Positions 1-64,000 of a DNA stretch of 64,000 nucleotides are shown here, piece after piece (the stretch's first letter is position 1; the number at the start of each line of letters is the position of its first letter). Made by a program: the position numbers and the translations under genes. The stretch is taken from IMG/VR virus record IMGVR_UViG_3300046750_000723. One strand, written 5' to 3'. The notes beneath the pieces are model-generated. The model did no database searches, was not told the DNA's origin, and saw only the letters and a program-made list of their open reading frames with translations. This DNA is from an uncultured virus (IMG/VR IMGVR_UViG_3300046750_000723). Taxonomy: Duplodnaviria; Heunggongvirae; Uroviricota; Caudoviricetes.

Positions 1-1
1 T

Positions 2-3000
2 GATTTAACTCAATTAGAAAAAACATTCACTGTTGGTCATATAGACCTTGAAGATAAAACATATTCTTTTATATACCAAGGAATAACAACCACGGGTACC
101 ACAACATATCAAGTAGATGAGTATCCGATAGTATTAACGGGAACAACAAAGTATGGTGATACACAAAAGATTGTAAGTGAGAATAATGATGTGTTCTTCC
201 AAAAAGGTGCGGGTTGGTATGAGATAAGTTTACAACATAGGTCATCAACGGAATTAGATACAGAAAATTCTAATTTGTTGTCTAACCCAAAAATTATAAA
301 AACAAAGAATAAAGATTTCACGTATGGTGAAGATTATTTTGATTTATATCGACAGTTTTATGGGTTAGATTATGGACACGAATTACACAATACCATAGAC
401 AACAATAAAACGGAGTTATTATCGGATACAGATTCAAAAACTTTAAATAGAAAAAATATACAAATTTATCTATCGTCCGCACAAGGTATTGATTATGATG
501 TATATAGAAAATCGAGAGATTTAGAGGTAAGTTTCGGATTAAAGACTTTAGAACCTCAAACAGGTTTCACATTTGCGGAGTACATGGATAACGTATTGAA
601 TGAACAAATACGTAACTCACACACTGTAAAATACCAAAAATCTTATATTCAATTAGAAGATGTTTATTGGGGGTATTTAGAAAAAGTCGGTACACCATAT
701 AGTTTCCCAACAGTTAATGAGTTCATTAATAGAATGAGTCCTCATTGGGTGGAAATAATAGAACAGTTTGTACCTGCAACAACTTTATGGACTGGTGGTA
801 ATATCTTAGAAAATAGTCGTATTGGTAGGTCCAAACACGATTACCTAAAACCGTGTACTATTGAACAGGTTGAGGACAATCTATATCCTAAATTAGGTTT
901 CGAACACTCTATAGAGGAAGATTTAGAAGTTTATTTTTTAGGTGACAAGGATTTATTCAGGGGGTTAACTGTTGTAAGTGGGGTCACTTACGTCCTAAAG
1001 ATAGTTTTAATGGGAGAAGAATATACAGCGTCTTCTCCGATCACACTTACAGGAGGACAATTATTTGATCCATTTATTTCTACTTCTGAATGTACAACTA
1101 TTAATGATGTTATTTTTAGTGGTGGTGAGACTTTTGACGGGTCAAAACATTTACCATTACTCTGTGATTTTAAATGTAATCTAAACCCTGACAGAGACGT
1201 ATTGGATCCTTTATGGGTCAATGCGGTCAACAGTATATTCTCTCAAATAAATGAAAAATATTATACTAAAACAGCATATACTGGTTATGACACCATTAGT
1301 AACCACGCGGGTGGAGAAGGATATGAAAGAATCACAGGTAATACAGAAACAAGTGATGAAAATCAAAATATAGAAAATGGGTTTAATAATCAACTATCAA
1401 CTAACGGTGAAAACTATGGATATGAAAATGTACCTATAGTTTCTCACGAAATCTTTACTGATAGTGATGGTGTCCAAAAAATAAGAATTACACCGTTTAC
1501 ATACGACACACAATTATATATTGCAAACCCTGGTGATCCATACGGTGATGCATACATACCCGCAGATTTAGATTGTTTAGATTTAAGTACGTTTGATTTC
1601 TTTTGGGAATCAACATATCTAACAGGTACTACACAATGTGACCCTAAGGTTAAGGTTTACGGTCCTAATACTTTCTACACATTACCAGAGGATGAGGACG
1701 ATTGTATCTTAATGGAGGATGTATATTTTGAAGTATCAGGAGTTACATTTGGTAATGAAGATACTGTAGATGATGGAGATCCATGTACCGATTGTCCACC
1801 ATATAATACATCGTGGCCGTTAAACATATTCATAGATTGTGTGGGTGGATATAACGAATCAATTAGTGGTCATACATATACGGTTAATCATGTTTCGGGA
1901 TGTACGTTTGTCGTTAACAATGTTAGAGAAAATGATATCATTGATATATCAATAACAGACGCTGCGAATTGTGATCAAAAAATAAGAATAGAGGGATTAC
2001 AACAAAAATTTGAATGGGACCCTGTAGATGGTGATGATGTGACTACATCAAGAAGTCATTATTTACAATACTCATTTGATACTTACGATGATGGGGATGA
2101 CCCCGATAGTAGTGACCCCCTTAATAGTCAATCGGGTATTACTTTCTGTGATAACTATTCAGGATATACTCTACAACCTATTGTACAATATAGACCTACG
2201 TTTGATTATGGTCTAAGACAAAATACTAAAGTTATAAAAGTAAATAATGGTGTTATACTTGACGAAAATACAACTTGGGATCAAATACAAACCTATTTAG
2301 ATGATAATACTTTAGAAAAAATAAACATTGAAAATGTTGTAATAGGTGATCAATTACTTTCAGGGGTATATAAAGATTGTCCTTTCTCATCTCAAGACTA
2401 TAACGATGCGGTTATTAGTGGATATTCGTTCTCTTATGATTACAAGGTCGTAACGGTTGAAAATAAAGACTGTTTAGGTTCCACAAAAATTAACAAGATA
2501 AATGAGAGATTTAGTTTTTTACCTAACACTAGATTATGGGTAATGACTAAAACAATGGAAGATGGAAGTCAGGGTGATAATTGGAGATTCACTGAAAAGT
2601 ATCCTGAAGAATTATACCCAAGACCTGATGACCCTATTGATCCTTGTTGTAGTTACCAAGTTGGTTACTATGAAAGTGGAGATTATATATTTAATGAACA
2701 TGGTTTCCCTATAGAAGTACTAAAAGTCGATTTAGATTATTGTGTTAGAGATTTATTTTACCATTTAAATGTTAGTCCAACATCAGTTTACGATGTTTCA
2801 ACTAACTGTTCTGAAGTTATTCTTTTCAATGGAGACTCCGAAGATTGTGTATTAGTTGGACATGACGAACAGAAGTTCGAAAACATGGACATGAAAATGC
2901 AACAATACTTCCAAGATAAGTTAGATTGTTCTGACATGCCGGATATAGATGACATTGAAAGAGATTTAACAGGATTAGATGATTGTGATACATTAAATGC

Positions 3001-6000
3001 GTTTAAACTTAAACACTTTGATACGGGAGAAATAAGATATACCGCAATAAACGAAGATTTTAATATAGGTGATGCGGTAAATATTGAATTCATTAACAGT
3101 GGATCTCAAAATGAAGAAATTAACCTAATTCAAAAATTATCACCAGGTCAAAATTGTTGGATTGTAATATCTAAAGTCTATGCCAATGTTATTGAATATA
3201 TGGTATCGGGTCCATGTGATGATGTTAGACGACCAGGTCCATCGGCAACACCAACAAGTACTCCGACTCCCACACCTACACCTACTAATAGTCCAACCCC
3301 TACACCTACTAGTAGTCCTACACCAACAAGTACAGAAACTCCTACCCCTACACCTACTATTAGTCCTACACCTACGGATACTCCAGTACCAACTAGTACT
3401 GAAACACCTACACCTACACCTACGGACACACCAATACCTACGAGTACGGAGACACCAACACCTACACCCACACCAAATTGTGACTTTGACATAGATGTGG
3501 ATTTGACAACTCCTACTCCTACACCTACTCCTACACCAACTATCGACTGTGATTTTGATATTGATGTGGATTTGACAACTCCAACTCCTACACCAACAAA
3601 TACATCGACACCTACACCAACTCCTACACCGAATTGTGATTTTGATATTGATGTAGATTTAACTACACCCACACCAACACCTAGCCCAACAAGTACACTA
3701 ACCCCAACACCAACTATCGACTGTGACTTTGATATTGATGTAGATTTAACTACACCCACACCTACACCAAGTCCTACACCTACATTAGATTGTGACTTTG
3801 ATATTGATGTTGACTTAACTACACCAACACCCACACCAAGCCCAACAAGTAGTCCAACACCAACACCCACATTAGATTGTGATTTCGACATTGATGTAGA
3901 TTTAGTAACTCCGACTCCAACAAGTACTAATATACCACCCACATCAACCCCAACACCTACTCCTACACCAAATTGTGATTTTGATGTGGACGTTGATTTA
4001 GTGACACCAACACCTACACCAAGCCCTACAGAACCGATACCAACGAATGTCTCAAATCCAACACCAACCCCTACACCCACATTAGATTGTGATTTCGACA
4101 TTGATGTAGATTTGGTAACACCTACACCAACCTCAACTCCTACAAGTACTCCAACTCCAACGGAAAGTAGTACACCAACACCAACTCCATCACCTACACC
4201 TAACTGTGATTTCGACATTGATGTGGATTTGGTAACACCTACCCCAACTCCAACAAGTAGTCCTACACCAAGTCCTACAAGTAGTCCAACACCTACACCC
4301 ACACCAGATTGTGACTTCGATATAGATATTGATGTGGTAACTCCGACCCCCACACCATCACCAAGCCCAACAAGTACTAATACTCCTACATTTACTCCAA
4401 CTCCAACAAGTACTAATACCCCAACACCGACTCCAACACCTAATTGTGATTTCGACATTGATGTAGATTTGGTAACACCTACTCCTACACCATCTCCGAC
4501 TAGTACTCCAACCCCTACACCAAGTCCGAGTCCAACTAATACACCAACTAACACTCCAACGCCAAGTCCAACACCTAACTGTGATTTTGATATTGATGTT
4601 GATGTGGTAACACCTACTCCTACACCATCACCAAGCCCAACAAGTAGTCCAACACCAAACCCTACTAGTACTCCGACTAATACACCCACACCAAGTCCAA
4701 CCAATACACCTACCCCCACACCCACACCTAACTGTGATTTTGATATTGATGTTGATGTGGTAACACCTACACCTACACCAACAAGTAGTCCTACGCCATC
4801 ACCAACTAACACACCTACTCCTACACCTACTAATACACCTACACCAAGTCCGACAAGTAGTCTTACTCCAACACCAACAAGTACATCAACTCCAACACCT
4901 ACCCCTACGCCAAATTGTGATTTTGATATTGATGTTGATGTAGTTACCCCTACTCCTACACCTACTAATACACCTACACCAAGCCCAACAAGTAGTCCAA
5001 CACCAACACCTAGTAGTAGTCCAACAAGTACTCCAACTAACACACCAACGCCAAGCCCAACAAGTAGTCCAACACCTAGCCCTACTAACACACCCACACC
5101 GACTCCAACACCTAACTGTGATTTTGATGTGGATGTTGACGTAGTTACTCCTACTCCTACTCCAACTAACACACCTACACCAAGTCCTACAAATACACCT
5201 ACACCCACTCCAACAAGTACGGAGACACCTACACCTACACCAACAAGTAGTCCTACCCCAAGTCCAACTAGTACTCCAACACCAACTCCTACACCGAATT
5301 GTGATTTTGATATTGATGTTGATGTAGTTACACCTACACCAACACCATCCCCAACAAGTACTCCTACACCTACCCCAAGTCCGAGTCCAACTAATACACC
5401 AACGCCAAGTCCGACAAGTACTCCAACTAACACACCTACACCAAGCCCAACTAGTACGCCTACCCCTACACCTACACCTAACTGTGATTTCGACGTAGAC
5501 GTTGATGTGGTAACACCTACACCAACACCAACAAGTAGTCCAACACCTAGCCCAACAGAAACACCTACACCAACACCTACTCCAAGCCCAACACCTTCAC
5601 CAACACCTTCACCTACACCAATAGATTGTCCTGCACCATGTACGACAACAATAAACTCAGATCTATTCCAAACTTGGAACACTAACTTGGTTGGGTCCAA
5701 CTTTAAAGAATTGGGTGGATATTGTAATGAAGTGAGAGATAAGAGTGGTAATGTAGTATCAACGAATAGTGAAGAATGGACTTACGACACAAACACATGT
5801 ATTGTTTACGTTTACTATGAAGGTAGTACTATGAGAAGGAGTTGTATTGGGGAGCATACATCACCTGTAGGGACTGAAGTAAGTTCTTTTGACCATACAG
5901 ATGGTACCCTTACACCAACAGGTTCAAATAGGTTATTTGATACTGATATAAGATTTATAGATAATGATAATAATGCAATCATAATAGTAACCGAGTGGGA

Positions 6001-6085
6001 TTCCACATTAACATCATTATTACATGTTCACATTTTATGTGACTGTAGTTTTGAGGGGGATGTTACCGTTCATAATTTGAATTAA
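2..6085 (+). CDS. Very large baseplate-like structural protein, 5'-truncated, with degenerate Hint-like region and [10 protein letters not shown] repeat array
   Basis: The frame of ORF 191..6085 is open back to position 2, so the true start lies upstream of the window. The N-terminal part ([22 protein letters not shown]) resembles phage baseplate wedge proteins from memory. About 3240-5620 is a Pro/Thr array. Confidence 0.6.
3476..5512 (+). repeat. 17 copies of [N/D]CDFD[IV]D[VI]D[LV][TV] separated by variable-length Pro/Thr/Ser linkers
   Basis: Counted directly in the translation and cross-checked against 17 KSQ motifs in the antisense shadow ORF. Synonymous codons differ between copies. 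Confidence 0.95.
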
Positions 6086-6103
6086 AAAGTATATATTTTA
6101 ATA

Positions 6104-9100
6104 ATGGCAAGAATATTCGACATAAAAATAACATCAGGGACTTCACACAGTCTCTATACGATATACTACGATCAAGTCGATGCCGCCAATATCGCAACAA
6201 GAGTGAGTACCTCATTACCTGCAACGGGTGTGACGTACAATGATTTAACAAGTGGTTCGGGAGTTACGGTTAGTGTCCCTAACAGTGCAACTTCAATATT
6301 ACTATATAATAATTCATGTGTGATTGATGATGAAATTATTTTACCAACCCCAACTCCATCACCAACACCAACAAGTACACCCACCCCTACACCAACAAGT
6401 AGTCCTACACCAAGTCCTACACCAAGTCCGAGCCCAACAGAAACTCCTACACCAACTCCATCACCTAGCCCAACTAACACACCTACACCAAGTCCAACGA
6501 CTAGTCCAACACCTACACCTACACCAAGTCCAACTCCAAATTGTGATTTTGATATGGACATCAATGTGGTTACACCAACACCAACACCCACACCAAGCCC
6601 AACAAGTAGTCCAACACCAACTCCGACTAGTACACCAACACCTACACCAAGTCCAAGTCCGAGCCCAACAGAAACTCCTACACCAACACCGAGTCCGACG
6701 ACAAGTCCTACTCCAACTCCGACTAGTACACCAACACCTACACCAAGTCCTACACCAAATTGTGACTTTGATGTTGATGTTACACTTAATACAAGACCCT
6801 CCATAATAGTACCTAATTTTTCTCAAACAGAAAACACGGCAACGGGAACTACAATAGGTAACTTAGTTGCAAATGATGATGAGGGAGGAACGTTTACGTG
6901 GGTATTTGAAGATACCGCTAATTATCCTGATAATAATTCTTTCTCATTGACTAGTGGTGGGGTATTATCTAACGCGGAGGTTTTCAACCATGAGGTAAAA
7001 AGTTTATATACTTTATATGTTAAGGTCACCGATAACGGTGGATTAACAAATACAAGAGAATTTACGGTAGACATAGTCGATGTTAATGAAACACCATACG
7101 GTTTAACCTTAAGTAATAATTCACAAAGAGAAAACACACCAACGGGGACAACAATTGGTATTTTTTCGGGGTTAGATGTTGACAGTAACGAAACATTTAC
7201 ATACGCACTAACGGGTAGTGGTAATAATAATTCGGCGTTCGCCTTATCAAGTTCGGGTGTACTAAAAAATGCAATAGTTTTTAATTATGAGGTTAAAAAC
7301 TCTTATAGTATTGAAGTGACGGTTACGGATAGTGGTAATAACACTTATACGGATACATTTACAATTTCAGTACTTGACGTTAATGAATCACCAACAAATT
7401 TATCCTTATCAAGTAATAGTATTGCGGAAAATCAATCTACAGGAACAACAATAGGTACTTTCAGTAGTACGGATGTTGATTCGGGAGATAGTCATTCTTA
7501 TGAACTTGTTAGTGGTTTAGGAGATACTAATAATGGTTCATTTACATTAACAAGTGGTGGTGTTCTAAAAAGTAAAGAAGTTTATAACTATGAAGGTAAG
7601 AACAGTTATTCTATAAGAGTAAAAACTACTGATTCGGGGGGATTAACCCACATAGGTATATTTACGATTTTGATTACAGATCTTAACGAAACCCCTTCTA
7701 ACATAACACCATCAACAGTATCATTCCAAGAAAATCAATCGACAGGAACAACAGTTACTACATTCACCGCCACCGATGTTGATTCGGGTGATACACATAC
7801 TTTTGAATTAGTAAGTGGTCTTGGAGATACCAACAACGATTCGTTTAGTTTGAATAGTAATGGTACTCTGACATCTAACGAGGTGTTCAACTACGAAGTT
7901 AAAAACTCCTATACAATAAGAGTCAAAGCAACAGATTCAGGTGGTTTAACACACGAAAGATCAGTAACAATTAATATCACCAACGCAAACGAAGTACCTA
8001 CAGATATAACTTTAAAAAATAATAATATTCCTGAAAATAGTTCTACGGGTACTACGGTTGGTCAATTATCCACAACAGACCCTGACGCAGGAAACACATT
8101 CACATATACATTAGTAAGTGGAGTGGGTGACACTAATAACAGTTCATTTAAAATAAGTGGTGATAAGATTCAAAGTAGTGAAATATTCAACTATGAAGTT
8201 AAGAACACTTATTCAGTTAGAGTAAGATCGACAGACCAAGGTGGTTTATACAGAGAAGAATCGTTTACTATTAATGTAACTAATGTTAATGAAACTCCAA
8301 CAAACATATCATTATCTAATTCATCTATTGATGAGAATGTGGCAACAGGGACCACTGTGGGAACATTATCCACAACAGACCCTGACGCAGGAAATACATT
8401 TACATATACATTAGTAAGTGGTGTTGGAGATACCAACAATGGTTCATTTTATATAGACGGAACGACCTTAAAAAGTGGTGAAGTTTTTGATTATGAAACC
8501 AAGAATTCATACACAATAAGAGTAAGATCAACAGATCAAGGAGGGTTATGGTATGAGAAAAAAATAATCATATCAATAACAAATATATCTGTATCAGGTA
8601 CTCTTAGTGGAACAAACTTAACTTGTTATAATGATTCGTCAGGTGAGATTGAAGTTACATCACAAACGGGGGGAGATTCACCATACACGTATAGTATAAA
8701 CGGTATAAATTATCAAACATCTACGACATTCTCAAACCTTTCGGCGGGTACGTACATTGTTTCTATAAAAGATGACAATGGTGAAATAGGTACAGTAAGT
8801 AAAACAATAACACAACCACCAGTATTAAACATAACTGATTCACACACAGACCCAACATGTTATGGGGGGAGTGATGGAGAAATACAATTTTCTGTTGTTG
8901 GTGGAACAGGTGAAATAACTTATACTATAAATGGTGACGAAACAACGGAAACACTTCACTCAGACTTGAGTGCTGGTACTTATACTTTCATCGCGACAGA
9001 TGAAAATAGATGTACTGATAGTAGGGTTGTAACTTTAAGTGTAACACAAGTATCCGCAACAGTAACACAATCTAATGTCACATGTAACGGTGGTAGTGAT

Positions 9101-12100
9101 GGTTGGATTAATGTAACTTCAGCTATAGGAGGATCAGGTAGTGGATATGAAGTCAAATTAAATAGTAATGGGACCTACGAAACTTTAACTGATTATAAAC
9201 TATATTCAACTTTATCGGATGGAACATATACTATTTATGTTAAAGATGGTGATGGTTGTGAAAGAACATATAGTATAACAATTACGGAACCCGCGGCTGT
9301 AACATTTACAGAAACACATGTTGACCCAACATGTTGGAATGGTAAAGACGGTAGTATTACTCTTACAGCTTCAGGAGGTAACGGATCTTACGAATATCAG
9401 TTTAATGGTTTTTGGCAATCATCAAACGTAAAAACAGGTTTACGGACAGGTAGTAATAGTATAAGAGTAAGAGACGGTAATGGATGTACTTCAAGTATTG
9501 GGTCTGTTACTTTATCTACTACAAAACCATTTGCAACTATTACGTCCACAAATGTGGTATGTAATGGTGACGACGATGGTACAATATCGGTTTCTAATCC
9601 AACAGGTGGGTCGGGAGCAACATACCAAGTCAAATTAAATAGTAATGGAACATATGTTAACTTAACAGGTACCCAACTTTATGAGGACTTATCACCAGAT
9701 ACCTACAATATTTATATTAAAGATAGTGATGGTTGTGAAGGGATTTACATTAAGACCATTACAGAAAACAATGGAGTTACTGCAAGTACTGCATCAACGA
9801 ATCCAACATGTTTTGGTGATACTGATGGTTCTATAACTGTTACAGGTAGTGGTGGTACGGGATCGTACACTTATAAAATAGGTAGTGGATCTTATCAAAC
9901 ATCAAATTCATTCACAAGTCTTGGTAATGGAACATATACGTTATATGTTAAAGATAGTAATGGTTGTGTGGATACCACATCAACAACATTAAATAGAACA
10001 CAAGTAAGTGCATCAATTTACAGTAATCAACCTTCATGTAATGGAGGTAATGATGGTGACATCACATTATCATCAATTACGGGCGGAAACGGTGGTACGT
10101 ATCAGTTTAAATTTGAAAGTGGTAATTGGACTAATTTTAGTTCCGCAGTAACGTTTACAAATAAATCCGCCGGAACATACACAATACAGGTTAGGGATGG
10201 TCAACAGTGTAGTAGAAGTTATTCTTATACTTTAGGTCAACCAACAGCAGTAACATCATCTGTATCTGTAACCCATCCATCTTGTGCAAATAGTAAAGAC
10301 GGATCAATAACCATAACAGGTGGTGGTGGATCGGGATCATATGTGTATTCTATTAATGGGTCAAATTATTACATATCTAATACATTTAATAACTTGTCTG
10401 TAGGAAGTGGTACCGCATATGTTAAGGATACTCGTGGATGTATAAGTACAGTTTCGTACACTTTGACAAAGACTAACCCAACAGCAACCATTTCAGTAAC
10501 AAACGCATTGTGTAACGGAGACAGAGGATCAATAACCGTTTCTAATCCATCAGGTGGGAATGGAGGTACATACCAAGTTAAATTAGACACAGGATCGTAT
10601 CAGAACTTTTCATCTAATTCATATACATTCACTTCAGTAACTGTTGGTAGTCATACTATTACCATAAAAGATGGTGATGGTTGTGAAAGAGGGTACAGTA
10701 GAAGTGTTACAGAGCCAACGTCGGTTGTTGTATCGTACACTAGTTTATCTCATCCTTCATGTAGTTACAGTAGTGATGGTAGTATAAATTTTGCGGTTAG
10801 TGGTGGTTCAGGTTCATACACATACAGACTAAATGGTACATTAATAACTAATATAACGGTTACAGGTTTAACTACAGGTTCTTATGTTTTATATGCAGAA
10901 GATGATAATGGGTGTAGTGATTCAGTTTCGGTTAACTTATCTAAATCTTCACCATTGGCTACAGTAACTACGTCTAACCCAAGTTGTAGTTCGGGTAGTG
11001 GTGCGATTACAGTATCGAGTCCTGCGGGAGGAAACGGACCAACTTATGAATCAAAAATTGGGAATGGTCCATATACAACAATAGGTAGTCCAACAATTTA
11101 CTCACCTCTATCTTCAGGAACATATACAATTACTATAAAAGACGGAGATGGATGTACAAGGACATATGATAGAACAATAACAATACCTACAGCAGTAAGT
11201 TTCACCACTTCAGTAACCCACCCAACATGTAATGGGGATAGTGACGGAGAAATAACATTTACTGCAAGTGGGGGTAATGGATCATATCAATATTCCATAA
11301 ATAACGGGATAAATTATCAGTCAAATAGAACTTTTTCTAATCTAACTATAGGGACATACCTATTGAGAGTTAAAGATGGTGAAAATTGTAGTACTACAGG
11401 TACAGTAACTTTAAGTAAAACAGACCCTAGTGCGACATTCACTATGTCATCTGTGAGTTGTAACGGAGGTTCTGATGGAGAAATTGAAGTTTCAAGTATG
11501 ACAGGTGGTAATGGTGGAACATATTCACATAGATTTGGTTTAGGTTCTTACTTAACCACGTCCCCTCATACTTATAATAATTTATCTGCGGGCGATCATT
11601 ATATTACCATAAAAGATGGTTCGGGATGTACAGAAGCATATACGATCACAGTCACAGAACCAACGGCACAAACGGTTTCTATAACATCGTTTACCACAAC
11701 AACAGGAAGTACGGGTAGTATTACCGTGACATCTACGGGAGGTGTGTGGCCAAAAACTTATAGATTATATGAGGATACCACTTCACCATATACGGTTGGT
11801 GGTGGGACATTAGTTGCAACAATTACAGGTGTAACTTCGGCCAACCATTCACAGACATTCAGTAATTTATCACAAGGATATTATTACGTCGTAGTAACAG
11901 ATGCGAATGGATGTACCGCCAACAGTGCAACTATTGAAAGTACATTTGATGATAGTGATGGCTGTAATTGTGTAGAGGTCGGTGTTATTTCAAGTAAATT
12001 AACAAACGGTGGTCAGGATTTATACTACGTTAATAATGATTGTGAAAATGGGTTGACTGATATAAACCTAGCTCAATATTTAGCGGAGATTGGTGAAGAC

Positions 12101-12277
12101 GAGGATAGTAATATTTTTAAATTCTGTAGTCAATCACCAGTTAGTCATAGTTTTAAATATGGTTTAGGTGGTAATACTTTCGATGGACCTCAATCAGGGG
12201 GGATAACAGTAACACCTTTTGATACTTCGTGTACTCAAAACTCGGATTGTAGTAAAAGTATTAAAGGATTCGAATAA
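6104..12277 (+). CDS. Adhesin-like structural protein: N-terminal domain, PT linkers, 6 cadherin-like repeats, about 14 SprB-like repeats, Cys-rich C-terminus
   Basis: Cadherin-type motifs (ENxxxGTxIG, DxD, FNYExKNSY, VxDVNExP) occur six times. SprB-type units (xxPTCxGxxDGxIxxxxxGGxGxYxY...LxxGxYxxxVKDxxGC) occur about 14 times. Confidence 0.8.
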
Positions 12278-12349
12278 ATAAAAAAATAACAAAACGAATA
12301 AATCGTAATAACGATATATTTATAATAAAAGAAAATAAAATTAAATAAT

Positions 12350-12937
12350 ATGGCAGCATCAAACGACTATCAAGTAACATTCACATTAAATGGGTTGTAC
12401 ACAGGAACTACGGAGGCAGATAATTTCACTATTGTCGGTAAACACTGTAATGGTTCTCCTGCAGATACAATAATTGCAACAGGGGTAACCGCATCAGATT
12501 TAACTACTGGTGTTACATACACAATTGCAGCAACAATTTCGGGAGGAACAATAACATCAACAGGAGACTGTACTAATTCAGTACCTTGGGCAGGTTTAAC
12601 GTGTGAAGGTGGAGAAATACCAACACCTACCGCAACGCCAGAACCTTCATCATCTTCAGTTTTTGTAGTTAGTAGATGTAACGATGATCAACTATTCTAT
12701 TTAGCTGATGATATAAGTTGTATTGAGGGTAATTTAAGTACTCCTCCTAACCCAAGTATTTATATTGTGGGTGAATATGTACAATTTACAGATGGTACTT
12801 CTTGTAATTCAGAACAAACTTCATATTGTGGTATAATCACAGCAGTGAATTCAGTATCTGAAAGAAACGCAGTATTAATCAAACACGAACTTCTTAACAA
12901 ATCAAAAGGTTGTACGAATACAGAATGTATGGAATAA
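12350..12937 (+). CDS. Small Cys-rich structural protein with paralogous N-terminal domain
   Basis: ATGVTxxDLTxG is shared with the 6104 N-terminus. The C-terminal VSRC...VGxxxQF...YCGxITA module is shared with the 14149 ORF. Confidence 0.6.
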   Translation: MAASNDYQVTFTLNGLYTGTTEADNFTIVGKHCNGSPADTIIATGVTASDLTTGVTYTIAATISGGTITSTGDCTNSVPWAGLTCEGGEIPTPTATPEPSSSSVFVVSRCNDDQLFYLADDISCIEGNLSTPPNPSIYIVGEYVQFTDGTSCNSEQTSYCGIITAVNSVSERNAVLIKHELLNKSKGCTNTECME

Positions 12938-12960
12938 CTTAACTTGTTTAATATACTTTA

Positions 12961-12989
12961 AAAAACCCGTTATTATGACGGGTTTTTTT
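12961..12989 (+). terminator. Intrinsic terminator (possibly bidirectional)
   Basis: AAAAACCCGT-tattatg-ACGGGTTTTTTT just after the 12937 stop. Confidence 0.8.
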
Positions 12990-13025
12990 ATTTAAAGTAA
13001 TCTACTTATTAATGTATTTATATGT

Positions 13026-14147
13026 ATGGGATTAATTGTAAGGGTATTTGATATTGTTTCACCTAATGACTTTGATTTAAGTATTGGGTTGTCACCTTAT
13101 GGACCGTTTACAAAATTAGATGGACCTAGACCTGATAATTCTTGGCCAAACTCTACGGACAGAGACTATAGAACTGAACCAATTTATATTGGTGACAATG
13201 AACCCGAAGTGGTTAATGGTATACCATCATCATCAGAAGTAATATTTTATGATTTAGAATTTGACACCGAATTTTGGTTGAAAATGGAGGATAAAGTAAA
13301 CGTTATAGATGTATGTGAGAACAATCAAACACCAAGGTACATTGTAGAAAACATATACATACATGATAGTAAGACATTTGAATGTTACGATAAGATAAAG
13401 TTTAGTGTATCTTATGAATGTGTACTACCACCAACACCAACACCCGAACCGACACCAACACCCGGACCAACTTCGACACCGGGAATAACCCCAACCCCAA
13501 CACCTACATCAATTGTACTTGATGACGAGACCGAAATTAATATATTCTTTGATAATTCGGGGTCTATGAGTGGTACCAAATCCCCGTTAGATACTATGGC
13601 GAGTACGATTCTTAAAGATTGTTTATTACCATTTTATAACAATGACTCAGCACTGTACGATAGTAGGGTAAGAGTTTTAAATATGTCGGAGGAAGGTTTT
13701 TATGAAAGAAGTTACGGTTGTCTATCAACGACTGGTACAACATCATCAATTACTCAAGTTATAAACTTATCATTTCAAGATGAAGGTGCCTCATCTCTCC
13801 ACGGTAGTACTGGGTGGTCTAACACAGACCCAAGAACTTCCACTTTTGATAATGACATGGTACTTTTAAGAAATAACATTGATAATAATCCACTTAATTA
13901 TATTGTTGGAGAAATTTTCCAAGTCGAAACTAGCACTACTGGACAGTTTTTGTCCTTTAGAAATTTATTGGAAGCGGTTGAAAATGGTTTAGGTAATTAT
14001 AGTGGTGTTAATGGATTATCTGATAAAAGTCAAATACATAATACCTACGGTGTTACTCCATCGAGTACTCCACAATATTATATGGGACTTATAATTACAG
14101 CGATTAATAATTTAGGTTATAGTATACCTGATTGTACAGAAGAATAA
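13026..14147 (+). CDS. Structural protein with PT linker and C-terminal vWA-like domain
   Basis: INIFFDNSGSM is a hydrophobic strand followed by a DxSxS MIDAS motif, directly after the PT linker. Confidence 0.6.
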   Translation: MGLIVRVFDIVSPNDFDLSIGLSPYGPFTKLDGPRPDNSWPNSTDRDYRTEPIYIGDNEPEVVNGIPSSSEVIFYDLEFDTEFWLKMEDKVNVIDVCENNQTPRYIVENIYIHDSKTFECYDKIKFSVSYECVLPPTPTPEPTPTPGPTSTPGITPTPTPTSIVLDDETEINIFFDNSGSMSGTKSPLDTMASTILKDCLLPFYNNDSALYDSRVRVLNMSEEGFYERSYGCLSTTGTTSSITQVINLSFQDEGASSLHGSTGWSNTDPRTSTFDNDMVLLRNNIDNNPLNYIVGEIFQVETSTTGQFLSFRNLLEAVENGLGNYSGVNGLSDKSQIHNTYGVTPSSTPQYYMGLIITAINNLGYSIPDCTEE

Positions 14148-14148
14148 T

Positions 14149-15411
14149 ATGGGGAGAATAGTAAGACTAAATATTTCGTTAGATAACAGTCATTCATTAG
14201 ATGACTTTCCCGTTGATTTATATTCGGGTTTAACAAGTGGGGATACAACTAATTTAGTGTATGCGAATATAGTTAGTGAGGATATACCACTTGATTTAAT
14301 GTTTGAGGATAGTGATTTAAATATTAGTAATGACCCTAATAATCCTTTCGTACCGCACTGTTATATGAGAATATCGTCTGACGGATGTTACGATGAAATA
14401 ATAAAATTGGAGGTACCAAGGGTAGATTGTGAAATATGTGTGGATTTTCAAGAAATCATACCAGAACCAACACCCACTTCAATACCACCAACACCTACTT
14501 CAATACCACCAACACCCACTTCAATACCACCAACGGCAACGGAAGGACCAACACCCACCCCAACACCGACATTACCACCTGGACCTACACCTACTCCAAC
14601 AAGTACACCTACTCCAACACCGTCATCGACACCAGGTGAAAGAGGATGTAGGTTTGTATTTGTACCTGATACTATTAGTACAACAGGGTACGGTTTAGAT
14701 TATGTTCAAAATGGGGTTATAATACTTACACGATTCACTGATATTGCCGGTCAATCGACGACTTATGATGGTGTGGTCGGGACAGTTTTCGGTGTGTGTA
14801 GTGAAACTTACCCACTATATTATGATTTCGATGGTGGGCAAGGTGCAATAACTGACCCGATTGGTGTGGAAAGACCACCAAATGGGGGTAGTTGTAGTAT
14901 TAATAAGAGTTGTATATATACACCCCCAACTCCAACCCCAACAAGTACAGATACACCAACAACATGTAATGAGTACTCATTATATATGACAGGACAAGGT
15001 GAAACGTCTTCACAATGGGAATGGACGACCTGTGGAGGTTCAACCACGACATGGACAAATGTGGGTTCTAACTATAGGGTTGTATGTTCAGAAACAACAC
15101 CGACATTAAATTACGGTGATGGGTTCAGTTTACTTAACGGAGATTGTGGTAATTATACGGTAAGTAGATGTACTGACGGACAACAATTTACTGTTGCTAA
15201 AAATAAGAACTGTATGACAGGTACACCACCAACATATAGTGTTGGAGATGTTATCCAATTCAAACAAATGAACGTTACTAACGGTTCGTGTTATGGTGAG
15301 ACCTATTGTGGTACTATTACCGCCACGGACTCAAATACACCACATAACGCGTTAGCAAGTAGGAACGCAACAGTTGATGATTGTAATGATACAACACATT
15401 GTGGTGAGTAG
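14149..15411 (+). CDS. PT-linker, Cys-rich modular structural protein
   Basis: ORF track; PTPTSIP x3 (21-nt tandem repeat near 14467-14530); Cys-rich modules shared with neighbouring ORFs. Confidence 0.6.
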   Translation: MGRIVRLNISLDNSHSLDDFPVDLYSGLTSGDTTNLVYANIVSEDIPLDLMFEDSDLNISNDPNNPFVPHCYMRISSDGCYDEIIKLEVPRVDCEICVDFQEIIPEPTPTSIPPTPTSIPPTPTSIPPTATEGPTPTPTPTLPPGPTPTPTSTPTPTPSSTPGERGCRFVFVPDTISTTGYGLDYVQNGVIILTRFTDIAGQSTTYDGVVGTVFGVCSETYPLYYDFDGGQGAITDPIGVERPPNGGSCSINKSCIYTPPTPTPTSTDTPTTCNEYSLYMTGQGETSSQWEWTTCGGSTTTWTNVGSNYRVVCSETTPTLNYGDGFSLLNGDCGNYTVSRCTDGQQFTVAKNKNCMTGTPPTYSVGDVIQFKQMNVTNGSCYGETYCGTITATDSNTPHNALASRNATVDDCNDTTHCGE

Positions 15412-15459
15412 TTTTAGAATGAGGATATATTTATATAATAAGAATTAAAAAATCATAGA

Positions 15460-17046
15460 ATGGCAAGAAAGTTTACAGTAACATTAACTAGTGGAACCGA
15501 TCAAGGTCCCTATAATATATACTACGATACCGTATCCGTAGGAACACTTGCAGATCTATTCGGTACATCAAATAAAGCGGAGAATCTAACACTATCCCAA
15601 GTACAATCTGGTGTAGTAATAGAAGTACCCGATAATGCAAATAGTATCATATTCTTTAATACTAATCCCGATGTTGCAACCGACTGTCCAACAAATACAG
15701 AAATTTTTAATTTAACATCCCAACCAACACAAACACCCATACCAACATATACTCCGGTACCAACAGAAACACCAACACCAACACCTACGGATGAGGTCAC
15801 ATGTCAATGTTATGAGTTTATTAACGCAACTACCAATGCTATTTCATATACATATACTGATTGTAGTGGCACAAGTATAGAGGCGGTTTCCGACAAAGAA
15901 CCATGGACATTCTACGTATGTGCTCAAAGTATAGACAGTGTTACTAATAGTAAATTAACATATAGTCTTTACGGTTCATGTTCTGAAGGGGTTTGTGATA
16001 ACATGCCAACACCAATACCAACATATACACCGGTACCAACAGAAACACCGACACCTACACCTACTCCAAGCCCAACGGCAGATAATGTACAGATCAGAAA
16101 TCTAAAATTTGCACACTGTAATACGGTAGAGACCTCACCTGTTAGTGAAGAGGTGGGTACTCAAGCTGCTGGAGGACCATCAGAACCACCTATTTACTTA
16201 ACTACAGATGAATATGGGTCTACACCAACGATAGGGGATACAGTATATGTAAGACTTGATGGTGAGACTAATAATAAATGTTATGAATATATAGGAATAG
16301 AAACAGGGGCTAATGTATCTCTCACTATAATTAATACTTCATGTGTATGTCCGAGTTTAGAACCAACAGAAACACCAACACCAACACCTACAGAAACACC
16401 AGCACCTACAAGTATAGAGGAACCATGTGTTGATATAGAATTTAATGGAAAAAGTGAAACCGTAGGTGGTACTGTTACATATGAAGATTGTGATGGTAAC
16501 ACACGTACTTTAACGGTACCTGGTGGAGATAGTATACCGGCACCTACATGTGTTAGAAATAATTCGTGGACGTACAGTATTCCAGATAACTTCACACCTG
16601 CAACATTAGTAGTAGGAGATTGTGGTAATTCTAATGGATCAGAAGTAACACCAACACCAACAGCCACAAGTAGTAAAGGTGACGTAGGTGGACCAATCGG
16701 AGCGAATGAGTACTACCTCAGTTCGGGTAGATCAGTTTCGAATGATTTCTGTCAAGCACCAGGTTACACCGCCACCAGAGCAATAACATCTTCCGCCACA
16801 TCTATTGGTAATATGTTGAATACTACAGTATATGATGATGGAGATCCAATTGTAGGTAACCCATTACTATTTTATTTTGTATCTGAAAGCCAAGGTGAGA
16901 ACTCAAATGAGACAGTTGGTAATCCACAATACATAAACATTAGTGAACAGGGGGTTGTAACAGACGTAGGTCAAATGTGTGGTTCAGGGACTGGAGAGAA
17001 TCCTTATAGTGAGCCAATCAATCCTACATCAACCCCGACTGAATAA
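15460..17046 (+). CDS. PT-linker, Cys-rich modular structural protein (N-terminus paralogous to 6104)
   Basis: MARKFTVTLTSGT..YNIYYD aligns with [19 protein letters not shown]; VxVPxxAxSI is also shared. Confidence 0.65.
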   Translation: MARKFTVTLTSGTDQGPYNIYYDTVSVGTLADLFGTSNKAENLTLSQVQSGVVIEVPDNANSIIFFNTNPDVATDCPTNTEIFNLTSQPTQTPIPTYTPVPTETPTPTPTDEVTCQCYEFINATTNAISYTYTDCSGTSIEAVSDKEPWTFYVCAQSIDSVTNSKLTYSLYGSCSEGVCDNMPTPIPTYTPVPTETPTPTPTPSPTADNVQIRNLKFAHCNTVETSPVSEEVGTQAAGGPSEPPIYLTTDEYGSTPTIGDTVYVRLDGETNNKCYEYIGIETGANVSLTIINTSCVCPSLEPTETPTPTPTETPAPTSIEEPCVDIEFNGKSETVGGTVTYEDCDGNTRTLTVPGGDSIPAPTCVRNNSWTYSIPDNFTPATLVVGDCGNSNGSEVTPTPTATSSKGDVGGPIGANEYYLSSGRSVSNDFCQAPGYTATRAITSSATSIGNMLNTTVYDDGDPIVGNPLLFYFVSESQGENSNETVGNPQYINISEQGVVTDVGQMCGSGTGENPYSEPINPTSTPTE

Positions 17047-17123
17047 AACATATTGTTAAATTGTTTTTATCGGTTTATTATTCTCTTTCTATTGTATTTA
17101 TATACATAGACTAAATAGATATA

Positions 17124-19061
17124 ATGGGTAATCTTGTAACGGTTAAAAATAATTATGATAATGGAGTGTGTAGTGGGTTTACCATATATACAGGTACAAC
17201 CTATAATGGACACCCATTTACAATACCACCATCAGCAAACAGTATTGGTTTTCATACATTACCACATACTTTTGATATTGGTTTTTATAGTGGGCCATTA
17301 TATGTCTTTTTAGAACATTGTGATAATCATATTTCACCCCCTCCAAATGAAGACCCAAAAAAACAAGGTGGATTCCAAGTAGTATTAATAGATGTTGATT
17401 GTGAAGTATGTCCACCAAACTCAGATGCAATTAATTGTACAATGGTTGTTAGTTTTGTAGAGGAGACGTTAACGGATTGTAATTTCAGTGTTAGTTTTGT
17501 GGAAGGTTCATACCCCACACCTACGGGTACCCCAACAAGTACGGAGACACCTACTCCCACTCCAACAAGTACGGAGACTCCAACACCTACAAGTACAGAA
17601 ACACCCACACCAACACCAATCGTTGTGTCGGACATTGACGTATTTTTAAATAATGGTAGTTCACCGAGTTCGATTTACTCGTATAACCCTAATACTACGG
17701 TATTAACGTATTTATTTGACTCGACTAACTCATCATATGATATTGCAAACACAAGCAATAAATTATGGGTATATGACGGTGGTGCTAGTACTTCATTGTT
17801 AGAATACGACATAACGTTAAATCCTTTCTCCCAAACCTTCAATAGAACTATAACATCAGTATCTTCAAATTCTGGTTTATGTGCAATTAATGACACCACG
17901 TTAATAAACATTGATGGAAGTGATGTTTATGAGTTAGATATAACAACTAATGTTCCTTCCGCAACACTTAAATGGTCGATGATTACAGGAAGAGTGGTTC
18001 AGGGGGATTATATGTACACCACAACAAATAAATTAATTGTTACCAATAACGGTTATATTACTCAGTATGATTATGCCACTGGAACTGTTGAGGTGGATAT
18101 AGACATAAGCGGAACCATACCAAACGCTTACGGGGTATTCGAATATGGGTCAGGTATATATATAGTCGATGTTGGTGGAGAGATTTACCAAATAATGGGA
18201 ACTTCACCTTATACTTTAACATTGGTAGACGATGTACTATTCACGGTATATGGGGCATCTCAAATCCCTTCAAAAATAACCGAAGATTTTACACCCGTCA
18301 CCGAATCAACATCAACACCAACTCCAACAAGTACGGAGACGCCGACACCTACACCTACTAATACACCAACGCCAAGCCCAACAAGTAGTCCAACACCTAC
18401 ACCTACAAGTAGTCCAACACCCACAAGTACAGAAACACCTACCCCTACTCCCACTCCAACAAGTACGGAGACACCTACACCTACACCAACAAGTAGTCCT
18501 ACACCAATACCTACAGATACACCAATACCGACATATACTCCTATTCCAACAGAGACACCAACCCCAACACCTACAGAAACCTGTGTTGATATAGAATTTT
18601 GTTCGAAGGAAGGGACTGCAGGTTCTGAAGTACAATATGAAGGATGTGATGGTATCACATATAATCTATCTGTACCTGGTGGGGATTGTGTACAACCACC
18701 TAGATGTGTTAGAAGTAATTCATGGATATATAGTAATCCAAACAATATGGAACCTGTAACATTACTACCAGGAGATTGTGCAGGATCACCACCACCACAA
18801 ACAGCAACACCTGTACCGACAGCATTACCGACTTGTGTGTGTATAGAGTTTACAAACATTTCAACTGGTGACAGGGCGGGATATTACGATGATTGTAGTG
18901 GAATATCACAAACAGTGGTTGTTGGGTCATATGCGACGGAAAAGGTGTGTGGAGATGGTAACAACATAACAGTATCGGACCCTAAAGTACAATATCAAAT
19001 AACAGGTAATTGTTTTGAAGGTAGTTGTCCTGATAATGATAGAGTAGAAGAACCCAGATAA
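17124..19061 (+). CDS. PT-linker structural protein with beta-propeller-like central domain and Cys-rich modules
   Basis: The central region has repeated propeller-like strands (YDIA..KLWVYD, GDYMY..KLIV, YITQYDY, IYIVD..GEIYQI). The CVDIEF..PGGD..CVR module is shared with 15460. Confidence 0.55.
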
Positions 19062-19114
19062 TAAAATTATTCTATGATATTTATAATTAACATTAAAAAG
19101 CGTATACTTTAATT

Positions 19115-21406
19115 ATGAGTTTCTTAAATCAAAATAATGCAGAGTTCCTGTCAGCGAGATTAACCCAAAAAGGGAGAAAGTCTATTGCAGAAGGGGACTT
19201 CCAAATAAAGTTTTTTCAGGTTGGTGATTCTGAGTTCGATTATACTCAACCCTTTAACCAATTAACTGGTGAGATAGATACACCACAACAAAATGTTTTT
19301 GCACCTTTTGATAAAGATAGTCAAGTAAAGTATCCTTATTTAATGGATAATAACCAAACTACAACGTATGGTGTACCAATAAAGGATTCAATTACTGAAA
19401 CTCTAAGAAATGGAATGGGACCTGCAGGGTTCATAACAGAATATAAAGAGTATGATGAGGTTAATTGTAGTGGTACTACTATAGAATGTGCAACAGTTAG
19501 AATACCTCTAAGTGGGGTTAGTGCAACTAATACGATTACATTTACGGAAACACAGGCATATTTAGATTGTGATAATGGATCGGTTTCTTCTATAGATACT
19601 GATTACTTATCAAGATTTAATCAATGCGAATACATCACCATAGTTTTCAATAATGAATTTGTGAGTGAAGAACAAGTTGTTACAGGAAATTCAACTAGTT
19701 TAGTTTATAAAATTTTAAATATAACAACAGTTACGGGAGTTACAACAACACCTAATTGTGATGAAGTAATAACAGGACAAACAACAATAACTGTTGATAG
19801 GTACACCCCCGATTTTAGTTCAATTAATGGTTATGCTGAAGTCGTTTGTAATAAATGTAAAATAGAACATCCTTTATCAGGAACTACTTCTGAAGTCTGT
19901 GTGTCAAACCAAGTTGATCCAAGTGAACAACATGACCCATGGACATTAAATACTGTTTGGAAGGAATTACCAATAGGTGGTCAGATTGACGATGAAAGTA
20001 TAAGTGGATACACCAGTGCAAAACACATATCCACAATGGAGTATTTAGGTTATGGTACTTCAGAAGGTCAAGTTACAAACACAGGTACAACATATTTTAA
20101 TTCATTTAATGAGGAGATTGTTGTTTCGCCAGAAGAACAAAAATGTATAGCGGTAATCCACTATTCTGAATTAGGTCATGTATTTGAGGATCCTGAAAGA
20201 TTTTTTAAGTATGATGATTACGTCGGTAGTTCCACAGGAACCACAAAAGGTGTATTGGTTGATGAAGAAGTTATTTCAGATGTAGAATTTTTTAATATAT
20301 ACATACCATTTATATATTATGAAAATAGTACGGGAACTACAGTGGGCGCTGAATTTAAAATGGATGTGACGGATTATTTTATGGACTCAACAGTCGCAGG
20401 GACACCTGGAGATATAAGAACCAAATATGTTAAGTTTAGATACGTTTTAGATGAAATAGGTAAAAGAGTTGGTAAAATATTTGTAGATAAGAAAATCATA
20501 GTATTTGATGATCAAGAAATGGTTGCTTTACTAGATTATAGATCTAATAGAAGATATACCTTACCAACACCAAAAGTTTACCATATCCCAAGTGATGGGG
20601 TAGTAGCGGAGTCGTGTTTTTCGGGAACAACTGCACAAACATATTATTTAACATATATGTTGAGTTATGAATCAGGCAATGAATTCCAATTAAACAGTTT
20701 ACCGTGTAATAATTTCTCTAAAGTACAAATAAATATAGTTGATAATGAATGTGAGATTAAGTATCCCGCAAACATAGGATTTAAATGGGGAGGGACAGAT
20801 CACCCAAATAATGTAGGATCATTCCAACACATGAACACAACCTTCAGTGGTTCAACTAAGGGTTATATCGCAAATAAATTATGGGTTTTAGTACAAGAAA
20901 CAACAAATGAGGTTGGTTTGATACCCGACCCTACACAATGGACTAAAATAGATATTACGGATAAGATACCTAATCACGTATCGGGGTTAATAGACCCTAC
21001 TAATCTTAGGGACCATACCTTTGTAATAACACAAAATGATATAGACGGAGGTAACCTATTTGATTTAGAAAATTATTTAAAAGAATTACCAACGGGTACC
21101 GATTATATGGGTAGTCAAGACCCATCTTCTGACCCACAATTTGGAGATGAGCAACCTTTTCCGGGGAGTGTCAAATTAGTTAGATGTACTGACATTGAAG
21201 AAATGAGATTTTTGGTTAATTTACCACATACTCAATGGAATATAACTCAAAACCCAACATATAATAATGGTATGAGATCCAATGAAGAAAGAATTACTGA
21301 AGTGGCCTTACTTAATCAGAATAAAGAAACTTTAGTTACGGCTAAGACATCAACCCCAATTAAGAGGAAGGGGTCTCAAGTCATTTCAGTAAAAATAGAT
21401 TTTTAA
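19115..21406 (+). CDS. Baseplate / tail-collar fibre-attachment-like protein
   Basis: N-terminal LTQKGRKSIAEG..FQVGDSE and C-terminal ITEVALLN...AK...PIKR..VKIDF resemble phage tail-collar/baseplate proteins. Confidence 0.55.
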   Translation: MSFLNQNNAEFLSARLTQKGRKSIAEGDFQIKFFQVGDSEFDYTQPFNQLTGEIDTPQQNVFAPFDKDSQVKYPYLMDNNQTTTYGVPIKDSITETLRNGMGPAGFITEYKEYDEVNCSGTTIECATVRIPLSGVSATNTITFTETQAYLDCDNGSVSSIDTDYLSRFNQCEYITIVFNNEFVSEEQVVTGNSTSLVYKILNITTVTGVTTTPNCDEVITGQTTITVDRYTPDFSSINGYAEVVCNKCKIEHPLSGTTSEVCVSNQVDPSEQHDPWTLNTVWKELPIGGQIDDESISGYTSAKHISTMEYLGYGTSEGQVTNTGTTYFNSFNEEIVVSPEEQKCIAVIHYSELGHVFEDPERFFKYDDYVGSSTGTTKGVLVDEEVISDVEFFNIYIPFIYYENSTGTTVGAEFKMDVTDYFMDSTVAGTPGDIRTKYVKFRYVLDEIGKRVGKIFVDKKIIVFDDQEMVALLDYRSNRRYTLPTPKVYHIPSDGVVAESCFSGTTAQTYYLTYMLSYESGNEFQLNSLPCNNFSKVQINIVDNECEIKYPANIGFKWGGTDHPNNVGSFQHMNTTFSGSTKGYIANKLWVLVQETTNEVGLIPDPTQWTKIDITDKIPNHVSGLIDPTNLRDHTFVITQNDIDGGNLFDLENYLKELPTGTDYMGSQDPSSDPQFGDEQPFPGSVKLVRCTDIEEMRFLVNLPHTQWNITQNPTYNNGMRSNEERITEVALLNQNKETLVTAKTSTPIKRKGSQVISVKIDF

Positions 21407-21455
21407 TCTTTACAATCTCCTTAAATTTACTTATTAATTGTCTATATACATTTAT

Positions 21456-22061
21456 ATGGACAAGAAATTTAAAAATAAACCAAAAATATTAGGGTTAGAT
21501 ATTTCCACAAAAACAATTGGGTGGGCATTATTTGACATAACTGGTTCTCATTTACTTGAGTTAACTCACTTTTCACCTAAGATAAAACCAAAACCCGAAG
21601 ATAAGATAGAAGAACTACTTAAAAAGGCGGATGGTTTTAGAAAACACTTAGAAAACTATAAAGATATTGGTATTACTAAGGTCATTATCGAAGAACCACT
21701 ATTAAATTCAAACAATGTTTACACGGTAGGTACTCTACTTAGATATAATAGTATGATTCTTTTATCATGTTTTGATGTCTTAGGTATTGTACCAACTTTT
21801 ATATCAACATATAATGCAAGAAAATTTGCATTCCCCGATCTAGTGGGTAAAAACACAAAGGGTAGAAACGTATTGTTTGGGGGTTACCCTAAAACCATAG
21901 ATAAAAAACATGTGGTATGGGAGCACGTAAATGATTTATTTCCTGAAGTCGAATGGCCACTCGCAAGGACAGGTAACCTTAAAAAAGAAAACTATGACAT
22001 GAGTGATGCGGCCACTGCGGTTATAGGATACATAAATAAAATAAAAAGTGAGGGGAAATAA
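21456..22061 (+). CDS. RuvC-like Holliday junction resolvase (RNase H fold)
   Basis: ILGLDISTKTIGWA, IIEEP and DMSDA acidic motifs. ATG 21456 is preferred over TTG 21438. Confidence 0.75.
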   Translation: MDKKFKNKPKILGLDISTKTIGWALFDITGSHLLELTHFSPKIKPKPEDKIEELLKKADGFRKHLENYKDIGITKVIIEEPLLNSNNVYTVGTLLRYNSMILLSCFDVLGIVPTFISTYNARKFAFPDLVGKNTKGRNVLFGGYPKTIDKKHVVWEHVNDLFPEVEWPLARTGNLKKENYDMSDAATAVIGYINKIKSEGK

Positions 22062-22104
22062 GAAAGGGACTTTACTTTCTTAATAAAATTACTTATATTT
22101 ATTA

Positions 22105-22193
22105 ATGAAAAGAGAAAACGGGGCGTATAGGGTTTATTCCTTATACGTTGGTTGGTTGTCCCCAGGGAGTGGTGTTCCTGGGGACTTTTTTTT
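22105..22193 (+). ncRNA. Candidate structured small RNA (two hairpins, the second a terminator)
   Basis: GC-rich island in an AT-rich intergenic region. Hairpin 22122-22149, hairpin 22158-22185 then T8, with promoter-like motifs at 22071-22103. Confidence 0.4.
22158..22193 (+). terminator. Intrinsic terminator
   Basis: GTCCCCAGG...CCTGGGGAC is a perfect 9-bp stem followed by TTTTTTTT. Confidence 0.85.
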
Positions 22194-22220
22194 GTCATTT
22201 ATTTTTCGTATATTATAACT

Positions 22221-23162
22221 ATGATGACCCAAGAAGTAGATTTTATACCGTTAGTTGATGTTCTCCACGATATATTTGGTGACAGTAGATCACACAATGA
22301 TGCGAGGGGTCAAATTACGTTCGATTGTCCCGTATGTTCACATGATGTAAAGGGTTTAGATGAAGGTGATGGTAAAGGTAATTTAGAGATAAACTATAAA
22401 ATGTTTGTATATAAATGTTGGGTTTGTTCTGAAACCCACCACACACACGGACATTTAAATAGGTTAGTTTACAAGTATGGTAGTAAAATACAAATTAGAG
22501 ATTTCAAATTATATAGTCCTGATGAATTTGTATATCGGGCAGATAAAAAATTTAAAAAATTAAGACTACCTAAAGAATTTATAGAATTTTCAGAGGCGAG
22601 TACAGGTAGAAAATTGACACACCAATATAAACGAGCATACAATTATTTGAGGGGTAGAAATATAACCGATGAAATGATTAAAAAATACCGAATTGGTTAT
22701 TGTGACAATGGTTTATATGAAAATAGGGTAATTATACCGTCGTACGATGAATACGATGACATAAATTATTTTGTTGCTAGGTCTTTTACAAGGTATAGTA
22801 GGAGAAAGTATATGAATCCCCAAGCAGATAAAGATAATCTAATATGGAACGAACATTTGATAGATTGGGACAAACCCGTTTATATTGTTGAGGGGGCATT
22901 TGATAGTTTATTTTTAGAAAACTCTATACCAATGTTAGGTAAGTTCATTACCGATAATTTATTGGAAAAAATATATGATAACGCAAATAAAGTAACCATT
23001 GTTTTGGATGGGGATGCGTGGTCAGATACTGTAAAATTATACCACAGAATGAATGTGGGAAGACTCATGGGTAAAATATGGGTAATAAAATTAGACTCAG
23101 ATAAGGACATTGCCGATATGGGTGGTGACTTATCAAATCACAACGAAACACAATTAGATTAA
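22221..23162 (+). CDS. DNA primase (Zn finger + TOPRIM)
   Basis: CPVC...CWVC zinc finger; RVIIP; VEGAFD and LDGD TOPRIM motifs. ATG 22221 is preferred because the track start 22152 lies upstream of the terminator hairpin. Confidence 0.85.
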   Translation: MMTQEVDFIPLVDVLHDIFGDSRSHNDARGQITFDCPVCSHDVKGLDEGDGKGNLEINYKMFVYKCWVCSETHHTHGHLNRLVYKYGSKIQIRDFKLYSPDEFVYRADKKFKKLRLPKEFIEFSEASTGRKLTHQYKRAYNYLRGRNITDEMIKKYRIGYCDNGLYENRVIIPSYDEYDDINYFVARSFTRYSRRKYMNPQADKDNLIWNEHLIDWDKPVYIVEGAFDSLFLENSIPMLGKFITDNLLEKIYDNANKVTIVLDGDAWSDTVKLYHRMNVGRLMGKIWVIKLDSDKDIADMGGDLSNHNETQLD

Positions 23163-24016
23163 TGGATTTAAATAAAGAGGCAGAGAAAATAAGAAAAATA
23201 CTAAATAAAAGAAGAGAAGATATAAGTTTAACTTTTATTGAGGAAGACCATTTATATTTCATGAGGGATAATAATGGTATGATTAGGTCTAATTATCCAT
23301 CGGTATCCAAGGTTATAAAAAAATTCTATGAAGAGTTTGATTCTGAAGGTATCTCATGGAGAATGTCTAAGGGAGACAAACAAAAACAGAAAGAATTATT
23401 AAAGGAGTGGGCCGATAAAGGAACTTACGCAACTAACCAAGGGAGTAGGGTACATTACATTTTAGAAAAAGAGTTGATCTCAGAGTACGGAGATTATAAA
23501 GATGTAAGAGAACCAATATATCAATGTGATGAGGAACAAATAGAACGAAGTAATAATATGATAGGTGCGGGAAAAGACTTTATAAAGTTAATGCACGAAA
23601 GAAATGCAGTATTACTCGATACGGAAATTGTCTTAGGTGATCCTGATTTAGGTTATGTGGGTCAACCTGATAAGGTGTGGTTAGTTGAGAATAAAGAAGG
23701 TACCGATTATGGTATTGTTATTACTGATTGGAAAACAAATAAACCTGAAAACTTTAAAAAGAAACATTACACAAAAAAAATGTATCCACCTTTTGATAAT
23801 GTAGATAGTACTGCATTAGGTCACTATTATTTACAACTACCCTTTTACGGTAGACTTCTTATGAAGATGTTAGAGGGTTCGGATTTTGAACACAAGAAAT
23901 TGTTAGGTTGTATAATCGTCTTGGTAAAGGAAGATATGAGTTATGAGGAATATAGGGTACCTAAAGATGTCACACATAAAATCCTTTTAATGGATATGGA
24001 TAAAGTTTTAAAATAA
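23162..24016 (+). CDS. PD-(D/E)xK exonuclease (Cas4/RecB-like)
   Basis: PSVS..I, GSRVH, GQPD...DWKT and YLQLxxY motifs. Confidence 0.75.
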   Translation: MDLNKEAEKIRKILNKRREDISLTFIEEDHLYFMRDNNGMIRSNYPSVSKVIKKFYEEFDSEGISWRMSKGDKQKQKELLKEWADKGTYATNQGSRVHYILEKELISEYGDYKDVREPIYQCDEEQIERSNNMIGAGKDFIKLMHERNAVLLDTEIVLGDPDLGYVGQPDKVWLVENKEGTDYGIVITDWKTNKPENFKKKHYTKKMYPPFDNVDSTALGHYYLQLPFYGRLLMKMLEGSDFEHKKLLGCIIVLVKEDMSYEEYRVPKDVTHKILLMDMDKVLK

Positions 24017-24465
24017 TGGGAAAAGGAAAGATAGGTTTTACTGCGGGTAATTTTGATTTATTACATCCGGGTTATATATACACTTTCGAGACCGCAAAAC
24101 AACATTGTGATTGGTTTATTGTCTTCCTACAAAGAGATCCATCTTTACATAGAAAAAGTAAATATAAACCTGTTATCCCTCTTTACGAAAGATATAAAAC
24201 TCTAATGTCTATACAATACATAGATGAAGTATTCGTATACCAAACAGAAGAAGAATTATTAGAATTGATAAATATAATTAAACCTGATATCAGAATATTG
24301 GGTGAAGATTATTTAGGTAAAGATTTCACAGGGAAAGAACTACCAATAGAGGTAATATATACAACTAGATCCCATAATTGGTCAACTACTAAAATAAAAG
24401 ATCTTATTACAAGACAGACCATACAACAAAACCCAAACATATTAAATGATGGAGAAGAAATTTAA
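24016..24465 (+). CDS. Cytidylyltransferase-family protein (TagD/RfaE-like)
   Basis: AGNFDLLHPGY (HxGH-like motif), KPD...GEDY, RSHNWSTT. Confidence 0.85.
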   Translation: MGKGKIGFTAGNFDLLHPGYIYTFETAKQHCDWFIVFLQRDPSLHRKSKYKPVIPLYERYKTLMSIQYIDEVFVYQTEEELLELINIIKPDIRILGEDYLGKDFTGKELPIEVIYTTRSHNWSTTKIKDLITRQTIQQNPNILNDGEEI

Positions 24466-25201
24466 GAAAGGAGTTATTGCGGGTAATTTTGATATTATTC
24501 ATCCAGGTTATGTTCACATGTTTAAAGAGTGTTTCGATCAATGTGAAGAGTTTATAATTTTATTACATACCGATCCATCAATTGAAAGACCTAAAGAAAA
24601 ATTAAAACCAATTTTAGATATACAGGAAAGAATGCAGATCCTTTTCTCTATAAGATTCATTTCAAATATATATACATATACATATGAAAAGGATTTGGTT
24701 GAACTTCTTAAAGAGATAAAACCCGACGTAAGGTTCCAAGGTGTTGACTATAAAGACCGAAAATTCACTGGCGATGAGTTAGATATTCCAATATCATGGA
24801 TTAATAGGGATCATGGATGGTCTACCACAAAATTTAAAAAACTGATAAGTGAGTCGACTTATCAAAGTGAGGTTAAACCTTGGGGTGAATATAAAGTAGT
24901 TTACGAAACAGATAAATGTAAAGTAAAGAATATTATATTAAATCCAGAACAAAGAATGTCTTACCAATACCATACTGAAAGGCAGGAGGTATGGACAGTC
25001 ACCAAAGGAACTTTGACCATTGTATTAGATGATGAAAAAATTTTTAGAGGTGAGGGACAATCAGTTAGAATACCTAAAGGGAGAAAACACAGAGCATGGA
25101 ATGAGACAGATGAGGTTGTTGAATTTGTAGAAGTCCAAACAGGAACTTACTTTGGTGAGGACGATATCATTAGAATAGAAGACGATTATAAAAGAGAGTA
25201 A
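24446..25201 (+). CDS. Cytidylyltransferase fused to mannose-6-phosphate isomerase type II-like cupin
   Basis: AGNFDIIHPGY...RDHGWSTT followed by KPWG, SYQYH..RQEVW, HR and EVQTGTYFGEDDIIRIEDDY. Confidence 0.85.
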   Translation: MMEKKFKKGVIAGNFDIIHPGYVHMFKECFDQCEEFIILLHTDPSIERPKEKLKPILDIQERMQILFSIRFISNIYTYTYEKDLVELLKEIKPDVRFQGVDYKDRKFTGDELDIPISWINRDHGWSTTKFKKLISESTYQSEVKPWGEYKVVYETDKCKVKNIILNPEQRMSYQYHTERQEVWTVTKGTLTIVLDDEKIFRGEGQSVRIPKGRKHRAWNETDEVVEFVEVQTGTYFGEDDIIRIEDDYKRE

Positions 25202-25202
25202 T

Positions 25203-25442
25203 ATGAAAACAGTTAAAAATAATAGTGAAGACGTAAGAAGAGTTGATGACTCTACTGCAGAAATGTTGGTTAGTAGTGGTTCTTGGTTTTATTGTAGTAA
25301 AGAAGAATATAAGAAAAATAGAAAATCTGTTAAGGTAAAAACTAACAACAAAACCGAAACTAAAGATATAGAAAACAGAGGTTTATCAGATAAAAAACTT
25401 AGAAGAGAAAGAAAACGAGCTAAATCAAATAGAAATGATTAA
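25203..25442 (+). CDS. Small basic hypothetical protein
   Basis: ORF track; tightly packed between neighbours; K/R-rich. Confidence 0.6.
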   Translation: MKTVKNNSEDVRRVDDSTAEMLVSSGSWFYCSKEEYKKNRKSVKVKTNNKTETKDIENRGLSDKKLRRERKRAKSNRND

Positions 25443-26238
25443 AAAAATTATACATACTGCCGACATACATATACGTAGGACTAAGTACCACGATATGTAT
25501 ATTGAACAATTTGAAAAGTTTATTGAGAGTGCTAAGGAACAAGTAAAGGGTTATGAATACCACGAAATAAGGGTCGTTATTGCGGGTGACTTGGTTCATG
25601 AAAAGATAAACATATCTAACGAACAATTAGTAATATTATCTAAATTCTTAAATGACATTACTCGTGAAATAGGTAAGGTAGTTATCATACCCGGTAATCA
25701 TGATTTCTTAGAAAATAATCACGAAAGGGTTGATAGTATAACACCTGTTGTTGAAATGATGAAAAACGACAACATTGTCTACTATAAAGATAGTGAGGTT
25801 TATAAAGACGAGAATATTAATTGGGTTGTCTACTCACTATACCAACACAATCAAAGACCTGTATTTGAAAAAGAAGACGGGTTATATGTCGGTCTTTTCC
25901 ATAGTCCAATTGCGGGATTATCCACCGACACTGGTTATGAGTTTGAAGACGGATATTCTCCTTTAAATTTTAAGGACCTTGACATATTATTATGTGGAGA
26001 CATTCATAAGAGACAAGTTTTTGAATTACCTGATGGTGGGAGAGCGGTTATGGTTGGTTCATTAGTACAACAAAACTTTGGCGAAACGGTAAAACATCAC
26101 GGATATGGTATTTATGATGTAGAGACCGATGACTATGAGTTCTTTGATTTGGAAAACAAACAACCATTTCTTCACTTCTCAATAAACGACATTAAAGATA
26201 TTGATGATGAAAAAGAAATCCTCCTTAATATTGGATGA
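25435..26238 (+). CDS. Mre11/SbcD-like metallophosphoesterase nuclease
   Basis: ADIH, AGDL, GNHD, FH and GDIH motifs; GSLVQQNFGE; lies near a Rad50-like gene. Confidence 0.85.
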   Translation: MIKKIIHTADIHIRRTKYHDMYIEQFEKFIESAKEQVKGYEYHEIRVVIAGDLVHEKINISNEQLVILSKFLNDITREIGKVVIIPGNHDFLENNHERVDSITPVVEMMKNDNIVYYKDSEVYKDENINWVVYSLYQHNQRPVFEKEDGLYVGLFHSPIAGLSTDTGYEFEDGYSPLNFKDLDILLCGDIHKRQVFELPDGGRAVMVGSLVQQNFGETVKHHGYGIYDVETDDYEFFDLENKQPFLHFSINDIKDIDDEKEILLNIG

Positions 26239-26791
26239 TGAATTCCTTGAATACTGTGAACTAAATAAAATAGTTAAGGTAAACAAGTTAGCAAAGGAAA
26301 CATTTGACAGAGGATTCACTATCTTAAAATACGGTGAAACTCCCTCCTTTTTAAAAGGTAAGGAAGTCATTAAGGAGATTGAGAAAGAAGTCGTAAAAGA
26401 AATTGAAGTAATCAAAGAAGTAGAAAAACCTGTTGAAGTAATCAAAGAGGTTGAAAAGATAGTTGAAGTAGAAAAACCTATCGAAGTAATAGTAGAAAAG
26501 GAAATATACATAACTGATGACGAGCAGGTCAAACAACTCGGTGATAAAATCTCTGAATTAGAAAAAGATAAAAAAGGACTATCAAAAAAAGTCACCTCAC
26601 TTGAGACAAAACTTAAAAAGAAACCTAAGAAAGTTGTAAAGGAGGTTATCAATAACGATGAGATTGAGAAATTGAAAGAAGAGAATAAAAAACTTAAAGA
26701 GGAGTTAGAAAAAATAACCTCATCTCTATCCAACCTAAACAAAGCAAAATACATTAAAAATTCCAACCTAAACTCATTATACGACGAGTAA
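26201..26791 (+). CDS. Hypothetical protein with VIKEVEKPVE repeats and coiled coil
   Basis: Low-complexity E/K/V/I/P repeats in the translation. Confidence 0.6.
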   Translation: MMMKKKSSLILDDEFLEYCELNKIVKVNKLAKETFDRGFTILKYGETPSFLKGKEVIKEIEKEVVKEIEVIKEVEKPVEVIKEVEKIVEVEKPIEVIVEKEIYITDDEQVKQLGDKISELEKDKKGLSKKVTSLETKLKKKPKKVVKEVINNDEIEKLKEENKKLKEELEKITSSLSNLNKAKYIKNSNLNSLYDE

Positions 26792-26797
26792 ACGGGG

Positions 26798-26828
26798 TTG
26801 ACTCTTAATATTAATTTACGTATCTTTT
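26798..26828 (+). promoter_or_regulatory. Class II promoter-like motif TTGACT-N17-TATCTT
   Basis: The same spacing recurs at 37882, 38370 and 41181, each just before a start codon. Confidence 0.6.
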
Positions 26829-26831
26829 AAT

Positions 26832-27143
26832 ATGATAGGTTTATTAATATTTTGGAGTTTTATGGCGTATGGAATGACGACCATAATAGTATACGGATCA
26901 ATATTCGAAGGTCTTCGTAATTGGATCAACAAACACTCAAAGTTTTTCGGTGAATTAGTTAATTGTCCTCTATGTACATCAACATGGGTGGGTTTCTTTT
27001 TATCGTTAACCTTAGGAGGTATAAGTTCAAAAATTTTCTCGGTAGGTTATTTTGGGATATTCTTTGACGGATTATTCACCGCGGGTGTCGTTTGGGCAAT
27101 AAACTCTTTTGTAGAATTTTTCGAAGAAAGTAGAATAAAATAA
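26832..27143 (+). CDS. Membrane protein, DUF1360-like
   Basis: Hydrophobic helices with GELVNCPLCTSTWVG. Confidence 0.6.
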   Translation: MIGLLIFWSFMAYGMTTIIVYGSIFEGLRNWINKHSKFFGELVNCPLCTSTWVGFFLSLTLGGISSKIFSVGYFGIFFDGLFTAGVVWAINSFVEFFEESRIK

Positions 27144-27151
27144 GACCATGA

Positions 27152-27664
27152 ATGTTTATACCGGGTAAATTCAATGATACTCTTATTAGGAATGAAGTGA
27201 TTAAATTTTTTAAACAACGGTTTAGAATTAATTTAAAACATAATGACATACACAATAAGATAGATCTTGTAGGTATAAACGATCCCACGTTAGGTGTGGA
27301 GGTTGAACATGGTAAATGGAGCGGTAATTTTTGGGAAAACAACAATTACTCACTTATATCTGAACAGTCTTTTAGGACTGCAAATATCCCAATTAGGAAA
27401 GAGAAGTATTGGTTAGATGAATATACGTACTACAATAAAGTAAGGGTTAATCCAAGTAGTCATAAGAATATATTTGTAAGGTCTAATGTTGATTTCACTC
27501 AGTTCTTGATCATTCGTCCCGAGACGGTTAGGAATTCTAAAAAGTTAGTTAGAACCAAATTTAAACCTTCAAACAGTAATGAAGTTGAGGAATGGTTATC
27601 CTTCAGGGAAAGTGATGTAGAAACTTACAATGTAAAAAATGGAAAATACTATAAAGTAAAATAA
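27152..27664 (+). CDS. Putative PD-(D/E)xK-type endonuclease
   Basis: IDLVG...GVEVEH pattern; basic protein. The call is tentative. Confidence 0.4.
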   Translation: MFIPGKFNDTLIRNEVIKFFKQRFRINLKHNDIHNKIDLVGINDPTLGVEVEHGKWSGNFWENNNYSLISEQSFRTANIPIRKEKYWLDEYTYYNKVRVNPSSHKNIFVRSNVDFTQFLIIRPETVRNSKKLVRTKFKPSNSNEVEEWLSFRESDVETYNVKNGKYYKVK

Positions 27665-30004
27665 ATGAAACACGAAAATCCATACATAAAAGTAACATGG
27701 CATGATACCCCTGAAGCATTCACACCTGAAAAAATGAAGAGGGTTAAAAATTACTTTAAAGAAAAATACAACACTAGATTCATTAAGGTAATTACCAAAA
27801 TTCAAACCACAAACAATAATAATAAACTAAAATCACTAGAAATAAGTGAAAGTATTTTAGATCCTAATTATCAGAAGTTATTAATGAATGACTTCATTAA
27901 ACAAAATAACATTGTTACTCATGGTGACATGATTGATAGATTAGATAATAAGGTTAATGAAACTATTTTTGCACAAGATGAGACAATTATCAAGTATAAT
28001 AGGTGGTATATTAAAAATGTTGAGTTTTCAAACTTTCTATCTTTTGGGGAAAACAATAAAATAGATTTTGAGAATTTAGACGGTATTACTGTTGTGGAAT
28101 CTAATCCAAGGAATTTTGGTGGGAAATCTACCTCTACAGTAGATTTATTAATGTTTTTATTCTTTAACAGCACCACCAAAACAAACAAATCTGAAGAGAT
28201 TTTTAATAGATTTACCGATAAAAACCGTGTACATGTAAAAGGTGTGATAACTATCGATGGTGAGGACTATGTGATTGAAAGAGAAGTAACTAGAAAATTA
28301 GGTAGATCTGAGAAATACACAGTAAAAAATGATTTACAGTTTCATAAAATTCTTGAAGATGGCACATATAAGAACTTATCGGGAGAACAACGTAAAGAAA
28401 CGGAAAAGTTCATTGTCAAAGCAATAGGAACGAAAAAAGACTTCCTCTCAACAATATTAACCACAGGATATAACTTAGAGGAGTTGATAGACACCAAACC
28501 AACCGAAAGAGGTCAAATACTTACGAAATTTATAGGTCTAGAGGCGTTAAAAGAGAAGGAAAGGGTTTGTAGGGAAATGAAAAACACCTATGAAAGAAAG
28601 ATGTTATCTAACACTAAAGATAAGTTTACCTTAGAGAATCAGATAGAGACATATTATGATCAGATTAAAATAAAGGATGGGGAAATTTCTAAGAAAAAGA
28701 AGGATTTAACAGATGCAACTAAAAAATTAAAAGATTTAGAAGAAAAGAAAGAGAAAATATTAAGTGAGAAACACACTGATGTTGATCAGACCTTAGTGAA
28801 GACCAATCCAACCACAATTAAGAGTGAAATTAAAGATTGTGATGAAAAAATAAAAAGACTTAATAAGACTTTAAAAGAAACAGTTGTAAAGGAACCTAAA
28901 GATTATTATTTAGAAGAAAAACATGATTCAATAAAGGACTTATTGAGGGATTTATCATTTAAAGTAAAGGAGGATACTCACAACATAAAAAAATGTGAGG
29001 ACCAAATACACCAATTAACTGAGGGGAGCACATGTCCTACATGTAAACGACCTTTAGAGGGCGTGGACCACACCAAAGAAATAAACTCTAAAAAATTAGA
29101 AATCAAGGATTTTGAGAAAACCATTGATAAAACTAATAAGACAATTGAAATAACGACCGAAGAGGAAGTCAAATTCTCAACACTGAAAAAAGAATACGAG
29201 ACCTATGAAAAAAATAAACTTATCAATACTCGATACGAACTTGAGATTAGACAAATCGAGATGGATAAGAAGGATAAAAAAAACAAACTAGAATTTTTTG
29301 AAGCTAACAAAAAGAAACACGAAAGAAATATACAAATAGATAAAGATCTAATAGTACTCAGAACTCAAATAGACACTGCGTCTTCTGACATTAAACAATC
29401 AAATATTTTGGTTGAAAGGTATAAGAATGATATAAAGAACTTTAACGAAAAAATCGACATTAATAAGAAATTAATAAAAGAAATATTGGTGGAGGAGAAA
29501 GTTTTAGAAACATATAAAGTATATTTAACCGTGTTTGGTAAAAATGGTATTTCTAAAACTATTCTGAGAGACATGATCCCATTTTTAAACAATGAACTAA
29601 GTCATTTATTGGATGATAGTTGTATGTTTAAATTAGAGATTAAAATTAATAGTAGTAATGAACTTGATTTCATAATGATAGATACAGATACCAGGGTTGT
29701 GAAACCCCTTTACGCTGGTTCGGGGTATGAAAGAACAATTGCATCCTTAGCACTTAGAAGTGTACTAACAAAGGTTTCATCATTACCAAAACCAAACATT
29801 GTAGTTATGGATGAAGTATTTGGGAAGATTGCGGACGAAAATTTAGAAATGGTGGGTGAATTCTTCATCAAAATTAAAGAATATTTCGAACACATACTAG
29901 TAATTTCACATAACCCATTAATTAGGACATGGTCGGATAACCTACTTATGATTGAGAAAAATGAAAACATATCATCAATACAATCAATTAATACAAAAAT
30001 ATAA
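27665..30004 (+). CDS. Rad50/SbcC-like ATPase with N-terminal extension
   Basis: NFLSFG, Walker A-like NFGGKST, coiled coils with CPTC zinc hook, SGYE signature, VVMDE Walker B, VISH. Confidence 0.9.
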   Translation: MKHENPYIKVTWHDTPEAFTPEKMKRVKNYFKEKYNTRFIKVITKIQTTNNNNKLKSLEISESILDPNYQKLLMNDFIKQNNIVTHGDMIDRLDNKVNETIFAQDETIIKYNRWYIKNVEFSNFLSFGENNKIDFENLDGITVVESNPRNFGGKSTSTVDLLMFLFFNSTTKTNKSEEIFNRFTDKNRVHVKGVITIDGEDYVIEREVTRKLGRSEKYTVKNDLQFHKILEDGTYKNLSGEQRKETEKFIVKAIGTKKDFLSTILTTGYNLEELIDTKPTERGQILTKFIGLEALKEKERVCREMKNTYERKMLSNTKDKFTLENQIETYYDQIKIKDGEISKKKKDLTDATKKLKDLEEKKEKILSEKHTDVDQTLVKTNPTTIKSEIKDCDEKIKRLNKTLKETVVKEPKDYYLEEKHDSIKDLLRDLSFKVKEDTHNIKKCEDQIHQLTEGSTCPTCKRPLEGVDHTKEINSKKLEIKDFEKTIDKTNKTIEITTEEEVKFSTLKKEYETYEKNKLINTRYELEIRQIEMDKKDKKNKLEFFEANKKKHERNIQIDKDLIVLRTQIDTASSDIKQSNILVERYKNDIKNFNEKIDINKKLIKEILVEEKVLETYKVYLTVFGKNGISKTILRDMIPFLNNELSHLLDDSCMFKLEIKINSSNELDFIMIDTDTRVVKPLYAGSGYERTIASLALRSVLTKVSSLPKPNIVVMDEVFGKIADENLEMVGEFFIKIKEYFEHILVISHNPLIRTWSDNLLMIEKNENISSIQSINTKI

Positions 30005-30063
30005 CAAGAATACTTGTACATTCAACAAATTTGTTTAACTTTGAAAAATCAACAAAACACATT

Positions 30064-30738
30064 ATGATACCAAAAGAATATAAAGATTTCAACCTTTACG
30101 CAAGAGACCAAAAAGTGAGTGGTTCTCAATTAGATTATTACAATAAACAAATAGAGAATAGTCTAACTCCTTATATATTAGAAGAGAGACAAATGAACGT
30201 TACCGTAATGGATGTGTTCTCAAGATTAATGATGGAGAGAATCATATGGGTTGCGGGTCCTGTGAATGATAACATGTCAACAATCGTTCAGGCACAACTT
30301 ATGTTCTTAGATAGTATCGATAATAATGACATTACAATGCATATCGACACACCAGGTGGTTCTGTTAAATCGGGTCTGTCTATGGTGGATGTAATGGATT
30401 ATATAGATTCCGACATACAAACCATTAATACGGGAATGGCGGCGTCTATGGGTTCTATTCTTTTAGGTGCAGGAACCAAAGGGAAAAGAGGGTCACTTAG
30501 ATTTTCAAGAACAATGTTACATCAATCAAGTGGAGGTTTTAGAGGAAACATACAAGATGCGGAAATTGACATGGTTGAGTGGAAAAAACTTAATCACCAA
30601 CTATTCGATCTTTTAGGGGAGTACTGTGATAAACCAGCGTCGGTAGTCATGGAGGACGCAACTCGTGATATGTGGTTATCCGCAGACGAGGCACTTAAGT
30701 ATGGAATCATCGACAAAGTGGTAAAAAAGAAAAAATAA
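30064..30738 (+). CDS. clpP: ATP-dependent Clp protease proteolytic subunit
   Basis: DVFSRLMMERII, TPGGSV, AASMGS (Ser), MLHQ (His), RDMW (Asp). The LTPYILEERQ N-terminus resembles Bacteroidota ClpP. Confidence 0.95.
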   Translation: MIPKEYKDFNLYARDQKVSGSQLDYYNKQIENSLTPYILEERQMNVTVMDVFSRLMMERIIWVAGPVNDNMSTIVQAQLMFLDSIDNNDITMHIDTPGGSVKSGLSMVDVMDYIDSDIQTINTGMAASMGSILLGAGTKGKRGSLRFSRTMLHQSSGGFRGNIQDAEIDMVEWKKLNHQLFDLLGEYCDKPASVVMEDATRDMWLSADEALKYGIIDKVVKKKK

Positions 30739-30776
30739 ATAAAAATCAATATTTATAGGAATATAACATACACAAC

Positions 30777-31472
30777 ATGAAACGTTTATTAAACATGGAT
30801 ATCAAAACAGTTGCGATCATCGTGTTATGTGTATTCCTTTTATTAAGAAATTGTTCGAATGGTGATTCCGAGACTCGAGACATAGTTAAGGTTGACGGTA
30901 AAAAGTACGAATTATTAGAACAAAAGGTCGATACCGTAATTATTGAAAAGACTGTTAAAGTTCCAACCTATGTACCGAAGTACATTACTAAAGAGGTAAT
31001 AAAAGAAGTTAAGATTCCTGCAGATATAGATTCATTGGCGGTAGTTAAAGATTACTACACCAAAATAACTGTAAGAGATACATTACAACTTGATTACGAT
31101 TTTCCCGAAGAGGTTAAGGATTCGTTAGGTAATAAACCACCATCTAATTTAGGTTACGGTATTTTGACCGACGTGATTAGTCAGAACTCCATACAATCGA
31201 GAAATGTAAATTGGGTCTTTAAAATACCTACTGTATATAATACTAAAATTGTTAAGGATTTACCTAAAACACAATTGTATTATGGTTTTAATTTAGGTTT
31301 AAATAGAACAGATATCTTCTCAAGTGTCGGAGGAGGACTTATATTGAAGACTAAGAAGGATAAATTATACCAACTTAATATTGGTTTAATAAATCAACCG
31401 ACCCCCACATCAAGTCTTACACCTTACATTGGTGGTGGTATGTATTGGAAGTTAAATCTTAAGAAAAAATAA
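30777..31472 (+). CDS. Membrane-anchored or lipoprotein-like protein (possible spanin-like)
   Basis: N-terminal hydrophobic helix ending LLRNC; C-terminal amphipathic strands (YIGGGMYWKL). Confidence 0.45.
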   Translation: MKRLLNMDIKTVAIIVLCVFLLLRNCSNGDSETRDIVKVDGKKYELLEQKVDTVIIEKTVKVPTYVPKYITKEVIKEVKIPADIDSLAVVKDYYTKITVRDTLQLDYDFPEEVKDSLGNKPPSNLGYGILTDVISQNSIQSRNVNWVFKIPTVYNTKIVKDLPKTQLYYGFNLGLNRTDIFSSVGGGLILKTKKDKLYQLNIGLINQPTPTSSLTPYIGGGMYWKLNLKKK

Positions 31473-31925
31473 ATGACAAATACTTTTATACTTTTTATTT
31501 TCGGTATGTTTGAGGACACTGAGGATATTGAGTTCTATTGTAATGAAATACTATTAGAAAATCCTGCGGTTAAATCATTAAGATTTATAGTAGAAAATTC
31601 TAAGAATTTAATAGTATTAATAGAGTCAGATAAAACACAAAAAGAATTGAGTAAATCACTACATAAAGATTTACTTGATCAGAACGTAAAATTCTATTTT
31701 ATATTTAGGAGAGATGAGATCGTGTCTGCACACATACCTGAACAAGTAAAGAAATTTATTTATGGGGAAGTAAAGGAAGAGGAGAAATATATTATGGTAC
31801 AGTATTCTAAGATAAGTAAGGTTGATTCACTTGACTTAGATGAGGTTCTTGAAAAAATTAAAAACAAAGGAATAGATAGTTTAACAAAAGACGAAAAAAA
31901 GTTCTTAGATAATTTTGATTATTGA
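31473..31925 (+). CDS. Hypothetical protein with C-terminal DUF6576-like motif
   Basis: LDEVLEKIKNKGIDSLTKDEKKFL. Confidence 0.55.
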   Translation: MTNTFILFIFGMFEDTEDIEFYCNEILLENPAVKSLRFIVENSKNLIVLIESDKTQKELSKSLHKDLLDQNVKFYFIFRRDEIVSAHIPEQVKKFIYGEVKEEEKYIMVQYSKISKVDSLDLDEVLEKIKNKGIDSLTKDEKKFLDNFDY

Positions 31926-31980
31926 CTTTGTTTACATATTTTAGTAGTTCAGTATTCACATTTAAAAATTTACCACAACC

Positions 31981-32793
31981 ATGAACAAAAGCAACAGTTT
32001 TCTAAACACCGAAGAGATAAGTTTCTACCTTAAAGACGTAAAAAAAATACCAACAACCAACAACAAAAGACTTAAAGAAATTATTCATAGTCTTAAACAA
32101 GAAAACATAACCGAAAAAGAAAAATCGGCGTTACAACATGAGTTGGTAAAAGGTAATCTTAGGTTTGTTATTAGTGTTGCTAAACAATATTCAAATCAGG
32201 GGTTAGATTTACCTGATTTAATTTCAGAAGGAAATATTGGTATGATTAGAGCATCTGAAGAATTTGACCCTCATAAAAAAGTCAGATTCATTTCTTATGC
32301 TGTGTGGTGGATTAGACAGGCAATAATGTCTTCTTTGAATGAAAATGCAAGAACAATAAGATTACCATCTAATATTATTCAAGAACATCAGAAAGCAAAA
32401 AGAATGGTAGTTTCTGAAGATGATCCCGATTTTGTGGAAAAATATAACAAACAGGCTTCACAATATGTTCCAAAAACCGTAAGTTTAAGTAATCCTATTA
32501 ATGAAGAAGGTGATCAATTGATTGATATTGTCGTTAATAAGGACTCTCTGAATCCTGAGAGTTATTTGGAAAATGAACAAGAAAGAAAAAAACAAGTGAA
32601 GAACGCTCTATCAATTCTAAACGATAAAGAAAGAACGATAATTGAAAAATACTTTGGATTAAATGGGGTACAATGTAATTTAGAAGACTTGGGTGAAGAG
32701 TTTGGATGTACCAAAGAAAGGATCAGACAGGTAAAAGAAAAGGCAATGAAAAAACTTAGAAACGAGAGTTTTACATTATTAAAATATTTATAA
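31981..32793 (+). CDS. RNA polymerase sigma-70 family factor (Bacteroidota RpoD-like)
   Basis: Region 2 NLRFVISVAKQY..DLISEGNIG..FISYAVWWIRQAI; region 4 TKERIRQVKEKAMKKLR; no region 1.1. Confidence 0.95.
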   Translation: MNKSNSFLNTEEISFYLKDVKKIPTTNNKRLKEIIHSLKQENITEKEKSALQHELVKGNLRFVISVAKQYSNQGLDLPDLISEGNIGMIRASEEFDPHKKVRFISYAVWWIRQAIMSSLNENARTIRLPSNIIQEHQKAKRMVVSEDDPDFVEKYNKQASQYVPKTVSLSNPINEEGDQLIDIVVNKDSLNPESYLENEQERKKQVKNALSILNDKERTIIEKYFGLNGVQCNLEDLGEEFGCTKERIRQVKEKAMKKLRNESFTLLKYL

Positions 32794-32810
32794 TAGGAAA
32801 AAATATAATT

Positions 32811-33113
32811 ATGAAAAAATTTTTAGAAAAACATTTTATCACTGTAGTTTTCGTCATATTACTTTTTACCTTTTTTAGAGGTTGTGGTGATAGTAGAGAA
32901 ATGTCTGCATTGAAAAAAGAAATGGTAGAATTAAAGGAGTTCACCAAAGAAAGAACTTATACTAAAGAACAATTAGATCTAAGATTAAAAATCGAAGGAT
33001 TAAAGAGTGAACATAGAATGATACAGGCAACTGACAGAAAAATGTTTGACTTAAACAGACAAACTCAAATTGAAAAAGAGTTAGAGCTATTACAAAGTGA
33101 ACTTTTAAAGTAG
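32811..33113 (+). CDS. Membrane-anchored coiled-coil protein (possible spanin-like)
   Basis: N-terminal TM ending FFRGC, then a coiled coil. Confidence 0.45.
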   Translation: MKKFLEKHFITVVFVILLFTFFRGCGDSREMSALKKEMVELKEFTKERTYTKEQLDLRLKIEGLKSEHRMIQATDRKMFDLNRQTQIEKELELLQSELLK

Positions 33114-34328
33114 ATGGGTAAATGGTTGAAGAATAACTTTAGGTTATTAATTTATATTTCGTTTTTAGTTCCGATCATAACGGTAGCGATAGTTTCTATA
33201 TCTCACGTTACTGTATGGTATGGTATATCTAATCCAATGTCATGGGCATTATATCTATCAATAGGGATAGAGATTGCCGCATTATCCGCATTGGCCGCCA
33301 TCTCGGCTCAAATGGGATCTAAAGTTTATGTACCCTTTGGTATTGTTACCTTAATACAGTTTATTGGTAATATTTTCTTCGCATTTGAATTCATTAAAAT
33401 AGGTAATGAACAGTTTCTCTCTTGGGTAGAGTTAACAGGACCAATATTGGAATACATTGGTATAGAACAAGGGGACTTACAATCACATAGAAGATTCTTA
33501 GCGATATTTGCGGGTGGTATGTTACCACTAATTTCATTATCATTCCTACACATGTTAGTAAAATTTAATGAGGAGAATAATGTTGATGCAACTAAAGAGG
33601 AGAACGGAGAAGACACTAAAAAAGTAATTGAAGAAGAAACAAAAATAAAACCCACTAATGAAGAATTAGATAAGTTAGAACACTTATTAAACAAATTCAA
33701 ACCAGAGGAAAGAGTCGAACCACCAACACCCGACTTACCTGATGAAGCGAGAGGTTTTGAACCACCTTCAAAAGTAGAAGATGTCTTTGATGAAAAACCA
33801 CCTGAGTGGTTTACTGAACAACCTCCAATAAGTGATGAGGAATTGGAACAATGGGCTAAGGAATCTGAAGACGAGTGGGACGAAGATCATGCATTAGATA
33901 TGGTAATGAATGATATGGTTCAAGATTTAACAGAGGAGGACCTTAAAGAAATTGAGGTTAACGAACCTGAAGAAGTGAAAGAAGAACCTACCCCTAATAA
34001 AGTCTCCAATAGATATGAACAAAGAAGTGATTATTTAACTAAAAGTACTGATTGGGATTCAAAAGAAAAGGAAGGTATATTACCAGATACAATAGAAACT
34101 GCGGAGTTAGATTTACAGACAGGAGAAATTTCGACACCCACACCAAAGAAAGAGGTTAGTGTTGATATAGATGAAAATCAATTTACCCCAAAGAATGATT
34201 TTGATGTCGATGTGGAGATAAAACCATCACCCACACCAACCCCCACTACTTCACCATTTCCAAACTTCGTTGTTGGAAAAATACAAGACGAATTGCAGGA
34301 TCAAACAGAACCTGAAAAAAAAAATTAG
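33114..34328 (+). CDS. Multi-pass membrane protein with long acidic C-terminal tail; ends at an A10 run
   Basis: About four hydrophobic segments in the first 150 aa; E/D/P-rich tail; ends GAA AAA AAA AAT TAG. Confidence 0.7.
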
Positions 34329-34723
34329 AAGAAGTACTACCTACAGGAACCCAAATTCCAACATTGACTTCGGTACCTTTTAATACTCCCACACCTTACC
34401 CCACAAGTACGGTAATTCCAACTAGTACACCACAACCTACACCTTACCCCACAAGTACGGTAATTCCAACTAGTACACCACAACCTACACCTTACCCCAC
34501 AAGTAGTCCTACACCAAACCCTACTAATACTCCAACTCCCACACCCACGGTAAGTGGTACACCCACACCAACTCCAACCAATACACCTACACCATCACCC
34601 ACAGTATTTGTGGACGACCTTTATATGGAACCTAAAGTTATACCACAAGAACCATATATGATGGTAGGGTCAAAAGTAATCACTAGAAATGTTGGAAATT
34701 CGAGACGTAGAAACAATAGATAA
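34316..34723 (+). CDS. PT-rich -1-frame extension of the upstream membrane protein (no ATG start of its own)
   Basis: The frame of ORF 34364..34723 is open from TGA 34313-34315, through the A run, giving [29 protein letters not shown]... Confidence 0.55.
34391..34505 (+). repeat. Exact 48-nt tandem repeat (about 2.4 copies), encoding [16 protein letters not shown]
   Basis: acaccttaccccacaagtacggtaattccaactagtacaccacaacct repeated without mismatch. Confidence 0.9.
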
Positions 34724-35294
34724 AAAAAAATTAAACCACATTGGTAGAAAATATAAAAAGAAACAAATTCTTTTATATGATACTAAACGTAGGATTGATG
34801 ACTTTGTCGGTAAATTAAAATATAGACAAGATGGTAATTATGAGGATATTCCTCATTTTATTGTTTCTAAGATGGGGGACATATACCAAGTTTTGGACAT
34901 GGATTATTCTTCAGTTACGTTTGGTAATCATGAATTAGACAAAAAACAAGTTAAAATTGCGGTTGAAAATTTGGGGTGGTTACAAAAGAACACTATAACG
35001 GGTTATTATAGTAATTGGATAGGTGACCCCCATAGAAGTGACCCATTTATTAGAAGTTGGAGAGATAAATTTTATTGGGATCGTTATACTGACCAACAAA
35101 TGGAAAGTATTGTTAATTTATGTGAATATATCTGTGAAGAGAAACAAATACATAAAAGAGTGGTTCCCAGTCACGGTTACATAGAAAAGATAGATAAATT
35201 TAAAGGAATTGTATGTAAATCCAATTTTTCAAATATTTATACAGATATAAACCCTTCGTTTAATTTTAAAAAATTCTTAGACGATGAAATATAA
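34689..35294 (+). CDS. N-acetylmuramoyl-L-alanine amidase-like (Amidase_2) protein, possibly degenerate
   Basis: [29 protein letters not shown] and DINP are amidase-fold features; the expected His ligands are not evident. Confidence 0.6.
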
Positions 35295-35781
35295 AACACA
35301 TATGAACTACGATAATACTAAAAAAATGTTGAATACTCTAAGGAATCTGACAGAGTCAACACTTGAAAAAGGGACAATTTCAGAGCAAGAGGAGAAAAAA
35401 GAATTAAAAGACAATGTAATCGTCGTCAATGGTGTTGAAGTGAGACTCATTTCTTCAACTGATGAGGATTTGGATGTTAACGAGGTACAAAAGAAGACCA
35501 TAGGGGACGTGATTAGTAATTTCGGTACACAGGTATCGGATTTAGGTGATCTTCGACCAGGCGTTACAATACAATCTAATCAAGTAAGATTAGATGGTAA
35601 TTTACCTGACGTTGGTTTAGATTTTGTAATAATTGCAGGTGAAAATAAAGGTACATACCTTAATACCGCTATGTTAAAAGTGAATTATGACCTATTAGAG
35701 TCAATTCAAAAACTTTTAAAGTTTGAAGATGTATTCGCAGATGCAATGAATGACCTAATATCTCAAAGAAGAATAGATTAA
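35284..35781 (+). CDS. Hypothetical protein (possible head-associated)
   Basis: ORF track; preceded by TATTTATA at 35234. Confidence 0.55.
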   Translation: MKYKTHMNYDNTKKMLNTLRNLTESTLEKGTISEQEEKKELKDNVIVVNGVEVRLISSTDEDLDVNEVQKKTIGDVISNFGTQVSDLGDLRPGVTIQSNQVRLDGNLPDVGLDFVIIAGENKGTYLNTAMLKVNYDLLESIQKLLKFEDVFADAMNDLISQRRID

Positions 35782-35782
35782 T

Positions 35783-36028
35783 ATGGCTCTTACAACCACA
35801 GATAAAAATCAAATACAGACTATTGCTAAGAAAGAGATAAAGGACTTTCTTAATGGTACTCAAGCACATAAAATCGTGGTTGATATGGTTAAAAAAGAGA
35901 TGGGGGCAAGAGACATTAATAAAAAGGTGGTGGAATTATCTACTAAAGTTGTTGTTGAGTTGTTTAAACAATTATGGCAACGTAAGTCTTTTTGGGAAGG
36001 ACCTTTGAAAAACATTAACACTAAGTAA
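35783..36028 (+). CDS. Hypothetical protein
   Basis: ORF track; closely coupled to neighbours. Confidence 0.6.
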   Translation: MALTTTDKNQIQTIAKKEIKDFLNGTQAHKIVVDMVKKEMGARDINKKVVELSTKVVVELFKQLWQRKSFWEGPLKNINTK

Positions 36029-36549
36029 TGAAAAAAGAAACCAAGGAAGCAACAATGGCGGGTGGTTCTTCAGGATCATTTGAGGCACCTATGAATTTTA
36101 TTAGTAAGAGAGAAATATATAAAATCCATAATAGTAAGAAATACAACGAGGAAGAACCTAAAGAAGAGGAATTTACTGAAGCAATGACTTCAGCTACGTC
36201 ATCGGCGGGACAATACGACGCACCGTTTGGTAGTGGGGGTAAAGATCCACTTAAAATAGGTGGACCTAAGACGATTGTACAACGTATGAAACATATGAGA
36301 AAAACTAATTTCCCAATGTATGGTGGAAAGGGTGGTTCATATGTTAAAGTGAAGGAAAAATGTAAAAAATTTCCATACTGTGAGGAGGGAGACATTAATG
36401 CTTTAGAATTCTATGAAAATGATGAATTAAATGAGGCAGTGAAGAACGTTTCAAAAAAATACGGATTACCTTATAAAGAGGTGGAGAAATTAGTAATAAA
36501 TGAGATAAAGGATATATTTATAGAATATGAAAGTTTCAGAACTAAATAA
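36028..36549 (+). CDS. Hypothetical protein (possible head-associated)
   Basis: Internal repeat EA(T/M)xxxxSSxGxxxAP; KCKKFPYC motif. Confidence 0.55.
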   Translation: MKKETKEATMAGGSSGSFEAPMNFISKREIYKIHNSKKYNEEEPKEEEFTEAMTSATSSAGQYDAPFGSGGKDPLKIGGPKTIVQRMKHMRKTNFPMYGGKGGSYVKVKEKCKKFPYCEEGDINALEFYENDELNEAVKNVSKKYGLPYKEVEKLVINEIKDIFIEYESFRTK

Positions 36550-37876
36550 AATTATTGAAGAAACGATCTCACAAGAGATAAAGGACACCATTCTGAAAGA
36601 AGGAAGTGGTGATAAGACCGCATACTGTATTAAGTGTGAGGGTGAATACGTTGAGGTTTGTGACACAAAAGAGGAGGCGGACCAAAAATGTGAAGAATAT
36701 AATAAAAATAACCCCGACAAAGATTTTGTTGTGGAAATAGAAACCTACGAATCAAAACAAGATTTATTAGATAAATTAGATCAGTTAGGTGAAGAATTAG
36801 ACTCAAAAGACATGAAAAAAGACCATTCAATAGAAGAATTAGAACAAGATCAAAATGAATCAGCATTTGTTTTGGCGGCAGATGCGGCTAAAGATGCTGG
36901 TAAGGATGAATTTGAATTCCCTGAAGGAAGTGGAAAGATGCATCCCGTAACAATTAAAACAGATATTGACGAGAAAGAAGAATGTCAAGAGTGTGGAGAT
37001 AAAATGTACGAAGATGAGGAAGGAACTGTTGAACCACTTTATGAAGGTCAGTGTGAGGAATGTGGGAAACCTTTATGTGAGTGTGGAAGTATGGAAGAAT
37101 CAGAAGATAAAGATTCACTCCCAACTATGAATGAAATATCTAAATGTGTTAAAGAAGGAATGACATATGAAGATATTTGTGAAAAATATTCAAAATGTGA
37201 TAAGGAAAAATTAAAAGAAATGTATGAATCTTGTGGTAAACAACACGAAGGTAAAGAACCTAAAGTACTTAGATTATCGGAATCACAATTAATAGATATG
37301 ATCAGTAAATTAGTTAATGAAGCAGTAACACCGGGTTTAAAGGCGGTTAAAGATTCCCATAAATTAAGTAATAAAGAAACAAAAGAACATATGGCTAACG
37401 TAGATAAGAAATTAAAGAAGGCATTATCGATTGAAGGTAATGACAATCCTGAATTTCCAAATGCATCAGGGAAAGGTGAAATAGACCCTAAAAAAGTAGT
37501 ACATAATACCGAAGAAGAGAATGAAGAGGTAGATATGGAAAGAGGGGAACATGTGTTAGATTTAGATTATGATCACGAACCTAGTGACGAGTTTAAAGAT
37601 AGAGTTAAAAAGGCGTTAGAAGGTGACTCTACTATGGGTAATGCAGACGGTGGAAACACAATTCCTACTGAAACAGGTAAAAATTTGGCTAAGACAGCCG
37701 AGAAAAGAAAAGAAAGGTATGAAAATCAACCTATGTATAAGAAAGATATACAACCTGTTAAAGTTGTTAAAGAAGAGAAAGAAGAATTAACCGAATCAAA
37801 AGAAAAAACAAACGTTTTAGAGGAAGAAATTCAAAGATTGAAGGATCTTTCAAATTATAACGAAAAGACTCAATAA
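36527..37876 (+). CDS. Highly acidic protein with CxxC motifs (possible prohead core/internal protein)
   Basis: E/K-rich; CIKC, CQEC, CEEC; LSESQLIDMI and LEEEIQRLKDL helices; TATTTATA at 36515. Confidence 0.55.
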   Translation: MKVSELNKIIEETISQEIKDTILKEGSGDKTAYCIKCEGEYVEVCDTKEEADQKCEEYNKNNPDKDFVVEIETYESKQDLLDKLDQLGEELDSKDMKKDHSIEELEQDQNESAFVLAADAAKDAGKDEFEFPEGSGKMHPVTIKTDIDEKEECQECGDKMYEDEEGTVEPLYEGQCEECGKPLCECGSMEESEDKDSLPTMNEISKCVKEGMTYEDICEKYSKCDKEKLKEMYESCGKQHEGKEPKVLRLSESQLIDMISKLVNEAVTPGLKAVKDSHKLSNKETKEHMANVDKKLKKALSIEGNDNPEFPNASGKGEIDPKKVVHNTEEENEEVDMERGEHVLDLDYDHEPSDEFKDRVKKALEGDSTMGNADGGNTIPTETGKNLAKTAEKRKERYENQPMYKKDIQPVKVVKEEKEELTESKEKTNVLEEEIQRLKDLSNYNEKTQ

Positions 37877-37922
37877 TATTGTTGTCTTTGTTTTCTTTTA
37901 TTCGTATATTTTTAATGAAAAT

Positions 37923-38378
37923 ATGGAAAATAAAGACACATATCTTAAATCAATACTCAAGGATCAAGACTACGGATACCAGACGGAAGTGTGGTATCGT
38001 GCTTACAGTATCACAACAGAAAAAATAGAACTATTCTACGACTTAGTGGATTCACTCTATAGAATAGTGGATCAAACCTACTTAGGTCCTGACGCTATCA
38101 TTACAGAAGATGAACAAAGAAAACATTTTACATGGTGTTGGGATAAAGTCATTAATAATCTATCTAAAGAAAAGATAAATTTTAATAGTAGGGGAATACA
38201 CTATGAATATTTTTGGGATTTCTTTTTAGAATCATTTTATTATTTAAAAATGGATGAGGAAGAAATTAAAATTAAGGAATATCTCTATAGACTCTTCAAT
38301 TACAACCACAAAAAGACAAGATCTGAACTAGCGGTTCTAACAGAAATTTATAAATTACTAGAAAATAACTTGAACTAG
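37923..38378 (+). CDS. Hypothetical protein
   Basis: ORF track; class II promoter-like motif at 37882-37910. Confidence 0.65.
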   Translation: MENKDTYLKSILKDQDYGYQTEVWYRAYSITTEKIELFYDLVDSLYRIVDQTYLGPDAIITEDEQRKHFTWCWDKVINNLSKEKINFNSRGIHYEYFWDFFLESFYYLKMDEEEIKIKEYLYRLFNYNHKKTRSELAVLTEIYKLLENNLN

Positions 38379-38421
38379 TAAAATAAATTCCGTATATTAC
38401 TATCAGAAACGGTAATAAAGT

Positions 38422-38604
38422 ATGGAAACGTTAGGAAAAATTAAGGACCTTGTAGAGAAAATGTCGGTTGACACTCACAAGGTATACGACAAAGGTAACA
38501 GATCTGCATCAATCAGAGCACGAAAATACGCTCAAGAAGTAAAGAGTCTTATTGCATCATTCAGAAAAGAAATATTAGACGAAATAAAGAGACATGATAA
38601 ATAA
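38422..38604 (+). CDS. Histone H1-like (Hc1-type) small nucleoid protein
   Basis: KVYDKGNRSASIRARKYAQEVKSL matches the GNKxAxxRARK pattern of Hc1-like proteins. Confidence 0.75.
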   Translation: METLGKIKDLVEKMSVDTHKVYDKGNRSASIRARKYAQEVKSLIASFRKEILDEIKRHDK

Positions 38605-38773
38605 TATAGAATTATACATTTTGGTCTTATCGATAGTTTTCGTTCTAAGATTTATAGTTGAGTTTATAGTAAAATTATTTATAACATCTGCAGAACCATT
38701 ATCAACAAATAAATATGAGAAAGTAACTCTATACTTCGCAATCTCATATATAATAACATATATAATAACATAA
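38594..38773 (+). CDS. 59-aa two-TM membrane protein (below the ORF track cutoff)
   Basis: Manual translation MINNIELYILVLSIVFVLRFIVEFIVKLFITSAEPLSTNKYEKVTLYFAISYIITYIIT; fills the gap between neighbours. Confidence 0.6.
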   Translation: MINNIELYILVLSIVFVLRFIVEFIVKLFITSAEPLSTNKYEKVTLYFAISYIITYIIT

Positions 38774-38778
38774 AATAA

Positions 38779-39279
38779 GTGTACGAAATAATAAAACCTT
38801 TAAGACCTTATTTCTTTTCTCTAAGAGAGATTAAGGGAAATGTTAGTTTAGATTTAAAACTTCCATCAAAATGGAAATACGAAGAAATTGTTTCTGTTTA
38901 TAAGACCTTAAAAATAAAGGTCCAAGACAAAAACGATAAAGATGTTTTAGTCTCTTTTATATGTGAATCATCTCAAGATGGATACAACACGGCACTACAA
39001 TGTGCAAATGAAGTGGTTGAAAAAAACATTGAAGATGAAAAGAAGAGAGAGTTGTTCGATAAGAAAGTTAGAGAAATGAGAGCATTGTTTGAGGAAAGTA
39101 AGTTAGATGATCTCGAAAATTTAAAATTTGAAAGTAATGTCCAAGAATACGACACGCAAAGAATTAGATTGGTTGGAGAAGGAGATTCAAAAGGATCAGT
39201 TGGAAGTGGAGACACACAAGAAAAAAATGATTCAACAACTGATGAAGACGAAGAAGGAGGATCTATTCAAAGTCCCTGA
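38779..39279 (+). CDS. Hypothetical protein
   Basis: ORF track, GTG start. Confidence 0.6.
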   Translation: MYEIIKPLRPYFFSLREIKGNVSLDLKLPSKWKYEEIVSVYKTLKIKVQDKNDKDVLVSFICESSQDGYNTALQCANEVVEKNIEDEKKRELFDKKVREMRALFEESKLDDLENLKFESNVQEYDTQRIRLVGEGDSKGSVGSGDTQEKNDSTTDEDEEGGSIQSP

Positions 39280-39343
39280 AAGTAAAAAAACAAATAAATT
39301 TAAAGACCTACTAACCAAAGTAGGTAAAATATTAGGTATATAA
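39128..39343 (+). CDS. Small hypothetical coiled-coil protein (start probably at the internal ATG, MSKN...)
   Basis: ORF track; stop overlaps the next ATG (TAATG). Confidence 0.5.
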   Translation: MKVMSKNTTRKELDWLEKEIQKDQLEVETHKKKMIQQLMKTKKEDLFKVPESKKTNKFKDLLTKVGKILGI

Positions 39344-39588
39344 TGTCAAAAGAAAAAAAAGGTGACATATTAAATCAATTAGCCATTATTTCAGATCTAA
39401 TAGAAAAAGTCGCATTTGATTTTAATGGGGGTACGGTATTTTATGAATTAACTGAGGAAGAATACGATAAAATATTAGAATACATTAAAACTAAATTTGA
39501 TGGTAATGAGGTTGAGGAAACTGATTCTAATACATTTTCCATTTTAATAGGGGACATCTCCTTTATGTTTAGTAAGAATAGTGTCTAA
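39343..39588 (+). CDS. Hypothetical protein
   Basis: ORF track. Confidence 0.55.
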   Translation: MSKEKKGDILNQLAIISDLIEKVAFDFNGGTVFYELTEEEYDKILEYIKTKFDGNEVEETDSNTFSILIGDISFMFSKNSV

Positions 39589-40219
39589 ATAGATCGGTAC
39601 GTTTGTAACCTTTCTTTTCAAGTAAGTTGTATAGGGTTTTTCTTTGTGTGGTAGTAATATCTTTCACAAAAATGAAATTACCCTTTTTTTTATGTTTTAA
39701 TAAATCTTCCCTAAGTAAATCAAATAATCTGTCAGAGTCGTATAAGTTCTTATTACCGAACATCCTAACGTTATCTTCTATTTGAAGAAACAATTTAGTA
39801 TTAAGAGTGAATATTTGTGCAATCTCGTCGACCTCAACCAATAAATCTAATAGTTGGTGATATCTAATGTGTCCCTTATTATCATGATCGTATATTTTCT
39901 CTTCCTGCCAATAAGGAACTATTTCCTTCATTCTGAAACCCTTCATATCAACACCCGCTTCGTACAATCTACCGAACTCATCTCTTTTGACAACTGTTTT
40001 TTTCTTTGCCCATCTATTATCGGGATATATTAGTGCGAGTTCGTAATCTAACTTTTGGTTGCGTTTACCACCGTACTCTTTTGTATACCTCGGTTTCTTT
40101 TCGGTTTTTAACTCATACCACATATCACGTATTGCGGGAAGACTAATAGTTTGGTAAAAGAGTTTCTTTCTTTTTTTATTACAGAAGAGTATTATTTTAT
40201 ATTTCTTCTTCTTTTTCAT
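39569..40219 (-). CDS. Basic hypothetical protein
   Basis: Long minus-strand ORF with no competing plus-strand ORF. ATG at 40219 follows the stop of an upstream minus-strand ORF. Confidence 0.7.
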   Translation of the reverse strand: MKKKKKYKIILFCNKKRKKLFYQTISLPAIRDMWYELKTEKKPRYTKEYGGKRNQKLDYELALIYPDNRWAKKKTVVKRDEFGRLYEAGVDMKGFRMKEIVPYWQEEKIYDHDNKGHIRYHQLLDLLVEVDEIAQIFTLNTKLFLQIEDNVRMFGNKNLYDSDRLFDLLREDLLKHKKKGNFIFVKDITTTQRKTLYNLLEKKGYKRTDLFRHYSY

Positions 40220-40221
40220 AC

Positions 40222-40386
40222 TCAAAATAACAGAGATAGGATTTTGTAAAGTCCGTACACGGATAAACCTAAAACTATGAATAGGGATATTTTAATACTT
40301 TTTTCTACTTTGATTACTTCTTGAAGTAGTTCTTCCCTTTCTTGTTTTTTCTTACACTTTGAGCAAGATTCCTTTTTTTTCTTCAT
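40222..40386 (-). CDS. 54-aa protein with CxxC and C-terminal TM (below the ORF track cutoff)
   Basis: Manual translation MKKKKESCSKCKKKQEREELLQEVIKVEKSIKISLFIVLGLSVYGLYKILSLLF. Confidence 0.55.
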   Translation of the reverse strand: MKKKKESCSKCKKKQEREELLQEVIKVEKSIKISLFIVLGLSVYGLYKILSLLF

Positions 40387-40422
40387 AATAATAATATATG
40401 TAATTTATAACTATTTATCAAT

Positions 40423-41175
40423 ATGAAACTTTTGGAAATAGTCGAGGGTGATAAAATAAAGTGTGAGAGCTGCGGATGGAGTTGGAAAATATCCGAAGGT
40501 GGTGACGACTTATACATTTGTCATAAATGTGGTAACGACACGAATGCCGATACCATAAATGAATCACTAAAAGACCTTAAGTTCAGTGAATCAATAAGTG
40601 ATAAACATCAAAAAGAAATAGATTATAATAGGGAAAGTGGTTTGTTTAAGGACTTTGACATTTCTAAATATAAGAAAATGTATCCTCCGAGTAATGACTC
40701 TAAGATTGCAAAAGAAGAATTGAAAACATTATCATCACTACCCGAACAAAAGGACTTCGTTGAAAAATATGATCGAATATTCAAATCATTTAAAAAATAT
40801 GCGGAACAACGGGACCATAAAATACCTAAAACCCAAATTAAAGAGGTTATTAAAAGTGCGGCGGGTATAATTTATGAATTAAAGTATCATTTTAACAGAC
40901 CAAGACCACAACAAATAGCGGAACATAATGATATGAAGATAGGTGGTATGGATTTAGAAAGTGCAAAATCACCATCATACCCATCTGGTCATTCAACTCA
41001 ATCTAAAATAGTTGGAGAAATATTAGTTGAAGTCACTAAAGACGTGGGGTATCGTAATATTGCCGAAAAAATATCCATAAGTAGAAATGTGGGTCGCGTA
41101 CATTTTCCTAGCGATTCTAAGTTAGGTGAGAAGTTGGGTGAAGATTTATTTGAATTCCTAAAAAACAAGAGATAA
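40423..41175 (+). CDS. PAP2/haloperoxidase-family phosphatase with N-terminal Zn ribbon
   Basis: KYHFNRPRP, PSYPSGH and SRNVGRVHFPSD motifs; CESC...CHKC at the N-terminus. Confidence 0.85.
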   Translation: MKLLEIVEGDKIKCESCGWSWKISEGGDDLYICHKCGNDTNADTINESLKDLKFSESISDKHQKEIDYNRESGLFKDFDISKYKKMYPPSNDSKIAKEELKTLSSLPEQKDFVEKYDRIFKSFKKYAEQRDHKIPKTQIKEVIKSAAGIIYELKYHFNRPRPQQIAEHNDMKIGGMDLESAKSPSYPSGHSTQSKIVGEILVEVTKDVGYRNIAEKISISRNVGRVHFPSDSKLGEKLGEDLFEFLKNKR

Positions 41176-41239
41176 CGAGGTTGACTTACTCATTCTTTTT
41201 CTGTATATTTTATATAAGTAAACGAAACATCGAAATTAC

Positions 41240-42184
41240 ATGATAAGTTATATTGGAGGTAAAGCCAGAATAGGGAAATGGATAGTTCCGTTCATTCCTA
41301 ATGACATCGAGACATACGTTGAACCTTTCTCAGGGATGTTTTGGGTGTTCTTCAATATGGACCTTAAAAAATATCCTAATCTTAAGACAGTAGTGTATAA
41401 TGACTTCAATGGGTTGAACGCAAACCTAATGAAGTGTTCTTTAGACTATGATAGAATGCATGAAGAATTAAATAAGTATATCGAATATGTGCAGGTAGTC
41501 GGTGAAGAAAATACACCTCCCGAATGTAGAGAATTCTTCAATAGATGTCAAGAAGAGGTCTTTCATCCTGACTACGAAATAGGGGAGTATCCAAATTACG
41601 AGGCAGCAGTAAAATATGTTTACGTATTAACACAAATATTTTCAGGATCCAAACCTGAAACCTCAAACTACACAGATTATAAAGGTAAGTATCGTTGTAA
41701 AGTCTTGATATTTATGGATAAGTTGAAGAATGGTAAGTTTAGAGAACACTTCGACAAAATAACGTTCGTGGAAAATATGGATTTTCAAGATGTAATAGAG
41801 AAATATGATTCTCCCACCTCTTACTTCTATACTGACCCACCTTATTGGAAAACTGAAAACTATTATTCGAATCACGATTTTGATAGGTCAGACCATGAGA
41901 GATTAGCGGACTGTTTAAAAAATTCGGAAGGGAGATACAGTTTATCGTATTATGACTTTCCATTATTACAGACGTGGTTTCCTTACACGGATTACAAATG
42001 GGAAAAGAAGGGTTTTAAAAAATCCGCAGCAGCGAAGAAAGACGGTACACAAAATACAGGTATTGAAATTCTGATAATGAACTACGGACAACCATCATAC
42101 AAGGAGGGAGAACAACTAAGTATGTTTGAACTTGTGGATGATGAAAAGGACAAAACAAAAAAAATATTAGTCCCTAAACTGTAG
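41240..42184 (+). CDS. DNA adenine methyltransferase (Dam/D12 class)
   Basis: YIGGK, YVEPFSG, VYND and DPPY motifs. Confidence 0.9.
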   Translation: MISYIGGKARIGKWIVPFIPNDIETYVEPFSGMFWVFFNMDLKKYPNLKTVVYNDFNGLNANLMKCSLDYDRMHEELNKYIEYVQVVGEENTPPECREFFNRCQEEVFHPDYEIGEYPNYEAAVKYVYVLTQIFSGSKPETSNYTDYKGKYRCKVLIFMDKLKNGKFREHFDKITFVENMDFQDVIEKYDSPTSYFYTDPPYWKTENYYSNHDFDRSDHERLADCLKNSEGRYSLSYYDFPLLQTWFPYTDYKWEKKGFKKSAAAKKDGTQNTGIEILIMNYGQPSYKEGEQLSMFELVDDEKDKTKKILVPKL

Positions 42185-42206
42185 TTTATAGTTTATTATA
42201 TAAAGT

Positions 42207-42728
42207 ATGGGTAGTTATTGGTATTTAGTAAAAGTACTGCCAGGTAAAGAGAGACAACTTAAAGATAAATTCAATTCGGATATTGAGTTGGGTAACATCA
42301 GAGGAATAAAAGAATTTGTTTGTCCATTAGAGAAAGAACTTAAAATGGTCAAAACAAAGAAAGTCGTAAGAGAAAAAGTAATATACACAGGTTACTTATA
42401 TTTTAATACGGATGAACTTCTAACAGAAGACGATCTAACTAACTTGTCCTACTTACCTGACACCATGAAAGTTTTGGGGGACAAAAGACCGATAAGAGTC
42501 AGAGATAGGGAAATTCAAAGGGTTCTAAAAAATGGTCAAGAAGGTCAGGAAATCGTAAGTAGTATACAATACAACATAGGTGAAACAATTAAGGTTATTG
42601 ACGGACCGTTTAACACCTTCGATGGTGAAATCAGATCTATAAATGGTGATAAGGTTGATGTAGATGTTAAGGTTTTTGGTAGACCTACCAAAGTTACGTT
42701 ATCAAAAGAACAGATAGATAAATTATGA
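42207..42728 (+). CDS. nusG: Transcription elongation/antitermination factor NusG-like
   Basis: NGN domain (WYLVKV..GKE, YTGYLY) and KOW domain (GETIKVIDGPFNTFDG..VFGRPT). Confidence 0.9.
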   Translation: MGSYWYLVKVLPGKERQLKDKFNSDIELGNIRGIKEFVCPLEKELKMVKTKKVVREKVIYTGYLYFNTDELLTEDDLTNLSYLPDTMKVLGDKRPIRVRDREIQRVLKNGQEGQEIVSSIQYNIGETIKVIDGPFNTFDGEIRSINGDKVDVDVKVFGRPTKVTLSKEQIDKL

Positions 42729-43054
42729 TAGACGCTGAGGTGTTATTATATATTGCGAAACTAACAAAGTATTTGGATACCAATAAAAATGCGAGAGAAC
42801 ATTTTGTTGGTGATTTAGACGTGGAAATTTTCTTAGAAAATGTCACTATGATTGCAATGGGGAACTTCGAAAAAAAGAACGACCCCACATTATCAATGGA
42901 TCAATTTGAACAAATAAGAAAGTCCATGAGGTCGTCGGAGTTAAAGAAGGGCATTATGGAAGAAATAAATGAAATTTCTAATAGAGACGATAGTTATTAT
43001 GAACCTACAATCTTTATAGATGAAAGAGGTCTTGAAACAATTAAAACTAAATGA
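42725..43054 (+). CDS. Hypothetical protein
   Basis: ORF track; overlaps neighbours by ATGA. Confidence 0.6.
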   Translation: MIDAEVLLYIAKLTKYLDTNKNAREHFVGDLDVEIFLENVTMIAMGNFEKKNDPTLSMDQFEQIRKSMRSSELKKGIMEEINEISNRDDSYYEPTIFIDERGLETIKTK

Positions 43055-44130
43055 ATATACCTAAATATTATCCAATATTTGAATCAACATATAGTGAGGA
43101 GATTGCCAGTGAACAAATCTTCATACTAAAATACGAAAAATTACCTTCAGTAAAGTCATATAGGGTACCCTTCAGCGAAAGAGTTTTGGAACTCATAACT
43201 AAGGACGGGTTTTCAATACTGAGTAAATTAAGTAGTGAGTACCAGACAAGTATAAGGACCCTAATTGGGAGAACATCTGAAGAGACTCTATATCATTTTG
43301 ATGATAAGGAATTACTAATTAAAACTAAAAGAGGTAAAGGGAATAAAAATATTACTCTAACTTTTTATTATTCTCACGACAATGGTAGTATTGAGTCTCA
43401 GTACAATTTAGACAAATTAAAAAGACATATTACGAAAAAAAAGAAAGGTAATATATCTTTAATAAAGTCTCATAGCGGTGGATTTTTAGATTTGGAAGAG
43501 TATGAATTGAAAATACCTAAAACGGATTTAAAACTTAATTATGGTAAAGATTTTAAGAAAATCCACGATACTATAGTTAAGAGGTTAAATAGGGATAATG
43601 ATAAGGGTATTGTTCTTTTACATGGTGAACCTGGTACGGGTAAAACGACCTATATAAAATATTTATCCTCATTAATAAAAGAAAAACAAATCATATTTGT
43701 TCCACCTATGATGGCGGAATCACTAACAGACCCAACGATTATACCATTCTTAATGGAATATAAAAATAGTATTCTAATAATTGAAGATGCTGAGAAAGTT
43801 TTAGGTACTCGAGAGAATTCAAACAATATGTCACAGAGTACATCTAACCTACTTAACTTAACCGATGGTATCTTGGGGGATTGTTTAAATATACAAATTG
43901 TGGCGACTTTCAACACGAAAAGAGATAACATTGATGATGCATTTATGAGAAAAGGAAGGTTAATTGCCGAACATAAGTTTACTAAATTATCAATAGAGGA
44001 GAGTAATAAATTATTGGAATCACTTTCTAAAGACGTTATAACAGAAGAAGAAATGGCATTATCCGATATATACAATATAGATGTTGATATCTATAAAACA
44101 ATTAAACAAAAAGGTAAAATAGGTTTTTAA
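43051..44130 (+). CDS. AAA+ ATPase
   Basis: GEPGTGKT Walker A, IIEDAE Walker B, LLNLTDG, RKGR. Confidence 0.9.
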   Translation: MNIPKYYPIFESTYSEEIASEQIFILKYEKLPSVKSYRVPFSERVLELITKDGFSILSKLSSEYQTSIRTLIGRTSEETLYHFDDKELLIKTKRGKGNKNITLTFYYSHDNGSIESQYNLDKLKRHITKKKKGNISLIKSHSGGFLDLEEYELKIPKTDLKLNYGKDFKKIHDTIVKRLNRDNDKGIVLLHGEPGTGKTTYIKYLSSLIKEKQIIFVPPMMAESLTDPTIIPFLMEYKNSILIIEDAEKVLGTRENSNNMSQSTSNLLNLTDGILGDCLNIQIVATFNTKRDNIDDAFMRKGRLIAEHKFTKLSIEESNKLLESLSKDVITEEEMALSDIYNIDVDIYKTIKQKGKIGF

Positions 44131-44132
44131 TT

Positions 44133-44438
44133 ATGAAAAATACAACAGGACAAGAAATTTTGTCACTACAAAAAGAAGGTAAGAAAGTTTTAGTGGATTT
44201 ATGGGCACCATGGTGTGGACCATGTAAGTCACTAATCCCTAGATTAGAAAATATGGACGAAAAATACGAAAATGTAGAATTCGTAAAAGTTAATGTGGAT
44301 GAAGATAGATCATACGCTCAAGGATTGGGTATAAGAAGTGTACCTACGGTAATTATCTTTGATGGAGACATTGAAGTCGGTAGATTAACGGGTGCTCAGG
44401 CAGACACAAACTATACAGACATTTTAGATAAATTGTAA
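44133..44438 (+). CDS. trxA: Thioredoxin
   Basis: WAPWCGPC; cis-Pro motif SVPT. Confidence 0.9.
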   Translation: MKNTTGQEILSLQKEGKKVLVDLWAPWCGPCKSLIPRLENMDEKYENVEFVKVNVDEDRSYAQGLGIRSVPTVIIFDGDIEVGRLTGAQADTNYTDILDKL

Positions 44439-44707
44439 TGACAACAATATGTGTTTTTACAATGAGGGGATGTTCATATTGTGATGAATTTAAAGAAATA
44501 TTAAAAAAAGAAAACTTAAGTTATCAAGAGTATGATGTTGACGACAATCAATATCTATGGGATCAAGTTGTAAATCAGATTGGTGAAGAAAACCTACCCA
44601 CAGTGTTTATAAGGAATGAAAAAGATAGTTTAGGGGTACTTCTAATGCCAGATATAAATGTGGAAAGTCAAGAAGAGATGTTAGAAAAAATCAAAGAAAA
44701 TATATAA
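44438..44707 (+). CDS. Glutaredoxin-like protein
   Basis: GCSYC; LPTVFI. Confidence 0.75.
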   Translation: MTTICVFTMRGCSYCDEFKEILKKENLSYQEYDVDDNQYLWDQVVNQIGEENLPTVFIRNEKDSLGVLLMPDINVESQEEMLEKIKENI

Positions 44708-44711
44708 AATC

Positions 44712-44741
44712 AAGGGGGGGACAAAAAAGTCTCCCCTTTTT
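44712..44741 (+). terminator. Intrinsic terminator
   Basis: AAGGGGGGGAC-aaaaaa-GTCTCCCCTTTTT. Confidence 0.8.
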
Positions 44742-44764
44742 GTTTCCAAGATCCATTTGTCAGG

Positions 44765-44772
44765 TATTTATA
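44765..44772 (+). promoter_or_regulatory. Class I (late-type) promoter-like motif TATTTATA (representative copy)
   Basis: The identical octamer also occurs at 12317, 13015, 15428, 17095, 19078, 30750, 32785, 35234, 36515, 49373 and 51637, always just 5' of a gene. Confidence 0.65.
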
Positions 44773-44789
44773 ATAAAGTAAACTTTTAG

Positions 44790-47700
44790 ATGGCATTACA
44801 ACAAATATATTGGGAACAAATTGCGACCGAGGATATAACCTCAGGACAAACGGTAAATTTAGGTAACCCGACAGCGTCTTTGAAGAATGTTTATGCGGAT
44901 AACTTCTTTATAAACGGTACACAAAGTTTAAATGATTTAATTGGTGGAGGAATAACCGAAGGGATTGACCCTTTAAATCAATTTAGTGCTTCGGTTTTAA
45001 CGTCTTTAGAATTTACAGGTTCAAATATGACCGTTAAAGGTGATTTGAATGTCTTAGGAACATATACCTCTATTAAATCGGAAACGGTCACCTTAGATGA
45101 TAATATCATTGAATTAAATGGTACTGACAAGGCGTTTGGTGGTTTATTAATAAAAGACCCCACAAACCCTAATTTAGTTTCAGGATCATTGTTGTGGGAT
45201 ACAACAACTGATAGATGGGTTGGAGGACCTTTAGGGTTAGAAGAAAATATAGTAATAGAGAGTGAATTAACAACTCTTTCATCTTCAATATCATCTTCTA
45301 TAAACGAATTATCACAATCAGTATCCTCATCATTTGATCAGGTTAATACGGATTTAACAGATTTATCGTCTTCAGTGTCGTCATCGATTAATGATTTATC
45401 ACAATCAGTGTCGTCGTCGTTTGACCAAGTCAATACAGATTTAACAGATTTATCCTCATCATTATCATCATCAATAAATGAATTATCTTCATCTGTCGAC
45501 TCTACGTTTACTCTACATGACGGTAGGTTAGTTGACTTAGAGTTATTTAGTTCTTCATTAGATGCAACATTTGCAACGGACCAACAATTAACGGATTTAT
45601 CACAATCAATCACCTCATCAATAGGTGATCTATCGTCTTCATTAGATGGTAGGGTTGTGAATTTGGAGGACTTTAGTTCTTCATTAGACGCCACATTCGC
45701 GACAGACCAACAATTAACAGACTTATCGTCTTCATTATCAGGATCAATAAGTGAATTGTCCTCATCATTATCATCATCAATAAATGATTTATCACAGTCA
45801 GTATCCTCATCTTTTGATCAGGTTAATAATGACCTAACTGATTTATCATCGTCATTATCATCTTCGATAAACGAATTATCACAATCGGTTGATTCCACAT
45901 TCACATTACATGATGGTAGGTTAGTCGAATTAGAAACGACAGGGTCTGATCATGAAACAAGGATTGATGGTTTAGAATTATTTAGTACTTCTTTAGATAA
46001 CACTTATGCGACAGACCAAGAATTAGAAGACATTTCCGCATCTTTAAGTGATGCTATTGGTAATGCACAAACAGATATCGAAGCAAGTAATATATTCCAA
46101 CAAACAGGTTCATATTATGGTACATCTGAAAATTTACAAATATCGGGTAGTGGTTTAGATTCACCCGATGGTTCTATAACAGGAAAATATGGTGTAATTG
46201 TGTCAAAATCATTACATGCAGAAAATATTAACGTGGGTCAACCCACTTCAAATGATTGGGGGACCATGAATGGTTCATATTTTAATAATTTTAATGAAAA
46301 CACAGACGTTTCGGAGATTATTAGGTTTATGGCGGGGTTATTATCCTCTTCAGCACCTGATGCCTCTCCAAACACCAAATATTATAACGGATATACTAAA
46401 AACACATTTAATACATCAACAGATTCGGGTATTGGTGGATATCTTCCTTCAGGAACAACAAATACAACACTAATTGACCTTATTGATAGTGGATTTGCTA
46501 GTATTGGTGGAACAATCTTAGGGTCATTCGGTACTTTTTATACAAATAGTAATTATAGACACTCATTTACAAGTAGATACGGTGGTTCAACAACTGTTAG
46601 ATCATCAAATGATGGTAATTTATTTGGTTTAGGTAGATTAAGTAGCGGAACACCCACAACGTTTAAAGTTTCAGGATCTTTTACGTTTAAAAAATTCGAC
46701 CATAACAGAGTTTTATTGGAAGAATCAAGTTCTAATCATTTAATAATACAATCTGGTGCGGGAACAACTAATGGAGTTACTCTTGGTAAGATTGAATCGG
46801 CAAATCCTGAATTAATTCCCGCAGGGTATCAAGACGGTAAATATAGTGGAGTCTTTAGTCCAACAATTTTAAATGCTGGTAATACTATAGACGATATTGG
46901 GTATTACCATATATCAAGTTCGATATCTATAGCAAGTGGGTCAAGTGATTTTACCACACCAATAGAGAGTAATACTGAGATACTATATGGACCAATGCCG
47001 ACAATTGAAAGTGGTATAGGGTCAACTAATTTAGGTGTTTCGGCAAATATTGATTCTATGGAACAATTAACCGCAACATCAAGATCTTTAAGTGGGGCAC
47101 CATACTTACAAACGGCAACGTTTAACGCGAGTGGGTCCATTGGGGGTACATTTAATAAGTTGTACCAAAACGGTACACACGGTTCAATGTCAGGTAATAG
47201 TGGTCAAAGAACTGCAAGTGTCTCTAACGGTAGAATATCAACAAGTAATGTGTTTTATGATGAAACATTTACAGATTTAAGGTCGAGTGGTACAATTCCA
47301 CACATTAATGATAAAATAAAACTTAATTCAGGTTTGAGTTGGAGTGCGGGTAATTCGTATGGTACCTCAGCTAACCAGTCGGTTTCAATAAGTGGAGCCG
47401 GATTCGGTGGAAGTAGGTCTGATTCTGAAAGTAGGTCCGTACACATAGCGGGAACGTTTGGACAACCGGCATCAAGTGGTAGTTTACATTATTATGGTAG
47501 ATCACAAACATACGATGGTTCATCTAACACTTCTGAAAATTTTACGGGTGAGGGTAGAAGATTAGAACTGAATGATAATTTACTTTCATTTGGTGGAACT
47601 TCTTGGGATAACACCTATAATGAATATGGTATTTTGGGTCCTAAAGATTTACAAGTAAGACCTAACCGTTTAGTTAAACCAGGTGGTAACAATGGATATT

Positions 47701-48149
47701 GGTTAACTAACCCAAGTAATAGTAGTGATTATAAGTATTATGTTAGAAAATTTTCCACATCAGGAACAAAAACAAGTATGAGTATTAATGTAGGTGGAAC
47801 GTCTTTAGTTTCATGGGACTCAACAAATAATAACTCAGCATCTGTGGTAATACTATTTGAATCTTCTACAACTAATGTTTATGCAAACGCAAGATTTTAT
47901 GACCCAACTAAAACATTAGAAAATTTTGTTGGATCAATAAGTTCTAACACAGATGGTACTAACCCATTTGGTTTAGATATAGATTTGTACGGTAATACAG
48001 GTGGATCGGGTTCAGGGGGTTCATATTCTTTACCTATGAGAAATTCAGACGGTATGTTCCTGAATTCAACCTATAATGAAATTATGGTATTGGTTAGATA
48101 CAAAGGGGACCCAACACCCATAACAAGTTTAAGTGTAAGTTTTAGTTAA
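44790..48149 (+). CDS. Tail fibre-like structural protein with Ser-rich coiled-coil repeats
   Basis: DDNIIELNG...SGSLLWD module; LSSSxSSSINxLSQSV repeats; S/T/G-rich C-terminal region. Confidence 0.65.
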   Translation: MALQQIYWEQIATEDITSGQTVNLGNPTASLKNVYADNFFINGTQSLNDLIGGGITEGIDPLNQFSASVLTSLEFTGSNMTVKGDLNVLGTYTSIKSETVTLDDNIIELNGTDKAFGGLLIKDPTNPNLVSGSLLWDTTTDRWVGGPLGLEENIVIESELTTLSSSISSSINELSQSVSSSFDQVNTDLTDLSSSVSSSINDLSQSVSSSFDQVNTDLTDLSSSLSSSINELSSSVDSTFTLHDGRLVDLELFSSSLDATFATDQQLTDLSQSITSSIGDLSSSLDGRVVNLEDFSSSLDATFATDQQLTDLSSSLSGSISELSSSLSSSINDLSQSVSSSFDQVNNDLTDLSSSLSSSINELSQSVDSTFTLHDGRLVELETTGSDHETRIDGLELFSTSLDNTYATDQELEDISASLSDAIGNAQTDIEASNIFQQTGSYYGTSENLQISGSGLDSPDGSITGKYGVIVSKSLHAENINVGQPTSNDWGTMNGSYFNNFNENTDVSEIIRFMAGLLSSSAPDASPNTKYYNGYTKNTFNTSTDSGIGGYLPSGTTNTTLIDLIDSGFASIGGTILGSFGTFYTNSNYRHSFTSRYGGSTTVRSSNDGNLFGLGRLSSGTPTTFKVSGSFTFKKFDHNRVLLEESSSNHLIIQSGAGTTNGVTLGKIESANPELIPAGYQDGKYSGVFSPTILNAGNTIDDIGYYHISSSISIASGSSDFTTPIESNTEILYGPMPTIESGIGSTNLGVSANIDSMEQLTATSRSLSGAPYLQTATFNASGSIGGTFNKLYQNGTHGSMSGNSGQRTASVSNGRISTSNVFYDETFTDLRSSGTIPHINDKIKLNSGLSWSAGNSYGTSANQSVSISGAGFGGSRSDSESRSVHIAGTFGQPASSGSLHYYGRSQTYDGSSNTSENFTGEGRRLELNDNLLSFGGTSWDNTYNEYGILGPKDLQVRPNRLVKPGGNNGYWLTNPSNSSDYKYYVRKFSTSGTKTSMSINVGGTSLVSWDSTNNNSASVVILFESSTTNVYANARFYDPTKTLENFVGSISSNTDGTNPFGLDIDLYGNTGGSGSGGSYSLPMRNSDGMFLNSTYNEIMVLVRYKGDPTPITSLSVSFS

Positions 48150-48154
48150 GAGAC

Positions 48155-49363
48155 ATGGCATACGATAAGAATATAAAATCATCAAGGTTCCTCCAAAGTA
48201 AGAGGTATACACACAACAACCTACTAGATTCACAAGAATCATTCACTTCTGTATTGGATTTAAATAGTAGTGAAATTTATGTTGACCAAAGTCTCATACC
48301 TTCTTCAAACTTACCATTTAATGGTAGTTCAGATCACTTATCTGTCTATACCGATAGTGATACAAGTTTAGATGTATTAAAATATTGGTACAGACATAAA
48401 TTAACTAAATCTGATTTAAATAGGGAGGTTTGGTTTTTCTTAGATCCCGTCGGTTCAAATGACGGTATAGGGGCACAGTTGATTAGTAATGATCAAGAAG
48501 TAAATTTCATTTCACCAAAATATGCCATATCAGGTTTGGCAAACTCAACAGTTGAGGATTCCACACCAGGTTATTTAATTAAACTTTTTGTTTCAACTAA
48601 TTCTTCCTCCCCATCAAATAGTGATTTAAGACAACCATCTACCTATTCTTTTGATTACAAAACAGGTGTAGTACAATTTATAAGTGGTACCCCTTCAAGT
48701 AATCAATATGTATACATGAGTGTTTACCAATATGTTGGTAGAACATTAAGTGACCAATTAGGTGGAGGTGGTGCTAGTGCTATACAAGATATATTTAAAC
48801 CTACAGGTTCATTTTATGCCACTACGAATGACATACAGATAAGTGGATCTTTAGATTTAACAGGAGACTTTACTGTACATGGAACTGTAACCTCATCATT
48901 ATCTGAGACGGTTATCGTTAATGATAATATTATAGAGTTAAACGGTAACGAATCTAATTTTGGTGGATTAAGTATTAAAGACACAGTAAATCCTAATACC
49001 GTATCAGGTTCTTTATTATGGGATGCTACGAATGATCAGTGGATTGCGGGTCAAGAGGGAAGTGAATTACCAATTGCAAGACAAGACGATTTAGTATGGG
49101 GTAATTCAGGTTCATATTGGTCATCAACAAGTGATCTACAAGTAACTGGCTCGGTCATAATAAAAGGAGACTTAAAGGTTGAAGGACAAACAACATTACA
49201 ATCGCAAGACATAACTCAAGATTCATTAATTGTGTCGGGTGCGATGAGTATATTAAAAAATCAAATAGAGAATCAAATAAGGTCCGCATCACTAAACATT
49301 GAAAACTTAGGATCGATAGGAGATATTAATAATAATTCTGTCATGGACCTTGGTGGTTTCTAA
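48155..49363 (+). CDS. Tail fibre-associated structural protein
   Basis: FDYKTGVVQF...YQYVG domain; shared NDNIIELNG module; C-terminal DLGGF. Confidence 0.6.
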   Translation: MAYDKNIKSSRFLQSKRYTHNNLLDSQESFTSVLDLNSSEIYVDQSLIPSSNLPFNGSSDHLSVYTDSDTSLDVLKYWYRHKLTKSDLNREVWFFLDPVGSNDGIGAQLISNDQEVNFISPKYAISGLANSTVEDSTPGYLIKLFVSTNSSSPSNSDLRQPSTYSFDYKTGVVQFISGTPSSNQYVYMSVYQYVGRTLSDQLGGGGASAIQDIFKPTGSFYATTNDIQISGSLDLTGDFTVHGTVTSSLSETVIVNDNIIELNGNESNFGGLSIKDTVNPNTVSGSLLWDATNDQWIAGQEGSELPIARQDDLVWGNSGSYWSSTSDLQVTGSVIIKGDLKVEGQTTLQSQDITQDSLIVSGAMSILKNQIENQIRSASLNIENLGSIGDINNNSVMDLGGF

Positions 49364-49417
49364 TATTCAAGATATTTATAATAATAAATCAAATAAAGAC
49401 AAAATTTAAAAAAGAAG

Positions 49418-51559
49418 ATGGCTCAAATTATTAAACACAGAAGAGGTTCGATAGACAGTGTAAAGGCAACAACCACAAGAAATGGTGAAGTCTTGATAGC
49501 GTCAGGATCGATCTCAGATTTAGCTGGACCTTTCGTATTTGTTGGGTCACCCGTTTCTAGTGACGAAGGAGTCGCCGGAGCGTTCAAACCAACATCAAAA
49601 ATATATTCAGGAACCAATGCACCCACAATAGGTGTTGGTACTTACGGATCAATTTTAGACGGAACTCCATTTTACGCGTCAGGAGACGAATCATTATACA
49701 TATTAAATAATGATGGAGTTGGTAATGACAGGGTAGATTTAACAGGTAACATAGAGGGTAATTTAATTTCTAATGTAACAATAACATCACTTACAGGTTC
49801 TAACGCTAACCTAACAAATGTAACTGGTGGTACGGTAACCGTAACAGGAAATCAAACTATCGGTGGAACTTTAGGAGTTACGGGAGCAACAAACCTAGGA
49901 GATAGTTTAGGGGTTGCTTTAACTGCGACTGTAGGAAAATTAGTTTCGGAAGGAGAAATTACGGGTTCAAATCTTAGACTTACGGGAGATGCGGACATTG
50001 CAGGAAATATAAACTTAGGTGGAAATATTAGTGTTGGTGATGCATCAACAGACTTTGTTTCATTTGGTGCGGATATATCATCTTCATTCATACCAGATGT
50101 AAATGACGCATTTGATTTAGGTTCTACAACTAAGGCATGGAGAGAATTATACGTAAGTGGAACGGCACACATTCAAGACTTAAACCTTGAAGGTGGATTA
50201 TCTGTAAATAGTTTGGCTCTACCAGGTGACTTAACGGTATCGGGAACTACAGACTTAAAAGGTAACGTTACTTTAGGTGATGCAAGTTCGGACACAATTA
50301 CTGTAAATTCGGGAGACATTGAATTATCAAATATTCCTGACGGAGATACAGCAATCTTTATTGGTTTAGACGGAAATAACAAATTAGTACAAGACACATT
50401 AGACTCAAGGGTACAAGGAGAGACATTACTTGATAATAATGGTACACCATTAACTGCTAACAGAATACCTTTCGCAGTTGACGGAGACTCATTACAGGAT
50501 GACGCTGATTTAACATACAACTCAACAACTAATGTTATTAGTGTGGGTAGTTCAACAATTGGTAACGATATATCTGCGGCAAGTTCATTAACTTCGGTAG
50601 GTACTACGGAACTAAAAGGTGCGGTCGGAATTAATTCAACACTAAACGTTACAGGTTCTGCACAATTAAAATCTAGTTTAGATGTTGATGGTGAATCTAC
50701 ATTAGCAAGTGCAATCGTAGAAGATTTAACATCAGGTAGAGTAGTATTAGCAGGTACGGGAGGAGCAATTGAAGATAGTTCAAAGTTAACATTTGACGGA
50801 TCAACATTAGACGTAACTGGTGATGTTGAAGCATCAGGTGATTTAGGTGGTGCCACGGCAACCATCACAGGTAATTCTACTATAGGTGGAACACTTGGTG
50901 TAACAGGTAATACTGAAATTGATGGAACATTAACAGTTAATGATAATGTAACAATATCAGGTAACTTAGAAATATTAGGTACGGCTACCGAAGTGAATAT
51001 ACAATCACAAACAGTCGAAATCGATGACAATATTATTAAATTAAACGCATATTCACCATTTGAAAGATACGCAGGTTTTGAGGTTATGGATTCAGGATCT
51101 TCAGGTGTATCTGCATCTTTAGTATGGGATTCACAAGATGACCATTGGATGTTTGTTTCTTCATCAGGAAAATCAAGTAAATTACTTGGGACAACTGCGG
51201 GAGCTTACGGTTCGGAAAGTAGTTTAGGAATTGGTTCAATACCTGTAGCAACAGGTAAGAACACTATGGGTGATTCTTTACTTACTGATGATGGTAGTGT
51301 ATTGGCATATAACACAAACAAATTTACAGTTGATAAAGACACTGGTTCTACTTTAATTGCGGGTAACGTAACACTTAGTGGTGGTGGTGGACTTGATTCG
51401 GGAAATACTACTTCAAAAATTGTATTTAGAAATTCAAGTAGTGAAATAGGTTATATAACGAGTACAGGAACAACTGATGTTTTAGACGGTATCTTAGGTT
51501 ACAAATCAAGTGATGGATCTTTAGTATTTTCTACCGTTATTGATGGAGGAACTTACTAA
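49418..51559 (+). CDS. Tail fibre-like protein (beta-helix-like repeats)
   Basis: MAQIIKHRRG..GE N-terminus; IGGTLGVTG repeats; C-terminal IDGGTY. Confidence 0.65.
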   Translation: MAQIIKHRRGSIDSVKATTTRNGEVLIASGSISDLAGPFVFVGSPVSSDEGVAGAFKPTSKIYSGTNAPTIGVGTYGSILDGTPFYASGDESLYILNNDGVGNDRVDLTGNIEGNLISNVTITSLTGSNANLTNVTGGTVTVTGNQTIGGTLGVTGATNLGDSLGVALTATVGKLVSEGEITGSNLRLTGDADIAGNINLGGNISVGDASTDFVSFGADISSSFIPDVNDAFDLGSTTKAWRELYVSGTAHIQDLNLEGGLSVNSLALPGDLTVSGTTDLKGNVTLGDASSDTITVNSGDIELSNIPDGDTAIFIGLDGNNKLVQDTLDSRVQGETLLDNNGTPLTANRIPFAVDGDSLQDDADLTYNSTTNVISVGSSTIGNDISAASSLTSVGTTELKGAVGINSTLNVTGSAQLKSSLDVDGESTLASAIVEDLTSGRVVLAGTGGAIEDSSKLTFDGSTLDVTGDVEASGDLGGATATITGNSTIGGTLGVTGNTEIDGTLTVNDNVTISGNLEILGTATEVNIQSQTVEIDDNIIKLNAYSPFERYAGFEVMDSGSSGVSASLVWDSQDDHWMFVSSSGKSSKLLGTTAGAYGSESSLGIGSIPVATGKNTMGDSLLTDDGSVLAYNTNKFTVDKDTGSTLIAGNVTLSGGGGLDSGNTTSKIVFRNSSSEIGYITSTGTTDVLDGILGYKSSDGSLVFSTVIDGGTY

Positions 51560-51585
51560 AAACTAAATTAAATATTTATTACACA

Positions 51586-51617
51586 AAAATCCCTTGAGAA
51601 ATCAGGGGATTTTCTTT
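51586..51617 (+). terminator. Intrinsic terminator
   Basis: AAAATCCCTTGA-GAAA-TCAGGGGATTTT followed by CTTT. Confidence 0.75.
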
Positions 51618-51715
51618 ATATATTGATATTAAGTAGTATTTATAATAAAGATCTATATAGATCATAATAAAAGTGATAGATATCACTATAAATACATTTA
51701 GAGAGATCCATATAT

Positions 51716-54700
51716 ATGGGACAGACAGTTAAACTGCGTAGAAGCGCTATATCCGGTAAGATTCCGATTAATTCACAACTACTACTTGGTGAATTATCCA
51801 TGAATACAACCGACGGTAAGATTTTCTTATCAAAATCAGGTTCAAACGGACCTTCCGTCGAAGAAGTAATAATCACAAACACACAAAATTTTGGTAATAT
51901 TGACTTAGTTGGCGATTTAACGGCAACTAATATCAGTTCATCCTTTATTGGTGATGGTGGTGGACTTTATAATATTCCTGCATCAGGAGTTACGGGTCTT
52001 AGTTTAGATCGAATAGCGAGTTCAACCTCCACAGCATCTATTGATGCGGATGGTTTACATATTAATACGGATACTACAGTAACAGGGTCTCTCACAGCAA
52101 CAGAATTTACAGGTAGTGGTTTAGGTTTAACAGATGTGCCAATTAAAATCTCAGGATCAGACGCGGGATCGACTTCTATCGATTCTACGTTCACAAGAAT
52201 TAAATTCGATGATTCAACAGGTATAAAAATAAGTGGTACCACAGGTGGTGATGCGGTTGTATTCCTTTCAGGGGTTGCCTCGGAATCGGACGGTGGAGAA
52301 GGTAAAACTGCAAAGTTAGAAGTTACAAGTGCAACAAGTACATGGACATTAAATCACAATTTAAACGAAAAACACCCCTCTATTGAGGTTTTTGACAGTA
52401 ATGATGAGGTTATTATCCCACAGAAAATAGAGGCAACAAGTGTTAATCAAGTGGTTGTTAGTTTTGCATCACCTCAAACAGGTACTGTAACGGCAACTGT
52501 CGGTGGTGGATTACCATCAATTGACTCAGGATATGAGAATAGAGTTTTATCGGTAGATAATAATGGTATTGCAACTTGGAAAACAGGAATACTTAGTGGA
52601 TCTATTGATTTTTCCACTTTAGTTGATACTGGTTCCTTTAACACATACACATCATCAAATGATAACACAAATAGTAATCAAAATGGTAGATTAGATAGTC
52701 TTGAGGAATTCACTTCAAGTATTGACGATACTTATGCTACGGATAATGATGTTACAACACTCAGAACCGATTTAAATACATACACATCATCAACCGATGG
52801 TAGATTAGATTCTTTAGAGACAACAAGTGGATCAAGTAATCTAAGGTTAGATTATATAGAGTCCGTCACTTCTTCACATCACGGCAGATTAAACAGTTTA
52901 GAGACAATAAGTGGGTCCCATGACGGTAGGTTAGATAGTATTGAATCTAAAACGGGGAGTTTCCTTGTTTCTAACGACCTTTCAACAATAGAAGGGAAGA
53001 TTGGGTCTTTAGAAACAACTTCAGGTTCTCATGAGGGAAAACTAAGTAGTTTAGAAACAACAAGTGGTTCACATGATGGAAGATTAGATTCTTTAGAAAC
53101 AACTTCAGGGTCCCACGATGGAAGATTAACCGATCTTGAAACTTTTGAGACTAAAGTTGATACAGGGTTGGAGTTTACAGGTTCAAACGTAACAATAAAG
53201 GGTAATTTATTAGTTAAAGGGACAGAAACAAGGGTAGATTCAACCACAGTAGACATTGACGATAACATTTTATCACTTAATGGTAGTGGTGCGGCAAATG
53301 CGGGTATAGAAGTAAGAGATACGGAGTCCCCAGGTGTTTTATCGGGTTCTTTAATATACGATACGGGTGAAAATACTTGGAAAGCGGGTACTAAAGGAAG
53401 TGAAGAAAGATTACTAATTAATAGTGATCTTACAACATTAGATGGTAGGTTAGATAGTTTAGAATCTACTAGTGGTTCCCACGAAGATAGAATTGATAGA
53501 ATTGAAATATCAACGTCCTCACTAAATTCATTTACGAGTAGTATTAATACCACAATTAAGGGTAAATTAAATAACGATGGTGTAATAAGTGGTTCTATAC
53601 AGATAGATCATGATGCGACCACAAATTACGTAGGTAATGAACACATTGACCACTCATCCATAACAATTGGTAGTGGTAAGGGTCTAACTGGTGGAGGTAC
53701 TATCGATACAAATAGGAGTTTAACTCTCGATACTGGATCGGTACACTTCTTAAGTGGTGTAAAATCTAAATTAAATACTGAAACAGTTGTAAGTGGTTCC
53801 GCACAAATAGATATAACAGGAACTACAAATTATAATTTAGTTGATGGTAGATTAGATAGTATTGAATCTTTTACAAGTAGTATTGATTTAACATATGCCA
53901 CGGATGATGATGTAACAGACTTAAGAAATGATTTAAATACATACACATCATCTAACGACGACACAAACAGTACACAGAATGGTAGATTAGATAGTATTGA
54001 ATCGAGTACGGGTAGTTATCTAACATCATATAATGACGAATACACTACAGGGGCGACTTTTAGTACTTCAAATGGTGTTGTAACATTTACAAGAAATGAT
54101 GGTGATCAATACACGGTCGATCTTGATGGTAGGTATTTAACTTCATTTACAGAAACAGACCCAATATTTACTGCACACGCAGTTTATGACATTACATCAA
54201 CTCAAATAGGTAATTGGGACACCGCATATGGATGGGGTGATCATTCACAAGAAGGATATCTTACAACATACAATAATGAGTATACAACGGGGGCCACATT
54301 TAATGGATCCAACGGTATTATTACTTTCACAAGAAATGATGGAGATACTTACACCCTTAATATTAGTAGTACTTTAACTGACATAAATGTTACTGGTGGT
54401 ACATATAATGACTCAACCCAAACACTAAGACTTAATAAATCAAATGGTACTTCTATTGATGTAACTGGATTTGCGGTGGACACCGTACTTCACACAACAG
54501 GAGCAACATTTAATTCAAGTAATGGTGTGGTTACCTTTACTAAGAATGGTGGGGATACGTACACCGTTGATCTTGATGGAAGATACTTAACCTCATTCAC
54601 AGAAACGGATCCAATATTTACGGCACATGCGGTTTATGACATTACTTCTACCCAAATATCAAATTGGGATACCGCATACGGATGGGGTAACCATGCTAGT

Positions 54701-57700
54701 GCTGGTTATCTAACATCATATACAGATACGAACGAATTTGTAACGGGAGCAACTTTTAATGATGGAAATGGAATTGTTACATTCACAAGAAACAATGGTG
54801 GTGATACATTTACAGTTGATTTAGACGGTAGGTATTTGGAGTTTGAAACCAATGGTAATACTTCAGACGTTAATAATGTTACAAGAACAATATTCAGTGC
54901 TAATAATACTAATGGATCTACTTCAAATAGACCTGTTAATTGGTCAACTGTTTACACTTTAGGTGGTGGATATAACGCCTTACAGTTAGGAACCAATGAA
55001 GATTATTCTGAATCAGGATTATGGGTTAGACAATACAACGGTAACTCGGCATCTCCACAAGGATCTGGTTGGCAGAACTGGACTGAGGTTTGGACGACAA
55101 ATCACTTCTCAGCAAATGATAGAAACAATTGGAATACGGCATATGGATGGGGAGACCATGGTACTGCGGGGTATTTGACTTCATTCACGGAGACTGACCC
55201 AGTATTCACATCCCATGCCGCTTACGATATTACATCAACTCAAATAAGTAATTGGGATACAGCATATGGATGGGGTGATCATGGAAGTGCCGGATACCTT
55301 ACATCATATAACGATGAATATACAACAGGAGCTACTTTTAATGGTGGTAATGGTATTATTACTTTCACAAGAAATGATGGTGACACCTATACCGTAGACA
55401 TCAGTTCAACACTTACCGATATAAATGTCACTGGTGGTACATATAACGATGCTAACCAAACATTAACACTTAATAAATCAAATGGAAGTAGTGTGGATGT
55501 AACTGGATTTGCGGTGGACACTGTACTTCATACAACAGGTGCGACATTTAACAGTAGTAATGGTGTAATAACATTTACTAAAAATGGTGGAGATACATAT
55601 ACTGTTGATATTGACGGTAGATTCTTGACAAGTTACACCGAAACACAAACATTAAATGACGTAACTACCTTAGGTGCGACAACGAGTAACGATCTACAAG
55701 TTGGTGGATTAACAATATCCGATACATTCCCTTATTTGGATTTTGTAGATACTAATAGTTTTACTGACACTGCCGATAGGTTTAGAGTTAGAGCGGGTGG
55801 AAATAATGGTATGATTCAATGGTCTGATTCTTCAGCAGGAACAGTAACCACTTTAATGACTTTCCTACCTGATGGTAAAATAACTATGGGTAATGGTATA
55901 CAATTTACTGCCACTGGTGGTGTAGATATGGGAACCAATACCATAACTGATGGTAAGGTTGCCCAATGGAACACAGCATATGGATGGGGAGATCACTCAC
56001 AAGCAGGATACTTAACAACATACAATAATGAGTACACCACAGGTGCAACATTCAATACAAGTAATGGTGTAATTACATTCACAAGAAACGATGGAGACCA
56101 ATTTACTGTTGATATCGATGGGAGATATTTAACTTCATTTACAGAAACAGACACCTTAAGTAGTGTAACATCAAGAGGAAATTCAACAAACAATTCTATT
56201 AGTGTTGGTGATTTCCTAGCATCTCACCAATCAGCACAGAACGCAACGACTAAGGCGGAGATGTTAAGTATGGGGGTTGCTAAGTTTAGACCCCATTCTA
56301 CGAATTCGGGTACTTTAGCAATAGCACAAGTGGATGCGGGTAACTCAGTTGGTTTACAATTTACAAATGGTGCGGGTACCGCTGATTGGGACATGTCATT
56401 ACAACCATTTGGAGGTAATGTTGGTATTAATAAGGTTAATCCTTCAGGTGCACTTCATGTATATAGTGGTACTTCAGAAAGATTCTTAGTTAGTGGCGAT
56501 GTACATGTACAAGGTTCAACTGATTTAAATATTAATGGTGCAAGTAGAAGATTATCATTTACAAGTGGTACAGGTACTATTAGAACCACAACCGCAAACG
56601 AACTATACTTACAAACAAACTCAACCACTGCAATTACCATAGATGCCAATCAAAACGTTGAAATTTCGGGTACTCTTTCTGCAAGTGGGTATAATAAAAC
56701 AAATTGGGATACCGCATATGGATGGGGTGATCATTCACAAGCGGGATACGTAACCTCAAGTGGAAATACTATTATAGGTACGGACTCAGATATAAATACA
56801 TCAGGTTCTTATGTTGTTGACCAATTAACAATGACTGATGGTGTAATAACAAGTCATTCTACAAGACAATTGTCAGAATTAAGGATTCCTGATACACGAG
56901 CGGCAGAAAAAACACCTAATGAATATACCGATCAACACCTTTCGTTAGATTTTACCGATGAATATGGTTCTTTAGGTTCATGGTATAGTGGAATAACTTT
57001 AAAAGGTTGGACAGGTACATATGCGGCTTGGCAATTAATATCGGAAGCGGATAGTGGTATTGGAGATACAAACCTATATTTTAGACAGGGTAATGGTACT
57101 ACTTGGCAATCTATGAGAACCGTATGGACAAGTGCTAACTTTGCCAACAACTCATCTAATTGGAATACAGCGTATGGATGGGGAGATCACTCACAAGCGG
57201 GATACTTAACTTCAAGTTCAACTCAAAGTAAATACTTAAGAAGTGATACTGATGATACTACAACGGGAGCACTTACAATTGGTGAGGGTACTAACCAAGC
57301 AAGACTTATAATAAAGAAAGCGGATAACGACGTATCGGATCATATTGTATTTTATAATGGAACAACTCGTATTGGTGAGATTGGTGCACAAGATGATACA
57401 TGGTTAAGAATTAATCAAAACACAAGTAAAAATATATACACACCAAGATACATAAGAGCCGACGCAGGTTTCTTTGTTGATGGTACAAGTAAAGGTATTA
57501 ATGGGTCGGGTAATTTCATCGGTGGTACTATTGCAGGTGCAAGTGACGCGAACGTAACTAATTGGGATACCGCATATGAATGGGGAGATCATTCACAAGA
57601 GGGTTATTTAACCTCTTATAATGATGAGTATACCACAGGTGCAACATTTAATGGTGGTAATGGTATAATCACATTTACAAGAAATGATGGAGATCAGTAC

Positions 57701-60520
57701 ACTGTTGATATTAGTAGTACTTTAACTGATATAAATGTCACTGGTGGTACATATAATGACGCTAACCAAACATTAACACTTAATAAATCAAATGGAAGTA
57801 GTGTAGATGTTACGGGGTTCGCAGTCGATACGGTTTTACATACAACAGGTGCAACATTTAACAGTGGTAATGGTGTTGTAACTTTTACTAAGAATGGTGG
57901 AGACACATATACTGTTGATTTAGATGGTAGATATTTAACTTCAGAATCTAACAGTTTCTTGGGTGATGGTGGATCTGCAAATACTCACCCTGGCACAAAT
58001 AAGGTAATATTTACAGGTCAAGTAAGTGCAGGTTCAGGAGCATTGGGGATGCCTACCGTAGATAATTCAAATGCATTCTTAAATATTAATAGACACTCAG
58101 GTGAATACAATAGTCAGTTAGGGTTTAGTTCTAACGGTAACATATATTATAGAAAGTTTAGTGCGGCGGCAATAAACTCAACTCAAGCATGGTTACAAGT
58201 TTATCATTCAGGTAATTTCACCAACAACTCAAGTAATTGGAATACAGCGTATGGATGGGGTGATCACAGTACTGCAGGATACATAACTTCTCAAGCGACA
58301 GACTTTGTGTCCAAATCAAGTGGTGGTCAGTTTGATGGTTTAATCACAATTAAAGAGGATACAAATACATCAACAACCGCCGGTAAGAGTTTATTAACGT
58401 TACATAACGAAAATTCTGATATATCACAACAACAGTCTTTTATTGATTTTAAGTTTACTGACACTAACGCAAATTACACACCACAAGTACGTATAGGTGC
58501 ACAGGTTGGTCCAGATGCGGACGCAAACGCAATGTCTAAAGAAGGTGCGGGTTCGTTTGTGGTATATACTGCACCTGTTGGTAGTGATGAGTTAGGTAAT
58601 AGTAGTGGTTTAGCGGAACAGTTCAGAGTTAGTTACAATGGAACGGTTACTGCACAAGGTCAGATAGTAGCGACAGGTGGTAACTCAGGTAATTGGAATA
58701 CAGCGTATGGATGGGGAGATCATTCACAAGTGGGATATCTAACAAGTAGTTCAACACAATCAAAATATCTAAGAACTGATGTTGACGACACTATAGAAAG
58801 TGGAAGTATTATATCATTTAAAACCGCTGCTGGTACTACGAGAGGATTTTTACAATCGACAGACACAAATGACGAACATTTCATTATTGCCACATCGGGA
58901 GGTGAAGACATTGCATTTAAGGATGGTGGTGTAGCTGGTACTACTAACATGGTAATTAGAGGTGACGGTAACGTTGTTGTAACAGGTAGTGTAACCGCAT
59001 CAGGAGGAAACTCAGGTAATTGGAATACAGCGTATGGATGGGGTGATCATTCACAAGAAGGTTATATAAAAAGTTTTGATAATGATATTGACTATATAAA
59101 TTCAGCATCATTCGATACAGGTACGGGTGTTATCACAGGTACAGGTGTGGGTAATGCAGGGTTCACTGTCGATATTGATGGTAGGTATTTAAAAATATCA
59201 GATAAGGCCGCGGATTCAGATAAACTTGATGGTATTGATTCTTCAGAGTTTTTAAGAAGTAACACGGCGGACACTTTCACAGGTACTATAACAATGGGTA
59301 CTCAAAAGGCGTTAGTGGCTAATAACTATGGACGAGGTGTTTATGGTATATATTCCTCAACAAGATACCAACACGTATGGTCTATGGGTACGAGTTATAA
59401 TCTCTCAGATGACGGTACAAGTGCAGGTAATTTATACGGATTAGCGTTTACACACACAAATGTTGGTGGAGAATCTAAATCAGGTTTAGATCATCAAATG
59501 TTAATAATGAGGAATGGTACTACTGTATCTGCCATTGGGGCGGGTATATGGACAGATGGTACTATAACAACAACATCCCATGGTAATTCATCACAATGGA
59601 ACACCGCATATGGATGGGGTAACCACGCAAGTGCTGGTTACGCATCTTCATCACACACACACTCGACGAGTGATATTACAAGTGGTACATTTGTAGCGGC
59701 GAGATTCTCGCAGAGTACGAGATACAACATAGGTCTTATCCTTGGATACAGTTCTCAAACAAGAGATAAAATAAGAGTTTGGGATTCAAGTGAGTATTCG
59801 ATTGGTATGAAGAATGGGTATGATTACGGTCATATAGGATCAGGTGAATACGCAATGTCATTCCAAATGAGTAATACCGCCGGTAGAGGTTGGTGGTGGG
59901 GAGACACCTCACATACCGATGACCAAGGAGCCGCGTCAATCACCACCGAAGGTAAAATGGTTATTGCAAAATCACTATCAGTTGGTCAGGGTGAGACGAT
60001 AACAAACCCAAGTGACACACCATTATATGTTGAAGGTACAACTGCAGGTGAAACAGTATTCGAGGTACAAGGTACAAGTGGTCAGTTATTCTCAATAACA
60101 GATAGTTTAATAGGGGACATATTTGAAGTATCCGACATATCGGGTATACCAATCTTAACTGTTAATTCTTCAGGTGTAGTAACTGTAGACGATACTTTAC
60201 ATGTAACGGGAGATGTTATTGCATACTACGCATCCGATAAGAGATTGAAAGACAATATTAAACCTATTGAAAACGCAATTGATAAAATAAAAATGATTGG
60301 TGGTTATGAGTTCGATTGGAATTCAAACTCAAAAAATAACAATGGTCATGATGTGGGTGTTATTGCACAAGAAATAGAAGAAGTATTACCTGAACTTGTT
60401 GGAACAAGAAGTGATGGTTATAAAGGTGTTAAGTACGAAAAACTAACAGCACTACTAATACAATCAAATAAAGAATTAATTGAGAGAGTAGAAGAACTCG
60501 AATCTAAACTAAAGAAATAG
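51716..60520 (+). CDS. Long tail fibre protein with C-terminal intramolecular chaperone (peptidase S74)
   Basis: C-terminal SDKRLKDNI...GVIAQE...YEKLTALLI; coiled-coil GRLDSLE repeats; 12 WxTAY[GE]WG repeats; knob-like modules. Confidence 0.9.
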   Translation: MGQTVKLRRSAISGKIPINSQLLLGELSMNTTDGKIFLSKSGSNGPSVEEVIITNTQNFGNIDLVGDLTATNISSSFIGDGGGLYNIPASGVTGLSLDRIASSTSTASIDADGLHINTDTTVTGSLTATEFTGSGLGLTDVPIKISGSDAGSTSIDSTFTRIKFDDSTGIKISGTTGGDAVVFLSGVASESDGGEGKTAKLEVTSATSTWTLNHNLNEKHPSIEVFDSNDEVIIPQKIEATSVNQVVVSFASPQTGTVTATVGGGLPSIDSGYENRVLSVDNNGIATWKTGILSGSIDFSTLVDTGSFNTYTSSNDNTNSNQNGRLDSLEEFTSSIDDTYATDNDVTTLRTDLNTYTSSTDGRLDSLETTSGSSNLRLDYIESVTSSHHGRLNSLETISGSHDGRLDSIESKTGSFLVSNDLSTIEGKIGSLETTSGSHEGKLSSLETTSGSHDGRLDSLETTSGSHDGRLTDLETFETKVDTGLEFTGSNVTIKGNLLVKGTETRVDSTTVDIDDNILSLNGSGAANAGIEVRDTESPGVLSGSLIYDTGENTWKAGTKGSEERLLINSDLTTLDGRLDSLESTSGSHEDRIDRIEISTSSLNSFTSSINTTIKGKLNNDGVISGSIQIDHDATTNYVGNEHIDHSSITIGSGKGLTGGGTIDTNRSLTLDTGSVHFLSGVKSKLNTETVVSGSAQIDITGTTNYNLVDGRLDSIESFTSSIDLTYATDDDVTDLRNDLNTYTSSNDDTNSTQNGRLDSIESSTGSYLTSYNDEYTTGATFSTSNGVVTFTRNDGDQYTVDLDGRYLTSFTETDPIFTAHAVYDITSTQIGNWDTAYGWGDHSQEGYLTTYNNEYTTGATFNGSNGIITFTRNDGDTYTLNISSTLTDINVTGGTYNDSTQTLRLNKSNGTSIDVTGFAVDTVLHTTGATFNSSNGVVTFTKNGGDTYTVDLDGRYLTSFTETDPIFTAHAVYDITSTQISNWDTAYGWGNHASAGYLTSYTDTNEFVTGATFNDGNGIVTFTRNNGGDTFTVDLDGRYLEFETNGNTSDVNNVTRTIFSANNTNGSTSNRPVNWSTVYTLGGGYNALQLGTNEDYSESGLWVRQYNGNSASPQGSGWQNWTEVWTTNHFSANDRNNWNTAYGWGDHGTAGYLTSFTETDPVFTSHAAYDITSTQISNWDTAYGWGDHGSAGYLTSYNDEYTTGATFNGGNGIITFTRNDGDTYTVDISSTLTDINVTGGTYNDANQTLTLNKSNGSSVDVTGFAVDTVLHTTGATFNSSNGVITFTKNGGDTYTVDIDGRFLTSYTETQTLNDVTTLGATTSNDLQVGGLTISDTFPYLDFVDTNSFTDTADRFRVRAGGNNGMIQWSDSSAGTVTTLMTFLPDGKITMGNGIQFTATGGVDMGTNTITDGKVAQWNTAYGWGDHSQAGYLTTYNNEYTTGATFNTSNGVITFTRNDGDQFTVDIDGRYLTSFTETDTLSSVTSRGNSTNNSISVGDFLASHQSAQNATTKAEMLSMGVAKFRPHSTNSGTLAIAQVDAGNSVGLQFTNGAGTADWDMSLQPFGGNVGINKVNPSGALHVYSGTSERFLVSGDVHVQGSTDLNINGASRRLSFTSGTGTIRTTTANELYLQTNSTTAITIDANQNVEISGTLSASGYNKTNWDTAYGWGDHSQAGYVTSSGNTIIGTDSDINTSGSYVVDQLTMTDGVITSHSTRQLSELRIPDTRAAEKTPNEYTDQHLSLDFTDEYGSLGSWYSGITLKGWTGTYAAWQLISEADSGIGDTNLYFRQGNGTTWQSMRTVWTSANFANNSSNWNTAYGWGDHSQAGYLTSSSTQSKYLRSDTDDTTTGALTIGEGTNQARLIIKKADNDVSDHIVFYNGTTRIGEIGAQDDTWLRINQNTSKNIYTPRYIRADAGFFVDGTSKGINGSGNFIGGTIAGASDANVTNWDTAYEWGDHSQEGYLTSYNDEYTTGATFNGGNGIITFTRNDGDQYTVDISSTLTDINVTGGTYNDANQTLTLNKSNGSSVDVTGFAVDTVLHTTGATFNSGNGVVTFTKNGGDTYTVDLDGRYLTSESNSFLGDGGSANTHPGTNKVIFTGQVSAGSGALGMPTVDNSNAFLNINRHSGEYNSQLGFSSNGNIYYRKFSAAAINSTQAWLQVYHSGNFTNNSSNWNTAYGWGDHSTAGYITSQATDFVSKSSGGQFDGLITIKEDTNTSTTAGKSLLTLHNENSDISQQQSFIDFKFTDTNANYTPQVRIGAQVGPDADANAMSKEGAGSFVVYTAPVGSDELGNSSGLAEQFRVSYNGTVTAQGQIVATGGNSGNWNTAYGWGDHSQVGYLTSSSTQSKYLRTDVDDTIESGSIISFKTAAGTTRGFLQSTDTNDEHFIIATSGGEDIAFKDGGVAGTTNMVIRGDGNVVVTGSVTASGGNSGNWNTAYGWGDHSQEGYIKSFDNDIDYINSASFDTGTGVITGTGVGNAGFTVDIDGRYLKISDKAADSDKLDGIDSSEFLRSNTADTFTGTITMGTQKALVANNYGRGVYGIYSSTRYQHVWSMGTSYNLSDDGTSAGNLYGLAFTHTNVGGESKSGLDHQMLIMRNGTTVSAIGAGIWTDGTITTTSHGNSSQWNTAYGWGNHASAGYASSSHTHSTSDITSGTFVAARFSQSTRYNIGLILGYSSQTRDKIRVWDSSEYSIGMKNGYDYGHIGSGEYAMSFQMSNTAGRGWWWGDTSHTDDQGAASITTEGKMVIAKSLSVGQGETITNPSDTPLYVEGTTAGETVFEVQGTSGQLFSITDSLIGDIFEVSDISGIPILTVNSSGVVTVDDTLHVTGDVIAYYASDKRLKDNIKPIENAIDKIKMIGGYEFDWNSNSKNNNGHDVGVIAQEIEEVLPELVGTRSDGYKGVKYEKLTALLIQSNKELIERVEELESKLKK
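54212..59640 (+). repeat. 12 dispersed [NQ]W[DN]TAY[GE]WG[DN]HxxxGY repeats
   Basis: Copies near 54212, 54662, 55127, 55250, 55964, 56702, 57158, 57560, 58235, 58691, 59018 and 59594. Confidence 0.9.
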
Positions 60521-61693
60521 ATGGGAATTCATAGAGGACCAAATATGGAAAAAGGTGGATTAGTATTCGGATATGATAGTGGACACGGTGTGTGCGACAA
60601 TCACACGAGTAGTAGGTTTTACCAAGGTAAACCCACAACTAATACTTGGAATAAAAACTCACATAGTTACACCAGTGGGAATATAACCGCCACAAGAAAT
60701 GCAACACCACCCGTACCACCACCACTTGAAGCTCAAGGGTTTGAAGTTTATAAGTTACAATCTAACGATGGTGGATTAAATCAAGGTATAATGGGAACCT
60801 CTAACGTAGTAAATGGTGTGGGTGGTAATTATGTCCATAGTGTTTACTGTTATTTAGAATCAGGAACAATCGTAACGGTGGGTCAACATTGGAATCCATG
60901 GGCGTATGGTGACACACAAAATCCACCTTTAGGTAGGTGGGTAAGGTTATCTCAAACAGTTACTAATGATGTTAATAATTACGGTAATGTTGCAAACGCA
61001 TATAGAACCAACGGAGTTGCTTACTTTACGGCACCTCAATATGAATTAGGAAGTGTCGTAACCCCACATGTGGATGGTGACCGACCATCAACAGAGTCAC
61101 TCATAGATCTAAAAAGAACAACAGATATTGATATGTCTAACCTATCGTTTGATTCAACAGGACAACCTACTTTTGATGGTACAAACGATTATCTTGTTAC
61201 TTATGAGGACTTTCTAATAAAGGGAGATCAAACATGGGAAATTGTAGCTATGTCTACAGGAGCCCCCGACTCACCTGCGGGTATACTAACAAATCACCAC
61301 TTTCAGTCTCCACAATCTAATTTTGGAATAAACTATGTAAGTGGAAGTAGGTTAGGTGCCTCTATTGGATATACAAATGGGTCAAGAGAATATGCGTCCA
61401 AAAACACATCTTACGTTATTCAAGAGAATGTACCATTTCATGCCGTATTAAAATACGACTCATCTAATAACACAATAGAGTGGTTTATAAATGGAGTATC
61501 AGATTCGACGTATAGTCTTTCATCAACTCCCAATTTTATACCTCAACCCATATGTTCAGGTAGATGGACACCAATATATAATGATTATTATTTTAATGGT
61601 GCGGTGTATGTTGGTAAAGTATATGGTAGAGCACTCACATCCGACGAGATAAAACAAAATTATAACAGCTATAAAAACAGATTTAACTTATAA
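60521..61693 (+). CDS. LamG/concanavalin A-like domain protein (putative receptor-binding)
   Basis: FDGTNDY...FINGV...YFNGAV..GKVYGRALTSDEIKQNY. Confidence 0.8.
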   Translation: MGIHRGPNMEKGGLVFGYDSGHGVCDNHTSSRFYQGKPTTNTWNKNSHSYTSGNITATRNATPPVPPPLEAQGFEVYKLQSNDGGLNQGIMGTSNVVNGVGGNYVHSVYCYLESGTIVTVGQHWNPWAYGDTQNPPLGRWVRLSQTVTNDVNNYGNVANAYRTNGVAYFTAPQYELGSVVTPHVDGDRPSTESLIDLKRTTDIDMSNLSFDSTGQPTFDGTNDYLVTYEDFLIKGDQTWEIVAMSTGAPDSPAGILTNHHFQSPQSNFGINYVSGSRLGASIGYTNGSREYASKNTSYVIQENVPFHAVLKYDSSNNTIEWFINGVSDSTYSLSSTPNFIPQPICSGRWTPIYNDYYFNGAVYVGKVYGRALTSDEIKQNYNSYKNRFNL

Positions 61694-61697
61694 CGAT

Positions 61698-62030
61698 ATG
61701 TACGAAAACAGAAGATGGTTAGTAATACCAACAACATTAATAGATACAATTGATTTCAATCAAGTACTTGAGTCATCATCAGAATCATTAAGATTTTCTG
61801 TAGATGGTTCAAAAACTTTTATTAAATATGAGGTTAATGTGGTAACAGAAGAATATAATGAGGAATATCAAGACGCCGAAGACCCTACAATAATTTATAC
61901 TAATACAATAGAAGTTGGAGTTTATGGTAGACCTTCAATTTATTCTGAAGAGTACCAAGAATATAACCACAAGGAAATCTTAGAATTATTAAGGTCTCCT
62001 GAGTGGAGTCCAAGTAATGATATTCAATAA
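61698..62030 (+). CDS. Hypothetical phage protein (possible fibre-associated)
   Basis: ORF track; IDFNQVLE...LRFSVDGSKTFIKY...EW. Confidence 0.55.
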   Translation: MYENRRWLVIPTTLIDTIDFNQVLESSSESLRFSVDGSKTFIKYEVNVVTEEYNEEYQDAEDPTIIYTNTIEVGVYGRPSIYSEEYQEYNHKEILELLRSPEWSPSNDIQ

Positions 62031-62032
62031 AG

Positions 62033-63265
62033 ATGGGTGTATCGTCAGGTCCTAAAATAAAGAGAGATGGGTTGGTAATTTCCTTAGACTCGGGAAGTTC
62101 AATACGAGGGTTCACACCTAACGGTACATATTCTGCGGATAACATTATTAAAAATTTAATTGATAAGAGTGAATACCCAAGTACCTTCTCTCCACACTTA
62201 ACTGATGCACAATATTATACTTTATATGCCATAACTTACCCTGAAGGTAACTATAGTCCCGCATATAGAGATGGTGTCACACCAGGTCATAACGTACAAT
62301 TCGGAAATATGACTTATGGTGCTAGTAGGTCACTTAACTATTATGTTCATGATGGAGTTGATTGGGTACCTGATTCCTATTTCACAGGAATGAGAATAAA
62401 TGGTCATTGTTATGATTTATATTCATCTACGGATTATGTTAGTGAGTCAAATAAATTTTTAGATGATTATGAGATAATCAAATCAAATTTTCCTGATGCT
62501 ACTCACGTAATAATTGCAAGTCATGCAAATGATAGATATGATGTTACGGGAATTAGAGAGACTTTGGTGGATTTGGGGGCACCTAAAGAAGTTTTAACAT
62601 GGGCAAATGGAAGGAGAGAATTTGTTTTAGTTGGTAGACCTGGTTTAGGTGCAGGAAATGCATTCGGATGGGGTTATGAGAATGAATCGGGAGGTGCGGT
62701 TGCACATTTAAATAGTGTAATACCCTATGAAACCCCTACTGCGAATTTTACTTTTGATGGAACTAATGAGTTTATTGATTTCGGGAGTGATATAATGTTA
62801 TCACCAAATAATAAAGGATGGACAGCCGAATATGTTTTTTATACTCATAGTGCGTCCACCTTACAACATTTTAACTCTGCGGAAGCGGACGATTTTAACG
62901 CTAATTGGTTAGCAATATACCAATCGAAATTAGCGGTTTGGGATCATGGGCAAGGGGTATGGAAATATGGTAACACGGTATTTAATAGTGATACTTGGTA
63001 CCATGTTGCGTTCGTCCAAAAATCAGGAACTAGTATGCAGTACTATGTTAATGGTGAACCTGAGGGGGGTGACCACACGTCGTTTTCCTTTTCATCAAGT
63101 TTTAGTGCTTTGAAAACAAGATACGTTGGTAGATATGAATATAATGGTGGTTATTCAAGATATTTTAACGGTGAGATGCCGGTAATCAAACTGTACAAAC
63201 AACCTTTAGATGATAACCAAATTAAAAGAAATTTTAATTCTTATAAAAGAAGATTTAATATATAA
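62033..63265 (+). CDS. LamG/concanavalin A-like domain protein
   Basis: FDGTNEFI, WYHVAFV, YYVNG, YFNGEM..KLY..L...QIKRNFN. Confidence 0.8.
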   Translation: MGVSSGPKIKRDGLVISLDSGSSIRGFTPNGTYSADNIIKNLIDKSEYPSTFSPHLTDAQYYTLYAITYPEGNYSPAYRDGVTPGHNVQFGNMTYGASRSLNYYVHDGVDWVPDSYFTGMRINGHCYDLYSSTDYVSESNKFLDDYEIIKSNFPDATHVIIASHANDRYDVTGIRETLVDLGAPKEVLTWANGRREFVLVGRPGLGAGNAFGWGYENESGGAVAHLNSVIPYETPTANFTFDGTNEFIDFGSDIMLSPNNKGWTAEYVFYTHSASTLQHFNSAEADDFNANWLAIYQSKLAVWDHGQGVWKYGNTVFNSDTWYHVAFVQKSGTSMQYYVNGEPEGGDHTSFSFSSSFSALKTRYVGRYEYNGGYSRYFNGEMPVIKLYKQPLDDNQIKRNFNSYKRRFNI

Positions 63266-64000
63266 TGAATATAGGATCAAAAATACATACAGACAACTTA
63301 GTATTATCGGTGGATGCTCAAAGTATAAGATCGACATTAAGGAATTTACAAACAAGTAACATTCTTACAGATCCGGGGTTTTGGCAAACAGGTACTGGAG
63401 GTTTTACGGGGTATGGTTCTAATGGAAGTTCCACCGAACAATTAAGGGCGGTAATTTCTGATGATCCTTGGGGTAGACAATCGGTTATTTGGAGAACAAC
63501 ACCCGATGCAACTTCAGGTGCTGATGGTGGTTGGAATAGTAGTTATTATAATGTTGATGTACAATACACTTACAGGTATTCTGTTTGGGTTAGACGACAT
63601 ACTTCAGGAACGGGAGGTACCTTTTACATGGGAATGAACCCAAACCCAATAAGAAATGATAACGGATCCTCTCAAGGTAATCCTTATTTTACATACCCAT
63701 CAATTTCAAATTTAATACATAATCAATGGTATTTGGTGGTTGCTCACGTATTTTATGCGGGTTATAGTGGTGGTAGACATCCTAAATCGGGGTGGTATGA
63801 AAATGGGACTAAAATAAGTGATAAAAGTTATGGTAATTGTGGTGATCAAGACACCAGATGGAATGAAACAACCACATCGGCACAACACAGAACTTATCAT
63901 TTTTATACAACAAACACGTCATCGGGGCTTGAATTTGCATATCCAAGAATCGACAAAATTGACGGTAATGAACCAACAATTGAACAATTATTATTTAGGG
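63265..64000 (+). CDS. 3'-truncated paralog of the two upstream LamG-family genes (absent from the ORF track)
   Basis: ATG at 63265 (TAATG overlap), open to the window end: MNIGSKIHTDNLVLSVDA...YRYSVWVRR...WYLVVAHV. The N-terminus parallels GPxIxxxGLVxxxD. Confidence 0.75.
   Translation, partial: MNIGSKIHTDNLVLSVDAQSIRSTLRNLQTSNILTDPGFWQTGTGGFTGYGSNGSSTEQLRAVISDDPWGRQSVIWRTTPDATSGADGGWNSSYYNVDVQYTYRYSVWVRRHTSGTGGTFYMGMNPNPIRNDNGSSQGNPYFTYPSISNLIHNQWYLVVAHVFYAGYSGGRHPKSGWYENGTKISDKSYGNCGDQDTRWNETTTSAQHRTYHFYTTNTSSGLEFAYPRIDKIDGNEPTIEQLLFR

Follow-up and report, generated by a model that had tools for sequence, protein, structure and literature searches.

A hairpin-flanked A10 tract as a candidate site of programmed transcriptional slippage in T4-like jumbo phages

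A run of ten As in a membrane-protein gene of a T4-like jumbo phage is, judging from sequence comparison, probably a site of programmed transcriptional slippage by the host RNA polymerase. In the window (the whole 64,000-nucleotide stretch of uncultured-virus DNA analysed here) the site reads CCT GAA AAA AAA AAT TAG. Its ten As at 34315-34324 are the sole A10 and the longest A run in the window, and a single run of at least ten As occurs both in the closest virus record, of 143 kb, and in a relative of 184 kb. The 0-frame gene (33114-34328, 404 aa) stops at the TAG at 34326-34328, directly behind the run, as an earlier note on this DNA had described. The -1 frame is closed by a TGA at 34313-34315 and then stays open for 135 codons (34316-34720), up to a stop at 34721-34723; the same note held that this frame has no upstream ATG, and indeed its first ATG is codon 104 and its first TTG codon 17. 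Adding one A to the run (A11, or the equivalent A8) gives a computed product of 536 aa, and the loss of one A or the gain of two (A9 or A12) leads instead into a short tail in the +1 frame. The features that matter for what follows are:

32811..33113, + strand: ORF for a predicted lipoprotein with a coiled coil, 100 aa, abutting the membrane-protein gene
33114..34328, + strand: 0-frame membrane-protein gene, 404 aa, with a four-helix domain (aa 1-156) and an acidic low-complexity tail
34296..34314, + strand: RNA hairpin, its last base directly before the A run (z = -2.6; 4/200 shuffles as stable)
34315..34324, + strand: candidate A10 slippage tract (A9-11 in 63/120 distinct loci)
34326..34328, + strand: 0-frame stop TAG, unslipped product 404 aa (stop 0-7 nt past the run in 63/63 split loci)
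34324..34383, + strand: +1-frame basic tail, 19 codons, predicted product of about 422 aa (selection test, frame rotation)
34316..34723, + strand: -1-frame extension, predicted product 536 aa, with PT repeats, an LY[W/M/L/S]E motif and a basic end
34689..35294, + strand: Amidase_2-like gene, 201 aa, its presumed zinc-binding histidines replaced (Pfam PF01510, E 1.3e-8)

Distribution of the site

The 176 loci collected reduce to 120 distinct ones once seven genes that run off their contig, L176 (a partial match that is unrelated) and identical copies (170 rows to 120) are left out; L178-L257 mostly repeat earlier contigs, and their 10 further run-less proteins stand outside the counts. The gene is split at 63 of the 120 loci, where a run of A9-11 is followed 0-7 nt later by a stop and the -1 frame is open. 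Among these 63 the run is A9 in 2, A10 in 49 and A11 in 12, never falling below nine As, and the 57 complete -1 extensions span 33-151 codons. Homologues ending in EKKN or EKKK with a -1 continuation are present, a point that the earlier note had proposed to check. The interruption is not shared by all: 52 loci lack the run and encode short proteins, and five carry long genes that are in frame and yet bear two internal A9-10 runs each. In these in-frame genes slippage would shorten, not lengthen, the protein. Two A9-10 runs in the tail region are found in L026, L138, L027, L175 and L040, and also in L051 and L052.

In a tree of the membrane domain the split genes fall into two groups, one marine and one freshwater, with identity down to 67%, and the in-frame genes are nested at three places. 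Because the loci are related, with two changes between run and no run on this tree, the counts given here overstate their independence. The tree of the neighbouring amidase-like proteins separates run-bearing from run-less loci with a support of 1.0, which suggests that the slip site probably arose once among the run-bearing loci of the main set. Hairpin, A10 and stop are likewise present in the distant homologue L177; its -1 frame is 66 codons long, with a stop codon that overlaps the start of the amidase gene. In L177 a 591-codon ORF (1224-2999) is inserted between the lipoprotein-like and membrane-protein genes. Among distant protein representatives 36 of 150 end in KK[K/N], a pattern count that includes some chance matches, and the phage collection yielded one match only, an unannotated 462-kb record at 32% identity.

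Alternative frames and the flanking hairpin

The -1 frame is under selection as coding sequence. In 16 disjoint close pairs, with the overlap with the next gene excluded, substitutions fall on its codon positions 1, 2 and 3 in 80, 109 and 183 cases, respectively (third positions 183/372), and 45% of the changes are synonymous in this frame vs 16% and 23% in the other two. Furthermore, in each of the four pairs with a net indel, its length is a multiple of three. The PT-rich character attributed to the extension holds in 28 of the 57 complete extensions (P+T fraction 0.36-0.48) but is clade-specific, the other 29 lying at 0.08-0.23. At 34385-34500 of the window the -1 frame contains a 16-residue repeat, where the X9 and X16 contigs break or differ in copy number.

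The +1 frame is selected as well. It is basic, and at 45 of 48 distinct sites it stays open for at least 12 codons past the run, vs 29 expected; its mean length is near the null (21.6 vs 18.8), and for marine-clade sequences the null itself is long. Among freshwater pairs, 40 of the 69 substitutions inside the +1 tail are at its third positions, and over both groups the +1-synonymous changes amount to 43/80 inside the tail vs 41/291 beyond it (Fisher p 2e-12, a statistic that ignores kinship). In the marine clade of the window the +1 overlap has changed at 12 of 497 sites vs 222 of 2365 elsewhere, four times more rarely, and although this low rate fits double coding, an RNA element could equally cause it. 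Thus the two isoforms proposed earlier, of 404 and about 536 aa, are supported but incomplete: with the +1 frame also selected three products are predicted, the third of about 422 aa.

A similar tail is found one frame off in the in-frame genes of L027/L175 and L040 (0 and 4 of 500 shuffles), with a near-immediate stop in the third frame; read from these frames, the three outcomes are kept there in rotated form. A comparison of the tails of L026 and L138 and of 8 protein ends with the +1 tails showed no clear resemblance (14 of 500 shuffles at best), and L011, L056, L073 and L177 are without a +1 tail. Four proteins (P0133, P0147, P0162 and P0164) continue after EKKK into an in-frame tail of 13-25 residues and may represent further rotated states; their likeness to the +1 tails, judged on proteins only, is not significant.

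Directly 5' of the run lies a hairpin. In the window it has a 6-pair stem, with its z of -2.6. Across sites, hairpins no more than 2 nt from the run were scanned against a null of synonymous-codon sequences, and their mean stability is -5.0 kcal/mol vs -1.3 kcal/mol in that null, with values below the null mean in 41/45 sites and p<=0.05 in 23/45. Compared with controls from within the gene, the best abutting hairpin is more stable than the control mean at 49 of 50 sites, and a stability of -3 kcal/mol or better is reached at 37 of 45 sites vs 4 of 44 other runs of at least nine As. Stem pairs alternate among A-U, U-A, G-C and C-G across lineages. The hairpin is weak or absent at 8 of the 45 sites, and at most runs of the in-frame genes. 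On the 3' side, a scan without pseudoknots found no consistent stem-loop stimulator (mean z -0.3, n=50; window z -0.38). Shine-Dalgarno-like words upstream of the run occur at scattered distances, within the hairpin arms. An intrinsic terminator was considered at the site and none was called; the minus-strand T run precedes the hairpin.

Slippage by the polymerase and its alternatives

The window appears to come from a marine jumbo phage. Profile searches identify genes for sigma-70, ClpP, SbcD/Rad50-like, Dam and NusG-like proteins, the records that contain window sequence are marine or viral metagenomes, and four of five related records of 311-336 kb contain a T4-type Gp23 capsid. I was unable to find an RNA polymerase beta subunit in any of the five related records searched, three of them near-complete, which suggests that the host polymerase transcribes the gene and favours its slippage over a ribosomal shift. 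The absence of a clear Shine-Dalgarno sequence at 18 gene starts, together with one contig binned as Flavobacteriaceae that carries a homologue, suggests that this host belongs to the Bacteroidota. At 42204-42728 the window encodes a NusG/LoaP/UpxY-like factor that could affect host-polymerase slippage; lambda N does so according to a title in the reference list of PMC4256274.

In the proposed mechanism, the polymerase would copy the A10 while the nascent-RNA hairpin directly behind it loosens the RNA-DNA hybrid, and part of the transcripts would lose or gain As at the run. Normal translation would then yield three proteins that share a four-helix membrane anchor and an acidic tail, namely one of 404 aa from A10, probably the majority, one of about 422 aa with a basic tail from A9 or A12, and one of 536 aa from A11 or A8. 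Ribosomes would reach the amidase-like start only via the longest frame, and the slip may thereby tune the output of that gene through translational coupling.

Slippage by the polymerase is favoured because of the nine-A floor, the abutting hairpin, the lack of a 3' stimulator, the use of both alternative frames and the frame rotation. The earlier note had left the choice between a ribosomal -1 shift and the polymerase open, and it is the 5' hairpin and the two-way frame use that tilt it to the latter. Bacterial RNA polymerase slips efficiently at nine As or Ts, the threshold cited for its slippage, to give mixed lengths, and A_AAA_AAG shifts E. coli ribosomes far better than A_AAA_AAA (PMC5009743). 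However, the case for the polymerase is weakened by two points: upstream hairpins, which attenuate ribosomal -1 shifts, also stimulate +1 shifts (PMC6321510), and the E. coli polymerase slips less on A runs than on T runs (PMC6260861).

Programmed ribosomal frameshifting, with a -1 shift at A_AAA_AAA, a +1 or -2 shift for the short tail and help from pausing at the stop codon, appears rather unlikely in the face of the features that favour the polymerase. It would draw on the fixed phase of A AAA AAA in 63/63 sites with a stop within 7 nt, on the finding that +1 shifts of 70S ribosomes are promoted when an upstream hairpin refolds (PMC6321510), and on the fact that certain phage ribosomal shifts work without a stimulator (review). 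A peptide spanning the junction cannot separate the ribosomal -1 shift from polymerase slippage, because both yield an identical product sequence. Contigs of the three RNA runs X15-X17 cover parts of the gene and of the extension; none bridges the A run, and they count on neither side.

The tract might alternatively be phase-variable, as suggested earlier, with replication slippage producing A9, A10 and A11 genotypes that each encode one tail. This would likewise explain selection on all three frames, and P0089 is the in-frame long form of an otherwise split strain type, while five loci and further representatives are in frame. Against it, among the best 120 of 4335 protein matches 102 end at the run (KK[K/N] plus no more than three residues), 17 have other ends, P0089 is the one long in-frame form and none has a +1 tail. 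A search for long proteins with this tail returned P0089 alone, with one member on one contig, and of 26 members listed for two clusters 24 end in EKKN (the remaining two resemble fragments), although assemblies hide minority alleles. A genome state at about 1% would hardly hold two frames under selection, so phase variation is decidedly improbable.

Could the -1 frame be a small gene in its own right, with a start of its own, or a mere spacer for the amidase-like gene, and the A run a by-product of lysine codons? A TTG at codon 17 does open a 119-aa ORF in the window, but the first 10 codons of the -1 frame contain no ATG, GTG or TTG in 63/63 split loci, no start occurs before codon 26 in 38/63, and natural in-frame fusions exist. 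A spacer would be compatible with the conserved end motif, which overlaps the start codon of the next gene. Indeed, the basic end described earlier is present, but since its motif contains the ATG of the amidase-like gene, within the 35-nt overlap with that start, its conservation is not independent evidence; the RNV...RRR end was rejected as a sign of tail function for this reason. The LY[W/M/L/S]E motif, however, lies outside the overlap and is kept in 45 of the 57 extensions. As for lysine codons, they avoid such runs elsewhere in the loci, and the run therefore exceeds chance: KKK is coded by As throughout in 17 of 273 cases vs about 40% expected, and EKK[N/K] peptides (leaving out the own sites of in-frame genes) are coded as A10 in 0 of 22 vs 41% expected. 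These readings are highly improbable.

Finally, although homopolymers are error-prone, an assembly error splitting one continuous gene, the other alternative of the earlier note, is excluded for practical purposes, since the interruption is identical in 63 distinct loci with membrane-domain identity down to 67% and recurs in the distant clade of L177, the identical 404-aa protein is found on 45 contigs (the largest 304 kb), 12/12 members of that exact protein's cluster end in EKKN, and where an A11 or A8 would have given a single ORF, the five loci with identical 20-nt flanks all read A10, as does the DNA-run contig X9, possibly from the source sample, which covers 32700-34420 with no difference or gap.

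The cassette and its place among known systems

As had been noted, this is not the usual tail-chaperone context, in which a soluble chaperone is encoded between the major tail and tape-measure genes, the gene here encoding a four-helix membrane protein between lipoprotein-like and amidase-like genes. The protein has four hydropathy peaks and a tail with a net charge of -45; AlphaFold models aa 1-156 as a four-helix bundle (pLDDT 92.6), whereas the full-length model is poor (pLDDT 57.7). Invariant polar residues of the membrane domain are H31, E53, Q82 and N86. Pfam, PHROGs, NCBIfam, a PDB sequence search and the ESM Atlas gave no family for this domain, the first three of these gave no holin match for the protein, and the best VIA-align hit (Z 9.7) was to a designed helical bundle, a generic likeness with no clear solved fold. 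Four membrane helices and a basic N-terminus (N-in topology) would probably place the tails in the cytoplasm, and the PT stalk envisaged earlier would thus not be external.

Four membrane helices are also a feature of DUF2637/SpdB2-like proteins, two groups that I take to be linked. Fold likeness to DUF2637-type phage proteins is weak (BFVD; TM 0.56-0.64, E 0.02-0.1; TM 0.42 for phiC31 gp25), the scores lying within the range of generic helical bundles, and the DUF2637 profile (PF10935) matched 0 of 51 members scanned at E 0.01. SpdB2 forms pores that give T7 lysozyme access to the wall (PMC4447253).

Upstream of the gene, 109 of 110 loci tested have an ORF that is longer than 80 aa and contains a Cys among residues 1-40. 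In the window this 100-aa ORF (32811..33113) has sub-threshold family matches only, and its product may be a lipoprotein. A 231-aa ORF at 30777-31472, with an N-terminal hydrophobic stretch plus cysteine and a beta-strand-like C-terminus, has no family match and is possibly an outer-membrane partner of the cassette. Further away, at 2-19061 and 44790-64000, very long ORFs of up to 2942 codons stand head to tail; some consist of PT-rich repeats, and they are probably virion or tail-fibre proteins.

Downstream, the -1 frame overlaps the amidase-like start by 35 nt in the window, and it ends on or beside that start in all 55 scorable loci: the overlap is 32-38 nt in 52 of the 55 split loci, two more were scored with an upstream ATG and one falls 4 nt short. 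In run-less loci the overlap with the amidase-like start is 8 nt in 39 of 46. The last translated frame thus ends at the amidase-like start in every architecture, which suggests coupling. An A9 at 34722-34730, in frame at the 5' end of the amidase-like gene, begins inside the -1 frame stop codon; it was rejected as a second slip site, being present only in the closest relatives (L001 and L094).

At the positions that I take to be the zinc ligands of the amidase-like protein, on the basis of Amidase_2 motifs, the first histidine is Asp in 60/60 run-bearing loci and His in 43/43 run-less ones, and the second is replaced in 52/52 and kept in 40/40, respectively. The loss of the histidines is one lineage event; the L177 protein retains the first of them. 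With these ligands replaced, a plain holin-endolysin reading is weak. My preferred guess is an envelope complex, in which a predicted non-catalytic, wall-binding partner would be combined with tails in a set ratio. The guess draws on an analogy with tssM1, which depends on both of its forms and on the ratio between them (PMC4256274).

The mechanism is already known, and the site would work like the slippage sites of tssM1, dnaX and IS630. In tssM1 of Citrobacter rodentium and tssM3 of Yersinia pseudotuberculosis, as here, a poly-A tract lies shortly before a stop in a membrane-protein gene; the tssM1 tract has 11 As and gives a short and a long form, and slippage lengthens the product of one gene and shortens that of the other (PMC4256274), much as in split and in-frame loci. 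TssM is, however, an unrelated protein of a bacterial secretion system, made in two forms, with slippage rare among tssM genes, and the word "hairpin" is absent from the text of that paper (PMC4256274). The present site belongs to a phage gene family, its 5' hairpin is conserved and a third frame is under selection. Roseiflexus IS630 resembles the phage site in the nascent RNA stem-loop 5'-adjacent to its slip motif, which enables slippage, but differs in its T5C5 motif, one specific deletion and a transposase product (PMC5009743), where the phage gene would gain and lose As in an A tract. Thermus thermophilus dnaX and Shigella mxiE, mxiA, spa13 and spa33 also have at least nine As or Ts and give mixed mRNA lengths with a fixed product ratio; these genes are chromosomal or plasmid-borne, and the available text of both sources describes no selected product in both alternative frames (PMC5009743, PMC4256274).

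Phages provide C-terminally extended forms as well, in lambda gpG/gpGT and the capsid and tail extensions of T7, T3, A2 and PSA, but those are ribosomal and belong to virion-assembly genes (PMC5009743). Unlike them, the present site lies in a membrane-protein gene with an amidase-like neighbour, and its run requires nine As or more. In the editing of paramyxoviruses and filoviruses, one site opens all three frames. There, in paramyxovirus P/V and the filovirus glycoprotein, the polymerase stutters at one editing site (review). Those enzymes are RNA-dependent polymerases of animal viruses, whereas here a bacterial DNA-dependent polymerase would stutter on phage DNA. To my knowledge, almost all recoding described in phages is ribosomal and affects virion genes, and a literature search that covered mainly open-access papers turned up nothing on this gene family, nor on programmed transcriptional slippage within any phage gene.

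Tentatively, and with less than even confidence in the whole, I suggest that in a widespread aquatic jumbo-phage family a hairpin-driven stutter of the host polymerase serves as a three-way switch with each frame selected. Three membrane-anchored isoforms would be made in a set ratio, coupling would meter the non-catalytic, wall-binding amidase-like partner, and lineages would rotate the default frame and so retune the ratio. If true, DNA phages would offer a conserved instance of programmed transcriptional slippage, the equivalent, with a bacterial polymerase, of the three-frame editing of RNA viruses. Dozens of natural hairpin and A-tract variants make slippage stimulators, which are poorly known, testable in reporters. 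The two selected tails escape gene callers, and many of the family's thousands of database proteins (4335 matches) are annotated in their shortest form only. What the site points to is recoding at the level of the polymerase, maintained in jumbo phages of sea and fresh water alike.
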